From assembly GCA_021795215.1 (NCBI GenBank), contig JAJYPS010000004.1, forward strand, positions 1-49,973: a stretch of DNA of 49,973 bases. The letters run 5' to 3'. Below, one piece after another: positions 1-49,973 of this stretch (within the stretch, counting starts at the first letter, position 1; each line of letters starts with the position of its first letter). Below the pieces are notes generated by a model. That model did no database searches. It worked only from the letters and a program-made list of their open reading frames with translations, and was not told where the DNA came from. This stretch comes from Actinomycetes bacterium. Lineage in GTDB: Bacteria > Actinomycetota > Acidimicrobiia > Acidimicrobiales > JAKAOS01. The position numbers were made by a program, and so were the translations under genes.

Positions 1-469
1 CCGTGCCGAGTGTCGCAGCAAGGTGATACTGGATGTCACGAACCGTCATCCCGCCTGCGTACAGGCTGATGATCATGTCCTCCAGGTTGACGCGGTGGCT
101 GTCGTCGCTGGGCACCAGCGCCGAGGCGAAGGTGGAGTTGCGGTCCCGAGGCTGATCCAAGCTGATGTCGCCGACTTCAGTGCCGAGGGTCTTGGGGGTG
201 GTCCCGTTGCGGGAGTTGCCCGACCCCTGCCCTGCTCTGTCACCCCGCTCGTAGCCCAGGTGCGACGTCAGCTCGGCGTCCATTCCCCGCTCGAGCACCG
301 CCTTCACGAGCTCTGAGAGGAATCCGCCTGCCCCAGTCAACGCGACCCCGTCCTCGCCGACTCGGGACACCAGCTGGTCGATCAGCTCGTCTCCAAACAG
401 TTCCTTTCGCAATGCTCTGCCAGGCGTCGACGATACCGAGGTGCACTTCTTCTCTTTGGTCATGTTCAC
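1..469 (-). CDS. IS256-family transposase, N-terminal part (runs off the window edge)
   Basis: Manual minus-strand translation: (V/M)TKEKK...GGFLSELVKAVLERGMDAELTSHLGYE...NSRNGTTPKTL...PRDRNSTF...IISLYAGGMTVRDI, a typical IS256 N-terminus. GGAG lies 7 nt before the GTG. Not in the ORF track; the 23..316 + ORF is its shadow. Confidence 0.9.
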   Translation of the reverse strand, partial: MNMTKEKKCTSVSSTPGRALRKELFGDELIDQLVSRVGEDGVALTGAGGFLSELVKAVLERGMDAELTSHLGYERGDRAGQGSGNSRNGTTPKTLGTEVGDISLDQPRDRNSTFASALVPSDDSHRVNLEDMIISLYAGGMTVRDIQYHLAATLGT

Positions 470-498
470 AGTGAAGCTCCTTTGTTCGAGGACCCCTC

Positions 499-522
499 CT
501 TACACAGACCATCTGACACCCC
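499..522 (-). mobile_element. IS256 left terminal inverted repeat
   Basis: Minus strand reads GGGGTGTCAGATGGTCTGTGTAAG just upstream of the transposase, resembling IS256-family ends. Confidence 0.7.
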
Positions 523-1211
523 CCTGGCGCCCCGATCGGCTCTTTCGCCATGAGGTGCTCGCCGAGAAGTCAAAGGAGCTCGACGGCCTCCTCGGTCGCC
601 TCTACGGGACCGCGGTAAACCTCCTCCCACAGCTCAAGGTGCCGGGCTCGATGACGCTCTTCGCGCACTGCGTCCGCGAGATCTACAACCGCTACCCGAA
701 CTTCGACGGGTTCGCCGTCCCGAAGCAACAGGCCAGCCGCAACAACGCGGTCCGGTCGCTCGAGAAGGTCTGGGTTACGCTCGACGAACGCCTGGGCGAT
801 CTCGAGGCCGAGATGACGGCCGGGCTCGCCGACGACCCGCTCTTCACGGTCCGGCAGTCCGTCCACGTCACCGTCGACGCCGTCGTCATCGCCGAGCGCG
901 CCGGCACCGAGGCCGCTCGTGAACGCCACCACTACTGGGTCAATGCGACAGCGTCGGCAGCATTCGGCGGCAACTCGGGGCCGAGCGAGGACGAAGCCCA
1001 TCGCTGCGTCCAGTTCTTCGTCGGCCATGCACACGTCGGCACAACGCTGCACCGGCTCGAGCGAGTCCAGGTCGAGCAGCAGTTTGCCCTCTTCGAGCGC
1101 CTGCTTGACAACCGCCTCCGGGAGTTCCTCAACGCGAGCGACGAGGTGGCCGAGCTACTCGCCGAGGCGAACACGCCTCGGCCGGCGGAGGGAGGCGGGA
1201 CCCATGTCTGA
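523..1211 (+). pseudogene. Hypothetical protein with its N-terminus disrupted by IS256
   Basis: Coding-like frame (WRPDRL...LYGTAVNLL...FAHCVREIYNR...FFVGHAH) begins at the IS end. The ORF-track start at 441 lies inside the IS. Confidence 0.55.
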
Positions 1212-1358
1212 ACACGACGCCCCCGAGTGGCAAGCCCCGACCGACGAGCAGCTTCGCCGGGCGCTCGTTCTCGTCGGCCACTCCGAGCGGGCACGGCTCT
1301 TCTATCAACAGCTCGAGAACCCGCGATGGCTCGCGCCGCTCAACCGGTACAAGGTCCT
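1205..1358 (+). pseudogene. Hypothetical protein N-terminal fragment truncated by IS4 remnant
   Basis: ATG at 1205 after GGAGG; MSEHDAPEWQAPTDEQLRRAL...FYQQLENPRWLAPL, then runs into IS4 sequence. Confidence 0.5.
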
Positions 1359-1769
1359 CTGTTCCCGAGTGGCTTTGCGACTCTGGCGAACAGCGCTTTC
1401 AGCGGCTCGGGACCCAGGCGTGCTCGGGCCTGGAAGATGGCCGACTTGGACACCAGAGCGGGGATCTCTTCCCCAGTGCTCCATGAAAGCCCGTCGGTCA
1501 ACAACGAGAGCACGTCTTCGTAGGAGCCCTCTGCGTGCAACGCCATCCCGATGGCGAAGTAGGCCATCGCCCGTGCAGGCAGTGAGCGGTTCCGCCGTTC
1601 GGTGCGCTTGCAGCTCGCAACCACCTCGTCGACGAGCACCGGGGAAAACGTACGCGTCAGCAGCCCAACCGACACCAAGTCCGATAGCCGGCGGTCCGAC
1701 GCAGGCTTCCTCCAACCGGTCCGGGGCACACCGGCAGACTACACCCATGTAGCCTTAACTGAACGGTAT
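1359..1769 (-). mobile_element. IS4-family remnant (N-terminal transposase fragment plus left end)
   Basis: MPRTGWRKP...LSDLVSVGLLTRTF...RSLPARAMAYFAIGMAL...KSAIFQARARLGPEPL matches the IS4 N-terminal domain. Terminal ATACCGTTCAGTTAAG at 1754-1769 on the minus strand. No DDE domain. Confidence 0.85.
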
Positions 1770-1774
1770 ACGCC

Positions 1775-2167
1775 CTAACCCAGCCGCACCGGCTGCCCAT
1801 CCTGCTCCGCCGACCGCTCGTGGGCCAGGCAGAAGCGAGCCGCAGGGAGCGCAGCGAGACGATCCGCCCCGATCGGTGCGGCGCAGATCTCGCAGAGACC
1901 GTAGCCGCCGGTGTCCAACTTCTGGAGTGCCCGCTCCACCTCTCCCAGCTCTGACTCGAGCTGCTCGACGATGGACAGATCCCGCTCCCTGTCGAATGTC
2001 TCGGTGCCCACGTCCGCCTGATGCTGATCGACACCGGAAAGCTCGGAGAGGTCGTCCTGCTCGGACCGGCCCCGGACGCCTCCGTCACCGAGAAGGTCGT
2101 CTCGGACTCCCCGCAGCCGCTCCCGCTCCCGCTCCAGGTTTGCTCTGACGTCCGTATCGTCGTCCAT
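1775..2167 (-). CDS. TraR/DksA C4-type zinc finger protein
   Basis: DQHQADVGTETFDRERD coiled coil plus YGLCEIC...ARFCLAH; start moved to MDDDT. Confidence 0.9.
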   Translation of the reverse strand: MDDDTDVRANLERERERLRGVRDDLLGDGGVRGRSEQDDLSELSGVDQHQADVGTETFDRERDLSIVEQLESELGEVERALQKLDTGGYGLCEICAAPIGADRLAALPAARFCLAHERSAEQDGQPVRLG

Positions 2168-2285
2168 GGCAGTGCGAATCGTAGCCATCGTTCGAAGCTG
2201 CGAAACCGGCGATCGATCATCGGTGGGCGGCCAGTGGCCGTCGACCGGGGCACGGAAACTCCGCGATGCCCTTAGCCTGTGGCAG

Positions 2286-3005
2286 GTGCCGACCGAAGTA
2301 GAGGCGTTCGCCACCGAGCTCTTCGACGGCCTGCCGCCACGTTACGACGGCCTCGCCGAAGTGCTGTCTTTCGGGCAGAACCGGAGGTGGCGGGCAGAGT
2401 TGGTACGCCACATCGAAGCTCCGAGCGGCGGGCTCGTGCTGGACGTCGCCACAGGTCCGGGGGGCGTCGCAGTTGCGCTGAGGCGAGGCACCGGAGCCGC
2501 AGTCGTCGGACTGGACCTCACCTACGAGATGCTTCGAAAGGCGTCCAAGCGGCTCGGGGAGGGATCGGGCGTCCACCTGGTGCAGGCGAGCGGGACGAGA
2601 TTGCCGTTCCCCGATTGCAGCTTCGATGCGGTCAGCTTCACTTACCTGCTGCGGTACGTCTCGGATCCTGCGCAGGCGTTGACCGAACTGGTCAGGGTGC
2701 TCCGGCCCGGCGGGACGATCGCCAGCTTGGAGTTCGCGGTGCCCGGTGGGCCTCTGCGCTGGCCGGTGTGGTGGGTCTACACCCGGCTGCTCCTGCCGGC
2801 ATGGGGCTCCGCCCTCGGAGGCAGGGAGTGGTGGCGCGTCGGTCGCTTCCTCGGTCCCGACATTTCTCGCCATTATCGCCGGTTCCCGGTGCAATGGCAG
2901 TTGCGCGCCTGGACGGCGGCGGGCCTAGACCAAGTGGAGCACCGGATCATGTCCCAAGGGGCAGGAGTGGTGATGTGGGCGCGAAAGCGCGGAGGCGCCG
3001 TTTGA
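2286..3005 (+). CDS. Class I SAM-dependent methyltransferase, UbiE/MenG-like
   Basis: VLDVATGPG, LPFPDCSFDAV and RVLRPGG motifs; start inferred at GTG 2286. Confidence 0.85.
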   Translation: MPTEVEAFATELFDGLPPRYDGLAEVLSFGQNRRWRAELVRHIEAPSGGLVLDVATGPGGVAVALRRGTGAAVVGLDLTYEMLRKASKRLGEGSGVHLVQASGTRLPFPDCSFDAVSFTYLLRYVSDPAQALTELVRVLRPGGTIASLEFAVPGGPLRWPVWWVYTRLLLPAWGSALGGREWWRVGRFLGPDISRHYRRFPVQWQLRAWTAAGLDQVEHRIMSQGAGVVMWARKRGGAV

Positions 3006-3757
3006 ACGACCGTGGAGCCCACGGCGCTAGCGACAGTGAGCCGGCGTTCTACGTTCGCGGCAGGGGAGCTGGTCGGGATCTCCTTGCAGTCCTTCATCCT
3101 CCCTACACCGCCTGGCACCTGTCCTTCGTGGTCATCGGGGCCGCTGCGGCGCCGGTGGTCAGCTGGCGGCTCCTGGGGCTCACCGTCGCCGCGTTCTTCC
3201 TTGCCGTCGGAGTGGCTGCCCACGCCTTGGACGAGCTCCACGGAAGGCCGCTCGGCACCGAGCTGGGAGTCGTGACGCTGAAGATGCTGGCCGTCGGCAC
3301 CCTCGCGGTGGCGGTCGGCATCGGAGTGGCCGAGGCGATCATGGTGGGGCTCTGGCTGCTGGTGCTGGTGGCGGTGGGTGCTTTCCTGGTGGTCGGTTAC
3401 AACCTCGAGATGTTCGGCGGCCGGCTCCACACCGACTGGGCATTCGCCGTGAGCTGGGGCGGCTTCCCTGCACTCGTCGGGTACGTGGTGCAAAGTCGCA
3501 GCGTCACACCGAGCGCGCTCGCCATAGCCGGGGGCGCCACCGGTATCTCGATCGCCCAACGGGCACTTTCGACGCAGGCCCGACTTCTCCGGCGACGGGT
3601 GACGGCCGTTACCGGCTTCCTGGTGCTCGACGGCAAGCGCAGGGACCTCGACCGGCTCTTTCTGTTGCGGCCCGTAGAGGTGGCCCTGTCGGCCCTGTCG
3701 TGGTCCATCACCATCCTGGCGCTCGGGTTGGTCGGAGCCCGGCTTGGCCACTACTGA
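3002..3757 (+). CDS. UbiA-like integral membrane protein
   Basis: Multiple TM helices; LHPPYTAWHLSFV and AHALDELHGRP; TTGA overlap with the methyltransferase stop. Confidence 0.6.
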   Translation: MNDRGAHGASDSEPAFYVRGRGAGRDLLAVLHPPYTAWHLSFVVIGAAAAPVVSWRLLGLTVAAFFLAVGVAAHALDELHGRPLGTELGVVTLKMLAVGTLAVAVGIGVAEAIMVGLWLLVLVAVGAFLVVGYNLEMFGGRLHTDWAFAVSWGGFPALVGYVVQSRSVTPSALAIAGGATGISIAQRALSTQARLLRRRVTAVTGFLVLDGKRRDLDRLFLLRPVEVALSALSWSITILALGLVGARLGHY

Positions 3758-3853
3758 GCGTCCTGGACGCTGCGTCGTCGCGTCCATCCTCGGGCGCCCC
3801 CGCGGCTCGGATTGGTTTGGTGGGATAGTCGGAGGGTAAAGGGCCGTTCAACG

Positions 3854-4801
3854 ATGGACTGGTACGTCGATACCATGGATCCTTCCGCGGTCCGCGACCT
3901 GCGCCGCGAGGTCGCTGCGTTCCTGCGCCGGCATGCCGAGCCGTCCGCCGATCTGTCCGCCGCGGTGATGGCCGTGGCCGAGCTGCTCGCCAACGCTGCG
4001 GAGCATGCCGGTGGCTCGGCGTGGGTCTCCCTCACGTGGGGCGGGAAGTGTCCCACGCTCACGGTCTGCGACCTGGGCCCGGGCTTCGAGTTGCCGAGGG
4101 ACCTTCCCGACGAGCTGGCGGAAGGGGGCCGGGGTCTGTTCATCGTGAGCTCCATCGTGAACGAGCTCACTGTCGCGGCGAGGTCCGGCGGCGGAGCGAA
4201 GGTGACCGCCATCCTCCCGGTTTCCCGACCGCCGTCGCCGAGCTACGATCCGCCGCGGCGAAGCCGCAATCCTCTCCCGACTCCCGACGAAGCGTCCCCG
4301 GACGGGTTCGGGCGAGAATCTTTCCTCCGGGCCCTGGTGGTGGAAATGGCTCAATCGGTCGAGGAGCTACAGGGTCCCGCTGTAGCGGAGGCCGCAATCG
4401 CCCAGGTGGGAATAGACATAGGCTCGAGGATGGAGCAGGAGTACCGGTCGGCGAAAGACGTGAAGGGCAGCATGTCGACGGCGCAGCTCGCCGACTGCCT
4501 GGTGCGGCTCAAGCACGCCATCGAAGGAGGCTTCTACGTCGTGGAGGCGACCGAGGGTCGCATCGTGCTCGGGAACACCAGGTGCCCCTTCGGCGAAGTG
4601 GTGCGCAACGCCCCTGCTCTGTGCCGGATGACCTCCAGCGTGTTCGGTGGCATCGCCGCCCACCAGCATCCCGACGGCAGCGCCGTCTTCCTCGAGGAGC
4701 GTATCGCAGTGGGCGACCCGGGGTGCAAAGTCGTGGTCTACTTCGGTGCGGGTCCTACGGACCTGCAGGACCTGGCACACCGGTACCACAATGCGGGCTG
4801 A
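3854..4801 (+). CDS. RsbW-like HATPase fused to methanogen output domain 1 (MetOD1)
   Basis: N-term ELLANAAEHA...DLGPG...EGGRGLFIV; C-term FLRALVVEMA...RCPFG...LCRMTSSVFGGIAA...IAVGDPGCKVVVY. Confidence 0.8.
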   Translation: MDWYVDTMDPSAVRDLRREVAAFLRRHAEPSADLSAAVMAVAELLANAAEHAGGSAWVSLTWGGKCPTLTVCDLGPGFELPRDLPDELAEGGRGLFIVSSIVNELTVAARSGGGAKVTAILPVSRPPSPSYDPPRRSRNPLPTPDEASPDGFGRESFLRALVVEMAQSVEELQGPAVAEAAIAQVGIDIGSRMEQEYRSAKDVKGSMSTAQLADCLVRLKHAIEGGFYVVEATEGRIVLGNTRCPFGEVVRNAPALCRMTSSVFGGIAAHQHPDGSAVFLEERIAVGDPGCKVVVYFGAGPTDLQDLAHRYHNAG

Positions 4802-4931
4802 CCAGAGGCGCTCCGAGCAACGGGGCGGGGCTGACCGCCCCCCTCTACGATGTGCGTTCTGGTTTCAGTGGAGAGGTGGTTGCAGGGGAGCGGTGGGCTC
4901 TGGGCCGCTCGACGTGGACCACTGTGCCGAC

Positions 4932-5004
4932 GGGCCGCTAGCTCATCCGGTAGAGCAGGGGACTTTTAATCCCAAGGTGCTGGGTTCGAGACCCAGGCGG
5001 CCCA
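4932..5004 (+). tRNA. tRNA-Lys(TTT)
   Basis: Cloverleaf: GGGCCGC/GCGGCCC acceptor stem, CTTTTAA anticodon loop, TTCGAGA T-loop; CCA not encoded. Confidence 0.95.
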
Positions 5005-5218
5005 CGACGAAGGCTCGGACAAGGCGCGAACGGGGCGCGAATGTGTACCGCCGTCGACCGGAGGGGACGAGCAGCCTCCCGGTCGGACACCTCGTCGTCG
5101 GTCGATCCGGGAGCGGACCGGTCGGGCACCTCGGTCTCTGTAGGGCCGCCGTTCAGACGCTCTCCGATCACCCGGTGACGCTCCCGGCAGTCGGCGCAAG
5201 GGGCGCGTGCCGGATCCG

Positions 5219-5237
5219 ATACCGGGGGGGGTATAGT
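5219..5237 (+). promoter_or_regulatory. CsoR/RicR/CstR-type operator overlapping a -10 element
   Basis: ATACC-GGGGGG-GGTAT palindrome with G-tract (5219-5234); TATAGT at 5232-5237. Confidence 0.7.
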
Positions 5238-5271
5238 CGGTGATGCGAACGACCCCCAAGGAGGAGACCGA

Positions 5272-5394
5272 ATGTGCAGTCCGGCGGTTTGCAAGCGATG
5301 CAAGAAGGTGACTTGGTCCGGATGTGGAAGGCATGTGCAGCAAGTGATGGCGAACGTGCCGGCGGATCGCCGCTGCACCTGCGGTAGCCGCTGA
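5272..5394 (+). CDS. 40-aa Cys-rich small protein, putatively metal-binding
   Basis: AAGGAGGAG RBS; MCSPAVCKRCKKVTWSGCGRHVQQVMANVPADRRCTCGSR; below the ORF-track length cutoff. Confidence 0.85.
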   Translation: MCSPAVCKRCKKVTWSGCGRHVQQVMANVPADRRCTCGSR

Positions 5395-5481
5395 ACCCCT
5401 CCGGCACCGTCGGCCGTGGTCCCCCACGGAGGGCCGGCGGTGCCGGGTCTGGTCAACCAGGGGTCGGCTTGTAGTCCAGCG

Positions 5482-5524
5482 GTAATGCCCGCGGTTCACT
5501 GCCGAAACACGGTGTGGCCATGAT
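5482..5524 (+). promoter_or_regulatory. Putative GlnR-box promoter of the nitrate assimilation operon
   Basis: GTAAT-n6-GGTTC-n6-GAAAC-n10-CATGAT; partial match to gTnAc-n6-GaAAc. Confidence 0.45.
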
Positions 5525-5533
5525 GGGTTCGGG

Positions 5534-7750
5534 ATGAGACCGACGGCACCGGAGGAGGAGCGGCTTCGTTCGGCCCGCACGCCGCCAGGCGTTCCTTTCG
5601 GCGACACGACGACGTGCCCCTACTGCTCGCTTCAATGCGGGATGTCGCTCCGCACGGAGAACTCGGGGTTCCCGTCGGAGTCGGTCGAGGCCAAGCCGGC
5701 CGGCCAGGGCGGCCTCTGCCGCAAGGGATGGACATCGGGTCAACTGCTCTCGCATTCCGACCGACTCCTGAGCCCGATGGTGAGGACCCGCAAAGGCGGT
5801 GCGCTGGTGCCCGCCAGCTGGTCCCTCGCGCTCGACCGCATCGCAGAGGCGGTGGGTGACGTCCAAGATCGGCACGGACCGGATGCGGTCGGGGTCTTCG
5901 GCGGCGGTGGACTGACCAACGAGAAGGCCTATCAGCTGGGCAAGTTCGCCAGGGTGGTCCTCCGCACCCCGAACGTGGACTACAACGGTCGTTTCTGCAT
6001 GTCGTCGGCAGCAGTAGCGTGCAACTCCGCTTTCGGGGTGGACAGGGGGCTGCCCTTCCCGCTTTCGGACGTGTCGATGGCCGACGTCGTCATCCTTGCC
6101 GGTGCCAACCCGGCAGCGACGATGCCTCCGGCCATGCGCTTCTTCACCGCCCTGATCGAAAAGGGCGGAACACTGGTAGTGATCGATCCTCGTCGCACCG
6201 CGACGGCGAAGATGGCGTCGGTCCACCTGCAACCGGTTCCCGGAACCGACTTGGCCCTCGCGAACGCGATGCTGAACATCGCCATACGAGCAGACTGGAT
6301 CGACCGCGAGTTCGTCCGGCAACGGACCTCGGGCTTCGACGAAGTGCGCGAAGCGGTCGCTTCCTACTGGCCGGACAGGATCGAGAGGCTGACCGGGGTG
6401 CCGGTGAACGCCATGACCGACGTGGTGCGAGCCTTCGCTACGGCCGAGCACGCCATGATCCTCACGGCCAGGGGCGTCGAGCAGCACACGAAAGGCACCG
6501 ACACGGTGGCCGCCTTCATCAATCTGGCCTTGGCGACAGGTCATGCGGGGAAGTTGTGGTCCGGCTTCGGAACGCTGACCGGTCAGGGCAACGGCCAAGG
6601 TGGCCGGGAGCACGGGCTGAAGGCAGACCAACTGCCCGGCTATCGCAGCATCGCCGATCCCGCCGCGAGGCGACATGTCGCCGAGGTGTGGGGCGTCGAC
6701 CCCGACACCATCCCTGGCCCCGGCACGTCGGCCTACGAGATGCTCAGCTCTTGCGGGGAGGAGGGTGGGGTCAGGGCTCTGCTCGTGATGGGTTCGAACC
6801 CGGTCGTCTCCGCCCCCGATGCCGCTGCCGTGGAGTCCAGGCTCAGCCGGCTGCAGTTCCTGGCCGTCGCCGACCCGTTCATGTCCGACACCGCTCGACT
6901 CGCGGACGTCGTGCTCCCGGTGGCTCAGTGGGCCGAAGAGGACGGGACGACGACCAACCTCGAGGGACGAGTACTGCGACGCAGGCGACTGAGGTCCGCA
7001 CCGACCTCGGTCCGGACAGACCTCGAGGTCCTCTCCGACCTTGCGGCTCGCCTGGGTCACCGCAGCGGATTCTCGCCCGTGGCGCAGCATGTGTTCGACG
7101 AGCTCGCTCGGGCAAGTGCCGGAGGGCGGGCCGACTACTCGGGAATCACCTACGTCGCCTTGGACCGAGCGTCGGCAACCCACTGGCCGGCCCCTAGAGA
7201 GAGACCGACCGGTACTCCGAGGCTGTTCCTGGACAGCTTCTCCACCACCAGCGGGCGAGCCCGTTTTTCTCCGGTCTTCCACCGGGCGGTGGCCGACCCC
7301 CCCGATGAGAGCTTCCCGATATACCTCACCACCGGCCGCCTCATCTTTCAATACCAAAGTGGTACGCAGACGAGCCTCATAGACGATTTGAGGAGTGACA
7401 GACAAGAGCCGAGTGTGGAGATGCACCCGTTTCTTGCGCGCCAACTCGATATCAACGACGGCGATATGGTCGACGTTACGACACCTCGCGGCACTACCAC
7501 GGCGTGGGCTCACTGCACATCCGACATCCGTATCGACACCGTCTTCCTTCCGTTCCACTTCCCTGCATCCGGAAGAGCCAATCTTGTGACCAATCCAGAA
7601 CTCGATCCCAGGTCGAAGATGCCGGAGTTCAAGGTGTGCGCAGCCTCTATCCGGAAGCACGACCCTCATCGGTGCAACGTCACCAATAGGACCAATGGGC
7701 ACGTCACCTATAGACAGTCACCAATAGAACTGAAAGAGGAGATCTGGTGA
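5534..7750 (+). CDS. Assimilatory nitrate reductase catalytic subunit (molybdopterin oxidoreductase, NasA/NasC-like)
   Basis: TCPYCSLQCG...LCRKG [4Fe-4S] motif, DYNGRFCMSSA, LTGQGNGQGGREHG, C-terminal PEFKVCA. Confidence 0.92.
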   Translation: MRPTAPEEERLRSARTPPGVPFGDTTTCPYCSLQCGMSLRTENSGFPSESVEAKPAGQGGLCRKGWTSGQLLSHSDRLLSPMVRTRKGGALVPASWSLALDRIAEAVGDVQDRHGPDAVGVFGGGGLTNEKAYQLGKFARVVLRTPNVDYNGRFCMSSAAVACNSAFGVDRGLPFPLSDVSMADVVILAGANPAATMPPAMRFFTALIEKGGTLVVIDPRRTATAKMASVHLQPVPGTDLALANAMLNIAIRADWIDREFVRQRTSGFDEVREAVASYWPDRIERLTGVPVNAMTDVVRAFATAEHAMILTARGVEQHTKGTDTVAAFINLALATGHAGKLWSGFGTLTGQGNGQGGREHGLKADQLPGYRSIADPAARRHVAEVWGVDPDTIPGPGTSAYEMLSSCGEEGGVRALLVMGSNPVVSAPDAAAVESRLSRLQFLAVADPFMSDTARLADVVLPVAQWAEEDGTTTNLEGRVLRRRRLRSAPTSVRTDLEVLSDLAARLGHRSGFSPVAQHVFDELARASAGGRADYSGITYVALDRASATHWPAPRERPTGTPRLFLDSFSTTSGRARFSPVFHRAVADPPDESFPIYLTTGRLIFQYQSGTQTSLIDDLRSDRQEPSVEMHPFLARQLDINDGDMVDVTTPRGTTTAWAHCTSDIRIDTVFLPFHFPASGRANLVTNPELDPRSKMPEFKVCAASIRKHDPHRCNVTNRTNGHVTYRQSPIELKEEIW

Positions 7751-8101
7751 ATGGAAGCTGAACCTCGGTTCCGACAGGGTGTATTTCCATATCGCGGGAA
7801 CGGATACGACAAGCCTATGCAGATAGACTCGACCATGTCGTACGTTGTCCCTTCCGGCGCTTATGCACAGCCGGTCTACCTACGTGCGGGTAACTCCGGT
7901 TCTCAGCTCGTGTACCTGTTACTGCTGCTGGACGGTGAGCCACTCCGCTACTTTCCCATCGGCGCATCCTCGGACTCTCATGTGTCCCTCCGAGTGGTCC
8001 AGAACATTCAGCCGGACAGCCATTTGGAGTTGATGCTTGCTGCTCCCGAGGACGCTGAGGGCACGATCGTCGTGGACTTCGGGCTCATGGAGATACCATG
8101 A
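7751..8101 (+). CDS. Hypothetical 116-aa beta-rich protein in the nas-nir operon
   Basis: Starts immediately after the nitrate reductase stop and overlaps nirB by ATGA; GAGGAG RBS. Confidence 0.8.
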   Translation: MEAEPRFRQGVFPYRGNGYDKPMQIDSTMSYVVPSGAYAQPVYLRAGNSGSQLVYLLLLLDGEPLRYFPIGASSDSHVSLRVVQNIQPDSHLELMLAAPEDAEGTIVVDFGLMEIP

Positions 8102-10554
8102 GCGCTACTGGAGTGGCCCAGCGGGAACGCTTGGTAGTCGTGGGCAATGGTATGGCGGGCGTCCGTACAGTGGAGGAGATCCTAAGACGTGTCGGCCCCG
8201 AGCACTACGACATCACGATCTTCGGGGACGAGCCCTACCCCAACTATAACCGGATCCTTCTCTCCAACGTTTTGGCCGGGACGGAGGACGTTGACAATGT
8301 CTTCATCAATAGTATTGATTGGTACGATAGAAACGGTGTAACACTTCGCGTACGATCTCGGGTCTGCTCGGTCGACCGTTGGGCCAAGAAGGTGTTCACG
8401 TGCGACGGGGACAGTGCCCCTTACGACAAGCTCATCCTCGCCACAGGGAGCAGGCCCTACTTCCCACCGCTTGCAGGAATCCGCAGTAGCGATGGCAAGC
8501 TCCTCGGCGGAGTGTTCGGCTTCCGGACGCTGGACGACTGCAGCGCAATGCTCGACAGTGTCCGGCACTCGTCACGGGCAGTCGTCATAGGTGGAGGTCT
8601 CCTCGGCCTGGAGGCCGCCCGAGCCATGCTGGCCAGGGGGCTCGACGTGGACCTGGTGCACGGGAGCGGGGATCTGATGAACCAGCAACTGGACAGCGAA
8701 GCTGCCGGCATCCTTCGTTCGACTGTGCAGCAGCTCGGGATCACAGTGCACTTGAAGACGAAGACCGTGGCGGTGATCGGCACTTCGAGGGTGAAGGGCG
8801 TCATCTTCGACGACGGGTCGAACCTGGCGGCCGACATGGTGATCGTCGCCACGGGAGTCACTCCCAACGTGGAGCTGGCCGTGGAAGCCGGCCTGACGGT
8901 CCAGAGGGCGGTGGTCACGGACGACAGGATGCGGTCCCTGGACGATCACTCCATCTACGCCGTCGGAGAGTGCGCAGAGCACAGGGGGCAGGTGTACGGG
9001 TTGGTCGCTCCACTCTGGGAGCAGGCAGGAACCCTGGCTGACAACCTCACTGCCCATAACCCGAAATCGGTCTACCTGGGATCCAAGATCGCCACGAAGC
9101 TGAAGGTCATGGGCGTGGAGCTCGCGACAATGGGCCTCAAGTCCGCAACCCACGAAGACGACGAGGTGGTCAAGTTCCTCGAACCGAAACGAGGAATCTA
9201 CAAGAACGTAGTGCTGCGAGACAGCAAGGTCGTCGGAGCCACTCTCCTTGGCGACCTTTCCAAGGTGGCATTCCTGCTGCAGGCGTTCGATCAGGGCAGG
9301 CCGATATCCGAAGAGAGACACTCGCTGCTCTTCGACATCGGCTCACCGGACACACAGAGAAGCGTGGCCGAACTGCCGGACGACACCCAGATCTGCAACT
9401 GCAACGGAGTGGACAAGGCTACCCTGATCGCTGCAGTCAAGGCGGGTAACCGCTCCGTCAAGGCCGCCATGTCCGCCACCCGCGCCGGTACGGGCTGCGG
9501 CTCGTGCAGAACGCTCGTATCCGACATCGTCGAGCTCGCCTGCGGAGGGACCGTCGAAGAGGACCCCTCTTCCGGCTACTACGTTCCGGCCATCCCGCTC
9601 AGCAAACCGGAACTTGTCCAGCGCATTCGCGGGATGCAGCTGAGATCGGTGTCGTCCGTCTTCGACGCACTGTCTCCCGGCGTCGAAGACGCTCTCAGCA
9701 AACCGGGTGTCGCTTCACTTCTGCGCACTCTCTGGGGCGGTGAGTACGAAGACCAGCGGGATGCCCGGTTCGTCAACGACCGGGTGCACGGGAACATCCA
9801 GAAGGACGGCACTTTCTCCGTGGTCCCGAGCATGCCCGGCGGAGTCACTTCCGCTGCCCAGCTGCGCCGGATCGCCGACGCGGCGGATAAGTACGGCGTC
9901 GCAATGGTCAAGGTCACCGGCGGCCAGCGAATAGATCTCCTTGGTGTCAAGAAGCAGGATCTTCCTGGCATATGGGCGGATCTCGACATGGAGTCAGGCT
10001 TTGCGTACGGAAAGACCTTTCGCACGTGCAAGACCTGCGTCGGGACCGAGTTCTGTAGATATGGCCTTGGCGACTCGACTGAGTTGGGAGTAAGCATAGA
10101 CCAACGCTTCAAGGGTCTGGAAAGTCCCGCAAAGATGAAATTGTCGGTATCAGGATGTCCTCGCAACTGTGCTGAATCTCTGGTGAAGGACGTCGGAGTG
10201 GTCGCCATCGAGGGTGGCCGCTGGGAGGTGTACGTCGGCGGCTCGGCGGGCTCGCACATCCGCCGAGGAGAGCTCCTCTCGGTCGTCGGCTCCAAGGACG
10301 ACGTCCTCAGGCTCGTCGGTCGCTTCGTCCAGTACTACCGCTTGAACGGCAAGTACCTGGAGCGGCCGTACGCCTTTGTCGAGCGAGAAGGCATTGAGCG
10401 GCTGCGTTCGGTATTGGTGGACGATTCGGAAGGACTCTGTGATGTCCTCGAGGCCGAGATCCAAGCCTCGGTCGATGCCTACTCGGATCCTTGGAGCGAG
10501 GGCGACTTCCCTGTCACACCCAACCAATTCGTCCGGAGGATACCGGTCAAATGA
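8098..10554 (+). CDS. nirB: NAD(P)H-dependent nitrite reductase large subunit
   Basis: VVVGNGMAG FAD site, GGGLLGLEAA, CNCNGV...GCGSC [2Fe-2S], CVGTEFC and SGCPRNC siroheme/[4Fe-4S]. Confidence 0.95.
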   Translation: MSATGVAQRERLVVVGNGMAGVRTVEEILRRVGPEHYDITIFGDEPYPNYNRILLSNVLAGTEDVDNVFINSIDWYDRNGVTLRVRSRVCSVDRWAKKVFTCDGDSAPYDKLILATGSRPYFPPLAGIRSSDGKLLGGVFGFRTLDDCSAMLDSVRHSSRAVVIGGGLLGLEAARAMLARGLDVDLVHGSGDLMNQQLDSEAAGILRSTVQQLGITVHLKTKTVAVIGTSRVKGVIFDDGSNLAADMVIVATGVTPNVELAVEAGLTVQRAVVTDDRMRSLDDHSIYAVGECAEHRGQVYGLVAPLWEQAGTLADNLTAHNPKSVYLGSKIATKLKVMGVELATMGLKSATHEDDEVVKFLEPKRGIYKNVVLRDSKVVGATLLGDLSKVAFLLQAFDQGRPISEERHSLLFDIGSPDTQRSVAELPDDTQICNCNGVDKATLIAAVKAGNRSVKAAMSATRAGTGCGSCRTLVSDIVELACGGTVEEDPSSGYYVPAIPLSKPELVQRIRGMQLRSVSSVFDALSPGVEDALSKPGVASLLRTLWGGEYEDQRDARFVNDRVHGNIQKDGTFSVVPSMPGGVTSAAQLRRIADAADKYGVAMVKVTGGQRIDLLGVKKQDLPGIWADLDMESGFAYGKTFRTCKTCVGTEFCRYGLGDSTELGVSIDQRFKGLESPAKMKLSVSGCPRNCAESLVKDVGVVAIEGGRWEVYVGGSAGSHIRRGELLSVVGSKDDVLRLVGRFVQYYRLNGKYLERPYAFVEREGIERLRSVLVDDSEGLCDVLEAEIQASVDAYSDPWSEGDFPVTPNQFVRRIPVK

Positions 10555-10910
10555 GGCTGGTCGACGAGACGTGCATCGGAGCGCTGGAGCGGATACCCGT
10601 CGGCGAAGGTCGCGAGGTCGACCTGGGTGGCCTGCTGGTAGCGGTGTTCAGAACCAGGTCCGGCTCTGTGCATGCGCTCGAGGCACGCTGCCCTCACCGG
10701 GGAGGGCCACTGGCTGACGGGTTGGTCGACTCGACGAGCGTCGTCTGTCCTCTCCACGGTTGGAGGTTCCGCCTGCAGGACGGTGCGGCCCTGGTGGGCG
10801 ACTCCCCGACAAGGAGCTTCGCCGTCCGAGAAGGAGACGACGGGAACATCTACGTCCGCTGCCCGGCACCGGCCAGCGATGGACTCGGACCCGCCGAGTC
10901 CCCAGACTAA
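10551..10910 (+). CDS. nirD: Nitrite reductase small subunit (Rieske)
   Basis: CPHRGGPL and CPLHGWRF Rieske motifs; ATGA overlap with nirB. Confidence 0.9.
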   Translation: MRLVDETCIGALERIPVGEGREVDLGGLLVAVFRTRSGSVHALEARCPHRGGPLADGLVDSTSVVCPLHGWRFRLQDGAALVGDSPTRSFAVREGDDGNIYVRCPAPASDGLGPAESPD

Positions 10911-10953
10911 GCCGTTCCGTCTCGGTCCCGCCGACGCCGGATGACCGAGCGGG

Positions 10954-11736
10954 CTACGCGACGGCGGAGGAGGGGGACGCGCCGCTCTCGGGACCGACCG
11001 ACGCGGACAGCTGCGGGCGGCGGTCCGAAAAGGAGAGCTGCCGGCTCGCCCCCGCCGTCAGCCATGTGAACAGGCGCGCATGGCGTCCGCCCTCCACGAG
11101 AAGCTCCGGGTGCCACTGCACTCCGATCACCCTCGCCGGGTACACACTTTCGACGGCCTCCACCACCCCGTCGTCCGACCACGCCACTGCGGTCAAGCCG
11201 CTCCCCAACCGATCGATCGCCTGGTGATGGAGGCTGTTCACACCGACCTCGCCCTCCCCCACCACCGAAGCCAGAGTGCTGTCACGCTTCACCGTCACGA
11301 AATGGGCAAACTCCGCATGCCGATCGGCTTGTCGGTGTGCCAGCCGGGAAACCGACGGCAGGTGCTGGATCAACGTACCTCCGGCCACCACGTTCAACAG
11401 CTGCAGCCCCCTGCACACAGCCAGCACTGGCAGCTGCGCTTCCAGGGCCTCGGTCAGGACCGCCATCTCCCACGCATCTCGCTCCGGCTCCGGCGTCTCG
11501 GCCTCCTCCGCGGGCGCCTCCCCGTAGTGACGCGCTTCGATGTCCCTCCCGCCAGCCAGCAGCAGACCGTCCACCTTGCGGATCATCGCTCCGGCCATTT
11601 CCGGTCTCAGCACGGGCAGCACCACCGGCAGGCCTCCTGCCGAGGCGACGGCCCGCACGTAACCGCTCTCTATGCCGTCCAGCCGACGTCCCTCTTCAGT
11701 CGCAGACCGTCCACTGACTCCGATCAAGGGCTGCAT
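10954..11736 (-). CDS. Gamma-glutamyl-gamma-aminobutyrate hydrolase family (peptidase C26)
   Basis: PLIGVS, GLLLAGGRDI, LAVCRGLQLLNV, VNSLHHQAI and GVQWHPE motifs. Confidence 0.92.
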   Translation of the reverse strand: MQPLIGVSGRSATEEGRRLDGIESGYVRAVASAGGLPVVLPVLRPEMAGAMIRKVDGLLLAGGRDIEARHYGEAPAEEAETPEPERDAWEMAVLTEALEAQLPVLAVCRGLQLLNVVAGGTLIQHLPSVSRLAHRQADRHAEFAHFVTVKRDSTLASVVGEGEVGVNSLHHQAIDRLGSGLTAVAWSDDGVVEAVESVYPARVIGVQWHPELLVEGGRHARLFTWLTAGASRQLSFSDRRPQLSASVGPESGASPSSAVA

Positions 11737-11927
11737 GCCACCAGCATACGGCAGCCCTCGCGCACCGCTTTCAGCCCTGGGTCCCCCTGCGTGTCGACTA
11801 TGTGAACACATCCGTGCAACGGCATCCCGAGGAGCCCCCCCTGGCAGACTGGAACCTACCGGACGAGACCACAACTCGCCGGACGGTGCATCTGAGCGAT
11901 CGGGGCATCCGAGCGAGAGGAACGCAC

Positions 11928-13067
11928 TTGGTACTGACGCTGGGTGTAGAAGAGGAATTTCTCATCGCCGACGTCACGACGGGCGGCCTGGTACCGCAGT
12001 CCCACCGGCTCGTTCCGAGGTACTACAAGAAGAGGGGAATGCCCGAGGGCTTCACTCGAGAGCTGAACCTCTGTCAGATCGAGGTGGCCACTCCGGTGTG
12101 CACCTCCAGCGAACAGCTCCGGAGCCATCTCCGGGCATCGAGGAGAGACCTGCAGCTGGCCGCGGAGTCGGTCGGGCTGACACCGTTGCCCGTCGGGAGC
12201 CATCCCTTCTCGTCCTGGCGAAACCAGCAGGTGGACCGTTCGGACCCGCGTTACGGCAGGATGGAGGACGACTTCCAGCAGGTGGCCAGGGAGCAGGTCA
12301 TCTGCGGATGCCATGTGCACGTCGGAATACCCGATCCGGACCTTCGGATCGCGGTCATGACCCGGGCGCGGCCGTGGCTTCCAGTACTGGTTGCGATGAC
12401 CGCCAACTCACCATTTTGGGAGGGGCTGGATACCGGATACGACTCCTACCGGATCGAAGTCTGGAGGAAATGGCCCACGTCAGGTATGCCACCTGCTCTG
12501 TCGTCCATGGCCGACTACGTGGACATCCTTTCTCGGCTGAAGCTCGTGGGCGCCGCCGCCGATGCCAGCTATATCTACTGGCATATCAGGCCCTCGTCTC
12601 GCTTCGAGACCCTGGAGTTCCGGGCAACCGACACCTGCCTTACGGTGGACGATACGGTGATGCTGGGAATCTTGGTCCGCGCCCTCGTGTCCACCTGCGT
12701 CGACGAGATCGCCAGCGATGCGCCCGCTGCACCCTGGAGGCGAGACACCCTGGAGGCTGCCATGTGGCGCGCAGCCCGGTTCGGCCTGTCCGGCGAGTTG
12801 GCCGATCCTCTCACCTCCGAGCTTCGCCCCGCACGAGAAGTGGTCCAGATGCTGGTCGCCCACGTCGGCAAAGCCTTGCAGAGGGACGGGGAGCACGCAG
12901 GGCTGGTCGCAGGGGTTGACAGGTTACTGGCCACTGGAAACGGCGCCACTCGGCAGCGACGTGCGATGGAATCGGGGTCTTCGGTGGTCGACGCGATCGG
13001 CGCCATGGCCTTCGGCCCCTCAGAGCTGAACGGTCTCAGGCGCCCCGATATGGCTGGTCACCCATGA
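11928..13067 (+). CDS. Carboxylate-amine ligase (glutamate-cysteine ligase GCS2/YbdK family)
   Basis: TLGVEEEF, CGCHVHVG, ANSPFW, YWHIRPS...TLEFR; GAGAGG RBS before the TTG. Confidence 0.92.
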   Translation: MVLTLGVEEEFLIADVTTGGLVPQSHRLVPRYYKKRGMPEGFTRELNLCQIEVATPVCTSSEQLRSHLRASRRDLQLAAESVGLTPLPVGSHPFSSWRNQQVDRSDPRYGRMEDDFQQVAREQVICGCHVHVGIPDPDLRIAVMTRARPWLPVLVAMTANSPFWEGLDTGYDSYRIEVWRKWPTSGMPPALSSMADYVDILSRLKLVGAAADASYIYWHIRPSSRFETLEFRATDTCLTVDDTVMLGILVRALVSTCVDEIASDAPAAPWRRDTLEAAMWRAARFGLSGELADPLTSELRPAREVVQMLVAHVGKALQRDGEHAGLVAGVDRLLATGNGATRQRRAMESGSSVVDAIGAMAFGPSELNGLRRPDMAGHP

Positions 13068-14978
13068 CACCACCGCCCGTACGAAAGCGACCCGGTTGAT
13101 GGTCTTCTCCAGCTCGTGCCCCTCGTCGGGAAAGAGCAGGTACTCGTGCTCGACACCGTTTCTCTCGAGCGACTCGACGACCTGCTGCGCTTCGCACACC
13201 GGGACGTTGGTGTCCTCCGCCCCGTGCACGACGAGTAGCGGAGCCTCGAGCATCCCGATCCTCCGAATAGGCGACAAGTCCTCCAGCAGTTCCGCATCGC
13301 GTCGCGGATCGCCGTACTTGCCGACCGCCGCGTCGGCGATCCACGGTTCCGTGCCGGCGAAGAACGTGGCGAAGTTCGCCATCCCGCAGACGTCCACTCC
13401 CACCGAGAACAGCCTCGGGTACCGGACCAGCACCGCTAGGGTCAGGTAGCCGCCGTACGATCGCCCCATGCATCCCATCCGGCCACCCACGGACAGGCCG
13501 CTCGCAAGGAGATGGGCGGCGCAACTGGCCACGTCGTCGATAGCGCAGTAGCGCCCGGCGAGGTCGTCGGATTCTCGGAAACTGCGGCCGAAGCCCGAGG
13601 AGCCTCGGACGTTGGGAGCGAACACAGCGACGTTCTCCGAGATCAGCGACTGGAAGAGGGAGTTGTAGACGGGTCTCTCCTGGGACTCCGGACCCCCGTG
13701 AAGATGGATCACGGTGGTCCAGGGAGGTTCGACGGGAGGCCGGTAGAGCCATCCCGTCAGCTCGGTCCCGTCGAAGGAAGCCAGAGTGACCAGCTCGGGG
13801 GGCACCAGTCGGGCGGGATCGACGCTCCGGACGCTGGCACCCCTGGACGCCAGAAGAGAGCCACTGCCGGGGCTGCTCAACGGAACCGAATGGACCAGCG
13901 CACCGTCGACGGACCACACTCCCCGAGGGTCGGACCAACTCTCCGCCGTGACCAGCAGCGACCCCCCGGCGGAGAACCGGCAGTCCAGCACCACGTCCCT
14001 CGGTAGCTCCGGGGCCACATTGTGCGCTCCGCTCGCCACGTCCAGCACGCTCACCCGGCTCTGGCCGCCCTTCACGTTCCACAACAGCGCCAGCCTGGTC
14101 CGCCCGGGATCGGGCACGACGTCTTCGATGCCAGCTTCTATTCCGGCTGCCACCTCCTCCACGAGCACCGAAACGCCGGGCGATGAGGCGAACATGCCTG
14201 CAAGCGTCTCCTCATGCCTGAGGAGCTCTTCGTCGCGCCGGGGCTCCTCGGCCAGGTTCTCCAGATCGACCGCGACCAGCGCCGCCATCTCGCGGCCCAC
14301 GTCCGTGCAGGCGAACACCGTCCGGCCATCCGGTGACAGGCAGCCCCTCTCCGTAGAGCCGGCACCGCCCAGCAACCAGCTAACGGTGCATTCGGCGACG
14401 TTGACCACGCCCAGCTGCCGTCGGCCCCGGCGCCCACCGCGGAGCAGTGCGACCGTGCCGTCGACGCTCATGTCCAACAGTGCGATCAGCGGGAGCTCGG
14501 CGACGAGTTGGCGGTCGCCGTCTTCGGGGTCCACCGCGAAAGCCCGAGTCGTCCAACGTGATGCCTGCGACGTCACGACCGTCTCGGTCGTCAACAACCT
14601 GCCGTCGGCCGACCAGCCACCCCACGGCCCTGCCCCGACCGCCGCCGTCCCCCCCGGCCCTCCGCCGACGACACGCAGATCCGTGCCGTCCGGCCGGAAC
14701 GTCCACACCTGCTCCCGGGAGCCGTGCTCCGCTGCCGTGACACAGGCCAGCCACGATCCCCCGGGCGACCAACTCACCGCCTTGACACCGCTGAGCCGGT
14801 CCGCAAGGGGACCCCTGCACGTGCGTCCGTCGAACATCCACACCTGAGCCGATCCGGCTCTGTCCGACACGAAGGCGACTGCCGATCCGTCCGGCGCCGG
14901 CGCCGGTGACCAACTGCCGTAGACGTCCTCAGGGACCGGGAGCCCGGACCGCCCACTCGGGGGATCGTCCGGACCCAC
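13020..14978 (-). CDS. S9 prolyl oligopeptidase family peptidase
   Basis: Beta-propeller repeats, HGGPE, GRSYGG nucleophile, HGAEDTNV and DEGHEL. Confidence 0.92.
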   Translation of the reverse strand: MGPDDPPSGRSGLPVPEDVYGSWSPAPAPDGSAVAFVSDRAGSAQVWMFDGRTCRGPLADRLSGVKAVSWSPGGSWLACVTAAEHGSREQVWTFRPDGTDLRVVGGGPGGTAAVGAGPWGGWSADGRLLTTETVVTSQASRWTTRAFAVDPEDGDRQLVAELPLIALLDMSVDGTVALLRGGRRGRRQLGVVNVAECTVSWLLGGAGSTERGCLSPDGRTVFACTDVGREMAALVAVDLENLAEEPRRDEELLRHEETLAGMFASSPGVSVLVEEVAAGIEAGIEDVVPDPGRTRLALLWNVKGGQSRVSVLDVASGAHNVAPELPRDVVLDCRFSAGGSLLVTAESWSDPRGVWSVDGALVHSVPLSSPGSGSLLASRGASVRSVDPARLVPPELVTLASFDGTELTGWLYRPPVEPPWTTVIHLHGGPESQERPVYNSLFQSLISENVAVFAPNVRGSSGFGRSFRESDDLAGRYCAIDDVASCAAHLLASGLSVGGRMGCMGRSYGGYLTLAVLVRYPRLFSVGVDVCGMANFATFFAGTEPWIADAAVGKYGDPRRDAELLEDLSPIRRIGMLEAPLLVVHGAEDTNVPVCEAQQVVESLERNGVEHEYLLFPDEGHELEKTINRVAFVRAVVSWVTSHIGAPETVQL

Positions 14979-16757
14979 TCAGATCCCCATGCGCTGGAGC
15001 CACATCTCCAGAAGGCCCACCTGCCACAGGACGTTCCCCCCGATGGGTGTCCGGCGAGCATTGGGATCGGCCAGCAGCTGGTCGATCGCGTCGGAGCGGA
15101 ACAGCCGGCGCTCGCGGGCAGCGGGCGCCTGGAGCACCTCGCCAACCAGCTCCAGCATCCGCCCGCCCAGGTGGCGGATACCCGGAACCGGAAAGTACCC
15201 CTTGGGCCGGTCGATCACGGCGTCCGGGACCAGCTTCCGGCTGGCGGACTTCAGCACACCCTTGCCACCGTCTGCCAGCTTCAGTCGAGGAGGGCATCGC
15301 GCCGCCATCTCCACCAGCTCGTGGTCCAGAAACGGCACCCTCGCCTCGAGTCCCCAAGCCATCGTCATGTTGTCTACCCGCTTCACCGGATCGTCCACCA
15401 ACATGATCTGCGTATCCAGACGCAGTGCTGCGTCGAGGGCCGTCTCCGCCCCCGGAGCGCCGAAGTGGCGCTCGACGAACGCCCTGCTGACATCCTCCTC
15501 GACCAGCCACTCGGGCGAGACCAGGTCAGCCATTGCGGCGTGGGACCGGTCGAAAAAGGCCCTCGCATAGGCGTCCACCGCTTGGGCCCGGTCGACGTGG
15601 GCAAGCGGCGGGTACCAGCTGTACCCCGCGAACACCTCGTCTGCTCCCTGACCGGACTGCACCACCGTCATCTCCTGGGACACCTCCTGGGAGAGCAGGT
15701 AGAAGGCCACGCAGTCGTGGCTCACCATCGGCTCGCTCATCGCGCGTACCGCAGACTCCACCGCAGGAAGGAGCCGCGTGTCGCGAATGGCGAATCTGTG
15801 ATGGTCGGTGTCGAACTGCCGCGCCACCAGGTCGGAGTACTCGAACTCGTGCCCTGCCTCTCCCCCGGCAGCCTCGAAGCCGATGCTGAACGTCGAGAGG
15901 CCCTTCTGGCCCGATTCGGCTAGAAGGGCGACGATCAGGCTCGAGTCCAGACCGCCGGACAGGAGCACCCCCACAGGCACGTCCGCCACCATCCGGCGCT
16001 TCACGGCCGCCCGCAGGGCCTCGAGCACCTGCTCCTGCCACTCCCCGTCCGGCAGCTCGGCTCCCTCGTGCCGGGTGAAGGACGGTTCCCAGTAGACCGA
16101 CTCGGAGCGGCGACCGTCCAGCTCCAGAACTCGCACGGTGGCTGGGGGCAGCTTGCGTACCCCGGCGAGGATCGTCCGGGGGGCGGGCACCACCGAGTGC
16201 CACGACATGTAGTGATGAAGGGCTATCGGGTCGACCGTGGTGTCGACTCCCCCGGCTGCGACCAGAGCAGGGAGCGTCGAGGCGAAGCGGATCTTGCCCG
16301 GCTGCTCCGACAGGTAGAGCGGTTTGATGCCGAGCCGGTCGCGGGCCATCACCGTCCGTCCGGTGCGGTGCTCGTGGAGCACGAAGGCGAACATGCCGTT
16401 GAACCGCTCCACGCAACGGGGGCCCCACCGGTGGTACGCCTTGAGGATCACTTCCGTGTCGGACGTGGAGTGGAAGTCGTAGCCCGAGGCCTCCAGCTCT
16501 CGGCGCAGCTGGACATGGTTGTAGATGCAGCCGTTGAACACCAGCGACAGACCCAGCTCGGCGTCCACCATGGGCTGCGAGCCGTTGGGCGACAGATCGA
16601 TCACCTCCAGCCTGTGGTGCAGCATGGCCATCGGTCCGGACGCCCATTCTCCCGACGAGTCGGGACCGCGATCGGCCAACATGGGCGACATCCTCGCGAC
16701 GGCGGCGGCATCGGCCCGCTCTCCGTCGGTTCGTAGCTCCCCACCGAATCCGCACAT
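14979..16757 (-). CDS. N-acetylglutaminylglutamine amidotransferase family (asparagine synthetase-like)
   Basis: N-terminal MCG Ntn cysteine, RGPD, FNGCIYN, LLSGGLDSS, EPMVSHDCVAFYLLS, LVDDPVKRVDNMTMAWGLEARVPFLD. Confidence 0.9.
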   Translation of the reverse strand: MCGFGGELRTDGERADAAAVARMSPMLADRGPDSSGEWASGPMAMLHHRLEVIDLSPNGSQPMVDAELGLSLVFNGCIYNHVQLRRELEASGYDFHSTSDTEVILKAYHRWGPRCVERFNGMFAFVLHEHRTGRTVMARDRLGIKPLYLSEQPGKIRFASTLPALVAAGGVDTTVDPIALHHYMSWHSVVPAPRTILAGVRKLPPATVRVLELDGRRSESVYWEPSFTRHEGAELPDGEWQEQVLEALRAAVKRRMVADVPVGVLLSGGLDSSLIVALLAESGQKGLSTFSIGFEAAGGEAGHEFEYSDLVARQFDTDHHRFAIRDTRLLPAVESAVRAMSEPMVSHDCVAFYLLSQEVSQEMTVVQSGQGADEVFAGYSWYPPLAHVDRAQAVDAYARAFFDRSHAAMADLVSPEWLVEEDVSRAFVERHFGAPGAETALDAALRLDTQIMLVDDPVKRVDNMTMAWGLEARVPFLDHELVEMAARCPPRLKLADGGKGVLKSASRKLVPDAVIDRPKGYFPVPGIRHLGGRMLELVGEVLQAPAARERRLFRSDAIDQLLADPNARRTPIGGNVLWQVGLLEMWLQRMGI

Positions 16758-16776
16758 GACGAAGTCCCTTTCTCGC

Positions 16777-18327
16777 CTACGACCGCCGCCCGCCGGAGGA
16801 GCCGCAGACAAGCCAGGTGTCCTTGGAACCTCCGCCGCGAGAGGAGTTGACGATCATGCTGCCCTCGGGCGCCACCCTGGTCAGCGCAGCCGGCGCCACG
16901 GCGGCTACGTCCGAGACGAGCACGAAGGCCCGCAGGTCCACGTGACGCGCCTCGAGACCCCGCTCCGACATGTTCGGGTGGGTCGACAGCTGCACTATCT
17001 CCTGCGCTATCCACGAGGCGGGGTGTGCGAGGATCTGACCGCGCACGGCGTCCAGCTCCTCTTCCGACGCCATGGACCCCACCACGACTCCACTCCCTCC
17101 ATAGCCGTCCACAGGCTTGAGCACCAGTTCCCCCAGGCGAGCGAGGACGTGCCGGCGGTGGTCCTCCTGCCTGCAGAGATACGTCGGGACGGTCCCGAGT
17201 ATCGGCTTCTCGCCCAAGTAGTACTGGATCATGGCCGGCACGTAGCTGTAGACCGCCTTGTCGTCCGCCACGCCGTTGCCCAGCGCATTGGCGACCGCAA
17301 CGCGTCCTGCTCTCGCGGCCGCCACCAGCCTCGGGCCGAGCGGAAGGCCGTCCGCTCCCGCAGCACCCGACAGCTCCGACTCCGACATCCGTAGGTAGAT
17401 GACGTCCACCGGCAGCCGCGGTGCCCCTTGCCGGAGCTGGTAGACACAGTCCACCTCCACCAGCAGCTCCCGCGCCAAGACGATGTCCACGTCCATCTCC
17501 GACGCGAGCATGGAGTGCTCGAACCAGGCAGAGCCGCCTGGACCCTCGCTCAGCAACACGACTCGTGCCTCACCGGGAACCCGGGACGGAGCGGACGCGC
17601 CGAGCGCGGACCGGAGCATCGCCGCCGAGCGGGACGCGTCACAGAGCCCCCGTGGCCGAGGCAGCTCGGGCATCACCGCGTCGATCATCCTTCGGTTGTG
17701 GATCGCGTACGCCAGTCCCGACGGGACCCGCACGTTGTCCTCCAGCACCTGCCAGGTCCCACCGGCATCCCGCACCAGGTCCATCCCGCAGACCTGCGCC
17801 CGGTGGGGCTGCCCTCGAAAAGCGGATCCCACGAGGCTGTACCCCGGAACTTCCGCGACCCAGCGGGGCAGCGCGCCGTCTCGGATGGCAGCCTGCTCGC
17901 CGTACACGTCGCACAGCAGCGCGTCGAGCGCCCGAGCACGCTGCTCGAGGCCACGACTCAGAGTGGACCACTCCGCCTCCGCAACCACCCGGGGAATCGG
18001 GTCCACCGGAAAGGTACGAGGAGCCGTGTCTCCGGTGACACGGAACTCGACTCCATGTGACCGCTGATAGCTCTCCGCCGCCAGGCGGCGCCGCGCCAGC
18101 GTCCCCGGCTCGAGGCTGTCCAGCGCCTGTACGACCTCCAGGTACGGAGCGGTCACCGTCCCGTCCTGCACCACCTCGTCACTCGAAGATCGATAGGCGT
18201 CGAAAAGCGACGGCGGGGGGCTTCCCAAGCCACTTCCGTGAGGCACCGTGCCGCCATGGCTCCCAGGACCGGTCAGGACGCCACTGCTCGCCACGGCTGA
18301 ACTCGGTGAAACGTTCTCGCTGTTCAA
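16777..18327 (-). CDS. Circularly permuted type 2 ATP-grasp protein
   Basis: DPIPRV, VLEDNVRVPSGLAY, ANALGNGVADDK, LKPVDGYGG, NSSRGGGSKDTW; start uncertain. Confidence 0.92.
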   Translation of the reverse strand: MNSENVSPSSAVASSGVLTGPGSHGGTVPHGSGLGSPPPSLFDAYRSSSDEVVQDGTVTAPYLEVVQALDSLEPGTLARRRLAAESYQRSHGVEFRVTGDTAPRTFPVDPIPRVVAEAEWSTLSRGLEQRARALDALLCDVYGEQAAIRDGALPRWVAEVPGYSLVGSAFRGQPHRAQVCGMDLVRDAGGTWQVLEDNVRVPSGLAYAIHNRRMIDAVMPELPRPRGLCDASRSAAMLRSALGASAPSRVPGEARVVLLSEGPGGSAWFEHSMLASEMDVDIVLARELLVEVDCVYQLRQGAPRLPVDVIYLRMSESELSGAAGADGLPLGPRLVAAARAGRVAVANALGNGVADDKAVYSYVPAMIQYYLGEKPILGTVPTYLCRQEDHRRHVLARLGELVLKPVDGYGGSGVVVGSMASEEELDAVRGQILAHPASWIAQEIVQLSTHPNMSERGLEARHVDLRAFVLVSDVAAVAPAALTRVAPEGSMIVNSSRGGGSKDTWLVCGSSGGRRS

Positions 18328-18368
18328 CTAAGCCCCGTAGTCCTCCCGTGGTGCCGTCGCATCGGAGC

Positions 18369-18411
18369 ACGCTACCCAGGGAGTGTTCCGGCAACGTTTC
18401 GCGGATGTCAA
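18369..18411 (-). promoter_or_regulatory. Putative GlnR-box promoter of the ATP-grasp/amidotransferase/S9 operon
   Basis: Minus strand TTGAC-n6-GAAAC-n6-GGAAC-n10-TAGCGT. Confidence 0.6.
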
Positions 18412-18604
18412 CATCGGGCTGCCCGGCGAGGCGACCGCGACAGCGCCCATCGAACAGCGGCGGCGTCGTCAGCCCGTGCCGAGCGTCCCGGAGCAGAACC
18501 GGTCGACGACGCTCCTGCAGCAGGACCGAGGGGCGGTGCCGCTACCTCCGGCACTTCCACTACATTCCCGGTGCCGACTCTGGCGAGCCTTCACAGGACA
18601 CCTC

Positions 18605-20743
18605 ATGCGCCACTTGACTCGCTTCTCGCTCAACCATCGATGGGTCGTCGTCGCGCTATGGGCCGTCCTGCTGGCGCTCGGTGGCGCGAGCGCTCCGGGG
18701 CTGTCGAAAACCCTGAGCACCACGTTCTCGCTCCCGAACCAGCCGGCCTACCGAGCCAACACGGTGCTGGCCCGGGCCTACGGCGGAGGGGGTGCGGCGC
18801 CTCCTCTGGTGCTGACCGTGGCTCTTCCCCGCGGCATGACGGTGTACGGTACCAAGGTCCGAGGGGACCTGGCCCGTGGGTTCGCCGCCGTCGAGCACGG
18901 CCGCCGCGGCGGCAGGCTGCGCAGACCGATCCCCGTCCACGTCGTGGACTGGCTCGACACCCACGATGCCCGTTTCGTGTCCTCGCATGGCACTTTCACG
19001 TTCGCTCTCGTCGACATCCCGCCGCTGGGATTCGGGATACCCGATCCGTCTGCCGCCGTGCAGGCCGCCTTCACCAAGGTGGCGCGGCTGCCTGCCGGAA
19101 CAGTGGTCGGCACGACTGGCATCCAGCAGCTGACGCTCAACGGCTCCAAGTCGAGCGGGACCGGAGTGCTGGCCGAGACGCTCCTGGGAGGCGTCGGTGC
19201 CCTGTTCGTGCTGGCTTTCGTCTTCGGCTCGTTCGTAGCTGTCGTGCCGATGGTCATGGCGGCAGTGTCGATCCTTACCACCTTCGCGGCGATCACGGCG
19301 CTGACTCACATCACCAGCGTCTCGTTCATCGTCCAGTTCCTCGTGGCACTGATCGGGCTCGGGGTGGCGATCGACTACTCCCTGCTCGTCATCACGAGGT
19401 GGCGGGAGGAGCGCAACGCCGGCAGATCGAACACCGACGCGGTGGATGTCGCCATGCGCACGGCAGGTACGGCTGTGGCGTTCTCCGGCATCACGGTCGC
19501 CGTAGGTCTGTTCGCACTCGTGTTCCTCCCGGTGCCGTTCCTCCGTTCGGTCGGCTACGGAGGGGTGCTGATCCCTTTCGTCAGCGTGGCCGTGGCCCTG
19601 ACTCTGCTTCCCGTGCTTCTGGCGTCCATCGGGCCGTTCATCGACCGCCCACGCCTCCGGACGAGCGTGACGGCCAGCCGCCCGTGGCTCGCATGGGGCC
19701 GGTTGGTCATCCGCCACCGGGTCCTGGCGGCACTGGCAGCCGTGGCCGTCCTGGCTGCGCTGGTGGTGCCCGCTGCGACGATCCAGGTAGGAGATCCCGG
19801 CACGTCCTCCCTGGCCAAGTCGGGCACCGCATACGCCGGACTTCGCCAGCTCCAACTGCACCACGTCCCTCTGGGGGTTCTGGACCCTATACAGGTTCTG
19901 GTCCCCGCCAGCGCGCCGCGGACGGCAGTACGGACGGTAGTAGAGGCGACGTCCCGGCTTCCGGGCGTCTACACGGCCATCGCTGCAGGTGCCGTCCCGA
20001 GGGCCGGCGAGGTGGACGTGCTCCCGTACGACGAGACCAACGCGGGCTCCGGCGCGGCCCTCGTAGGCCAGGTGCGGCGTGCGCTGCAACCGGTTCCAGG
20101 TGCCGTGGTCGCCGGTTTCGGCGCCGAGTCCCAGGCGTTCAACACCGCCGTCTACGGAACCTTCCCGTACATGCTGGCGGCAATCCTGTCCCTCACCTTC
20201 GTCCTCCTGGCGTGGGCGTTCCGCTCTGCGGTGCTCGCCCTGAAAGCGGTGCTGCTCAACTTGGTGTCCGTCACGGCGACTTACGGAGTGATGGTCCTCG
20301 TGTGGCAGGACGGGTTCGGGTCGAAGATCTTGTGGGGCATACCGGCGACCGGAGCGATCACCAACTTCATTCCGCTGATGGTGTTCGCCTTCCTCTTCGG
20401 GCTCTCGATGGACTACGAGGTGTTCATCCTGGCCCGCATACGAGAGGAGTACGACCGGACCCACTCGACCGACGAGGCAGTGGTGGAAGGCATCGGGCGT
20501 ACCGGGCGCCTCGTCACCAGTGCCGCCCTGATCCTCTTCCTCTCCTTCCTGTCCCTGTCGCAGGCCCCCAACGTGGACATCAAGGTGTTCGCCACCGGGC
20601 TCGGCGCGGGCATCCTCCTCGACGCGACCGTCGTGCGAGCCCTTCTCGTTCCGGCACTGGTCAGCCTGCTCGGAAAGTCCAACTGGTGGTGGTTCCACTC
20701 CCGGTCGAGCGTGACCTCCGTGGGACAGGGCAGGGCTGGGTAG
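18605..20743 (+). CDS. MMPL/RND family transporter
   Basis: GLGVAIDYSLL...RWREE and FGLSMDYEVFILARIREE repeats; two TM blocks. Confidence 0.93.
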   Translation: MRHLTRFSLNHRWVVVALWAVLLALGGASAPGLSKTLSTTFSLPNQPAYRANTVLARAYGGGGAAPPLVLTVALPRGMTVYGTKVRGDLARGFAAVEHGRRGGRLRRPIPVHVVDWLDTHDARFVSSHGTFTFALVDIPPLGFGIPDPSAAVQAAFTKVARLPAGTVVGTTGIQQLTLNGSKSSGTGVLAETLLGGVGALFVLAFVFGSFVAVVPMVMAAVSILTTFAAITALTHITSVSFIVQFLVALIGLGVAIDYSLLVITRWREERNAGRSNTDAVDVAMRTAGTAVAFSGITVAVGLFALVFLPVPFLRSVGYGGVLIPFVSVAVALTLLPVLLASIGPFIDRPRLRTSVTASRPWLAWGRLVIRHRVLAALAAVAVLAALVVPAATIQVGDPGTSSLAKSGTAYAGLRQLQLHHVPLGVLDPIQVLVPASAPRTAVRTVVEATSRLPGVYTAIAAGAVPRAGEVDVLPYDETNAGSGAALVGQVRRALQPVPGAVVAGFGAESQAFNTAVYGTFPYMLAAILSLTFVLLAWAFRSAVLALKAVLLNLVSVTATYGVMVLVWQDGFGSKILWGIPATGAITNFIPLMVFAFLFGLSMDYEVFILARIREEYDRTHSTDEAVVEGIGRTGRLVTSAALILFLSFLSLSQAPNVDIKVFATGLGAGILLDATVVRALLVPALVSLLGKSNWWWFHSRSSVTSVGQGRAG

Positions 20744-20791
20744 TCCGGGCTGGGCAGTCCCGGGTTGGGTAGGACCGGGTTGGGTAGGACC
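20733..20791 (+). repeat. Four imperfect 14-15 bp G-rich tandem repeats
   Basis: GGGCTGGGTAGTCC, GGGCTGGGCAGTCCC, then GGGTTGGGTAGGACC twice. Confidence 0.85.
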
Positions 20792-20829
20792 GAACGCAGG
20801 ACGGACACGCCCGTCGCTCGGACCGGCTC

Positions 20830-21162
20830 GTCCCGTGTGGTGTCGTTAGCCTCCGGTCGCCCGGCAGCGTCGTGGAGGCGACTGCCCATGTGCGGGGCGG
20901 AAGAGTCAGCATGTCGGTGGGACACCTGGTGCCGAACACAGCCACAAGGACCATATACGTGCTGTGGGAGGTTGCTCCGCGAAACGCTCCCCGAGCGGTC
21001 GCCTCCTTCAGCGTGGGTCGCTCGCACCGTCGCAAGCTTCACGCTGCCGCGTTGCCTGTGCCCTACAGCGGTTCGGCGAAACTGACCCTTGCCCTCGGCC
21101 TCGAACGGGGACCCAGGCCACCTTCCTCGCCAACCTTGGAGGTGGCCGCAGGGACCACTTGA
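20830..21162 (+). pseudogene. Possible anti-sigma factor (RskA-like) C-terminal remnant
   Basis: IYVLWEV...PRAVASF...LALGLERG.RPPSSPT resembles the RskA C-terminus; no N-terminus and an apparent frameshift near 20870. Confidence 0.4.
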
Positions 21163-21217
21163 GTGCTCTGGCCGCTCCTGACCGTGGACACCGGTTTGCG
21201 TCCTACGATGACGTCGT

Positions 21218-21952
21218 ATGACCGAGAACCTGGTCTGGATCACCGGTGCCTCGGCGGGTATCGGGAAGGCGATGGCCGTTTCGGTGCCCTGGCCTGGCTC
21301 CCGGGTGGTCGGGATCTGTCGTTCGGCGGTGCCTGCGGGAGTCGAGCATCTCTCCCTGGACCTGTCCAGACCATCCGAGTGGCCGAAGCTGGCCGAGGCG
21401 ATCCTCCACGATGCGCAGAAGTTCGCCGGCCTCCGGCTGGTGCTGGTGCACGCAGCCGCCACCGTCGGACCGCTCGCCTTCGCCGAGCAAGCGAACCAGC
21501 GTGAGTACGCGGACTCGGTCGTGCTGAACGCAGCCGCACCGATGGCTATCGGGGCAGCCTTTCTCCATGCCACCTCGGGCTGCGACTGCGAGCGGATCCT
21601 GCTGCAGCTCTCGTCCGGCGCCAGCCGCTCGATATATCCCGGCTGGTCCTCCTACGGGCCGTCCAAGGCGGCGGTCGACCACTGGGTGAGAACGGTCGGC
21701 GAGGAGCAGTCACGGCGTGGTGGCGCTCGCGTGCTGGGAGTCGCACCGGGCACCGTGTCCACCAGCATGCAGGCGTCGCTGCGATCGAGCTCGGAGGAGT
21801 CCTTCCCGAACCGGTCCAAGTTCGTCGACCTGCACGAGAAGGGCATCCTGACCTCGCCGGAGACGGCTGCTGCGGACCTCTGGGGAGTGATCCGGAGCGA
21901 CCTGCCCAGCGGTTCGGTGGTCGATCTCCGGGAGCTCGCCTCCGGAGGCTGA
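21218..21952 (+). CDS. SDR family oxidoreductase (sepiapterin/benzil reductase-like)
   Basis: ITGASAGIG, SSGA and YGPSK motifs. Confidence 0.9.
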   Translation: MTENLVWITGASAGIGKAMAVSVPWPGSRVVGICRSAVPAGVEHLSLDLSRPSEWPKLAEAILHDAQKFAGLRLVLVHAAATVGPLAFAEQANQREYADSVVLNAAAPMAIGAAFLHATSGCDCERILLQLSSGASRSIYPGWSSYGPSKAAVDHWVRTVGEEQSRRGGARVLGVAPGTVSTSMQASLRSSSEESFPNRSKFVDLHEKGILTSPETAAADLWGVIRSDLPSGSVVDLRELASGG

Positions 21953-21958
21953 CCACCT

Positions 21959-23275
21959 TTGGGCCGTCGACAGCGGCAGAGCAGCCTGGACAGGCGGCTG
22001 GCTTCGCTGGCTCTACCGGCGCTCGGAGCGCTGGCGGTCGAGCCGCTCTACAATCTGACCGACACCGCCGTCGTCGGGCATCTCGGTGTCGCGGAACTCG
22101 GCGGACTGGCAGTCGCTAGTGCGATCCTCAACCTGATCCAGTTCGGAGCGGGATTCCTCTCCACCGCTACGGCCTCCAGAGTCGCCTACCTGCGGGGCCA
22201 GGGTGAGCCGGAACGAGCGGCGGCGGCGGCCGGCGCCGCTTACCTCACGGCCATGCTCGGAGGCGTCATGGTCGCCGCAATGGTGGTGCTGGCGGCACGA
22301 CCGCTCGCACTCTTGGCGGGGGCCAGAGGGCCGGTCGTGCCGCCGACGGTCACCTATCTCAGGCTGGCCGGTACGGGCGAGCCATTCCTCTTGCTCTTCC
22401 TCGCAGGGGTCGGCCACCTCCGCGGCAGAGCCGACACAATGACGCCCTTCGTCGTCACCGTCGTCGGCACCTCGACGAACCTGGCGCTCGAGCTGGTGCT
22501 CGTGTACGGCCTCGGCTGGGGGATTGCCGGTTCTGCCGTGGGCACCGTGGCTGCTCAGGTGCTCGCAGCCGCAGTCCTGCTCGGCCTGCTCCGAAGGAGG
22601 GGCTCACTGCCGGGCCTCGGCCTCCGTCCCGCCGGCGAGCTCCGCATACTCTGGCGGTCCGCACGGGTGTTGCTGGTGCGGACCGCCGCGCTGGTCGCGG
22701 TGCTGAGCGGCAGCACGCTGGTTGCGGCTCGCATGGGGACCGTCGTGCTGGGCGCCCACCAGATAGCGCTGCAAGTATGGTTCCTGCTCGCTCTCTCACT
22801 CGATGCTCTGGCCGTTCCTGCACAGGTGCTGGTGGGGGAAGCGATCGGTGCGGAGGACTTCGACGCGGCCGAAACCACCGCTCGGAGAGTAGTGACCAGG
22901 GGAGTCCAGGCTTCCGCCTTTCTTGCCGCCCTGACGGCGGCTACTGCTCCGTGGGTCCCGCGGCTGTTCACTTCCTCGCTCTCGATCGCTCGCCCGGCCA
23001 CCACTGCGATCTTTCTGGTCGCAGCGTCACTTCCTCTCACGGCGATCGCCTTCGAGCTCGACGGCGTCCTGTTCGGAGCCTCCGACTACAGATATCTCCG
23101 CAAGGCGATGTGGCTCGCCGCAGTTGTGTTCACTCCGTTCGCCACGCTCGCCCTGACTGTTCCCGGAGCCGGCATCGCCACCCTTTGGGCAGGCATAGCT
23201 TCGTGGCTCGGAGCAAGGGCGGCCCTGTTGACGTTGCGATGGAGGAGCGGGCGGTGGAAGTTGGCCGGTTCCTGA
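21959..23275 (+). CDS. MATE family efflux transporter (DinF-like)
   Basis: EPLYNLTDTAVVGHLG, AHQIALQ, LDALA, LDGVLFG. Confidence 0.9.
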   Translation: MGRRQRQSSLDRRLASLALPALGALAVEPLYNLTDTAVVGHLGVAELGGLAVASAILNLIQFGAGFLSTATASRVAYLRGQGEPERAAAAAGAAYLTAMLGGVMVAAMVVLAARPLALLAGARGPVVPPTVTYLRLAGTGEPFLLLFLAGVGHLRGRADTMTPFVVTVVGTSTNLALELVLVYGLGWGIAGSAVGTVAAQVLAAAVLLGLLRRRGSLPGLGLRPAGELRILWRSARVLLVRTAALVAVLSGSTLVAARMGTVVLGAHQIALQVWFLLALSLDALAVPAQVLVGEAIGAEDFDAAETTARRVVTRGVQASAFLAALTAATAPWVPRLFTSSLSIARPATTAIFLVAASLPLTAIAFELDGVLFGASDYRYLRKAMWLAAVVFTPFATLALTVPGAGIATLWAGIASWLGARAALLTLRWRSGRWKLAGS

Positions 23276-23279
23276 CCAC

Positions 23280-24791
23280 TCACGCGGCGCGGGGAGAAGG
23301 TCCCATCTTGCCGCCGACCGCATGGAGGGCCGCCAAAGGCGCTGCCACGTCTTCGAGCGACCTCCTCTCCGCCGCGACGCCCAGGACCGCTTCCACGACT
23401 CCCCCCGCAATCATCAGGGCCGCCCCCGCCAGGTACCCGACGAACACGGCCGACCGGCTGCCCGAGCCGATCAGCGCACCGAAGAACGCCGGTGCGGCAA
23501 CACCACCGACCAACTGCCCGATGGCGAAGAAGTACGAGATCGCCTGCGACCGAAGCTCCACCGGGAAGATCTCGCTCGACGTCAGGTACGCCGAACTTGC
23601 AGCCGCCGACGCGATGAAGAAGATCACCGACCACAGTGCTGTCTGAGTCAGCGCCGTGAGAACTCCCATCTTGAAGAGGTATCCTGTCATCGCCAGCAAG
23701 ATGCCGGACGACACGTAAGTCAGGGTGATCATCTGTTTCCTTCCGACCGAATCGAAGAAACGACCCAGTACGAACGGACCGGCGAGGTTTCCCGCTGCAA
23801 AGAAGAAGAAGTAGTACCCCGTCGAGGAGGCTGGAATATGGTAGTACTTGTGTAGCAGCAGACTGTAAGTAAAGAAGATTGCGTTGTAGAGGAAGGACTG
23901 CGTTACGAACAGCGTGAGCGCGAGTAGCGAGCGACCAGGGTACTTCCTGATCATGATCCTCGTTATCTCTCTGTAAGTCACCTTCTCACGAGGCTTGATC
24001 GTCAGCCCCCGGTCCGGCGAGACTGTTTCGAGCGAATGCCCCTCCGCCCTTGCCCGCTCCTCGAGCCCCGCCGTGACACGCTCCGCCTCTTCGAAGTGGC
24101 CGTGTGTCAGCAGCCACCTCGGGCTCTCCGGCAGCCTCCTGCGCATTCCGATGATGGCCAGGACCACCACGGGGCCGAGCAGGAACGCTATGCGCCACCC
24201 GACATTGGCCGGCAGCATGGAGGAGAGAAGCGGGATCGTTATCCCAGCACCAATGGCGGCCCCCAGCCAGTAGGTCCCGTTGACGCACAGGTCCGTCACA
24301 CCCCTGTGCTTCGCGGGCACAAGCTCGTCTATGGCGGAGTTGATCGCGGCATACTCGCCCCCGATCCCCATGCCGGCCAGGACCCTGAACCCGATCAGCA
24401 GAGGCCAGGTCCACGCTACGGCAGTCAGCGCGTTGGCGACCATGTACAGGCCCACCGTCACCAAGAACAGTTTTCGACGTCCCAACAGATCCGCGAGCTT
24501 GCCGAAAAAAAGCGCTCCGACAACTTCGCCAGCCAGATACCAGCTGGCCGAAGCGGCAGCAGTAGCGGTGCTCACATGGAAGACCGCCGGGCTCGTCCAC
24601 CGGGAGGCCACGTTCCCTGCCACCGAGATCTCGATGCCGTCCAGCACCCAAGTAATGCCGAGAGCGACGATCATCATGCTGTGGAAACGGGTCCACGGCA
24701 ACCTGTCCAGCCTGGCCGGGATCAGGCTCCTCGTTCCGTCCGATGCGCCTTCTACGCCCGAGGCGTCCACAGCGCCGCCTATTGTATTCAT
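23280..24791 (-). CDS. MFS transporter
   Basis: GKLADLLGRRK, GIGGEYAAINSAIDE, PESPRWL, SEIFPVELR. Confidence 0.93.
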   Translation of the reverse strand: MNTIGGAVDASGVEGASDGTRSLIPARLDRLPWTRFHSMMIVALGITWVLDGIEISVAGNVASRWTSPAVFHVSTATAAASASWYLAGEVVGALFFGKLADLLGRRKLFLVTVGLYMVANALTAVAWTWPLLIGFRVLAGMGIGGEYAAINSAIDELVPAKHRGVTDLCVNGTYWLGAAIGAGITIPLLSSMLPANVGWRIAFLLGPVVVLAIIGMRRRLPESPRWLLTHGHFEEAERVTAGLEERARAEGHSLETVSPDRGLTIKPREKVTYREITRIMIRKYPGRSLLALTLFVTQSFLYNAIFFTYSLLLHKYYHIPASSTGYYFFFFAAGNLAGPFVLGRFFDSVGRKQMITLTYVSSGILLAMTGYLFKMGVLTALTQTALWSVIFFIASAAASSAYLTSSEIFPVELRSQAISYFFAIGQLVGGVAAPAFFGALIGSGSRSAVFVGYLAGAALMIAGGVVEAVLGVAAERRSLEDVAAPLAALHAVGGKMGPSPRAA

Positions 24792-24968
24792 CGCCCCCCC
24801 GCTTCGGTGCCAGCTACACGCCTACCACGGGCCGGTCTTACCCCCTCCTCCGAACTTGATACCTGATACCTGGTTCCTCCGGACTTGATACCTGGCTCGT
24901 GCGAGCATTCCACCACACCGCTCCGAGGGCGCACCAACGCAACGAATCCACCGAGGTAGGGTCGAACG

Positions 24969-26474
24969 GTGCCGGTCGACCCTACGGTAAAGACGTCCTT
25001 CGGAATGCTGTCCGGCACCGAGACGCCTTCTGAAGTGCTCAAGTTCCTGGGCGTTCCTTACGCGACGCCTCCCGTCGGGAGCCTGCGATTCAGGTCGCCC
25101 CAGCCGGTATCGCCCTGGACAGGAGTTCGACCGGCGGCACGCTTCTCACCGATGGCGATCCAACCCATAACTCCGATGGAGCATGCGCTCGGGGTCGCCG
25201 CTCATCCCATGTCGGAGGACTGCCTGTACCTGAACATATGGACTCCTTCGGTCGACGGCCGCCTGCCGGTCATGGTGTGGCTCCACGGCGGAGCGTTCAC
25301 CAACGGTTCCGGCTCGGTCCCGTGGTACGACGGCGAGAACCTCGCTCGGCAGCACCAGGTCGTAGTGGTCACCCTGAACTACCGGTTGGGAGTGTTCGGC
25401 TTCCTCGATCTCGCCGGTTACGACCCCGAGACTTTCGAGGGTTCGGCCAACGCGGGGGTCTTGGACCAAAAGGCCGCTCTGGAGTGGGTCAGGGACAACA
25501 TCGGCAGCTTCGGCGGCGATCCGGCAAGGGTTTGCGTGTTCGGCCAATCGGCCGGCGCGATAAGCATCGCAGCGCTGATCTCCATTCCCGCCGCGGCCGA
25601 CCTCTTCGGCAGGGCGATCCTGCAGTCGGGCATCACGGCAGGAGTGGTCGACCGCGACCAGTCAGTCTCCCGGACGCGGTCGATCCTCGACCGTCTGGGC
25701 GTGGAGCGTGTCGACCGACAGAAGGACCGAGAGAAGCTTGCGTCCATTCCCGCAGCAGAGCTCCTGGCGGCGCAGGAGTCGACCGCCCTCGCCCACCCGC
25801 TCGCAATGCCTTTCGGGCCGGCCGTCGACGGGTCGCTTTTGCGCCGTCAGCCGATCGAAGCTATTCGGGGCGGTGCTGCACGTGACATAGAGCTCCTCGT
25901 GGGTGCCAACGAAAACGAGACGCGCCTCTTCCGCCTGCTGCTTCCTTCCCTTTTGCAGCTCCAGGACCGGAGGCAGCTGGTGGCCAAGGCGAGCCTTCTC
26001 TTCGGGGCATCCCTGGCGGAGGAGATGGCGTCGGCCTGCGCAGAACTACTGCCCGGCGCGTCGCCCTCCGAGCAGTGGGAGACGATGCTCGACGCGGGCC
26101 AGTTCCACGCCAACGTCTCCCTGGTCGCTCAAGCCCAAACCGGTGCAGGAGGTCGCTGCTACACCTATCTTTTCGCCTGGCGATCACGAGCGCTCGGCGG
26201 CAGCCTGGGTGCCTGTCACGGTCTGGAGCTGCCCTTCGTGTTCGACAATCTCGACAGTACCGGAGCCGAAATGCTCACCGGCAGTGGCGAGGACCGCCGC
26301 GACGTCGCTTCCATGATGGCGGCCGCCTGGACGGCGTTCGCTCGCTCCGGCAGGCCGCAAGCAGACGGTCTACCTACGTGGACTCCGTACGAGCGAGGGA
26401 GACCTTCTACGATGGTGTTCGATTCGAATCCCCGAATGGCCGATCTGCCGATTCCGCCGTGGGATCGCCGGTGA
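24969..26474 (+). CDS. Type B carboxylesterase/lipase
   Basis: SEDCLYLNIW, WLHGGAF, FGQSAG, ACHGLELPFVF. Confidence 0.93.
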   Translation: MPVDPTVKTSFGMLSGTETPSEVLKFLGVPYATPPVGSLRFRSPQPVSPWTGVRPAARFSPMAIQPITPMEHALGVAAHPMSEDCLYLNIWTPSVDGRLPVMVWLHGGAFTNGSGSVPWYDGENLARQHQVVVVTLNYRLGVFGFLDLAGYDPETFEGSANAGVLDQKAALEWVRDNIGSFGGDPARVCVFGQSAGAISIAALISIPAAADLFGRAILQSGITAGVVDRDQSVSRTRSILDRLGVERVDRQKDREKLASIPAAELLAAQESTALAHPLAMPFGPAVDGSLLRRQPIEAIRGGAARDIELLVGANENETRLFRLLLPSLLQLQDRRQLVAKASLLFGASLAEEMASACAELLPGASPSEQWETMLDAGQFHANVSLVAQAQTGAGGRCYTYLFAWRSRALGGSLGACHGLELPFVFDNLDSTGAEMLTGSGEDRRDVASMMAAAWTAFARSGRPQADGLPTWTPYERGRPSTMVFDSNPRMADLPIPPWDRR

Positions 26475-26548
26475 AGCAGCGGTAAAGCCAGCCCAGTATC
26501 CCCTCAAGCTTCGGAGCTTGTCTTCCGATAGATACGTGAGGAGGAACT

Positions 26549-27019
26549 TTGACTGCATTGAGTCCTTTTTATCCTTTGCCCGAAGCAGGTGGAGCGCCCG
26601 ACCGGGTGGACCCTGTGGCGGTGCGAGTCCTGATCGTCGACGACGACCCCAAGATCCGGCGGATAATCAGTATCTGCCTTTCCCTCGAATCGGGTTTCGA
26701 AGTGGTAGGAGAAGCGTCGGGCGGGGCGGAAGCGGTGAAGCTGGCCGCCACGTCGCGACCGGACGTAGTCCTGCTGGACCTGGAGATGCCGGGCATGAAC
26801 GGGCTCGCTGCAATGCCGGCGATACGCCGGGAGGTGCCCGACGCGAAGATAGCCGTCCTGTCCGCCTTTCCGGATCCCTTCACGTTGGGCGATGCCCTCT
26901 CCCGAGGCGCCGACACCTACCTGGACAAGGCGATGGGCCTGGCCGAGCTGCCGGCTGTCCTGAGGAGCCTGGTGGAGCCGGACGGCCAGGACGACGACCC
27001 CTCGTCCCTCACGCCGTAG
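26549..27019 (+). CDS. Stand-alone response regulator receiver protein
   Basis: VLIVDDD, PDVVLLDLEMPGMNG, YLDK; no output domain; GAGGAGG before the TTG (alternative start 26606). Confidence 0.85.
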   Translation: MTALSPFYPLPEAGGAPDRVDPVAVRVLIVDDDPKIRRIISICLSLESGFEVVGEASGGAEAVKLAATSRPDVVLLDLEMPGMNGLAAMPAIRREVPDAKIAVLSAFPDPFTLGDALSRGADTYLDKAMGLAELPAVLRSLVEPDGQDDDPSSLTP

Positions 27020-28649
27020 CGCATTGCCCCGGCGCCGAGCCGCCGACCCGAGCCCGAAGGCCCGGGTCGGCGAAGTACGGCCGAAGGCGCAGCTCGACCG
27101 GCGGCAGGTGCCCGTACACCAGCAGAGCGTGGCCTGGGCGTATGCGGCGGATCATATCCGGCGGTGCGAGGCGACGAGAGACCGGGGACACGGTCGTGGA
27201 GAAGCCGCCCCTGGCGTCCCGAGACCGTGAGGACGACATCACGTCCGCCTCCCCTGCCAACATGCTGACCTGGTCCAGGGTCACCTGGTCAGATACCCCG
27301 GACAGGATCAGCTTCGCCCTGTGGTTGTTGAACACGGTGGCGGCCCTGACTCCGTAGCGCGCGGCCACCTGCGCCAGGTCCTGGAACACCGTGAGCAGCT
27401 GAATGCCGTGTCCGGCGGCGGTGGCAGCGAGAGTGTCGAGATCGGCCAGGGGGGCGATGTTCGCAGCCTCGTCCAGAACGACCAGAAGGGGGCGAGCCAG
27501 CGGAGCGCCGCTTCGGGTGGCGGCCGAGTACGCCCGTCGCAGCACCTCTTCGATGAGCGAACTGAACAACGGCCTCAGGCGCGACTGGTCGTGCGCCGGG
27601 GCGCACAGGTAGAGCGTGTCGGAGCCACCAGCCAGAAGCTGTCCTATGTCGACCGACCGCGAAGCAGGCGCCGGGGGGCGGTCCGCGAAGGACTCGAGCA
27701 CCGTCTCGGCCGTGGTGTAGACAGAACTTCGTTGGCGCTCCTCCCTGCCCCACGACGCCTGCGCCGCCTGAAGCGCTTCGTCCGACCCCGCGGCTCGCAG
27801 GAGCTCGTACGCCTCGCCCATCTCCTGGGTGTCCACCCAGCGAGCGACGTCCTCCATCCCGAGCCCGCCGCGAGCGGCGGCCAGGAGCAGAGGCGCCAGC
27901 AGCTTCGCAGCCAAGGAGTACCAGAAGTCGGCCTCGTCGAGGCGTCCCTCGCCCACGCGAGCAGACTGGCACATCGTGGCAGCGATCCTGCGCGCGGCCG
28001 GCCAGGAGTGCGCTCCGCCCAGCGGGCACCAATCCGCCGTCTCGTAGCCGGTGCTGCCGGTCGGGTCGAAGACCGACACCGTCCCCAAGGTGGCTCTCCA
28101 GCCGAACGTGCTTCGGAGCAGGTCCGATTTCACGCTCGCAGCCAGCACAGGACCGTCCCATTCGAGAATGGTCGGTATGGCGAGCCCGGACGTCTTCATC
28201 GTCTGGCTCGGTCCGACCACCACCAACGACTGGTTCGGCTCGCACGCCAGGAGCTCCCTTCCCACTTTCCCGAGCACCAGCCGACCCCGCTCCGCCGCCG
28301 CCACTCGCAGGGGTGCCACATCCGCGGCGGTTGCCCAACGAGCCTGCATACCGCCGCTCCCGGCCCGCCCCTTGGACAACCCCGCAGCGGCTCGACCGGC
28401 GGCGGACCAGTGGCCGGACGGTCGGTCGGAGGAACCGAACCCCGCTGGCGACGAGAGCAGGCGATACAGCACCGGGACGGCGACCACCGCCGCGAGCACA
28501 AGGACCGGGGCGGCGCCAGAGCCGACCAGACGAGACCACTGGCATGCGCCGGCGATCACCGCAAGCGCCGACGAACCCAACAGGCCGGCGACGGAAAGGT
28601 AGCGCTGTCTCCGCCACGCCGTGTCGCCGTGCCGCCCAGGAGCGCTCAC
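27009..28649 (-). CDS. Type IV coupling protein (VirD4/TraD-TraG family)
   Basis: N-terminal TM pair; variant Walker A GPSQTMKT; SVKSDL; LDEAANIAP; QDLAQ..ARYG; NNHRAK; GTGA overlap with upstream gene. Confidence 0.88.
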   Translation of the reverse strand: MSAPGRHGDTAWRRQRYLSVAGLLGSSALAVIAGACQWSRLVGSGAAPVLVLAAVVAVPVLYRLLSSPAGFGSSDRPSGHWSAAGRAAAGLSKGRAGSGGMQARWATAADVAPLRVAAAERGRLVLGKVGRELLACEPNQSLVVVGPSQTMKTSGLAIPTILEWDGPVLAASVKSDLLRSTFGWRATLGTVSVFDPTGSTGYETADWCPLGGAHSWPAARRIAATMCQSARVGEGRLDEADFWYSLAAKLLAPLLLAAARGGLGMEDVARWVDTQEMGEAYELLRAAGSDEALQAAQASWGREERQRSSVYTTAETVLESFADRPPAPASRSVDIGQLLAGGSDTLYLCAPAHDQSRLRPLFSSLIEEVLRRAYSAATRSGAPLARPLLVVLDEAANIAPLADLDTLAATAAGHGIQLLTVFQDLAQVAARYGVRAATVFNNHRAKLILSGVSDQVTLDQVSMLAGEADVMSSSRSRDARGGFSTTVSPVSRRLAPPDMIRRIRPGHALLVYGHLPPVELRLRPYFADPGLRARVGGSAPGQCATA

Positions 28650-29977
28650 CTCGCTTCCGGGCGGGAGGAGGCTCCGGCGGTAACGGGCCGTAGGGGCCAG
28701 AACCCAGTACCCCGAGGATGTGCGGCGACACCTCCCGTCTCCGTCGCTCTTGGCACTTGGCCCATCGCCGCGTCGGTGTCCACCAGGGCTCGCTCCTCTC
28801 CCCCGAGCCGGTGGCGGACCAAGAAGGAGCGCCCGCCGACCTTCCAAAGCGCCAGGCCGCGGCCAAGTCGGGGGAGCAGGCTCTCCTCCGAAGACCCCAG
28901 GTCCAGCAGCGATGCCGCTCGTCTGGCCTCCGACGCTGGTTGGGCGAAGATCACCTTCGTCTCGGAGTCGAGCAGGAGGCCTTCCGCCAGACCCGCCACC
29001 TGGCTGCCACGAGGACCCACGGCGGCCAGATCGGTCGCCCGATGGACCACCACGACATTCGACACACCCCAGGCCCGGCTCAACTTCCAACTGGCCTGCA
29101 GCCACCGGGCGGTGGTGAGCTCGGACAGGAGCGCCCATGCTTCGTCGACCACCACGTAGCGCTTCACGCCGTCACCGGTCATGAGCCTCGCCCCCATCCA
29201 GGCGAGAGCGCACGTCATCAGCACACCCAGCCCCTTGGACCCGTAGAGGGGAGACAGGTCCAGCACCACCAAGGGAGCATCAAGATCGAGGCCCGGCGTG
29301 GTGGGGCCGTCGAACAGGCCTGCCAGATCGCCGTTCACGAGACGCCGCAACTCGAGCGCCACATCTCGCCCGTCCTCCGCCAGTGCGCGGACGTCGGTCG
29401 AGAGCGCCGACGCCGAAAACTGGGTCGGGCGCATGAGCTGGTCCACCACCGCCGGCACCGTTGTGGGCGGCTGTTCGCGGGCTGCCATCGTCACGGCCGC
29501 CACCACTGCAGCCCTCTCTCGTGGCGTGACGCTACGGCGCATGGTCACCTCCGCCAGTGAGCAGAGCAGGTCCGCCCCGCCACCAGGCCCCGCTCCGGAG
29601 CCTCCGGCGGCGTCCAGAGGGTTCAACCTCACCTGCCCTCCGGGTGCTATCCGGATCGGTCGTACACCCCACGCAGCTGCGAGGGCTCCGTACTCACCCT
29701 TCGGGTCGAGCACCCATCCCTGGCGACCCAACACGGCCTGCCGCCAGAGAAGGCTCTTGACCATCGCGGACTTTCCCCTCCCTATCTGTCCGACCACGGC
29801 CATGTTCGGGCTCGTCACGACACCTGCTGCGTACAGCTGGAACGGATCGAACCAGAAGGGGGCGCCGAACAGGTCCTGGCCCATGTAGCTGCCTGTCCTG
29901 CCGTAGCCCGGCTCCCCCCAGAAGGGGTGGGCCGCTGCCAGCTGTGCCGTCGTTGCCACGTGGCGAGGCAACTTCAC
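28646..29977 (-). CDS. VirB4-like ATPase
   Basis: DPFQLY...TSPN...GQIGRGKS, DPKGEY, VVVDEAW, KLSRAWGV; GTGA overlap. Confidence 0.88.
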   Translation of the reverse strand: MKLPRHVATTAQLAAAHPFWGEPGYGRTGSYMGQDLFGAPFWFDPFQLYAAGVVTSPNMAVVGQIGRGKSAMVKSLLWRQAVLGRQGWVLDPKGEYGALAAAWGVRPIRIAPGGQVRLNPLDAAGGSGAGPGGGADLLCSLAEVTMRRSVTPRERAAVVAAVTMAAREQPPTTVPAVVDQLMRPTQFSASALSTDVRALAEDGRDVALELRRLVNGDLAGLFDGPTTPGLDLDAPLVVLDLSPLYGSKGLGVLMTCALAWMGARLMTGDGVKRYVVVDEAWALLSELTTARWLQASWKLSRAWGVSNVVVVHRATDLAAVGPRGSQVAGLAEGLLLDSETKVIFAQPASEARRAASLLDLGSSEESLLPRLGRGLALWKVGGRSFLVRHRLGGEERALVDTDAAMGQVPRATETGGVAAHPRGTGFWPLRPVTAGASSRPEAR

Positions 29978-31467
29978 GACAGGCCCCTGCCCAAGGGAAG
30001 CAGGCACGCCAAGCCGCTGTCTATTTGACCGTAAAGCCTCCTCAAGTCCAGCCCGGCCTGCGCCGCCACGCGTTCGACGCCGTCGCACGCTACCTCGAGC
30101 TCGTCCCGAGCAGCGGCGGCGACGCCCACGTATCCGGAGAACCTGAACTGCGCGTGGCCATCTGCCAGCTCGGCGGCCAGCCTGGCCGTTTGAGCGGCCT
30201 CCCTCTGCCGCCTGGCCGACACCACGAACCCGTGCCTCCTCCGCAACTCCGCCTCGGCTAGCTCCGCGGTCCGCGCCTGCTCCACGTCCCGGGCGGCTCG
30301 CAGGGCTGGCGTCGGTTCCAGGGTGGTCGACATCGTGATCCTGGCTCCTCGCTGGAACAGCAGTGGCGTGAGGAAATCGGGTCCCACTTCGGACCGCGGC
30401 CATTCGGCTACCCAGTAGGTAGCGTGCCAAGTGCCGCCGGTGCGGAGTGACGACCAGCGCCGCTCGATCGCCGTGGGCCAAGGCCAGCCAGGAGAATCGG
30501 CTCCTCGCCTGCCGCCCGGCCCGAACGGCGCCCGTGCCCGCAGTTCGGGCTCGGACGAGAACGCCTGCAGGACCGTCTCCGACAGCGCATCCGGGCCGAG
30601 TGGCCAAGCAGGTGCCAGGCCTGCCCGTTCCAGCTCCATGCACAGCGCAGAGATCCGATCGGCAAGCAGGTCGCAGGCGGCCAGATCGACACCTCCCCCC
30701 CCACGGACGGGCCGCCCAGCCCTGCGCTCCGACACGGTCAGGGCGACCAGGGTCTGCTGTGCCCAACTTCGATCCTCCCACTCCTCGAGGAGCGCTCTGT
30801 AGCTCTGCCCCCTGCGAGTCGGCTCCTCGGGAAGCGTCAAGGTGTCCGGCCCCGTGGTCAGAGCCGACGGCATCCGCCGTGCTATCCACTGAACGCGCCG
30901 GACGTCGTCGCTCTCTGCAGCCAGCGAAGCCAGCAGCCGGCCCCAGCCCGCGGACCGCCTCGCTCGCCCGGCACGCTCACCCAACATCGCTCCTGGTGCC
31001 TCCACCATCACCACAGCCGTGTATCGACGGTAACGCCCGTCGTGCACCACACCCAGCCTGGGCCTCCCCGGTGCAGGAGGGGCGGCGAACAGGTGCAGCC
31101 CCTCGAAACCGCTCCGCTGCTCCGTCCTGTGCCCGGTCCTGCCCTTCGCCCTCCCGTGGCCACCGACTGCCGTTCCGGCATAGGGACGGCGGCTCACCAC
31201 AACCGGTGCCCTCCTCTGCGCCAACCAGGCAAGGACCGCCGGTGACCACTGCAGAAGCGACCTTCCGCCCAGCGGCCACCTGGCAAACGCCACCGCGGCA
31301 GAGGCGACAGCGCAGCCGACGACCACTCCAACGGCGTCGGGAAGCATACGGAGGACCTCGACGGCAACAGCCAGGCCGACGGCCACGACAACCAGCTGCG
31401 ACGATTGCCAGCCACCCATCAGCCCTCGTTGGGACCTCGGGCCGAACTCGTAACGGCTCTCACTCAC
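29974..31467 (-). CDS. SCO6880/PrgI-family T4SS membrane protein
   Basis: YEFGPRSQRGLMGG plus two TMs; WHATYWVAEWPR; ELADGHA; LPLGRGL. Confidence 0.8.
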   Translation of the reverse strand: MSESRYEFGPRSQRGLMGGWQSSQLVVVAVGLAVAVEVLRMLPDAVGVVVGCAVASAAVAFARWPLGGRSLLQWSPAVLAWLAQRRAPVVVSRRPYAGTAVGGHGRAKGRTGHRTEQRSGFEGLHLFAAPPAPGRPRLGVVHDGRYRRYTAVVMVEAPGAMLGERAGRARRSAGWGRLLASLAAESDDVRRVQWIARRMPSALTTGPDTLTLPEEPTRRGQSYRALLEEWEDRSWAQQTLVALTVSERRAGRPVRGGGGVDLAACDLLADRISALCMELERAGLAPAWPLGPDALSETVLQAFSSEPELRARAPFGPGGRRGADSPGWPWPTAIERRWSSLRTGGTWHATYWVAEWPRSEVGPDFLTPLLFQRGARITMSTTLEPTPALRAARDVEQARTAELAEAELRRRHGFVVSARRQREAAQTARLAAELADGHAQFRFSGYVGVAAAARDELEVACDGVERVAAQAGLDLRRLYGQIDSGLACLLPLGRGLS

Positions 31468-32956
31468 CGGAGTCGGCCCACCAGTCCCCGTTCCCCCACG
31501 GGTCATCTCCAGCCTCCGTCTCGGACGTGTCGTGACTCCCGACCGATCGCTCGGGGCCACGGCGATCCACGTCCGCGCCCTCGACCTCCCGAGCGGCTGC
31601 GTCGAAGTCCGCCCGGTCGTTCGCCGTCCGCCCGGACGAGCCGGGGACGCCAGCGGGATCGTCCACCAGAGCCGCAGACCCGAGCGGCGGTTCCCCCCCG
31701 GCCAGCCGCCCATCGGGCAGGCCCCCTTCGGGCAGGCGACCGGTTCCCTCGCCGGCACCCTGCGACGAGCTCCCCTCCGACGTCCCTCCGTCGGCGGCTC
31801 CGTCCGGGACGGACCGTGCCGGCCTGACCGGTGGGATCCGACGCACCTCTCCGTTGGAGTACTCGATGCCTTCCCTTGCCAGCAGAGCTTCGAACTCGGC
31901 GGGCACGCCCGTCGGCTCGGCGAGCGGCGGAAACGACGGCTCGTTGCTCGGGTCGAGCACCCCGTCCTCCCCCCCGGTCATCTGCGCGAGGCGAGAGCCC
32001 AGGGATGCCGCTGCGGGAACGGCGCGGAGCGCCCTCCGGCCGGTCCCCTCCAGATGGCCGACCGCTCCGGACTCGATGAACGGAACCATCCTCAGCAGTG
32101 CGAACGGCGAGAACGTGGCCATCAGCAGGAGCGCCGCACCGCTGAGCAGGCTGGCCACGTCCAGATGGCGGCCGCCGGACACCATCGCCGAGGCGCCGAG
32201 GGCCAGCACGGCGACCATCACCAGCTTGGAAAAGATCAGCGCCATCAGGGTCTCGGCCAGCCGTCTCGCCCAAGCAGTGGTCACCGGCCAGATCATGCCG
32301 GCCAGCGCCAGAGGCATGAACATCGTCGCCGCCAGGATGGCCGCCGATCGCAGGATCAGCTCCAGCCACAACCCGAGCGACGCCGCTCCGAGGAGGGCGG
32401 CCAGTACGAGCGTCACCAATGGTGGCGCCGAAGGGCCGGTGCCCCCTACGCCTCCGGCCAGCTGCGTCATCAGCGCTGCGGGATCGAAGCCCGAGGAGCG
32501 GGCCAGATCCCGGCTCAACACGTTCGTGACGGCCACCGCTACCTGAACCAGGCCGAGAGAAGCCGCTCCGAGGACCGCCGCCAAGGGAAGCTGCAGCACG
32601 ACCGCTCGCACGATCGCCCCCGTGTCCTGGCGAACCACGCCTTGCATCACCGCTCCGAGCAGAAGGGGGAGGGCGACGAATCCTGCGACGTCCTCCATCA
32701 GCCGTGCGTGGCCCGCGAACCAGGGCGCTCCCAACGGTGGCTCGGACGACGTCGACAGGACGTGTCCCACTTGGTCGAGCAGCCACGCTGCTGCCGCGTC
32801 GAAGGACTTGCCAATCGCGCCGAGCAGCGCCACAGCCGCAGCGCCGAGCAGGGACGACCCGGGACCGGCGCACGACACGGCGCCCGTACCGCACGACGGC
32901 ACCGCCTGGTGCAGGAGCGCCTGATGCACGCCCGGCTGCGTTACGTGAAGGCTCAA
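31460..32956 (-). CDS. VirB6/TrbL-like polytopic T4SS membrane protein
   Basis: Multiple TMs, LWLELILRSAAI...PLALAG.IWP, low-complexity acidic tail; start uncertain. Confidence 0.75.
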   Translation of the reverse strand: MSLHVTQPGVHQALLHQAVPSCGTGAVSCAGPGSSLLGAAAVALLGAIGKSFDAAAAWLLDQVGHVLSTSSEPPLGAPWFAGHARLMEDVAGFVALPLLLGAVMQGVVRQDTGAIVRAVVLQLPLAAVLGAASLGLVQVAVAVTNVLSRDLARSSGFDPAALMTQLAGGVGGTGPSAPPLVTLVLAALLGAASLGLWLELILRSAAILAATMFMPLALAGMIWPVTTAWARRLAETLMALIFSKLVMVAVLALGASAMVSGGRHLDVASLLSGAALLLMATFSPFALLRMVPFIESGAVGHLEGTGRRALRAVPAAASLGSRLAQMTGGEDGVLDPSNEPSFPPLAEPTGVPAEFEALLAREGIEYSNGEVRRIPPVRPARSVPDGAADGGTSEGSSSQGAGEGTGRLPEGGLPDGRLAGGEPPLGSAALVDDPAGVPGSSGRTANDRADFDAAAREVEGADVDRRGPERSVGSHDTSETEAGDDPWGNGDWWADSGE

Positions 32957-33249
32957 TGGACCTTGGTCCCGGCGTGGTAGAAGAAGCGCACGACCGCCGG
33001 AGCGGCACCGATGGCCAACGCCGCCACGCTCGACACCAGCACGGCCCGCCTGCCTGCGAAGGCGTGCTGGTAGTTCTGCGAATGGGCTCCGAGCGCCCAC
33101 GTGGCGGCGCCGATCAGGAGGCCCGCCAGCGCGGCCATCAGCGCCCACGCCGACAGACCGTCCACCAGGCTGGTCAGCACGGGGCCGCCAGGCAGGGCGC
33201 CCAGGTTCGGAGACAGGGCGGGCAGAGCAACGGCGAGCGATGACATCAC
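32953..33249 (-). CDS. VirB2/TrbC pilin-like small membrane protein (DUF6112-like)
   Basis: PNLGALPGG plus two hydrophobic helices, ending IGAAPAVVRFF; GGAGG RBS. Confidence 0.75.
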   Translation of the reverse strand: MMSSLAVALPALSPNLGALPGGPVLTSLVDGLSAWALMAALAGLLIGAATWALGAHSQNYQHAFAGRRAVLVSSVAALAIGAAPAVVRFFYHAGTKVH

Positions 33250-33354
33250 GGCACCTCCGGGGACGACAATCTGACGCCGCCGATCCTATAGAGCGGCCCA
33301 TGGCATTTCAATGCGTTTCACTGACTACGGTGTCGACATGGCGAAGGGTGGGCA

Positions 33355-33954
33355 GTGGAACAGACCCGGACGGTGATCGCACTGGCCGGGTTGGCGTTGG
33401 TCGGAGGGGCTCCCCTGGCAGCCGGTGCCGCAACCGTGACGATCGGCATGTCGCTCGTCGCGGTCGGGTCGATCGCAGGCGTGGGGAGCGGCATCGGCAC
33501 GGCCACGTCGTCCGCTGCTGCCTACGGTCCGCCTCCGGTCACTCCGATCAGCGCGGCTCCGGGCTACGCGAGGCCGATACCTCCTCGGATGCTCGCGCTC
33601 TACCGTTGGGCCGCCCCCAGCTGTCCCGGCCTGCCGTGGCAGGTACTGGCCGGTATCGGTCGCGTCGAAACCGATCACAACCTGGCCGACGGAATCTCCA
33701 CCGCCGGTGCGGAAGGGCCGATGCAGTTCATGCCGGCAACGTTCGCCGCCTACGGAGCAGACTCCGGCGACGGCGACGCTGCCAATATCTGGGACCCCGC
33801 CGATTCGGTGCTGACCGCGGCCCGGTACCTCTGCGTCAACGGAGCCGGTAGCCCGGCCGGCATAAGGGGGGCTCTGTGGGCCTACAACCACTCCTCCGCC
33901 TACGGCTCGGAGGTCCTGCTCTACGCAGCGCGCTACACGAGACTTTACGGCTGA
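33355..33954 (+). CDS. Lytic transglycosylase (SLT, VirB1-like)
   Basis: WQVLAGIGRVET, AGAEGPMQFMPATF, ALWAYNHS; N-terminal hydrophobic segment. Confidence 0.88.
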   Translation: MEQTRTVIALAGLALVGGAPLAAGAATVTIGMSLVAVGSIAGVGSGIGTATSSAAAYGPPPVTPISAAPGYARPIPPRMLALYRWAAPSCPGLPWQVLAGIGRVETDHNLADGISTAGAEGPMQFMPATFAAYGADSGDGDAANIWDPADSVLTAARYLCVNGAGSPAGIRGALWAYNHSSAYGSEVLLYAARYTRLYG

Positions 33955-34045
33955 CGCCACCTGCGATCTCGCATGAGCCGCCGGAGCCGGCGAAACGGCC
34001 CTAGTGTGGCGGTGTGGGACTTCCGGCGGGGGCCGCCCCGGGTCC

Positions 34046-35335
34046 ATGCACATCCTGACCCCTCATCCGCTCAGTCCATTCGCCGTAGTGGTGCTCGCCG
34101 CGGTGACCGTGACAGCAGCGTTGCTCGGCGCTGCTGTCGGCAGCGCCCGGAGCCGGTACCGCACCCGACGGCGGCTGACGTCCGTGGTCTCCCGCCTGGG
34201 AGCCGTCTCGGACGACGCACCGGTGGAGGGACGGGGTGAAGCGGTCGAGAGCGACATCCGGCTGGAAGGACTTCTCTCCAAGCTGGAGAGGATGACCGGC
34301 AACGCCGTGGAGGCGGTCAACGTGGCGAAGGCAGAGGCGAGCCGGCTACGACACGCGATCGACGTGCTGCCCCACGGAATCGTGATCCGGGACGAGCACG
34401 GAGACGTGATCTTCCGCAATGCCAGCGCCGGATCGCTGATCGGGAGCAGGCACTCGGACCTGCTGGCGGCCAGGACGATCGACGAGCAGCTCGAGTCGAC
34501 CGGCCCTGTCGAGCCGAGCGAGCGGACTATCGAACTGTACGGTCCGCCGCGGCGGACGCTGGTGATAAGGGCCAGTCCGCTGGACGACGGCAATCAGTCG
34601 CTCGGCGTGGTCGCCGTGATGGAGGACGTTTCGGAGCGACGGCGGCTGGAGGCCGTGCGCAAGGACTTCGTCGCCAACGTCAGCCACGAGCTGAAGACTC
34701 CCGTTGCCGCCCTCGCCCTGCTGGCCGAGACGCTCGCCGACGAGAAGGACCCCATGGTCACCCAACGTCTGGCCGGCAGGATCCAGACCGAAGCCGTGCG
34801 GGTCGGCCGGATCATCGAGGACCTGCTCGACCTGTCGCGAATCGAGGCGGAGGAGGCGCCTCCGCGTGAGCCCGTGTCAGCGGGCCTCATCGTGGCGGAG
34901 GCAGCCGACAGGGTCCGCTCCGCGGCCGAGCGCCGCCAGATCCGCATCGAGGTCGCCGAGCCGGCAGACGACTGCCTGGTGCTGGGCGACAGGCGCCAGT
35001 TCGTGTCGGCCGTGCACAACCTCATCGACAATGCCGTCAAGTACTCCCCCGACGGTTCGGCCGTGCACGTGGAGACCGGGACGGAGTCCGGCTGGGTCGA
35101 CATAGTGGTCAAGGACCACGGAATCGGGATCCCTGCAAGAGACCTGAGCCGGATATTCGAGCGGTTCTACCGAGTCGACCAGGCCCGGAGCCGCTCCAGT
35201 GGCGGCACTGGGCTCGGCTTGGCCATAGTTAGGCATGTGGCCGGCAACCATGGAGGGCGTGTGATGGTCAATTCCAGGGAAGGCGAGGGTTCGGTGTTCA
35301 CCCTCCGTCTGCCCACTGCGGGACAGGGACGATGA
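34046..35335 (+). CDS. senX3: Sensor histidine kinase, SenX3-like
   Basis: DFVANVSHELKTP, NLIDNAVKYS, RIFERFYRVD, GGTGLGLAIVRH; precedes a regX3-like regulator. Confidence 0.85.
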   Translation: MHILTPHPLSPFAVVVLAAVTVTAALLGAAVGSARSRYRTRRRLTSVVSRLGAVSDDAPVEGRGEAVESDIRLEGLLSKLERMTGNAVEAVNVAKAEASRLRHAIDVLPHGIVIRDEHGDVIFRNASAGSLIGSRHSDLLAARTIDEQLESTGPVEPSERTIELYGPPRRTLVIRASPLDDGNQSLGVVAVMEDVSERRRLEAVRKDFVANVSHELKTPVAALALLAETLADEKDPMVTQRLAGRIQTEAVRVGRIIEDLLDLSRIEAEEAPPREPVSAGLIVAEAADRVRSAAERRQIRIEVAEPADDCLVLGDRRQFVSAVHNLIDNAVKYSPDGSAVHVETGTESGWVDIVVKDHGIGIPARDLSRIFERFYRVDQARSRSSGGTGLGLAIVRHVAGNHGGRVMVNSREGEGSVFTLRLPTAGQGR

Positions 35336-35374
35336 GCAGGTTTCGACGATGAGCGGGTTTCGACGATGAGCAGG
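35328..35374 (+). repeat. 17-bp tandem repeat (about 2.8 units) encoding two ATGA-coupled hexapeptide ORFs
   Basis: GACGATGAGCRGGTTTC at 35328, 35345 and 35362 (partial); ORFs 35332-35352 MSRFRR and 35349-35369 MSGFRR. Confidence 0.9.
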
Positions 35375-36079
35375 GAGCAGCCCACGGTGCTCCTGGCCGA
35401 GGACGAGGACTCCTTCGTCGAGGCTCTCGTGGTGGGCCTCAAGCGGGAGGGGTTCCGAGTGGAGGTCGCCCGGGACGGTGTGACTGCCCTGGCGCAGTTC
35501 GACTCGGTCCGGCCGGACGTGGTCCTGCTGGATGTGATGCTGCCCCAGATGTCGGGGCTGGACGTCTGCCGAGAGATAAGGACTCGGTCGTCGGTCCCGA
35601 TCATCATGGTGACAGCCAGGGGAACCGAGTTGGACACAGTGGTCGGCCTGGAGGTGGGAGCGGACGACTACGTGTCCAAGCCGTACCGTCTCCGGGAGCT
35701 GATCGCCCGTATGCGAGCTGTCATGCGGCGATCGCCCGAAGGGGGCCAGGCGAGCGGCGTCACCAGCGACGTAGTGGAGGTGGGAGGCGTCCGGCTGGAC
35801 CCCGAGCGCCACGAGGTGACGGTTCGCGGCGACGAGGTGCGGCTGCCGCTCAAGGAGTTCGAGCTGCTGGAGCTGCTGTTGTCCAACGCGGGTCGTGTCC
35901 TGACCCGTGAGACGCTGATCGACAGGGTCTGGGGACCGCACTACGTGGGGGACACCAAGACTCTGGACGTCCACGTGAAACGTCTACGGGCCAGGATCGA
36001 AGAGGACCCGTCGCGACCTTGCCTGATCACGACCATCCGGGGGCTCGGCTACCGCTTCGAAGTGCCACGGGCCTCCTGA
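35366..36079 (+). CDS. regX3: OmpR-family response regulator, RegX3-like
   Basis: LPLKEFELL, LIDRVWG..YVGDTKTLDVHVKRLR. Confidence 0.88.
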   Translation: MSREQPTVLLAEDEDSFVEALVVGLKREGFRVEVARDGVTALAQFDSVRPDVVLLDVMLPQMSGLDVCREIRTRSSVPIIMVTARGTELDTVVGLEVGADDYVSKPYRLRELIARMRAVMRRSPEGGQASGVTSDVVEVGGVRLDPERHEVTVRGDEVRLPLKEFELLELLLSNAGRVLTRETLIDRVWGPHYVGDTKTLDVHVKRLRARIEEDPSRPCLITTIRGLGYRFEVPRAS

Positions 36080-36154
36080 GGGTCCGGGAGAGCCCTCGGT
36101 GACGATGGCCGACCTGGAAATGGCGACAGCCGAGTGCTGGTTTAGGCTCTGGTC

Positions 36155-36604
36155 GTGGAAGACCGGCTGAGCTCGCTACTTGTGGCGCTGCGGTCCAGAG
36201 GAGGCCGCGTGACGTCCGCACGCCGAGCCCTGCTCTCCGCGCTGGTCGGCTCGGACGGTCATCTTACGGCCGAAGACCTGGCTGAGCGGGTGCGCCGCTT
36301 ACAGCCGGACGTTCACTTGTCTACCGTCTACCGTGCGCTGGACGCGCTGGAGGCGTTGGGCGTGGTGGACCACGTGCACCTGGGTCACGGCCGCGCCATC
36401 TACCATCTGGCCGATTCTGCGCACCACCACCTGGCATGCGAGAGCTGCGGCCAAGTGGTGGAAGTGGACCCGTCGGTGCTGGCACCGTTGGCGCGCAAGC
36501 TGAGCGACGACTACGGCTTCAGCGTCAGGACCCGTCATTTCGCTCTGGTGGGCCTCTGTTCCCACTGCGCCGACGGCGATTCGACTGTCGAGAGAGCTAC
36601 CTAG
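36155..36604 (+). CDS. Fur family transcriptional regulator
   Basis: STVYRAL, HHHLACESCG, LCSHC. Confidence 0.92.
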   Translation: MEDRLSSLLVALRSRGGRVTSARRALLSALVGSDGHLTAEDLAERVRRLQPDVHLSTVYRALDALEALGVVDHVHLGHGRAIYHLADSAHHHLACESCGQVVEVDPSVLAPLARKLSDDYGFSVRTRHFALVGLCSHCADGDSTVERAT

Positions 36605-36673
36605 AAGCGGGGCAGGGCGCCGGCCTTCACGCCGACGGCGAAGCATCGGTCGGGCGCAGCCCGCCCCCGGCCC

Positions 36674-37528
36674 TCAAGGCAGCCTCGCCGCCCGAGCCCA
36701 CCACCGTCCACCGGAGCAGTCCACATCGAGACCGACATCGAAGCAGGACGACAGCACGTCGGGGACCATCACCTGTGCAAGGGTGCCGGCAGCATCGATC
36801 CGTCCCTCTTTCAGGCACAGCCCATGAGTGAAGCCGGGTGGTATCTCTTCGGGGTGGTGCGTGACCAGCACGACGGGGAGATGCGGTTGCTCCGTCCCGA
36901 GCTGCCGTAGGCGCGCCACCATCGATTCCCTGTTGGCCAAGTCGAGCGAGGCGGCGGGTTCGTCCAAGAGCAGCAGGTCAGGCGACTGCAGCAGGACACG
37001 GGCCAGAAGTGCCTGCTGACGCTCACCGTCCGAGAGGCTCTCCCACACCTGTTCCATCCGAGAGCCCAAACCTCCCCGGCGCAACAGCTCCGCCGCCGCC
37101 TCACGCTGGCGATCGTCGTGGCGGCCCCACCAAGGCGCCAGCGACGAGTCGCCGCCGGTAAGGACCACCTCCAGGGCGGTCAGGCCGGGCGCCAGGCGAT
37201 GGCCGAGCGACGGTCCGGCCACTCCTATCCGACGTCTCAGCAAGCGAAGGTCGACGGCCCCCACGGTGGCACCGAAAAGTCTCGCCGTGCCGGATGTCGG
37301 CCGCTCGACGGCGCCCAACAGTCGCAGGAGGGTCGTCTTGCCCGCCCCGTTGGGCCCCAGCACCACCCAGCGCTGCCCCGCTTCGACCTGCCAGTCGACG
37401 GGGCCCAGGATGCGCCGCCCGGAGCGGACGATCTGGACCTGCCGCAGCTCCACCACCCCGGCACCGTCGCCCGAAGCGACGGTCGAGGTAGCCGGATCAT
37501 CCCCCGGTCCGTTGCTCAAGGTGCTCAA
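36674..37528 (-). CDS. ABC transporter ATP-binding protein (ModF-like)
   Basis: GPNGAGKT, LSDGE, LLLLDEP, VTHHPEEIP; start uncertain (TTGA overlap with serS). Confidence 0.85.
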   Translation of the reverse strand: MSTLSNGPGDDPATSTVASGDGAGVVELRQVQIVRSGRRILGPVDWQVEAGQRWVVLGPNGAGKTTLLRLLGAVERPTSGTARLFGATVGAVDLRLLRRRIGVAGPSLGHRLAPGLTALEVVLTGGDSSLAPWWGRHDDRQREAAAELLRRGGLGSRMEQVWESLSDGERQQALLARVLLQSPDLLLLDEPAASLDLANRESMVARLRQLGTEQPHLPVVLVTHHPEEIPPGFTHGLCLKEGRIDAAGTLAQVMVPDVLSSCFDVGLDVDCSGGRWWARAARLP

Positions 37529-38814
37529 GGTGCCGGGATGGCCTCCTGGCCCCCCATGTAGCCTCTCAGGCAGTCGGGCACCTTCACCGAACCGTCCGCG
37601 TTCCGGTTCACCTCGACGAGAGCCGCCCAGATACGGGGCCACGCAAGAGCAGAGCCGTTCAACGTATGGACGAACGCCGGGGGGCCACCTCGGGAGGGGC
37701 GGTAACGGATGTTCGCACGCCGGGCTTGGTAGTCGGAGAACCACGACACCGAAGAGACCTCGAGCCACCTGTCGGTGCCCGGTGCGTAGGCCTCCAGGTC
37801 GAACGTGCGAGCCGACGAACTGCCCAGGTCGCCCGTGCAGAGATCGACGACCCTGTACTCCAGACCGAGCGCTGCCAGAAGACCTTCGGCCCTGGCCAGC
37901 AGCTCTGCATGGACGTCGCCCGCCTGGGATGGCGTCGCGTAGGCCAGCACCTCGACCTTGTCGAACTCGTGGACCCGCAGGAGTCCCCGCGTGTCCCGCC
38001 CGGCCGCGCCGGCTTCCCTCCTGAAGCAGCTGGTCGCAGCGGTCAGCCGCATCGGCAACTGGCCCTCGTCCAGCACCTCTTCACGGCCCAGCGACGTCAG
38101 GGGTACTTCGGCCGTCGGGATCGCCCAGAGATCGTCCCTCTCGACGTGGTACGCCTCCTCGGAGAACTTCGGGAGGTGGCCGGTCGACACCATCGTGGCC
38201 GTCTTGACCATCGTCGGAGGACGGATCTCTTCGAAACCCCCGCGAAGGTGGTCGTCGAGCGCGAAGTTGGTCAGCGCCCGCAGCAGCCGGGCCCCTGCCC
38301 CTCTGTACAGAGGGAACATCGACCCCGACAGCTTCGCTCCGCTCTCCAGGTCCAAGATGCCGAGATCCCGCCCCACATCCCAGTGGGGGACTCGCTGCCA
38401 CGGCGCGTAGGAGCAGTTCTCCGGCCGCCACGTGCGGACCACGGGATTGTCGTCGGGGCCTGCCCCGTCGGGCGCCTCGGACGAAGGAAGATTGGGAAGA
38501 CGTAGGAGCGCTTCTCTCCGGGCCTCTGCCGCCGCCTCGGCCTCCTTCTCCAGCAGGCCCGCTTCCACTCCCTTTTCTCGGCTCTGCACCCGCAGCTGCT
38601 CGGAGAGCTCACCCTCTCCGCTCCGCTGAGCCGCGGCAACTTCCCGGGAGAGCGCCTTGACCGCCGCGCGTGCTTCGTCCCGCCGACGGACCAGGTCGGA
38701 AGCGGCAGCGTCCAAGGCCGCCAGCCGGCGCACCTCACCCGGATCGACGCCACGGCGGCGCAGCGCCGAGAGAACCGAGTCGAAGTCTGTGCGGACGAGG
38801 CGAATGTCGATCAT
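37525..38814 (-). CDS. serS: Serine--tRNA ligase
   Basis: MIDIRLVR, IPTAEVP, FRREAGAAGRDTRGLLRVHEFDKVE, DYQARR, HTLNGSALA. Confidence 0.97.
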   Translation of the reverse strand: MIDIRLVRTDFDSVLSALRRRGVDPGEVRRLAALDAAASDLVRRRDEARAAVKALSREVAAAQRSGEGELSEQLRVQSREKGVEAGLLEKEAEAAAEARREALLRLPNLPSSEAPDGAGPDDNPVVRTWRPENCSYAPWQRVPHWDVGRDLGILDLESGAKLSGSMFPLYRGAGARLLRALTNFALDDHLRGGFEEIRPPTMVKTATMVSTGHLPKFSEEAYHVERDDLWAIPTAEVPLTSLGREEVLDEGQLPMRLTAATSCFRREAGAAGRDTRGLLRVHEFDKVEVLAYATPSQAGDVHAELLARAEGLLAALGLEYRVVDLCTGDLGSSSARTFDLEAYAPGTDRWLEVSSVSWFSDYQARRANIRYRPSRGGPPAFVHTLNGSALAWPRIWAALVEVNRNADGSVKVPDCLRGYMGGQEAIPAP

Positions 38815-38841
38815 CTGTCGACAAACGGTAGCGTCAAAGCG

Positions 38842-39864
38842 GTGGCTGTGATCGAAGTCCAGGATCTGGTGGTTCGGTACGGCGCGCGAACCGCCGTCGC
38901 AGGAGTGTCCTTCGAGGCCCATGCTTCTCGAGTGCTGGGGCTGCTGGGGCCGAACGGAGCGGGAAAGACGACCACGGTCGAGACGCTGGAGGGCTACCGC
39001 CAGCCGGCGGCCGGTCGAGTCGCCGTGCTCGGAATGGACCCGGTCGCCGACAGGCGGGCGCTGGCACCCAGGATCGGAGTCATGCTGCAGCAGGGTGGCG
39101 TCTACGCCAGGATGAGTCCCCGCCAGGCGCTCCGGCTGTTTGCCGGCTACTACCGGGAACCGGAAGATCCCGAGTCGTTGCTGGAGCGGCTGGCGCTGGT
39201 GGACGCCGCGCGGACGCCGTGGCGGCACCTCTCCGGGGGAGAGCGGCAGCGCCTTTCGCTGGCCCTTGCGCTCGTCGGGAAGCCGACGGTGGCGTTCCTG
39301 GACGAACCCACGGCCGGAGTCGATCCTGCGGGCCGGCTCGCGATCCGCCAGGTAGTTAGGGACCTGGCGGACGGCGGGGCTTGTGTGGTGCTGACCACAC
39401 ACGAACTGGACGAAGCCCAGCACCTGGCCGACAACCTGGTGATCGTCGACCAGGGCCGGGTGATAGCGCAGGGCAGCCCGAGCGAGCTGATGGCCGGCGT
39501 AGGAGGCGGGTCGATCCGTTTCGGCGCCCCGCCCCACCTCGACGTGGCCTCTCTGTCGGCCACCCTGGGCGCGGCAGTGGTCGAGGACTCACCAGGGGAG
39601 TACACAGTTTCGACCTCCCCCACTCCGCAGGCGGTGGCGACGCTCACTTCCTGGCTGGCCCAGCGGAGCCTTCCTCTGGCCGACCTGAGGGCCGGACGGG
39701 GAACTCTGGAGGACGTCTTTCTCCAGCTGACCGGGACACCTGGAACCGGCCAGGCAGGCGGTGCAGCGGTGCAGGGCGGACGCAGCAGAGGCCGGCGCAG
39801 TGCCGGACACCGGTCGGAGAGGTCCGAGGGAGCCGGTCGCAGAAGGACGGGGAGCAGGCGTTGA
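38842..39864 (+). CDS. ABC-2 type exporter ATP-binding protein
   Basis: GPNGAGKT, LSGGERQRL, FLDEPTAG. Confidence 0.92.
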   Translation: MAVIEVQDLVVRYGARTAVAGVSFEAHASRVLGLLGPNGAGKTTTVETLEGYRQPAAGRVAVLGMDPVADRRALAPRIGVMLQQGGVYARMSPRQALRLFAGYYREPEDPESLLERLALVDAARTPWRHLSGGERQRLSLALALVGKPTVAFLDEPTAGVDPAGRLAIRQVVRDLADGGACVVLTTHELDEAQHLADNLVIVDQGRVIAQGSPSELMAGVGGGSIRFGAPPHLDVASLSATLGAAVVEDSPGEYTVSTSPTPQAVATLTSWLAQRSLPLADLRAGRGTLEDVFLQLTGTPGTGQAGGAAVQGGRSRGRRSAGHRSERSEGAGRRRTGSRR

Positions 39865-40583
39865 GGGCCTATCTGGCGCAGGCACGCGCCGAGATCCGCC
39901 TGACGCTGACGCAGGGCGAGTCTTTGCTGGTGACGCTCGGCATCCCGCTGATCCTGTTGGTGGGCCTGGACGTCGCCCACATAGTGCCTACCGGCACGCG
40001 GCGGGAGATCACTTTCCTGGCTCCAGGCATCCTGTCGCTGGCCATCATGGCGACCGGCCTGGTCAGCCTGGCGATCGCCACGGCGTTCGAACGCAACTAC
40101 GGAGTGCTGAAGAGGCTGGGGGCGACGCCCCTCGGCAGGCCGGCCCTCCTGGCGGCGAAGACCAGTTCCATCGCTGTGGTGGAGATCATCCAGACGGCGG
40201 TGATCCTGTTGGTGGGCACGGCGCTCGGTTGGCATCCACTGGGCCACGTGGCGGAGGCTGCAGCCGCCATCGTGCTGGGCACGGTGGCGTTCTCCGGCAT
40301 CGGCCTGTTCCTTGCCGGCGCGCTGAAGGCGGAGGTGGTCCTGGGCCTGTCCAACGCGCTTTACCTGGTGATGCTGATGCTGGGCGGGATGGCGTTCCCC
40401 ATATCGCGCCTGCCGGGTGCCCTGCACGCTGTGGCCGTCCTGCTTCCTGCCTCCGCGCTGTCCCAGGCTCTGGTGCACAGCCTTGGAACGGGAGGCGCCG
40501 TGCCGCTGTCGGCATGGGCAGTGCTGGTGATCTGGGCGGTCGGCGCACCGGCCCTGGCTGTGTCCACGTTCTCGTGGGAGTGA
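39861..40583 (+). CDS. ABC-2 type exporter permease
   Basis: [16 protein letters not shown], six TMs, TTGA overlap. Confidence 0.9.
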
Positions 40584-40620
40584 CCGGTGCTATGGCGCCC
40601 GGCACTGTCAGGGAGCCAGA

Positions 40621-40953
40621 ATGGGGTGCGTGGTCGGAACATCCTCGAGTGCAGCCCCCTCGTGCAGTACGGCGCCGGACGTGCTCGACGCTCCCGTCGG
40701 GCAGGAGGAAGTGTCCGCTGATCGCCCTTGGCTGGTGATCGTGTGGAACGACCCGATCAACCTCATGTCCTACGTCACGTTCGTTTTCCAGAAGCTGTTC
40801 GGCTACAGCAAGGAGAAGGCCACCCGCCTGATGCTGGACGTGCACGAGAAGGGCAAGGCGGTCGTGTCGTCGGGCACTCGGGAACGAGCCGAGATGGACG
40901 TGTTCCGCCTTCACGAGCATGGTCTGTGGGCGACGATGGAACGCCAGGCCTGA
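40621..40953 (+). CDS. clpS: ATP-dependent Clp protease adaptor
   Basis: [13 protein letters not shown]...[12 protein letters not shown]; start may be 40630. Confidence 0.95.
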
Positions 40954-41435
40954 TGCGGTTCAGATCGAATCACATAAGGAGGCGGCGAGACGGCCGCTAC
41001 GAAGTCCGCTTGTCGGATCCGGAGCGTCAGCTGCTCAAGGCACTGCCCAGCCAGATACTGGATCTGATCGCGTCGGGGGATCCCAGCTCGAATCGCCTGT
41101 TCCCGCCCGCCTACGGAGCGGAAGGCGACGAGAACGCCAATGCGGAGTACCGCCAACTGACCCGGGAATCTCTTCTGGCACACCACCGCGAGGCACTGAC
41201 GCTGCTGGCAAGTACCGCCGACGTCCAGGATCTGGATGCAGAGCAGGCGGAAGAGTGGCTCTGTGCCCTCAACGACGCCCGGCTGGTGCTCGGCACACGC
41301 CTCGAAGTCGGTGAGGACGCGGCCCCGCTCGTGCCCGACGATCCTCGTACGCCCGGAATGGCGATGTACCACTGGCTGACGTGGCTGCAGGACCAGCTGG
41401 TCGATGCCATGGCGGCCGGATTGCCCACGTCTTGA
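40953..41435 (+). CDS. DUF2017 family protein
   Basis: RLFPPAY, WLCALNDARLVLGTRL, WLTWLQ; usual clpS neighbour in actinobacteria. Confidence 0.88.
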   Translation: MRFRSNHIRRRRDGRYEVRLSDPERQLLKALPSQILDLIASGDPSSNRLFPPAYGAEGDENANAEYRQLTRESLLAHHREALTLLASTADVQDLDAEQAEEWLCALNDARLVLGTRLEVGEDAAPLVPDDPRTPGMAMYHWLTWLQDQLVDAMAAGLPTS

Positions 41436-41497
41436 GACCGGGCTGCTTCAACACCGGCGAAGGTCCTGCTGGAGGATCGGCGGGAAAGGATGAGGCA

Positions 41498-43201
41498 GTG
41501 TCGGCTCCGATCGCTCGTTCCACTGCAATGCGCTGCCTGCTCTTGTCCTCGCACCCGACCGCCGAACGTGCGGCGGCGCTGCGGGCCATCGCGGGGCACC
41601 CGGAGGCCACCGTGGTCGAGTCCGGCACCGCCAGGCCCGACCCCCGCCGTTTCGACGTGGTGGTGCTGGACAGCTCGGTGCCGCTCGACAGCGGATGGGT
41701 GGAAGACCTGGTAGCAGCCGTTGAAGTGGGGACGAGAGCCCTGATCTTCGCCGAGGCCGGCTTCGACTTCCGGTCGTTCGAACATGCAGGATTGTCACCG
41801 ATCTCCACTGCGGCCGCTCTGCCCGAGGGAGAGTGGATGGCAAAGGTGGCGAATCCCGACCATCCGGCCACCCGAAGAGCGCCCGCCGAAACCGCCCTCT
41901 GGGACAGACCCCTCGCCCTGATGCTCACGGGGTCGTGGGACCCGGTGGTGAACGTCAACGTAGCCCTACGGGACCACTGCCTGGTGGCGGACCACCCGTT
42001 CGGGGAAGGCCGAATGGCAGTCTCGGGACTGGGCCGGCATCCCGGTTCGCTCCACTCGGTCTTCCTGCAGACCACACTGCGGCGGCTGCTCTCCTTCCGC
42101 CCTGACGTTCCAAACGAAAGACCGCTGGGCATGGCGATCGTCGGGTACGGGCCGTACGGTGGTATGGGCCTCTATCACGGCATGGCCGCGGAGGCCACGC
42201 AGGGGCTCGAGCTCGTGGCTGTGTGCGATTCTCAGCCCGAGCGTCGCAAGGCGGCCGAACGCGACTTCGCCGGCGTACGGACGTACGGGACGTTGAACGA
42301 GCTGGCATCGGACCCGGACGTGGACGTCGCCGTGGTGGCTACTCCTCCCTCGTCCCACGTGACGATCTCCCTCGACCTGTTGAGAGCCGGCAAGCATGTC
42401 GCGTGCGAGAAGCCACTGTGCTTCACCGTCGCCGAGGCGGATCTACTGGAAGCGACGGCGACCGGCGCCGGTGTGAGCCTGACGGTGAACCAGAACCGTA
42501 GATGGGACCCTGACTTTCTGGCCGTCAAGCGGGTAGTCGAAAGCGGCAGCTTGGGGCAGGTGTTCAACTTCGAGACGTTCGTGGGTGGTTTCGAGCACCC
42601 CTGCCGGGCCTGGCACTCCGACGCGGCCGTGTCCGGAGGGGCGATCTACGACTGGGGATCACATTATGTCGACTGGACGCTCCAATTGATGCAATCGTCA
42701 CCGTCGGTGGTGAGGGCGACCGGGCAGAAGAGGGTGTGGCACGACGTCACCAACCTGGACCAGGTACGTGTCCACATGCTGTGGGACGACGGGAGGGAGG
42801 CGGAGTTCGTGCACAGCGACGTGGCAGCGGTCCGGCGACCCAAGTTCTACCTGCAAGGCACGGCGGGTACGCTGTCCGGCCACTACCGACCCCTGCGGTT
42901 CGAGCGACTGGCGCCGGGAACGGGCTACGAGGCGGAGGCGGCCCATCACGCCGAGGCTCCGGTCGACTTGGTGCTCAGTCGATACGAGCCGTCCTATGGC
43001 CTGGTCGAAACGGTGCTCCCCCCGGCACCGCCACAGCGCTTCGCGTTCCATCGGAACCTGGCGGACCATTTGCACTTCGACGAGCCTCTGGCGGTCACCG
43101 TGCGCTCCGTGAGGTCGGTGGTTGCCGTGCTGGAAGCGGCCACCGAATCGGCCGGGAAGAGGGGTGCCACCATAGTGGTACCGGGAACCTCCAGCAGTTG
43201 A
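41498..43201 (+). CDS. Gfo/Idh/MocA oxidoreductase with N-terminal ThuA-like domain
   Basis: GKHVACEKP, NRRWDPDF, YDWGSH; N-terminal region ending FGEGRMAVSGLG. Confidence 0.8.
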   Translation: MSAPIARSTAMRCLLLSSHPTAERAAALRAIAGHPEATVVESGTARPDPRRFDVVVLDSSVPLDSGWVEDLVAAVEVGTRALIFAEAGFDFRSFEHAGLSPISTAAALPEGEWMAKVANPDHPATRRAPAETALWDRPLALMLTGSWDPVVNVNVALRDHCLVADHPFGEGRMAVSGLGRHPGSLHSVFLQTTLRRLLSFRPDVPNERPLGMAIVGYGPYGGMGLYHGMAAEATQGLELVAVCDSQPERRKAAERDFAGVRTYGTLNELASDPDVDVAVVATPPSSHVTISLDLLRAGKHVACEKPLCFTVAEADLLEATATGAGVSLTVNQNRRWDPDFLAVKRVVESGSLGQVFNFETFVGGFEHPCRAWHSDAAVSGGAIYDWGSHYVDWTLQLMQSSPSVVRATGQKRVWHDVTNLDQVRVHMLWDDGREAEFVHSDVAAVRRPKFYLQGTAGTLSGHYRPLRFERLAPGTGYEAEAAHHAEAPVDLVLSRYEPSYGLVETVLPPAPPQRFAFHRNLADHLHFDEPLAVTVRSVRSVVAVLEAATESAGKRGATIVVPGTSSS

Positions 43202-44241
43202 CCGTTGCCGAGCCCCTTCGCTGGGGCGTGATAGGAGCCTCCTCTCAGGTGGCTCGCTCGGCGGTCCTTCCCGCCATGGCGGCGAGCGAACGGGCCGATG
43301 TGGTGGCTGTGGCCAGCCAGTCCCAAGGCGAAGCGTTGGACCTGGGGCCGGCAATGTGCGACGTCCGGCGCTACGGGAGCTACGACGACGTCTTGGCGGA
43401 CGACCGGGTAGAGGCCGTCTACGTGCCACTTCCCAACTCGATGCACCTGGAGTGGGTGTGCGCCGCCCTGCAGGCCGGTCGTCATGTGCTGTGCGAGAAG
43501 CCGCTGGCCCTGTCGGCCTCCGAAGGGCAGGAGATGGCAGAGGCGGCTGATCGCCACGGCAGGGTGTTGATGGAGGCGTACATGGCTCGTTTCCACCCGC
43601 GTTGGCAGGCACTCCAGCGACTGGTCGACGAAGGGCGCCTGGGGCAGATCCGGTTCGCCAGGGCAACCTTCACCTTCGACGGTCTGACGGCCAGGCCGGA
43701 CGACTACCGGTGGCAACCGCAGATGGGTGGCGGCTCTCTGGCAGATGTGGGCGTCTACTGCCTCGCACCGATCCTGGCAGCGGTCGGACGAATGCCGGAA
43801 CGGGTAGCAGGGTCCGCTCGGTGGACGGAGCAGGGTGTCGACGCGTCCTTCTCCGGCTGGCTCGACTTCGGGAGCGCCTGGGCGTCCGTAGAGTGCTCGT
43901 TCGAGCTGCCCGAGCGACAGTTGTTGGAGCTGGTCGGTAGCGAGGCGACCGCCGTGGTGGAAAGGGCGTACACGGCGGGAGCCGCCGACGACGCTTTGCA
44001 TCTGAGCAGCCCGGCCGGGACCGAGATCGTCCGCTCCGGCGGGGCCGACCCGTACCAGAACATGGTGGAGCACTTCGCCGACATGGTGCAGCACGGCCGG
44101 TCTCCGGTCTATCCCCTTTCCGAGTCGATACGAGTGGCTCGGACGGCGGACCTGCTGAGAAGCGATGCCCATACCGGGCGGGATACGCCGGCGGTCGTGT
44201 CGCAGCCGTCTCCCTTCGACCGCCCGCCATACCTCCCGTGA
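43198..44241 (+). CDS. Gfo/Idh/MocA oxidoreductase
   Basis: LRWGVIG, YVPLPNSMH, GRHVLCEKP, GGSLADVGVY. Confidence 0.92.
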   Translation: MTVAEPLRWGVIGASSQVARSAVLPAMAASERADVVAVASQSQGEALDLGPAMCDVRRYGSYDDVLADDRVEAVYVPLPNSMHLEWVCAALQAGRHVLCEKPLALSASEGQEMAEAADRHGRVLMEAYMARFHPRWQALQRLVDEGRLGQIRFARATFTFDGLTARPDDYRWQPQMGGGSLADVGVYCLAPILAAVGRMPERVAGSARWTEQGVDASFSGWLDFGSAWASVECSFELPERQLLELVGSEATAVVERAYTAGAADDALHLSSPAGTEIVRSGGADPYQNMVEHFADMVQHGRSPVYPLSESIRVARTADLLRSDAHTGRDTPAVVSQPSPFDRPPYLP

Positions 44242-45590
44242 CGGCTCGCCTGTTGGTGGTCATGGGTTCCGGTGAGACCAGTCCGACGATGGTCAAGACC
44301 CACCGGGACGTGATCGCGAAGCTTCCGCCCCGTCCTCGCTGCGTCCTGCTCGACACACCGTTCGGCTTCCAGGAGAACGCCGACGACATCGCCGCTCGGG
44401 CGCAGGCCTACTTCGCGTCCAGCGTCCGGGTGACCGTCGACGTGGCCAGCCTCCGCTCGGCCGACGAGGCGACCGTGCTGGAGCGCGAGCGGTTCGTCTC
44501 CGACGTCCGTGGCGCGGACTTCGTGTTCGCCGGCCCGGGAAGCCCTACCTACGCGTTGGAGCAGTGGTCCGCCGTGGGGCTCGGCCGAGTCCTGAGAGAG
44601 AAGATGGCGACCGGTGGCGCCATCGTCTTCTCCTCTGCCGCAGCGCTCACTCTCGGCACTCGCAGCGTGCCGGTGTACGAGATCTACAAGGCCGGCATCA
44701 GGCCTCGGTGGCTCGAAGGGCTCGACGTACTCGGAGCCACCGGGTTGTCCGCTGCCGTCGTGCCCCACTTCAACAACGCCGAAGGCGGCAATCACGACAC
44801 GAGGTACTGCTATCTGGGCGAGCGTCGCCTGTCGACGATGGAGCGGGAGCTGCCGCCCGGTTGCTTCGTGCTCGGGATCGACGAGCACACCTGCCTGACG
44901 CTCGACCTGGAGACGGCCAGTGCCACCGTGGGAGGGATCGGCACGGTCGTGGTCCGGGCGTCGGGGCGCACGGAAGCTCTCCCGACCGGCACAACGCTAC
45001 AGATCGCCGAGATCGCCGAACTGGCCATCGGGCTCTCCCGCCGCCGTCCCGGCAGTCCCGGCAGTCCCGGTTCGACGGCCGATCCCGAACCGGTTCCCGA
45101 TGGCTCTGACACCACGACCTCGTCTACCGCATCACCGTCGCCCAGCACCGGGTGGGCGACGCAGGACGGCCCGCTGGCCGGGAATGCCGACGCATCACCG
45201 CTGTCCAAGGCGATCTCCGGTTACCAGGCTCGTTTCGACGCAGCGATGGAGAGCGGCGATGTCCCGTCCGCCGTGGCGGCGGCGCTCGATCTCGAGGACG
45301 AGCTGGCAGCATGGTCCAACGACACTCTGCAGTCCGATCAGACCGACCGCGGCCGGAGCGTTCTCCGTTCGATGCTGGTCGTGCTGGGGCGGCTGGCCGA
45401 GAAGGGTAGCCGCCCGGTGGCCACGTTGGTGAAGCCCTATGTCGACCTGCTGGTCGGCCTGCGGGACGGCGCTCGATCGGACAGCCGATTCGAGCAAGCG
45501 GACGCCATCCGTGAGGGCCTCGCGGCGGCCGGGGTGCAGTTGCGGGACTCCCCGGAAGGGACGGCCTGGTCCGTGACGGAAGCCGACTGA
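44238..45590 (+). CDS. Peptidase S51 (PepE/cyanophycinase)-like protein fused to a CysRS-type C-terminal helical domain
   Basis: MGSGE, FAGPGSP, FSSAAA, PHFNN, GIDEHT; C-term RFDAAM...RDGARSDSRFEQADAIREGLAAAGVQLRDSPEGTAW. Confidence 0.75.
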   Translation: MTARLLVVMGSGETSPTMVKTHRDVIAKLPPRPRCVLLDTPFGFQENADDIAARAQAYFASSVRVTVDVASLRSADEATVLERERFVSDVRGADFVFAGPGSPTYALEQWSAVGLGRVLREKMATGGAIVFSSAAALTLGTRSVPVYEIYKAGIRPRWLEGLDVLGATGLSAAVVPHFNNAEGGNHDTRYCYLGERRLSTMERELPPGCFVLGIDEHTCLTLDLETASATVGGIGTVVVRASGRTEALPTGTTLQIAEIAELAIGLSRRRPGSPGSPGSTADPEPVPDGSDTTTSSTASPSPSTGWATQDGPLAGNADASPLSKAISGYQARFDAAMESGDVPSAVAAALDLEDELAAWSNDTLQSDQTDRGRSVLRSMLVVLGRLAEKGSRPVATLVKPYVDLLVGLRDGARSDSRFEQADAIREGLAAAGVQLRDSPEGTAWSVTEAD

Positions 45591-45704
45591 ACCACGGTGC
45601 CCGGTGTGCTCAGGCCGGCCAGCCCGGTGGCCGCACGCCGGTGGCCCACGGTGGCCGCACGCCGGTGCGTCTGAGGGCACGTCCCACTACCATTGGCTGT
45701 TCAG

Positions 45705-45777
45705 GCCCCCATCGTCTAGCGGCCCAGGACACCGCCCTTTCAAGGCGGCAACACGGGTTCGAATCCCGTTGGGGGTG
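45705..45777 (+). tRNA. tRNA-Glu(TTC)
   Basis: GCCCCCA/TGGGGGT acceptor stem, CCGCC-CTTTCAA-GGCGG anticodon arm, GGTTCGAATCC. Confidence 0.95.
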
Positions 45778-45996
45778 CTCGGAGGGACCAGGTCAACAAC
45801 ACTTTTCGGGGCACCGGCACTTGAAGGCGACACAAGTGGCGGCGGGAAACTAACGCCGAGCGGGGTCGAGCACGCCTACGCCGCCACCGTCCACTGCCCA
45901 ACACTCCGCCGCCCAGAATGCACTCCTGGAGGCTGACGGTGGCCGGCCGGCGCCCCTAGTCGATTCGACCGAACCGGAGAGTGTCCCAGGGAAGGG

Positions 45997-46545
45997 TCAG
46001 GGCACCAACCACTGACCAAAGCTGTTGGAGAACCCTCCCGATGGTGCCCACTGGACCTTCGCCACTGACGTCCCCGTCGGCACTTGGAACACGACGCAAC
46101 CAGTTTCCGTCTGATGAGCGACAATTTGGTAGTCGCCTCCGTTGAAGTTGGTGCATTCGGATACGGAATTGAAGTCTGCGGTATAGCTCTGCCCGTTGGA
46201 TCCGATAGCCGACGCGTTCAAGTTTGCATCACCCGACACGGCTTGGGCTCCTGCAGTGATCGAGAAGAGCGTTGCTACGAAGCGGTCCCCTGGGTTCGGC
46301 GTGGTGTACTGGTCTGCACCCTGAGCCGGATCGATTACCTGCATCAGACGAACCGAGTACTGCGAGTTCCCCTGCCCGGAGAAGTTGAGAGTTGACCCGA
46401 CGTGAGCTACCGGCTTCGCGGTGGTTGTGGATGAAGAGGGGCTGGTGCCACTGGAAGATGGGGTCGTCACCGCGTGCGTAGTGACGCCACACGCCCCGGT
46501 CCCGATCGCAACGACCAACAAGGCCGCTCCAACCGAATTACGCAA
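45997..46545 (-). CDS. DUF4352-like lipoprotein
   Basis: Signal peptide ending GAC, Ser/Thr linker, Ig-like domain with GCVVFQVP; GGAGG RBS. Confidence 0.75.
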   Translation of the reverse strand: MRNSVGAALLVVAIGTGACGVTTHAVTTPSSSGTSPSSSTTTAKPVAHVGSTLNFSGQGNSQYSVRLMQVIDPAQGADQYTTPNPGDRFVATLFSITAGAQAVSGDANLNASAIGSNGQSYTADFNSVSECTNFNGGDYQIVAHQTETGCVVFQVPTGTSVAKVQWAPSGGFSNSFGQWLVP

Positions 46546-46828
46546 ATCAGACCTCCGTTGTCGGGACGCCGGGGCAACGCAAGCCCCGTCGGGTAAGAAT
46601 ACTACAAGTGGCTACTGTCGGTGGGCGAGACGAGGCTGTGTGTCGACCAACGGCGATACGGAGCGGCCACGCAGCTCGAAAGATGCCGCGTCCCAGGACA
46701 CGCTCCCGCATTGACGCCGTTGCACCTTCGCTTCCCGCTGCGTGGGGCACACGGGTAGGGCACGAACTCTGCCGATCATGGTTGCCTTAGCTATCTGCTG
46801 CAGGGTACATCGGATATCCTCCCCATCT

Positions 46829-47035
46829 GTGACGAAGCGCCTGGTTGAGGTCGATGACGAGAAACTCGAAGCCGTCCGCCGGCTGCTCGGCACCCAGGCA
46901 CTGAAGGCGACGGTGGCCGGCGCACTCGACGAGGTACTCGCTCTCGATCACCGCCGGCAGGAGCTGCTGGCTGAGCGAGGCGCGCCGTCGGCGGCGTTGG
47001 CTGACCCCCACGAGCGCGACGCTGCGTGGGGCTGA
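46829..47035 (+). CDS. VapB-type antitoxin
   Basis: TKRLVEVDDEKL...KATVAGAL RHH-like pattern; overlaps a PIN gene start. Confidence 0.8.
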   Translation: MTKRLVEVDDEKLEAVRRLLGTQALKATVAGALDEVLALDHRRQELLAERGAPSAALADPHERDAAWG

Positions 47036-47166
47036 GGGCCTACTACCTGGGAGACACGTCCGCCCTGGCACGCGTCGGTCGGGCTGAGGTGGCCGAACGG
47101 CTGGTCCCGCTTATCGAGGCCGGACTCGTCGCTCGCTACACTCCGACCGAGCTCGAGGCTGGCTAC
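47026..47166 (+). pseudogene. VapC PIN toxin N-terminal fragment interrupted by IS200/IS605
   Basis: YLGDTSALAR...ELEAGY, then IS sequence. Confidence 0.75.
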
Positions 47167-47521
47167 CTAAAAGCGACGCAGTGCGCCGGCCTCGAGGCCG
47201 GTGGTGAAGCGCCGCTCGGCGCGTAGCCCCGAATCAAACTGGCCGATCCTGTTGTTCGATGTACTGACGCAGGACCTCACTCGGGGCTCTGCCAACCGTC
47301 CAGCGAAGTACGAGCCAGTCCACAGTCCTTTGGCCCGCCAGTAGTGCCTGGCAGTCTCGGGGAACTCATGGCGCATCCGCCTGGACGAAACGCCCTCGAG
47401 ACTGTTGACAAGCTTCGACAGGGCGACCTTGGGCGGGAAGTGCACCAACAGGTGGACATGGTTGGCCTCTCCGTTGGACTCGACCAACTGGCACTCGAAG
47501 TCCGCACACCGACCGGAACTC
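47167..47521 (-). mobile_element. tnpA: IS200/IS605 tnpA remnant with terminal hairpin
   Basis: NHVHLLV HUH motif, LSKLVNSLEGVSSR, LWTGSYFAG; frameshifted; hairpin CGCCGGCCT-CG-AGGCCGGTG at 47184-47203. Confidence 0.85.
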
Positions 47522-47570
47522 GAGGCTTAGGGTCCACCGATATTTAGCCCGCGCGTAGGACGGTGGGGCC

Positions 47571-48137
47571 GTGGAGGCCAGCCGGGACGAGCTTGCGCGA
47601 TTCTTCGAGGTGGTCCTTCCGCACCTGAACGAGATGCAGCGCCGAGTCGTAGCTGGAGCGATTGCGTGGGGTCTTGGCCGTGGCGGGAAGACCGCGGTGG
47701 CCGAGGCTTCGGGGATGAGCCGCAATACGGTGATCAAGGCCGAACGCGAGGTGATCGCCGGGATCGAGCCGTCTCCTCGCCAACGTGCGGTCGGTGGTGG
47801 GGACATCAAGGCAGAGATCAAGCAGCCCGGCCTCTTGGAAGCGCTCGACGCGCTGGTGAACCCCGAGACCCGTGGCAACCCGATGTCGCTGTTGCGCTGG
47901 ACGTCGAAGTCGACTGCGAAGCTGGCTGCAGATCTCGTCCGCCAGGGCTTCGCCATCACCGACGACACAGTGGGGCGGATCTTGAAGTCCCTCGGCTACA
48001 GCCTCCAGGCACCGGCAAAGGAGAAGGAAGGCACATCCCATCCCGACCGCGATGCCCAGTTCCACTACCTGAACGACCAGGCCACGTCCTTTGTCGAGGC
48101 TGGTCAGCCGGTGAGCCCCTTTTCCCAGCTCGCATGA
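47571..48137 (+). pseudogene. ISAzo13-family transposase, truncated
   Basis: LPHLNEMQRR, TRGNPMSLLRWTSKST, LGYSLQ, HPDRDAQF; ends before the DDE core. Confidence 0.88.
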
Positions 48138-48269
48138 CGGGTCGAGGCCACGCCCAGATCACCCGGCCAGAACAACGGCCTGCGCCCACCGACACGAGCG
48201 CCGAACTGCACCTCTAGTGTCGCGATCGCTCTTCGGCCGGCGCTTGCGTTCCGGGTACTGCGCTCGGTC

Positions 48270-48689
48270 TCACGCCCAGGGGTTGAGGATGTCGAGGCCG
48301 GTGAATCTCTCGAAGTCCTTGGTGTTGCGGGTGACGACGGCCATGTGGTGCTCGAAGGCCGTCGCTCCGATCAGGGCGTCGCGAAACGGTGCTGGGTCGG
48401 GCACGTGCAGCCGGGCGGCCCGGCGGGCGACCCTCTCGTCGACGGGCAGCACCCGCTCGGCGAAGGCGGCGGCGACGCTGGTGTCGAGCCAGATGCGCAG
48501 CAGGGCTCCCTTGTGCGGGTCGGAGCGTTCGGCTAGTAGGACCCCGTGCTCCAGCTCGTGGAGGGTGATCGCGGAGATGAACAGTTGCGCAGCGGGTGTC
48601 GAGGTCGCCCACGCCGCAACGCCGGGGTCGGCCTTGCCAGCCCGCGCCTTGCGGAGCTCTGACACCACGTTGGTGTCGAGGAGGTACAT
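48270..48689 (-). CDS. vapC: VapC PIN-domain toxin
   Basis: YLLDTNVVSELRK, ELEHG, DALIGATA, VTRNTKDF, NPW. Confidence 0.95.
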   Translation of the reverse strand: MYLLDTNVVSELRKARAGKADPGVAAWATSTPAAQLFISAITLHELEHGVLLAERSDPHKGALLRIWLDTSVAAAFAERVLPVDERVARRAARLHVPDPAPFRDALIGATAFEHHMAVVTRNTKDFERFTGLDILNPWA

Positions 48690-48940
48690 CAGGCGAAGCC
48701 GGCCGCCTCGGGCAGCTCCCGGGAGGGCTCGATCACCAACTCGACGTCCTCGACACCTGCCGGCTCCCCGAGCCGGTCCAGCAGGTCGACGCCCAGAAGT
48801 TTCTGGTAGTCCACGAAGCTGAGCAGCACATGAGCGGGCTTGCCGCGGTCGGTGATGAAAACCGGCCCGTCTACGGCGGCCTTCTTGGCCCGGCTGGTGT
48901 CTTGGTTGAACTCCCTGCTCGAAATGTGCGACGCCACCAT
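48689..48940 (-). CDS. Phd/YefM family antitoxin
   Basis: SSREFNQDTSRAKKAA.DGPVFITDRGKPAHVL; GGAGG RBS. Confidence 0.92.
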   Translation of the reverse strand: MVASHISSREFNQDTSRAKKAAVDGPVFITDRGKPAHVLLSFVDYQKLLGVDLLDRLGEPAGVEDVELVIEPSRELPEAAGFA

Positions 48941-48948
48941 CACCTCCA

Positions 48949-48968
48949 ATGTAGCCACGTAACTACAT
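48949..48968. promoter_or_regulatory. Palindromic operator of the phd-vapC operon
   Basis: ATGTAG-CC-ACGT-AA-CTACAT immediately upstream of the antitoxin RBS. Confidence 0.7.
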
Positions 48969-49180
48969 GGAGTCTACAGGGTGCCGCCGCCCCGAGGAGC
49001 AGCCGAGACGAGCCATGCCCAGAGAAGAATGCGCCGGAACGAGTCACACGTCGCCGTCGTGCCACGTTCGTGCCACGACGGAGGGCCCGCAAGGGTCAGG
49101 GGCAGTCCTCCAAGGTCATCTCACGAGCGTCGTGACCAGGGCTTATACGTGTTTCCGCTGGTGGCAGCCTAGTCATGCCG

Positions 49181-49247
49181 CGCCCTTTCAAGGCGGCAAC
49201 ACGGGTTCGAATCCCGTTGGGGGTGCTCGGAGGGACCAGGTCAACAA
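49181..49247 (+). repeat. att-like duplicate of the tRNA-Glu 3' part plus 22 bp of flank
   Basis: Exact copy of 45733-45799; lacks the tRNA 5' acceptor strand and D arm. Confidence 0.92.
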
Positions 49248-49257
49248 GCTCTCTTTC

Positions 49258-49455
49258 CGGGTGCTGGTGTCGGGTCGGGCACGTGAAGCTTGGCGGCCCG
49301 GCGGGCGACCCACTCGTCGATGGGCAACATCCGATCGGCGAATGCCGGGGCGGCCTTGCCAGCCCGCGCTTTGCGGAGCTCCGACACCATGTGGTGTCGA
49401 GGAGGTGCATCAGGCAAACGTTGCCGGCCCCGGCAGCTCCCGAGAGGGCTCGACT
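49258..49455 (-). pseudogene. Degenerate second copy of phd-vapC
   Basis: Aligns by eye to about 48388-48468 and 48622-48733, with substitutions, a frameshift and an internal deletion. Confidence 0.8.
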
Positions 49456-49643
49456 CTCTCAGCCGGCTCGCCTCTTCGCGCCTCGCCGGCTGACCTGACG
49501 TCGACAGCCGCCGCACTTGTCGATTCGCGATCGGTACACACGTGGTTCAATGCGACCGATTGAGTCGAGCGTCCCGCAAACCGTTCGGCTCAATGCTACC
49601 GGGTCCTCCTTTCAGTAGGTAGCGCATCGTCGATGGTGATACC

Positions 49644-49910
49644 GTGGGTGCCATGGAGTCACCATCAGTGCGGATTCGGGTGGACGCTCAGGGTCGTATG
49701 GTGTTGCCCCGCCGGCTCAGGGAGGAAATCGTCACGACGCCGGGAGAGTTGGTTGTCCGCCGTGTCGCCGAGGGGTTACTGCTCACCTCGACAACGACGG
49801 CCGGGGTCTTGTCCACCGGCCCGGATGGCCTTCCTGTGCTCCACCTCGGAAGGAGAGTCACCAATAACGAAATACTCGATGCGCTGGACCACGAACGCGC
49901 CGAGAGGTGA
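49644..49910 (+). CDS. AbrB/MazE/SpoVT family antitoxin
   Basis: IRVDAQGRMVLPRRLRE; GTGA overlap with a PIN gene; start may be 49653. Confidence 0.85.
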   Translation: MGAMESPSVRIRVDAQGRMVLPRRLREEIVTTPGELVVRRVAEGLLLTSTTTAGVLSTGPDGLPVLHLGRRVTNNEILDALDHERAER

Positions 49911-49973
49911 TAGATACCTCAGCACTGGTGGCTGCCTTGGTTTCCGACCACGAACACCACGAGCTCGCCCGGC
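49907..49973 (+). CDS. VapC PIN toxin, N-terminus (runs off the window edge)
   Basis: MIDTSALVAALVSDHEHHELAR. Confidence 0.8.
   Translation, partial: MIDTSALVAALVSDHEHHELAR

Follow-up and report, generated by a model that had tools for sequence, protein, structure and literature searches.

The five genes at positions 10954-18327 of the window, i.e. the whole stretch of 49,973 nt that was analysed, probably form one working unit, a relative of the NAGGN 'trio' that lacks the GNAT domain and was assembled from two cassettes. The DNA originates from an Actinomycetes bacterium (Acidimicrobiales; JAKAOS01; assembly GCA_021795215.1, contig JAJYPS010000004.1), the genome of which is 92.7% complete, so genes missing from it are reported here as not found. 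The cluster is a mosaic of two recurrent cassettes and not a five-gene system of its own kind. The predicted manufacture, amidation and degradation of a small Glu/Gln-type peptide is still the best reading of the genes.

Gene calls at the locus were based on Pfam and NCBIfam profile matches (Table 1). These placed all five genes, intact, just past nirBD, at the coordinates originally predicted. The cluster consists of three transcription units and is not a single operon. The genes encoding the circularly permuted (CP) ATP-grasp ligase, the AsnO-type amidotransferase and the S9 peptidase form one unit, where the first gap is 19 nt and the following stop and start codons abut. The GCS2 gene is convergent with the S9 gene, their 3' ends sharing 48 nt, and divergent from the C26 gene. 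GCS2, AsnO and C26 are each present in one copy in the genome. The nasA-nirBD genes (5534-10910) are probably context, outside the peptide-amide system.

Table 1. Features of the five-gene locus and the adjoining nitrate assimilation genes (positions in the window)
Feature	Coordinates	Strand	Evidence or remark
NasA-like molybdopterin enzyme	5534-7750	+	Pfam
NirB	8098-10554	+	Pfam
Rieske NirD	10491-10910	+	Pfam; ends 43 bp from C26 stop
C26 peptidase	10954-11736	-	PF07722, E 1.5e-65
C26/GCS2 divergent intergenic region, 191 bp, presumed promoters	11737-11927	.	
GCS2/YbdK ligase	11928-13067	+	PF04107, E 1e-59
S9 peptidase	13020-14978	-	PF00326, E 3.9e-39
AsnB-like (AsnO-type) amidotransferase	14979-16757	-	TIGR03104, 955.8 bits vs cut-off 570.1
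CP_ATPgrasp_2, first gene of minus-strand operon	16777-18327	-	PF14403, E 9e-118

The CP-ATP-grasp is a stand-alone protein of the circularly permuted type 2 and is matched by no NCBIfam model. Its first ~40 residues are of low complexity, and the true start may thus be further in. The nearest solved chain is 3n6x, a 'putative glutathionylspermidine synthase' (E 2e-96). The AsnO has the architecture of a glutamine-dependent amidotransferase, an Ntn Cys and a PP-loop synthetase domain, and an N-terminal Met-Cys and the motif SGGLDS can be read in its translation. The model it matches is named 'N-acetylglutaminylglutamine amidotransferase', which bears out the predicted tie to NAGGN-type chemistry. 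The S9 peptidase (GRSYGG) is a cytoplasmic protein with a beta-propeller and an alpha/beta hydrolase domain, and its best PDB relatives are the 'amino acyl peptidase' 5l8s (1.3e-39) and acylamino-acid-releasing enzymes. The GCS2 ligase carries the motif EEE, matches NF010041 with 377.5 bits (cut-off 332) and has YbdK as its closest family relative. Its gene starts with TTG at 11928, with GAGAGAGGAA upstream, and a 379-aa database call begins identically. The C26 protein (motifs CRG and WHPE) belongs to the gamma-glutamyl hydrolase family with class-I GATase fold; its best named models are gamma-glutamyl amide hydrolases, and it scores 110.8 bits against the PuuD model NF008471, below the cut-off of 266.

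The relatives of the minus-strand operon belong to a cassette, here called class B, that is composed of a GCS2~CP-ATP-grasp fusion, AsnO and S9 and is widespread in actinobacteria. Such a gene neighbourhood is reportedly set out by Iyer et al. (2009) and in the Pfam entry for PF14403. Retrieval with a CP-ATP-grasp alignment yielded 80 genome loci of this class. GCS2 was directly upstream in 77 of them, the three misses being at contig ends, AsnO was found in 72, S9 in 62 and all four parts in 60, while C26 was found in 0/80. PF04107 and PF14403 occur together in 108 of the best 120 database homologues.

Phylogenetic trees, which were 'quick' searches, placed the window's CP-ATP-grasp, AsnO and S9 all within class B clades. 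The CP-ATP-grasp, together with three stand-alone metagenomic relatives of ~510 aa, nests inside a clade of GCS2-fused or GCS2-adjacent CP-ATP-grasps (support 100). The AsnO is a member of the class B clade of its family and adjoins Kineosporia (support 98-99), and the S9 clusters with those of Kineosporia and of genome G031 (support 99). The CP-ATP-grasp operon was found in 0/400 other genomes of the window's order. Judged by these relationships, the operon is an imported class B copy minus the fused GCS2 domain.

The GCS2 and C26 genes point to a different cassette. We surveyed 20-kb regions around Ngg-like genes in 301 genomes of the order, ten of which encode an Ngg-like ATP-grasp without GNAT (covering only positions ~234-545 of TIGR03103) and four a full-length Ngg. 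Around the GNAT-less copies, GCS2 and C26 were each found in 8/10 regions, AsnO in 6/10 and S9 in 1/10, whereas the full-length copies had AsnO in 4/4 and neither GCS2 nor C26 (0/4 each), a complementarity of GNAT and GCS2 that comes from few lineages (8 genera GNAT-less versus 4 full-length Ngg), in which kin are not independent. An M42 peptidase adjoins the full-length Ngg in three of the four cases. Across 301 genomes sampled from the phylum, the sole GNAT-less copy sits straight after a GCS2 gene.

We define this combination (GCS2, an Ngg-like ATP-grasp without GNAT, C26 and, optionally, AsnO) here as the type II cassette, of which we found no earlier description. In seven out of ten type II loci, GCS2 is divergent from an operon holding C26 and/or the ATP-grasp, and GCS2, C26 and AsnO occur together in the cassettes L234, L238 and L240. 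Four type II genomes (G013, G252, G302 and G398) have no AsnO anywhere, so amidation is an extra that not every cassette has, and the remaining core may serve a separate role. A C26 gene within 1.5 kb was found at 0/29 loci holding the best GCS2 relatives among 401 genomes sampled from the phylum; the GCS2-C26 pairing is therefore not general among loci retrieved with other queries.

The window's GCS2 belongs to the type II GCS2 clade (support 99). Its membership of the fused, class B clade was rejected (AU p 0.0006, for groups defined after inspection of the trees, as in the other AU test). The C26 gene joins its type II counterparts with moderate support (84-86). By these affiliations, GCS2 and C26 are a remnant of the type II cassette typical of the order. 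The window's GCS2 is not an orthologue of the fused domain, and its cooperation with the CP-ATP-grasp is something we infer from sequence.

Synteny is in line with a mosaic origin. Genome G298 (locus L238) has GCS2 on the minus strand, ATP-grasp, AsnO and C26 on the plus strand, and then nirD-nirB-nasA on the minus strand. The junction between nasA-nirBD and C26 is common to this genome and the window, which suggests that the window holds a type II locus where ATP-grasp and AsnO were displaced by an imported operon. The reciprocal mixture is present in genomes G031 and G228, where an Ngg-like ATP-grasp and a type II AsnO are followed by a class-B-type GCS2 and S9. A type II affiliation of the GCS2 of these two genomes was rejected (AU p 4e-6). 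By comparison, one type of ATP-grasp thus stands in for the other in nature, and one GCS2 subfamily for the other. A nitrate assimilation neighbourhood elsewhere was seen in two clear cases and as one short NasA-like fragment; at locus L039, a class B cassette is immediately preceded by nirBD. The predicted functional connection of the five genes was supported, as each family recurs with the others elsewhere in varying arrangements. The exact arrangement did not recur in the 400 other genomes of the order, which have no CP-ATP-grasp operon.

The predicted absence of the usual partners from the locus was confirmed: Ngg, alpha-E and transglutaminase are all missing there, as is any carrier gene. 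A genome-wide search with TIGR03103 gave a best match of 113 bits (cut-off 569), and Ngg was thus not found, nor did TIGR03106 retrieve an M42 NAGGN peptidase (0 matches). Elsewhere in the genome, contig C77 does encode alpha-E and a transglutaminase, adjacent to a CP-ATP-grasp paralogue of 40-43% identity.

In the proposed pathway, GCS2 would use ATP to cap a Gln or Glu residue at its amino group with an acyl moiety, thereby filling the capping role that the acetyltransferase (GNAT) half of Ngg performs with acetyl-CoA. From family precedent, the cap would most likely be gamma-glutamyl. The ATP-grasp ligase would add the next residue after capping, and AsnO would amidate the terminal carboxylate with ammonia from glutamine. 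Turnover may be carried out by the two hydrolases, C26 removing the cap as a gamma-glutamyl hydrolase and S9 cutting the blocked peptide as an acylaminoacyl-type peptidase. The predicted product is a small, neutral and nitrogen-rich peptide amide, e.g. gamma-Glu-Gln-Gln-NH2, that by analogy with NAGGN would most likely serve as a compatible solute. A nitrogen store, also put forward in the original prediction, is the other candidate role.

The genes could also be two unrelated modules that are neighbours by chance, where GCS2 and C26 gamma-glutamylate and de-glutamylate amines in a Puu-like detoxification or utilisation and the CP-ATP-grasp, AsnO and S9 make a product without GCS2. The three separate transcription units, the module of GCS2, C26 and ATP-grasp without any AsnO in four genomes, the lack of C26 in class B loci and the apparent import of the operon would fit this scenario, but we regard it as unlikely. 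The CP-ATP-grasp has its own GCS2 in nearly all class B loci, and in the window, where the fused GCS2 was lost, it adjoins the only GCS2 of the genome. Furthermore, GCS2, C26 and AsnO share a single cassette at three type II loci, and the reciprocal hybrid of G031 and G228 indicates that parts of both cassettes cooperate. A glutathione-like thiol is a still less probable product. It would require that GCS2 forms gamma-Glu-Cys, that the ATP-grasp, like GshB, adds a third residue and that AsnO converts the product to the glutathione-amide type, with C26 and S9 recycling it. Purple sulfur bacteria are known to contain glutathione amide. In support of a thiol, glutamate-cysteine ligation is the sole activity named for GCS2 family models, including NF010041, a GCS2 fused to a RimK-type ATP-grasp occurs (P0138), and the Ngg-like ATP-grasp has a further match in the ATP-grasp part of the bifunctional GshA/GshB. 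However, the type II ATP-grasp is much nearer to Ngg, with 365-421 bits over the ATP-grasp half of that model, than to GshB models, the AsnO clades are sister to the bona fide NAGGN-cluster AsnO, and thiol-related reductase, peroxidase or transferase genes are not conserved near any cassette.

CP-ATP-grasps are classically associated with alpha-E and transglutaminase, and for other CP-ATP-grasp systems peptide modification or tagging has been proposed. The modification of a ribosomal peptide, the tagging of a protein or a lasso-peptide-like maturation, with a cyclase of the AsnB type and an isopeptidase of the S9 type, is nevertheless very improbable here. In its favour are weak matches of the AsnO to a lasso cyclase model (192.5 bits, below the threshold of 525) and of S9 to the Atxe2 isopeptidase model (38.2 vs 400 bits). 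Against it, the AsnO retains the N-terminal Cys of glutamine amidotransferases, and the canonical triad is encoded on C77 with its own ATP-grasp, outside the locus. The gene gaps of 0-19 nt and the lack of any further conserved family, small ORFs included, around the 80 class B and 10 type II loci speak against a precursor or carrier, and the protein tag of the original prediction found no support. That NAGGN itself is the product, reached by a non-orthologous route where GCS2 and/or the CP-ATP-grasp replace Ngg entirely and the acetyl group comes from elsewhere or from ATP-dependent acetate ligation, seems about as improbable as the thiol. Here the score of the AsnO far above the equivalog cut-off and the absence of Ngg from 5/5 class B genomes of three genera are favourable, as is the distribution in 121 Micromonospora genomes, 76 of which have a full-length Ngg, 25 the class B fusion and none both. 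These 25 fusion proteins, however, are 90-98% identical to the query and probably of one clade, so the exclusivity may reflect a single event. A Micromonospora strain produces NAGGN as a major metabolite (PMC8146288), also a favourable point; locus tags are not given there, and the strain may have a canonical Ngg, like 76 of its 121 congeners. Moreover, neither class B nor type II cassettes have an acetyltransferase conserved in their surroundings, and the class A and class B AsnO form separate clades.

Among known systems, the predicted peptide modification system of CP-ATP-grasp, alpha-E and transglutaminase shares the ATP-grasp Pfam families PF14403 and PF04174 with the proposed GNAT-less pathway; its other two components are encoded with the paralogue on C77 and not in the window. 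GshF/GshAB likewise couples or fuses a GCS-type ligase to an ATP-grasp for two successive amide bonds, but the GCS of the window is of the GCS2/YbdK type rather than GshA, its ATP-grasp is a circularly permuted one and there is an amidotransferase in addition. The type II ATP-grasp matches the corresponding model NF002688 at 136.6 bits, far under its cut-off of 425. With the class B cassette, the window shares orthologous CP-ATP-grasp, AsnO and S9 genes in identical order and strand, but it is without the fused GCS2, has a GCS2 of the other subfamily convergent downstream and possesses C26. With the type II cassette, it shares orthologous GCS2 and C26 genes, the divergent layout and the nasA-nirBD neighbour seen in G298, whereas the Ngg-like ATP-grasp and type II AsnO are replaced by CP-ATP-grasp, class B AsnO and S9.

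The closest parallel is the NAGGN osmoprotectant trio asnO-ngg-M42 peptidase of Sinorhizobium meliloti and Pseudomonas aeruginosa (Sagot et al. 2010, as cited in PMC8146288 and PMC5563000), represented by the models TIGR03104, TIGR03103 and TIGR03106. In the genome of the window, Ngg, its GNAT domain and the M42 peptidase were not found, the building would fall to GCS2 and a circularly permuted ATP-grasp, S9 and C26 take the place of the M42 hydrolase, and the AsnO groups in a clade of its own. This AsnO nevertheless matches the identical equivalog model, and the type II ATP-grasp and the corresponding half of Ngg are homologues. The logic would also be the same, i.e. a two-function building of a peptide, followed by amidation, with a dedicated peptidase.

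All five genes of the cluster that the original prediction had placed at 10954-18327 were recovered by Pfam and NCBIfam scans, and their translated products have intact catalytic motifs. They are organised in three transcription units. The genes for the circularly permuted (CP) ATP-grasp, the AsnO-type amidotransferase and the S9 peptidase are packed closely into one operon, in which a gap of 19 nt is followed by abutting stop and start codons. The GCS2 gene converges on this operon, its 3' end overlapping that of the S9 gene by 48 nt (13020-13067), and it is divergent from the C26 gene, with 191 bp between them. The CP-ATP-grasp is a stand-alone protein of 516 aa, and an MMPL gene is located upstream of it.

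Genes of the cluster, with positions in the window, strand and the models that identify them
Feature	Position	Strand	Evidence
C26 peptidase	10954-11736	-	Pfam/NCBIfam
GCS2/YbdK carboxylate-amine ligase	11928-13067	+	Pfam/NCBIfam
S9 peptidase	13020-14978	-	Pfam/NCBIfam
AsnB-like (AsnO-type) amidotransferase	14979-16757	-	TIGR03104 'N-acetylglutaminylglutamine amidotransferase', 955.8 bits vs cut-off 570.1
Circularly permuted ATP-grasp	16777-18327	-	PF14403, E 9e-118

The genome of the window is a 2.6 Mb assembly in 152 contigs with a completeness of 92.7%, which limits all absence results. It encodes a single GCS2, a single AsnO and a single C26 protein. Model scans agreed with the earlier observation that Ngg, alpha-E (PF04168) and transglutaminase are missing from the window, and found no GNAT-less Ngg-like ATP-grasp there (TIGR03103 positions of about 234-545, 270-421 bits). 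Genome-wide, the search proposed for ngg and alpha-E had a divided outcome: no Ngg above the cut-off was found, the best TIGR03103 match reaching 113.1 bits against 569, and alpha-E is present on another contig. The best TIGR03103 match lies on contig C25, covers the ATP-grasp part only and is 29.7% identical to the protein of G013, one of the compared genomes. The M42 peptidase of NAGGN clusters (TIGR03106) gave 0 matches at E <= 0.001 in this 92.7% complete genome. Contig C77 (L183:264-3591) carries the canonical triad of CP-ATP-grasp, alpha-E and transglutaminase-like genes; its own paralogous ATP-grasp is 40-43% identical to that of the window. A search for sequencing runs containing the stretch found no RNA run, and one DNA run, from a mine drainage metagenome that may be the source sample, with 0.95 of the words.

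The operon is a member of a widespread type of cassette, here called class B, in which a fusion of GCS2 and CP-ATP-grasp is followed by AsnO and S9. An alignment-based scan using one genome per species found relatives in at least 581 of at least 600 stretches, and the best 80 loci were analysed. GCS2 is located directly upstream of the CP-ATP-grasp in 77 of these 80 (the three misses are contig ends), AsnO follows the CP-ATP-grasp in 72, an S9 peptidase is found in 62 and the complete four-part set in 60. C26 was found in 0 of the 80. The carriers are mainly Actinomycetota, including Micromonospora, Actinoplanes, Pseudonocardia, Mycobacterium, Streptosporangium and Microlunatus, with a small number of MAGs from Myxococcota or Pseudomonadota. 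No extra conserved partner (GNAT, transporter, regulator or precursor peptide) was found around the 80 loci, and the same search was negative for 13 loci lacking S9 or AsnO and for the type II loci described below. One candidate, a conserved 'family' at 31 loci near class B cassettes, proved to be an antisense shadow ORF. One Cryptosporangium genome has a second AsnO, 62% identical to that of the window, which lies about 2 kb past its class B cassette and is encoded on the other strand (L015:16898-18763). In two Micromonospora genomes, G041 and G114, the fusion is divided between two reading frames that adjoin or overlap, which reflects either a gene split or a frameshift.

The nearest database homologues of the window's CP-ATP-grasp are three stand-alone proteins of about 510 aa (92, 70 and 67% identical). 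The next best are fusions of GCS2 and CP-ATP-grasp of about 850-890 aa, and both Pfam families are present in 108 of 120 homologues among the matches listed. In trees, all of which are quick searches, the window protein and its three stand-alone relatives are nested in an otherwise GCS2-linked clade (support 100, inner branches 88-91), and the GCS2 domain has therefore probably been lost secondarily. The window AsnO is placed within the AsnO clade of class B (support 98-99), separate from the AsnO proteins encoded in canonical Ngg clusters, and the S9 peptidase clusters with class B peptidases. In a search of 400 further genomes from this order, spanning 215 genera in all, 0 gave a CP-ATP-grasp match at E <= 1e-115; the operon looks imported. 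A metagenome scan found no CP-ATP-grasp relative above 54% identity.

The GCS2 and C26 genes have a different affiliation. Profile TIGR03103 was searched against 301 genomes of the window's order, and the 20-kb regions around the matches were examined. Full-length Ngg was found in 4 of the 301 genomes and an ATP-grasp-only homologue in 10, the latter matching only positions of about 234-545 of the profile (270-421 bits) and lacking the GNAT half. Around the ten GNAT-less copies we found GCS2 in 8, C26 in 8, AsnO in 6 and S9 in 1; around the four full-length Ngg genes AsnO was found in all, GCS2 and C26 in none, and an M42 peptidase adjoins Ngg in three. Related genomes are included in all these counts, and few of the lineages are independent. 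A typical layout of the GNAT-less form, which we call the type II cassette, is ATP-grasp-AsnO-C26 with GCS2 divergent. AsnO is absent from the whole genome in four type II genomes, and amidation is therefore optional for this module. Across a phylum-wide sample of 301 genomes, full-length Ngg genes numbered 22, and the single GNAT-less copy was located immediately after a GCS2 gene. Genomes flagged as unpublished (G169, G844, G641, G754 and G668) enter some of the tallies, and no main conclusion depends on them. In G013 a TreS-like trehalose synthase gene, a second compatible-solute gene beside a type II cassette, lies directly downstream of the C26/ATP-grasp pair (L218:3-1202).

The window GCS2 belongs to the type II GCS2 clade (support 99) and lies outside the clade of fused GCS2 domains; an AU test, with groups chosen after inspection of the trees, rejected joining it to the latter (p 0.0006). 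Both the trees and this AU test reject a plain fission of the fused protein as its origin. The window C26 groups with type II C26 genes with moderate support only (84-86), and its orthology is supported by the nirD/C26 junction that the window has in common with G298, a genome from another family of the order. The relatives of the window GCS2 include a 709-aa protein in which GCS2 is fused to a RimK-type ATP-grasp (P0138) and a 594-aa protein with a weak, below-threshold match to the ACT domain (P0128).

The gene order in G298 is GCS2 (-), then ATP-grasp, AsnO and C26 (+), then nirD-nirB-nasA (-). Its nas-nir/C26 junction matches that of the window, the proteins being 49-61% identical. Compared with G298, the window is missing the ATP-grasp and AsnO genes that stand between GCS2 and C26 there, and it has gained the CP-ATP-grasp-AsnO-S9 operon beyond GCS2. 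The opposite combination occurs in G031 and G228, from a third family: their ATP-grasp and AsnO are of type II, whereas the GCS2 and S9 that come next are of class B origin. The latter two proteins neighbour Kineosporia in the trees, and an AU test, again with groups chosen after inspection, rejected a type II placement of the GCS2 (p 4e-6). The window locus is a mosaic and that of G031 and G228 its reciprocal. Such exchanges are sensible only if both types of ATP-grasp and both GCS2 subfamilies perform equivalent steps in one kind of pathway.

A link of the cluster to nitrogen supply is possible and weakly supported. In the window, nasA-like, nirB and nirD genes directly precede the cluster. 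In G298, nasA-nirB-nirD converge on the C26 of the type II cassette (L238:6531-11758), a junction that probably shares ancestry with that of the window. In a Pseudonocardiales MAG, nirB-nirD immediately precede a class B cassette and share its strand (L039:640-3446), and locus L047 has a short NasA-like fragment beside the cassette; the other loci searched gave no further case. The GlnR box GTNAC-N6-GNAAC, allowing at most one mismatch, is not enriched across the window (26 matches against 27.8 expected). Two overlapping one-mismatch matches to this actinobacterial pattern (TTGAC-N6-GAAAC-N6-GGAAC) lie at 18385-18411 (-), 58-84 nt upstream of the CP-ATP-grasp start; over the whole window the pattern is at chance level.

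Within the genus Micromonospora, some genomes have the canonical system and others the class B system. Among 121 genomes, 76 encode full-length Ngg, 25 the class B fusion, 20 neither and 0 both. This exclusivity fits functional equivalence of the two, and the 25 fusion carriers, whose proteins are 90-98% identical, may represent one clade. An in-situ swap between the canonical and class B clusters was rejected, as alignment is confined to the AsnO genes and the flanks are different. Of the 121 genomes, 119 encode TIGR03104 proteins, and most have a third paralogue (about 900 bits) that pairs with a stand-alone GCS2. At the loci inspected (L091-L096 and L100-L102) this paralogue is convergent with or adjoins GCS2, sometimes with a glutamine synthetase gene between them, and no ATP-grasp or peptidase was found nearby, leaving a minimal pair of GCS2 and AsnO. 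A Micromonospora strain is reported to produce NAGGN (M. provocatoris, PMC8146288). It was considered and dismissed as proof of the class B product: canonical Ngg is present in 76 of the 121 congeners, the available text of that paper names no loci, and the strain may simply carry canonical Ngg, so that no inference is drawn from it. Other Micromonospora papers, in their available text, speak of generic 'NAGGN clusters' only (PMC11537254, PMC10513789). Beyond that, PMC10513789 (ABAGG) had no bearing on the cluster, and neither had PMC4694148, on the SigF regulon of M. smegmatis. In Frankia, according to the available part of another study, a peptidase gene lies between AsnO and a 'putative Ngg' of <15% identity (PMC5563000); this arrangement may be the same kind of variant.

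All functional readings presented here derive from gene context and family membership. Within the order, GCS2 genes take the place of the GNAT domain and vice versa, and the hydrolase differs accordingly, M42 occurring with GNAT and C26 or S9 with GCS2. This replacement suggests a scheme in which GCS2 would cap the N terminus, the step that Ngg performs with acetyl-CoA. The cap would probably be gamma-glutamyl, by the family precedent of gamma-Glu-Cys ligation; the nearest relative with a solved structure is YbdK. The ATP-grasp would form the peptide bond and AsnO would amidate the terminal carboxylate. C26 would remove the cap; the top named models for it are gamma-glutamyl amide hydrolases, each of which it matches below the cut-off. 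S9, closest to acylaminoacyl peptidases, would cleave the blocked peptide. We propose, with more doubt than confidence, that GCS2 ligases, driven by ATP, naturally stand in for the acetyltransferase half of Ngg, and that Actinobacteria make a so far undetected family of gamma-glutamyl-capped glutaminyl peptide amides, with matched uncapping hydrolases and exchangeable building blocks. If this were true, amides capped with gamma-glutamyl rather than N-acetyl groups would serve as compatible solutes or nitrogen-rich reserves, the former role being suggested solely by analogy with NAGGN. Each cap would have its own uncapping hydrolase (GNAT with M42, GCS2 with C26 or S9), and the parts would be freely swappable: the ATP-grasp could be Ngg-type or circularly permuted, GCS2 could come from either of two subfamilies, and the AsnO step would be optional. 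The window would then be a case of ligase displacement caught in the act at the same locus.

Few dipeptide osmoprotectants are known, NAGGN being one of them, and to our knowledge a single biosynthetic route to it, Ngg plus AsnO, has been described. Our comparisons suggest that this amidotransferase also anchors at least two other gene sets, one (class B) in many Actinomycetota and the other typical of the window's order. Annotation pipelines label these amidotransferases 'N-acetylglutaminylglutamine amidotransferase' despite the missing NAGGN synthetase, and reports of 'NAGGN clusters' from actinomycete genome mining may therefore mix different products. Our literature search brought up no paper on a NAGGN-like cluster with GCS2; Iyer et al. 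2009 may describe one. Both that study and the Pfam text of PF14403 reportedly place the CP-ATP-grasp beside a GCS2-like ligase, an alpha/beta-hydrolase peptidase and a GAT-II amidohydrolase. This kind of cluster has therefore already been predicted. As far as we have seen, the type II cassette, the co-variation of GNAT/GCS2 and M42/C26, and the two reciprocal mosaics are new. The mosaic and its reciprocal counterpart offer concrete, testable enzyme pairings and a clear hypothesis for the function of the orphan GCS2/YbdK family outside ergothioneine and pupylation-type chemistry.

Compared with known systems, the window shares with the NAGGN trio (asnO-ngg-M42 peptidase) an AsnO above the TIGR03104 cut-off, whereas Ngg and M42 were not found in its 92.7% complete genome. 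In contrast to the CP-ATP-grasp/alpha-E/transglutaminase system, alpha-E and transglutaminase are not located beside the window's ATP-grasp. The window C26 has in common with the gamma-glutamyl-GABA hydrolase PuuD (NF008471, 110.8 bits against a cut-off of 266) only the fold and general gamma-glutamyl amide hydrolase chemistry. The type II cassette is represented by a GCS2 of the type II clade, divergent across 191 bp, but its GNAT-less Ngg-like ATP-grasp is absent from the window. In the class B cassette GCS2 is fused or directly upstream, whereas the nearby GCS2 of the window belongs to another clade; in both, the CP-ATP-grasp, AsnO and S9 genes are of class B clades and collinear on one strand.

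Follow-up and report, generated by a model that had tools for sequence, protein, structure and literature searches.

In a group of uncultured actinobacteria, a five-gene machine of the DNA-transfer type, usually carried on mobile elements, appears to have settled permanently on the chromosome as an inherited feature, and it probably still moves DNA using a relaxase encoded elsewhere in the genome. Our window was an entire contig of 49,973 bases from an Acidimicrobiales MAG, and we read the operon at 27009-33246 on its minus strand as a domesticated conjugative mating-pore module, vertically inherited and probably acting in relaxase-piloted DNA transfer with partners outside the window; we put the probability of this explanation as a whole at about 0.6. 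A preliminary description had suspected domestication, and site conservation, tree congruence and purifying selection, each tested here in some form, support that reading.

Gene content of the module

The five genes lie in the order E-D-C-B-A with start/stop overlaps of 4, 8, 4 and 4 nt (E/D, D/C, C/B and B/A, respectively), as modeled from a GC3 frame plot and a start-codon listing (Table 1). The preliminary description had seen a translationally coupled operon of pilin-like, VirB6-like, SCO6880-like, VirB4-like and VirD4-like genes with a divergent lytic transglycosylase, and the gene models and family matches agree with it; the host-like high GC it reported was also found (0.69-0.72 for the module vs. 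0.671 for the contig and 0.680 for the genome), and the frames are intact.

Table 1. Positions of the module genes, the promoter-like element and the flanking regulators in the window
Feature	Position	Strand	Size	Basis or remark
Receiver-only response regulator, convergent with gene A	26549-27019	+		PF00072 1.4e-26, no output domain
Gene A, VirD4-type coupling protein	27009-28649	-	546 aa	Two N-terminal hydrophobic segments (hydropathy)
Gene B, C-terminal ATPase half of split VirB4	28646-29977	-	443 aa	No hydrophobic segment
Gene C, SCO6880-family protein	29974-31467	-	497 aa	N-terminal membrane hairpin, then VirB4-like-fold domain
Gene D, polytopic membrane protein, VirB6/TrbL-like	31460-32956	-	498 aa
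Gene E, DUF6112, VirB2/TrbC-pilin-like	32953-33246	-	97 aa	Small two-helix membrane protein
Operon promoter-like element	33283-33321	-		Sigma-70-like match: TTGAAA, 17-nt spacer, TAGGAT
Gene F, membrane-anchored SLT-type lytic transglycosylase	33355-33954	+	199 aa	Divergent from operon, just upstream of kinase gene
PhoR/SenX3-type histidine kinase	34004-35335	+		Domain matches; conserved neighbor marking chromosomal site
OmpR-type regulator	35366-36079	+		Domain matches; conserved neighbor marking chromosomal site

Gene E, which has a ribosome-binding site (GGAGG) 8 nt 5' of its ATG, matched PF19607 in a profile search (1.6e-6, 28.3 bits against a cut-off of 25), and its orthologs at loci L026 and L039 had weak matches to TrbC/VIRB2 pilins (3.5e-6 and 1.6e-4). 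For gene D the sole family match was a weak one to SCO6881_fam (E-value 4.4e-9, 35.9 bits against a cut-off of 325). Its hydropathy profile has several overlapping hydrophobic stretches that fit about six membrane helices, and from residue ~335 onward it carries a Pro/Gly/acidic tail, mostly low-confidence in a structure model with a pLDDT of 74; the best PDB matches to this model, TrwI/VirB6 (7o3v_F/G), were weak (E-values of 4e-3 to 5e-3), and the L039 ortholog matches Pfam TrbL (1.9e-5).

Gene C scored 206.7 bits against NF042935 (SCO6880_fam, cut-off 60), and its residues 337-494 matched positions 200-363 of the CD1110 VirB4 model (4.4e-4). When its AlphaFold model (pLDDT 82) was searched against the PDB with Foldseek, the 11 top-ranked matches (ranks 1-12) among those listed were to TrwK/VirB4 of R388; 8rtb_B had an E-value of 6e-9 and a TMq of 0.50, and EccE was weaker (7.6e-4). 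Gene B matched VirB4 models over their C-terminal part only (CD1110 positions 413-728, 1.6e-15; TraC positions 420-690), and its Walker A (GQIGRGKS) and Walker B (VVDEAW) motifs were invariant in 11 aligned sequences. Gene A matched PF02534 (2e-35), TraG-D_C (1.7e-23) and TrwB_AAD_bind, with GPSQTMKTS as Walker A and VVLDEAAN as Walker B. The second Gly of its Walker A is missing, a point we count against our explanation; this position varies in the gene A family and is M in ICE-borne copies too, and the Lys-Thr of Walker A and the DE of Walker B are conserved.

Gene F matched SLT_2 (1.4e-8) and SLT (2.5e-7). An F-like gene between SenX3 and E occurs at only 6/59 loci (the window and one duplicate locus counted) and is missing at the other 53/59, so gene F cannot be counted among the fixed components of the module; this, like our finding no VirB8/TcpC-like component or domain and no adhesin, weighs against the explanation.

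The promoter-like element is the sole sigma-70-like match in 26400-34100, against 0.2 expected, and overlaps a pair of TGAAA(C/T) direct repeats with 10-nt spacing, to which a regulator may bind. A similar AT-rich block lies upstream of gene E in 15/29 intergenic regions, compared with 0.3 in shuffles.

Chromosomal site and inheritance

The module had been placed between a receiver-only regulator and senX3-regX3. The placement stands; the names have no NCBIfam equivalog at cut-off (the best were PnpS, 296 bits vs. 400, and MtrA, 244 vs. 300), and SenX3/RegX3 is used here as the label of the preliminary description, meaning a SenX3/RegX3-like pair. Homologs of the receiver-only regulator lie downstream of gene A at four other loci (L021, L054, L064 and L080). 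A Pfam search of the 46 gene models covering all 49,973 bases found no relaxase and no integrase; transposase fragments lie >13 kb from the module, near both contig ends, tRNAs occur on the contig at 4932, 45705 and 49151 only, none adjoining the module, and direct repeats flanking the module do not go beyond short, imperfect ones at chance level.

Conservation of position was confirmed by synteny: the module adjoins the SenX3/RegX3-like pair at 7/12 loci of relatives and at 51/80 Acidimicrobiales loci, and also sits at this site in G023 and in G038, a complete 2.2-Mb genome. In a FastTree phylogeny of A+B (111 rows), all 59 senX3-linked rows and 22 short or split loci formed one clade of 81 (support 98), and with IQ-TREE (55 rows) the 31 senX3 rows again formed one clade (SH-aLRT 93). 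ICE-borne copies fell outside the senX3-linked clade, namely L142, which has an integrase, and L156, which has an integrase and TrwC. The trees of module and host were congruent as well, in that 9/10 at-site genomes formed one clade in the SenX3+RegX3 tree (support 98), with no module-less genome inside, and module and flank distances gave r=0.86 over 44 loci (reached in 0/2000 permutations); both the SenX3+RegX3 species-tree proxy and the distance test use module-linked genes, so that alone they are compatible with en-bloc transfer of the whole region, and we count this against our explanation. G038, on a long branch, did not group with the host clade, which is likewise counted against it.

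Patchy presence with empty sites, named earlier as an outcome that would speak against domestication, was found in part: SenX3/RegX3 occurs without the module in many genomes from this order (20/21 loci), yet in the SenX3+RegX3 tree these genomes fall outside the clade that carries it, a pattern that suits a single gain better than patchy mobility. Purifying selection was evident from median dN/dS over 14 close pairs (E 0.065, D 0.081, C 0.119, B 0.085 and A 0.132, with 0.030-0.116 for the flanks), and module and flanks have equal dS. The operon has been split by 4-10 kb of housekeeping genes in one subclade, where both halves persist, and the module is kept in streamlined genomes of 2.0-2.2 Mb.

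Candidate partners elsewhere in the genome

The preliminary description had listed relaxase, integrase, VirB8-like gene, att repeat and adjacent tRNA as absent. This holds for the window, and for the relaxase it fails at the level of the genome: a TrwC-like orphan relaxase gene lies on contig C139 beside a PafC/WYL regulator, so that the absence of a relaxase applies to the window alone. This TrwC keeps Tyr13 and the HxxxRxxDPxLHTH motif, its catalytic residues thus being intact, and its C-terminal 653 aa gave no Pfam match at 1e-3 and hence no detectable helicase domain, which counts against our explanation. TrwC adjoins PafC in 7/11 module genomes examined (own genome counted) vs. 0/13 TrwC loci from 11 module-less genomes. 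A further point on the opposing side is that many genomes without the module have TrwC-like genes too (13/29). A second VirD4 paralog, A2, lies on contig C16, and its orthologs (42-55% identical) are found in 12/13 module genomes vs. 0/28 others. In G020 and G023 the genes for A2, TrwC and PafC lie side by side, and in the sister clade TrwC sits divergent from gene E. No integrase was found on contigs C105, C16 and C139; four tyrosine recombinase matches are on C32, C48, C54 and C127.

Proposed function and alternatives

We propose that the mating-pore half of a TrwC/MOBF-type conjugative element from actinobacteria was captured next to the SenX3/RegX3-like pair, in an ancestor shared by a clade of Acidimicrobiales families, and was handed down vertically from then on as a host gene cluster. 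E, D and the membrane hairpin of C would form the membrane channel, energized by C and B as a two-chain VirB4 ATPase, with A as the VirD4 substrate receptor and F opening peptidoglycan. The module may cooperate with A2 and the TrwC-like relaxase, its most likely activity being, under host control, to export single-stranded chromosomal DNA piloted by the relaxase or to pass such DNA from cell to cell, and its expression may be tied to the neighboring phosphate-type sensor, possibly through RegX3.

A domesticated machine might instead move no DNA, serving protein secretion, effector delivery to neighbors, or an envelope or developmental role, with the relaxase-like gene used otherwise; we think this somewhat unlikely. 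Such a role has been proposed for Streptomyces cmdABCDEF, whose deletion, according to PMC2782261, causes defects in sporulation, branching and chromosome segregation and overproduction of actinorhodin with transfer of an SLP2-derivative plasmid unchanged, so that a non-transfer role of the module is possible. T4SS clusters without a relaxase are, as described in PMC3158045, often interpreted as protein exporters, and both the relaxase-free module locus and a TrwC with no recognizable helicase domain would suit this. However, retention across families extends to VirD4, the second VirD4 and a relaxase whose catalytic Tyr and His motifs are intact, the relaxase adjoins the module in the sister clade, and none of the genes next to the module looked like an effector or immunity gene. 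DNA import of the ComB or Ced kind, serving recombination or nutrition when phosphate is limiting, strikes us as improbable. The uptake systems known to derive from a T4SS have neither coupling protein nor relaxase, whereas the genomes with the module keep both, and both co-occur with it. Import would fit the conserved orientation of the module, divergent from a PhoR/SenX3-type sensor pair, as well as the precedent of archaeal Ced, a domesticated chromosomal conjugation machinery termed a DNA-import apparatus in the title of PMC9905601.

Continued mobility, as an active ICE or integrated plasmid with integrase, relaxase and ends outside the region examined, is suggested by close homologs of the same gene set on ICEs with integrase and TrwC relaxase (L142, L156), by homologs on 58 actinobacterial plasmid records and by the transposase fragments at the contig ends. 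It is nevertheless largely refuted, and very improbable, given the same chromosomal neighbors across many families, the one origin of senX3-linked copies, dS matching the flanks, and the lack of an integrase on the three contigs named above, of att-like repeats and of an adjacent tRNA. We give slightly less credence still to the module being the decaying leftover of an old element, now without function. The missing VirB8-like gene, the hydrolase absent from most relatives and the atypical Walker A of gene A would accord with decay, but intact frames, dN/dS of 0.065-0.13 like that of housekeeping neighbors, invariant ATPase motifs, persistence of both halves where the operon is split and retention in streamlined genomes largely refute it.

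Comparison with known systems

A mechanistic model for DNA release is the T4SS of the gonococcal genetic island, which is chromosomal, has a relaxase and coupling protein, and exports chromosomal DNA; it differs from the module in being a horizontally acquired, variably present, F-like island of a Gram-negative host. The closest precedents are Streptomyces cmdABCDEF (homologous families), archaeal Ced and the Patescibacteria T4SS. In S. coelicolor, cmdABCDEF (SCO4126-4131) is described as a chromosomal, co-transcribed operon for membrane proteins and a VirB4-like membrane-associated ATPase, CmdB, with cmdB, cmdC and cmdD resembling SCO6878, SCO6880, SCO6881 and transfer genes of plasmid SLP2 (PMC2782261). 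A lytic transglycosylase, tgdA (SCO4132, numbered next after the last cmd gene), is reported to give the same mutant phenotype (PMC6585502), these phenotypes being known from Streptomyces only. The module shares with cmd and tgdA a chromosomal operon, a VirB4-like ATPase, SCO6880/SCO6881-like families and a nearby lytic transglycosylase gene. A cmd-like locus, L153, lies mid-chromosome in 7-10 Mb genomes as six co-directional genes (128, 282, 446, 519, 476 and 529 aa), and from gene sizes and position is probably cmd itself. The module has five genes to the six of cmd, with no counterpart of the ~282-aa gene between the small protein and D; B is only 35% and A about 27% identical to the cmd-like copies, and their very long separate branch in the A+B tree argues for parallel fixation rather than orthology to the module.

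With actinobacterial T4SS-type ICEs and plasmids (Ghinet et al. 2011; Bordeleau et al. 2012), which carry an integrase, a TrwC/MOBF relaxase, VirD4 and VirB4, the module shares its families, the order E-D-C-B-A and an adjoining wall hydrolase (L142, L156); the ICEs are described as using a TrwC-type relaxase (PMC3429521). Unlike them, the module locus has no integrase, att site, tRNA target or relaxase, its position is fixed and its inheritance vertical, and the relaxase and second coupling protein are at other chromosomal loci. Ced is described as "domesticated" chromosomal machinery mediating transfer of cellular DNA (PMC9905601), and the Patescibacteria T4SS as MPF-FATA-related, chromosomal and mostly without relaxase (PMC12102498). 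Like both, the module is conjugation-derived, chromosome-encoded and widely kept within its lineage; it differs in phylum and component set, having a VirD4, a relaxase-like gene in the genome and a VirB4 split into two genes.

Gene content of the operon and its surroundings

Gene models drawn from a GC3 frame plot and a list of in-frame starts resolved the module into five genes, E-D-C-B-A, whose start/stop overlaps along the operon are 4, 8, 4 and 4 nt, with a hydrolase gene (F) divergent from them (see the table). A matched PF02534 (2e-35; 122.9 bits, cut-off 20.1) and TraG-D_C (83.3 bits, cut-off 22). B aligned with VirB4 models over their C-terminal ATPase part only, and its own Walker A (GQIGRGKS) and Walker B (VVDEAW) motifs were invariant in 11 aligned sequences. 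C matched NCBIfam NF042935 (SCO6880_fam) over nearly the whole model (206.7 bits, cut-off 60; residues 6-493 to model positions 3-476 of 477), and its C-terminal third also aligned to positions 200-363 of a VirB4 model. When a predicted structure of C (pLDDT 82) was compared with the PDB, the 11 top-ranked of the matches listed (ranks 1-12) were to TrwK/VirB4 of R388, the best having an E-value of 6e-9 and a TMq of 0.50. Since C has this VirB4-like predicted fold and B resembles the VirB4 ATPase part, C and B together look like a VirB4 divided over two genes, a split also found in ICE-borne relatives; for annotation, the SCO6880 family as a whole would then look like the N-terminal half of a split VirB4.

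D had no Pfam match and reached SCO6881_fam only below threshold; its best fold matches were to TrwI/VirB6 (weak, E about 4e-3), and its ortholog in a related locus, L039, scored 1.9e-5 against TrbL (25.0 bits, below the cut-off of 25.9), so that the indications of a VirB6/TrbL-like protein are weak but consistent. Orthologs of E show some similarity to the TrbC/VirB2 pilin model as well. F contains SLT and SLT_2 domains, as expected of a VirB1-like peptidoglycan hydrolase, and an F-like gene occupies its position in only 6 of 59 loci.

Features of the window and partner genes elsewhere in the genome, with the number of the best 80 related loci holding a tblastn match to the window protein and the median dN/dS from 14 close pairs
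Feature	Coordinates	Strand	Description	Loci (of 80)	dN/dS
E	32953-33246	minus	two-helix DUF6112 protein	59	0.065
D	31460-32956	minus	polytopic membrane protein	59	0.081
C	29974-31467	minus	SCO6880_fam	69	0.119
B	28646-29977	minus	VirB4 C-terminal ATPase part	80	0.085
A	27009-28649	minus	VirD4-type coupling protein	78	0.132
F	33355-33954	plus	SLT hydrolase
TGAAA block	33305-33321		repeats upstream of E
SenX3	34004-36079 (pair)	plus	kinase	51	0.030
RegX3	34004-36079 (pair)	plus	regulator	45	0.070
17-nt units	35328-35378		three tandem units
SerS	about 37528-38814	minus	true SerS frame	37	0.116
'SerS' long frame	37525-39864		670-aa open frame, high-GC artefact
20-nt repeats	24846-24894		two direct repeats, 29 nt apart
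Transposase and PIN/Phd regions	2-469, 1343-1729, 47170-47487, 47571-48134, 48273-48949		fragments and toxin-antitoxin pair
A2	C16:5200-6801 (locus L004)	plus	second, orphan VirD4-type coupling protein
TrwC-like	C139:26613-29429 (locus L162:7246-10059)	minus	938-aa relaxase-like protein, TrwC domain

The sole promoter-like match of the region lies directly upstream of E, and its -35 box is overlapped by an AT-rich block in which TGAAA repeats are spaced 10 nt apart, which is unusual for DNA of about 68% GC. Among the window and 28 related intergenic regions the block was present in 15 of 29, against 0.3 in shuffles, a count that is descriptive only since the relaxed pattern was written after viewing the alignment. 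We regard the block as a candidate site at which a regulator of the OmpR type would bind.

The window is one whole contig, C105 (49,973 bases), and by Pfam content it also holds genes for nitrite/nitrate reduction, asparagine synthase, MMPL, efflux, ClpS, SerS and similar functions. The kinase stop and the start of the regulator gene fall within an array of three 17-nt units in tandem (GACGATGAGCAGGTTTC and variants). In its upstream part, the long 'SerS' frame overlaps an ABC ATPase gene on the plus strand, with an ABC-2 permease next after it. The two 20-nt direct repeats fall in the intergenic region between a divergent MFS transporter and carboxylesterase and look like an operator. Both ends of the contig have transposase fragments nearby, from four families in all, and with them a PIN/Phd toxin-antitoxin pair.

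Search for hallmarks of an integrative element

The preliminary description had called the operon a T4SS-like module with no relaxase, integrase, VirB8/TcpC-like gene, att repeat or adjacent tRNA. The family matches confirm the VirB4-type ATPase and VirD4 coupling protein of such a module. A Pfam scan of the 46 gene models on the contig found no integrase or recombinase, no relaxase and no VirB8/TcpC-like domain (a divergent VirB8/TcpC-like form may lie within the tail of D), no att-like repeats flank the module, and the nearest tRNAs are at least 11 kb away. The description thus stands for the locus and the contig; its claim of no relaxase fails for the genome (2.61 Mb in 152 contigs, 92.7% complete, GC 0.68), where the single TrwC match lies on contig C139 among housekeeping genes. 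The relaxase families PF03432, PF03389, PF01076 and PF02486 gave no match in the genome, an absence that is provisional since the genome is incomplete, and the genome search with PF13814 carries no weight because its controls were silent. Four PF00589 tyrosine recombinases are encoded on other contigs (C32, C48, C54 and C127).

Distribution and position among relatives

A profile search with B of a species-representative genome collection found relatives in 580 of 600 candidate stretches, the best 80 of which all came from Acidimicrobiales or Acidimicrobiaceae MAGs (55–61% identity). Across these 80 loci the gene order was always SerS .. RegX3, SenX3 | E D C B A, the remaining loci being mostly short contigs or split operons; contigs too short to hold the flanks (L029, L030 and many of the 80) were not scored as absence. 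In a large subclade (L050, L041, L031 and others) the operon is cut between C and B by 4–10 kb of ordinary genes, encoding NUDIX, DUF1275, flavin monooxygenase, UbiE-type methyltransferase and cyclase proteins; both halves persist intact, and the hydrolase gene is missing from the SenX3-E gap.

Within an order-level sample of 41 genomes, nearly all one per family, B occurred at 50% identity or more in 11 besides our own genome. The module stood directly at the SenX3 site in 10 genomes including our own, among them two divergent copies in genomes of 2.0–2.2 Mb. No module gene lay beside SenX3 in 20 of the 21 SenX3 loci of one set. Phylum-wide, a B homolog was present in 69 of 401 genomes including four unpublished ones, or 65 of 397 leaving those aside.

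SerS was dropped as a species marker, as the relatives hold two SerS types (52–65% versus 33–45% identity) even within a single family, which suggests that SerS was replaced by a foreign copy. An "empty site" defined by SerS was likewise uninformative: most module-less genomes have no SenX3/RegX3 beside SerS, and SenX3 itself was therefore located instead.

Evidence for vertical inheritance and selection

Clearly mobile forms of the operon exist outside the group linked to senX3. One of them, L142, carries an integrase, an excisionase-like HTH protein, a TraI-type helicase and SSB; another, L156, combines an integrase and a Toprim protein with a TrwC relaxase of 1,093 aa that includes a helicase domain. 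B homologs were also found on 58 actinobacterial plasmid records, at 42% identity or less. A FastTree phylogeny of concatenated A and B (111 rows) placed all 59 senX3-linked rows and 22 short or split Acidimicrobiales loci in one clade of 81 (support 98) with no mobile copy inside, and with a site-heterogeneous model in IQ-TREE (55 rows) the 31 senX3 rows again formed one clade (SH-aLRT 93). In a SenX3+RegX3 tree of 27 genomes, nine of the ten at-site genomes grouped in a single clade (support 98) that contained no module-less genome; the tenth (G038) had a long branch placed outside it. Across 44 loci the protein distances of A+B and SenX3+RegX3 correlated (r=0.86), and none of 2000 permutations reached that value; both this test and the host-tree proxy are built on module-linked genes. 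Median dN/dS of the module genes was 0.065–0.132, indicating purifying selection, and within a pair the dS of module genes equalled that of the flanks.

The preliminary description had proposed that the operon may be a domesticated chromosomal machine rather than an ICE, and had looked to conserved synteny with senX3-regX3, VirB4/VirD4 trees congruent with the host tree and purifying selection as its signs. Each was found: synteny in the constant order of loci of which 51 have a SenX3-like match, congruence in the single senX3 clade and the 9/10 clade of the linked-gene proxy, and selection in the dN/dS values. With the fixed site and flank-equal dS, the domestication reading is supported.

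Putative partner genes elsewhere in the genome

The second coupling protein, A2, is 36% identical to A. A methyltransferase and CtaG flank it, Ddl and peptide deformylase are close by, and its context (Ddl - bPH - methyltransferase - A2 - CtaG) recurs in G038. Its orthologs (42–55% identity) were present in 12 of the 13 module genomes of the order versus 0 of 28 others, the matches in those 28 being at most 37% identical and belonging to other elements.

The TrwC-like protein scored 233 bits against the TrwC domain (cut-off 25), keeps the HxxxRxxDPxLHTH motif, and has Tyr13, H151, H162 and H164 invariant in eight aligned sequences. Pfam detected no helicase domain in it; the review PMC3429521 describes the helicase as dispensable in some cases. 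Its neighbours encode RNase HII, a GGDEF protein, TypA and a carboxyltransferase, and a PafC/WYL regulator adjoins it. PafC adjoins TrwC in 7 of 11 module genomes examined (our own included) versus 0 of 13 TrwC loci in 11 module-less genomes, and A2, TrwC and PafC are contiguous in two genomes (G020 and G023). TrwC-like genes were frequent in general: of the 11 genomes whose B homolog reaches 50% identity, 10 have one, as do 13 of the 29 others.

A sister clade of the senX3 group (L039, and L026 of G016) has TrwC divergent from E, in the position of SenX3, the cluster lying between an LPG-synthase-like membrane protein and MurT/GatD housekeeping genes with no integrase seen there, apparently a second case of this machinery becoming fixed in a chromosome. 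L026 further has a 731-aa F5/8 type C and Ig-like protein inserted between C and B.

Proposed function

Together, the pilin-like E, the VirB6-like channel D, the two-chain VirB4 (C and B) and the VirD4 (A) would form the membrane and energising core of a monoderm T4SS, to which basal lineages such as that of the window (6 of 59 loci) would add the wall hydrolase F. Conserved with the module are a relaxase that is plausibly catalytic and two coupling proteins, and on this basis we favour, as its probable role, host-controlled movement of DNA piloted by the relaxase, either as export or from cell to cell. The conserved divergent arrangement with the phosphate-type sensor pair and the TGAAA block at the -35 box suggest that operon and pair may be co-regulated. 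In its fullest form, to which we give roughly one chance in four, the clade would possess all of a conjugation apparatus, inherited vertically and distributed over two or three chromosomal loci, comprising the mating-pore operon beside senX3/regX3, the second coupling protein and a catalytically intact TrwC under a WYL/PafC-type regulator; the sensor might switch it on through the conserved TGAAA repeats of the operon promoter, and cells would exchange their own chromosomal DNA.

A serious rival, by analogy, is that the machine secretes protein or has a developmental or envelope role as in the cmd operon of Streptomyces. According to PMC2782261, cmdABCDEF of S. coelicolor is needed for normal sporulation and chromosome segregation, and its deletion leaves transfer of an SLP2 derivative unchanged; PMC6585502 gives tgdA (SCO4132) and SCO5677 the same mutant phenotype. 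The differentiation and antibiotic phenotypes are known from Streptomyces mutants only (PMC2782261, PMC6585502). The relaxase and A2 that accompany the module speak for DNA transfer. No RNA sequencing run containing the window was found: it is present in one DNA run, X1, from which it may derive, and two RNA runs of that study contained almost none of its sequence words.

Genes for conjugation are commonly seen as belonging to mobile elements; here they behave like a core trait of a host lineage of widespread, mostly uncultured actinobacteria that keeps its relaxase and second coupling protein at other loci. In annotating Actinomycetota, VirB4 and VirD4 genes that have no relaxase close by are not necessarily a fragment of an ICE. 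If chromosomal DNA is moved, the system would provide environmental Actinomycetota with a gene-exchange route belonging to the host and would offer a comparative handle on the still unexplained cmd operon.

Comparison with known systems

We found no account of this system in Acidimicrobiia in the openly available main texts that were searched. Of the systems described, cmdABCDEF comes closest: it is a chromosomal operon, and PMC2782261 likens its products to SCO6878, SCO6880, SCO6881 and SLP2 transfer proteins. A locus fitting cmd in gene number and sizes is present in presumed Streptomyces genomes. The cmd-like copies form a separate long branch in the A+B tree, and cmd has six genes to the module's five, the sixth being absent from the module; on these grounds we regard the two as probable parallel fixations of one T4SS family. 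A link between SCO5677 and the orphan VirD4 paralog is at most a tentative lead: in three presumed Streptomyces genomes the distance of VirD4-like matches from the cmd-like locus was not consistent.

On the mobile side, T4SS-type ICEs with TrwC relaxases are described in Actinobacteria by Bordeleau et al. (PMC3429521). Precedents for chromosomal take-over come from relaxase-less T4SS clusters in general (PMC3158045), from the archaeal Ced system (PMC9905601) and from the T4SS of Patescibacteria (PMC12102498). Read as exchange of chromosomal DNA, the present system would correspond, on the bacterial side and with a T4SS as its machinery, to archaeal Ced or to the distributive transfer of mycobacteria.
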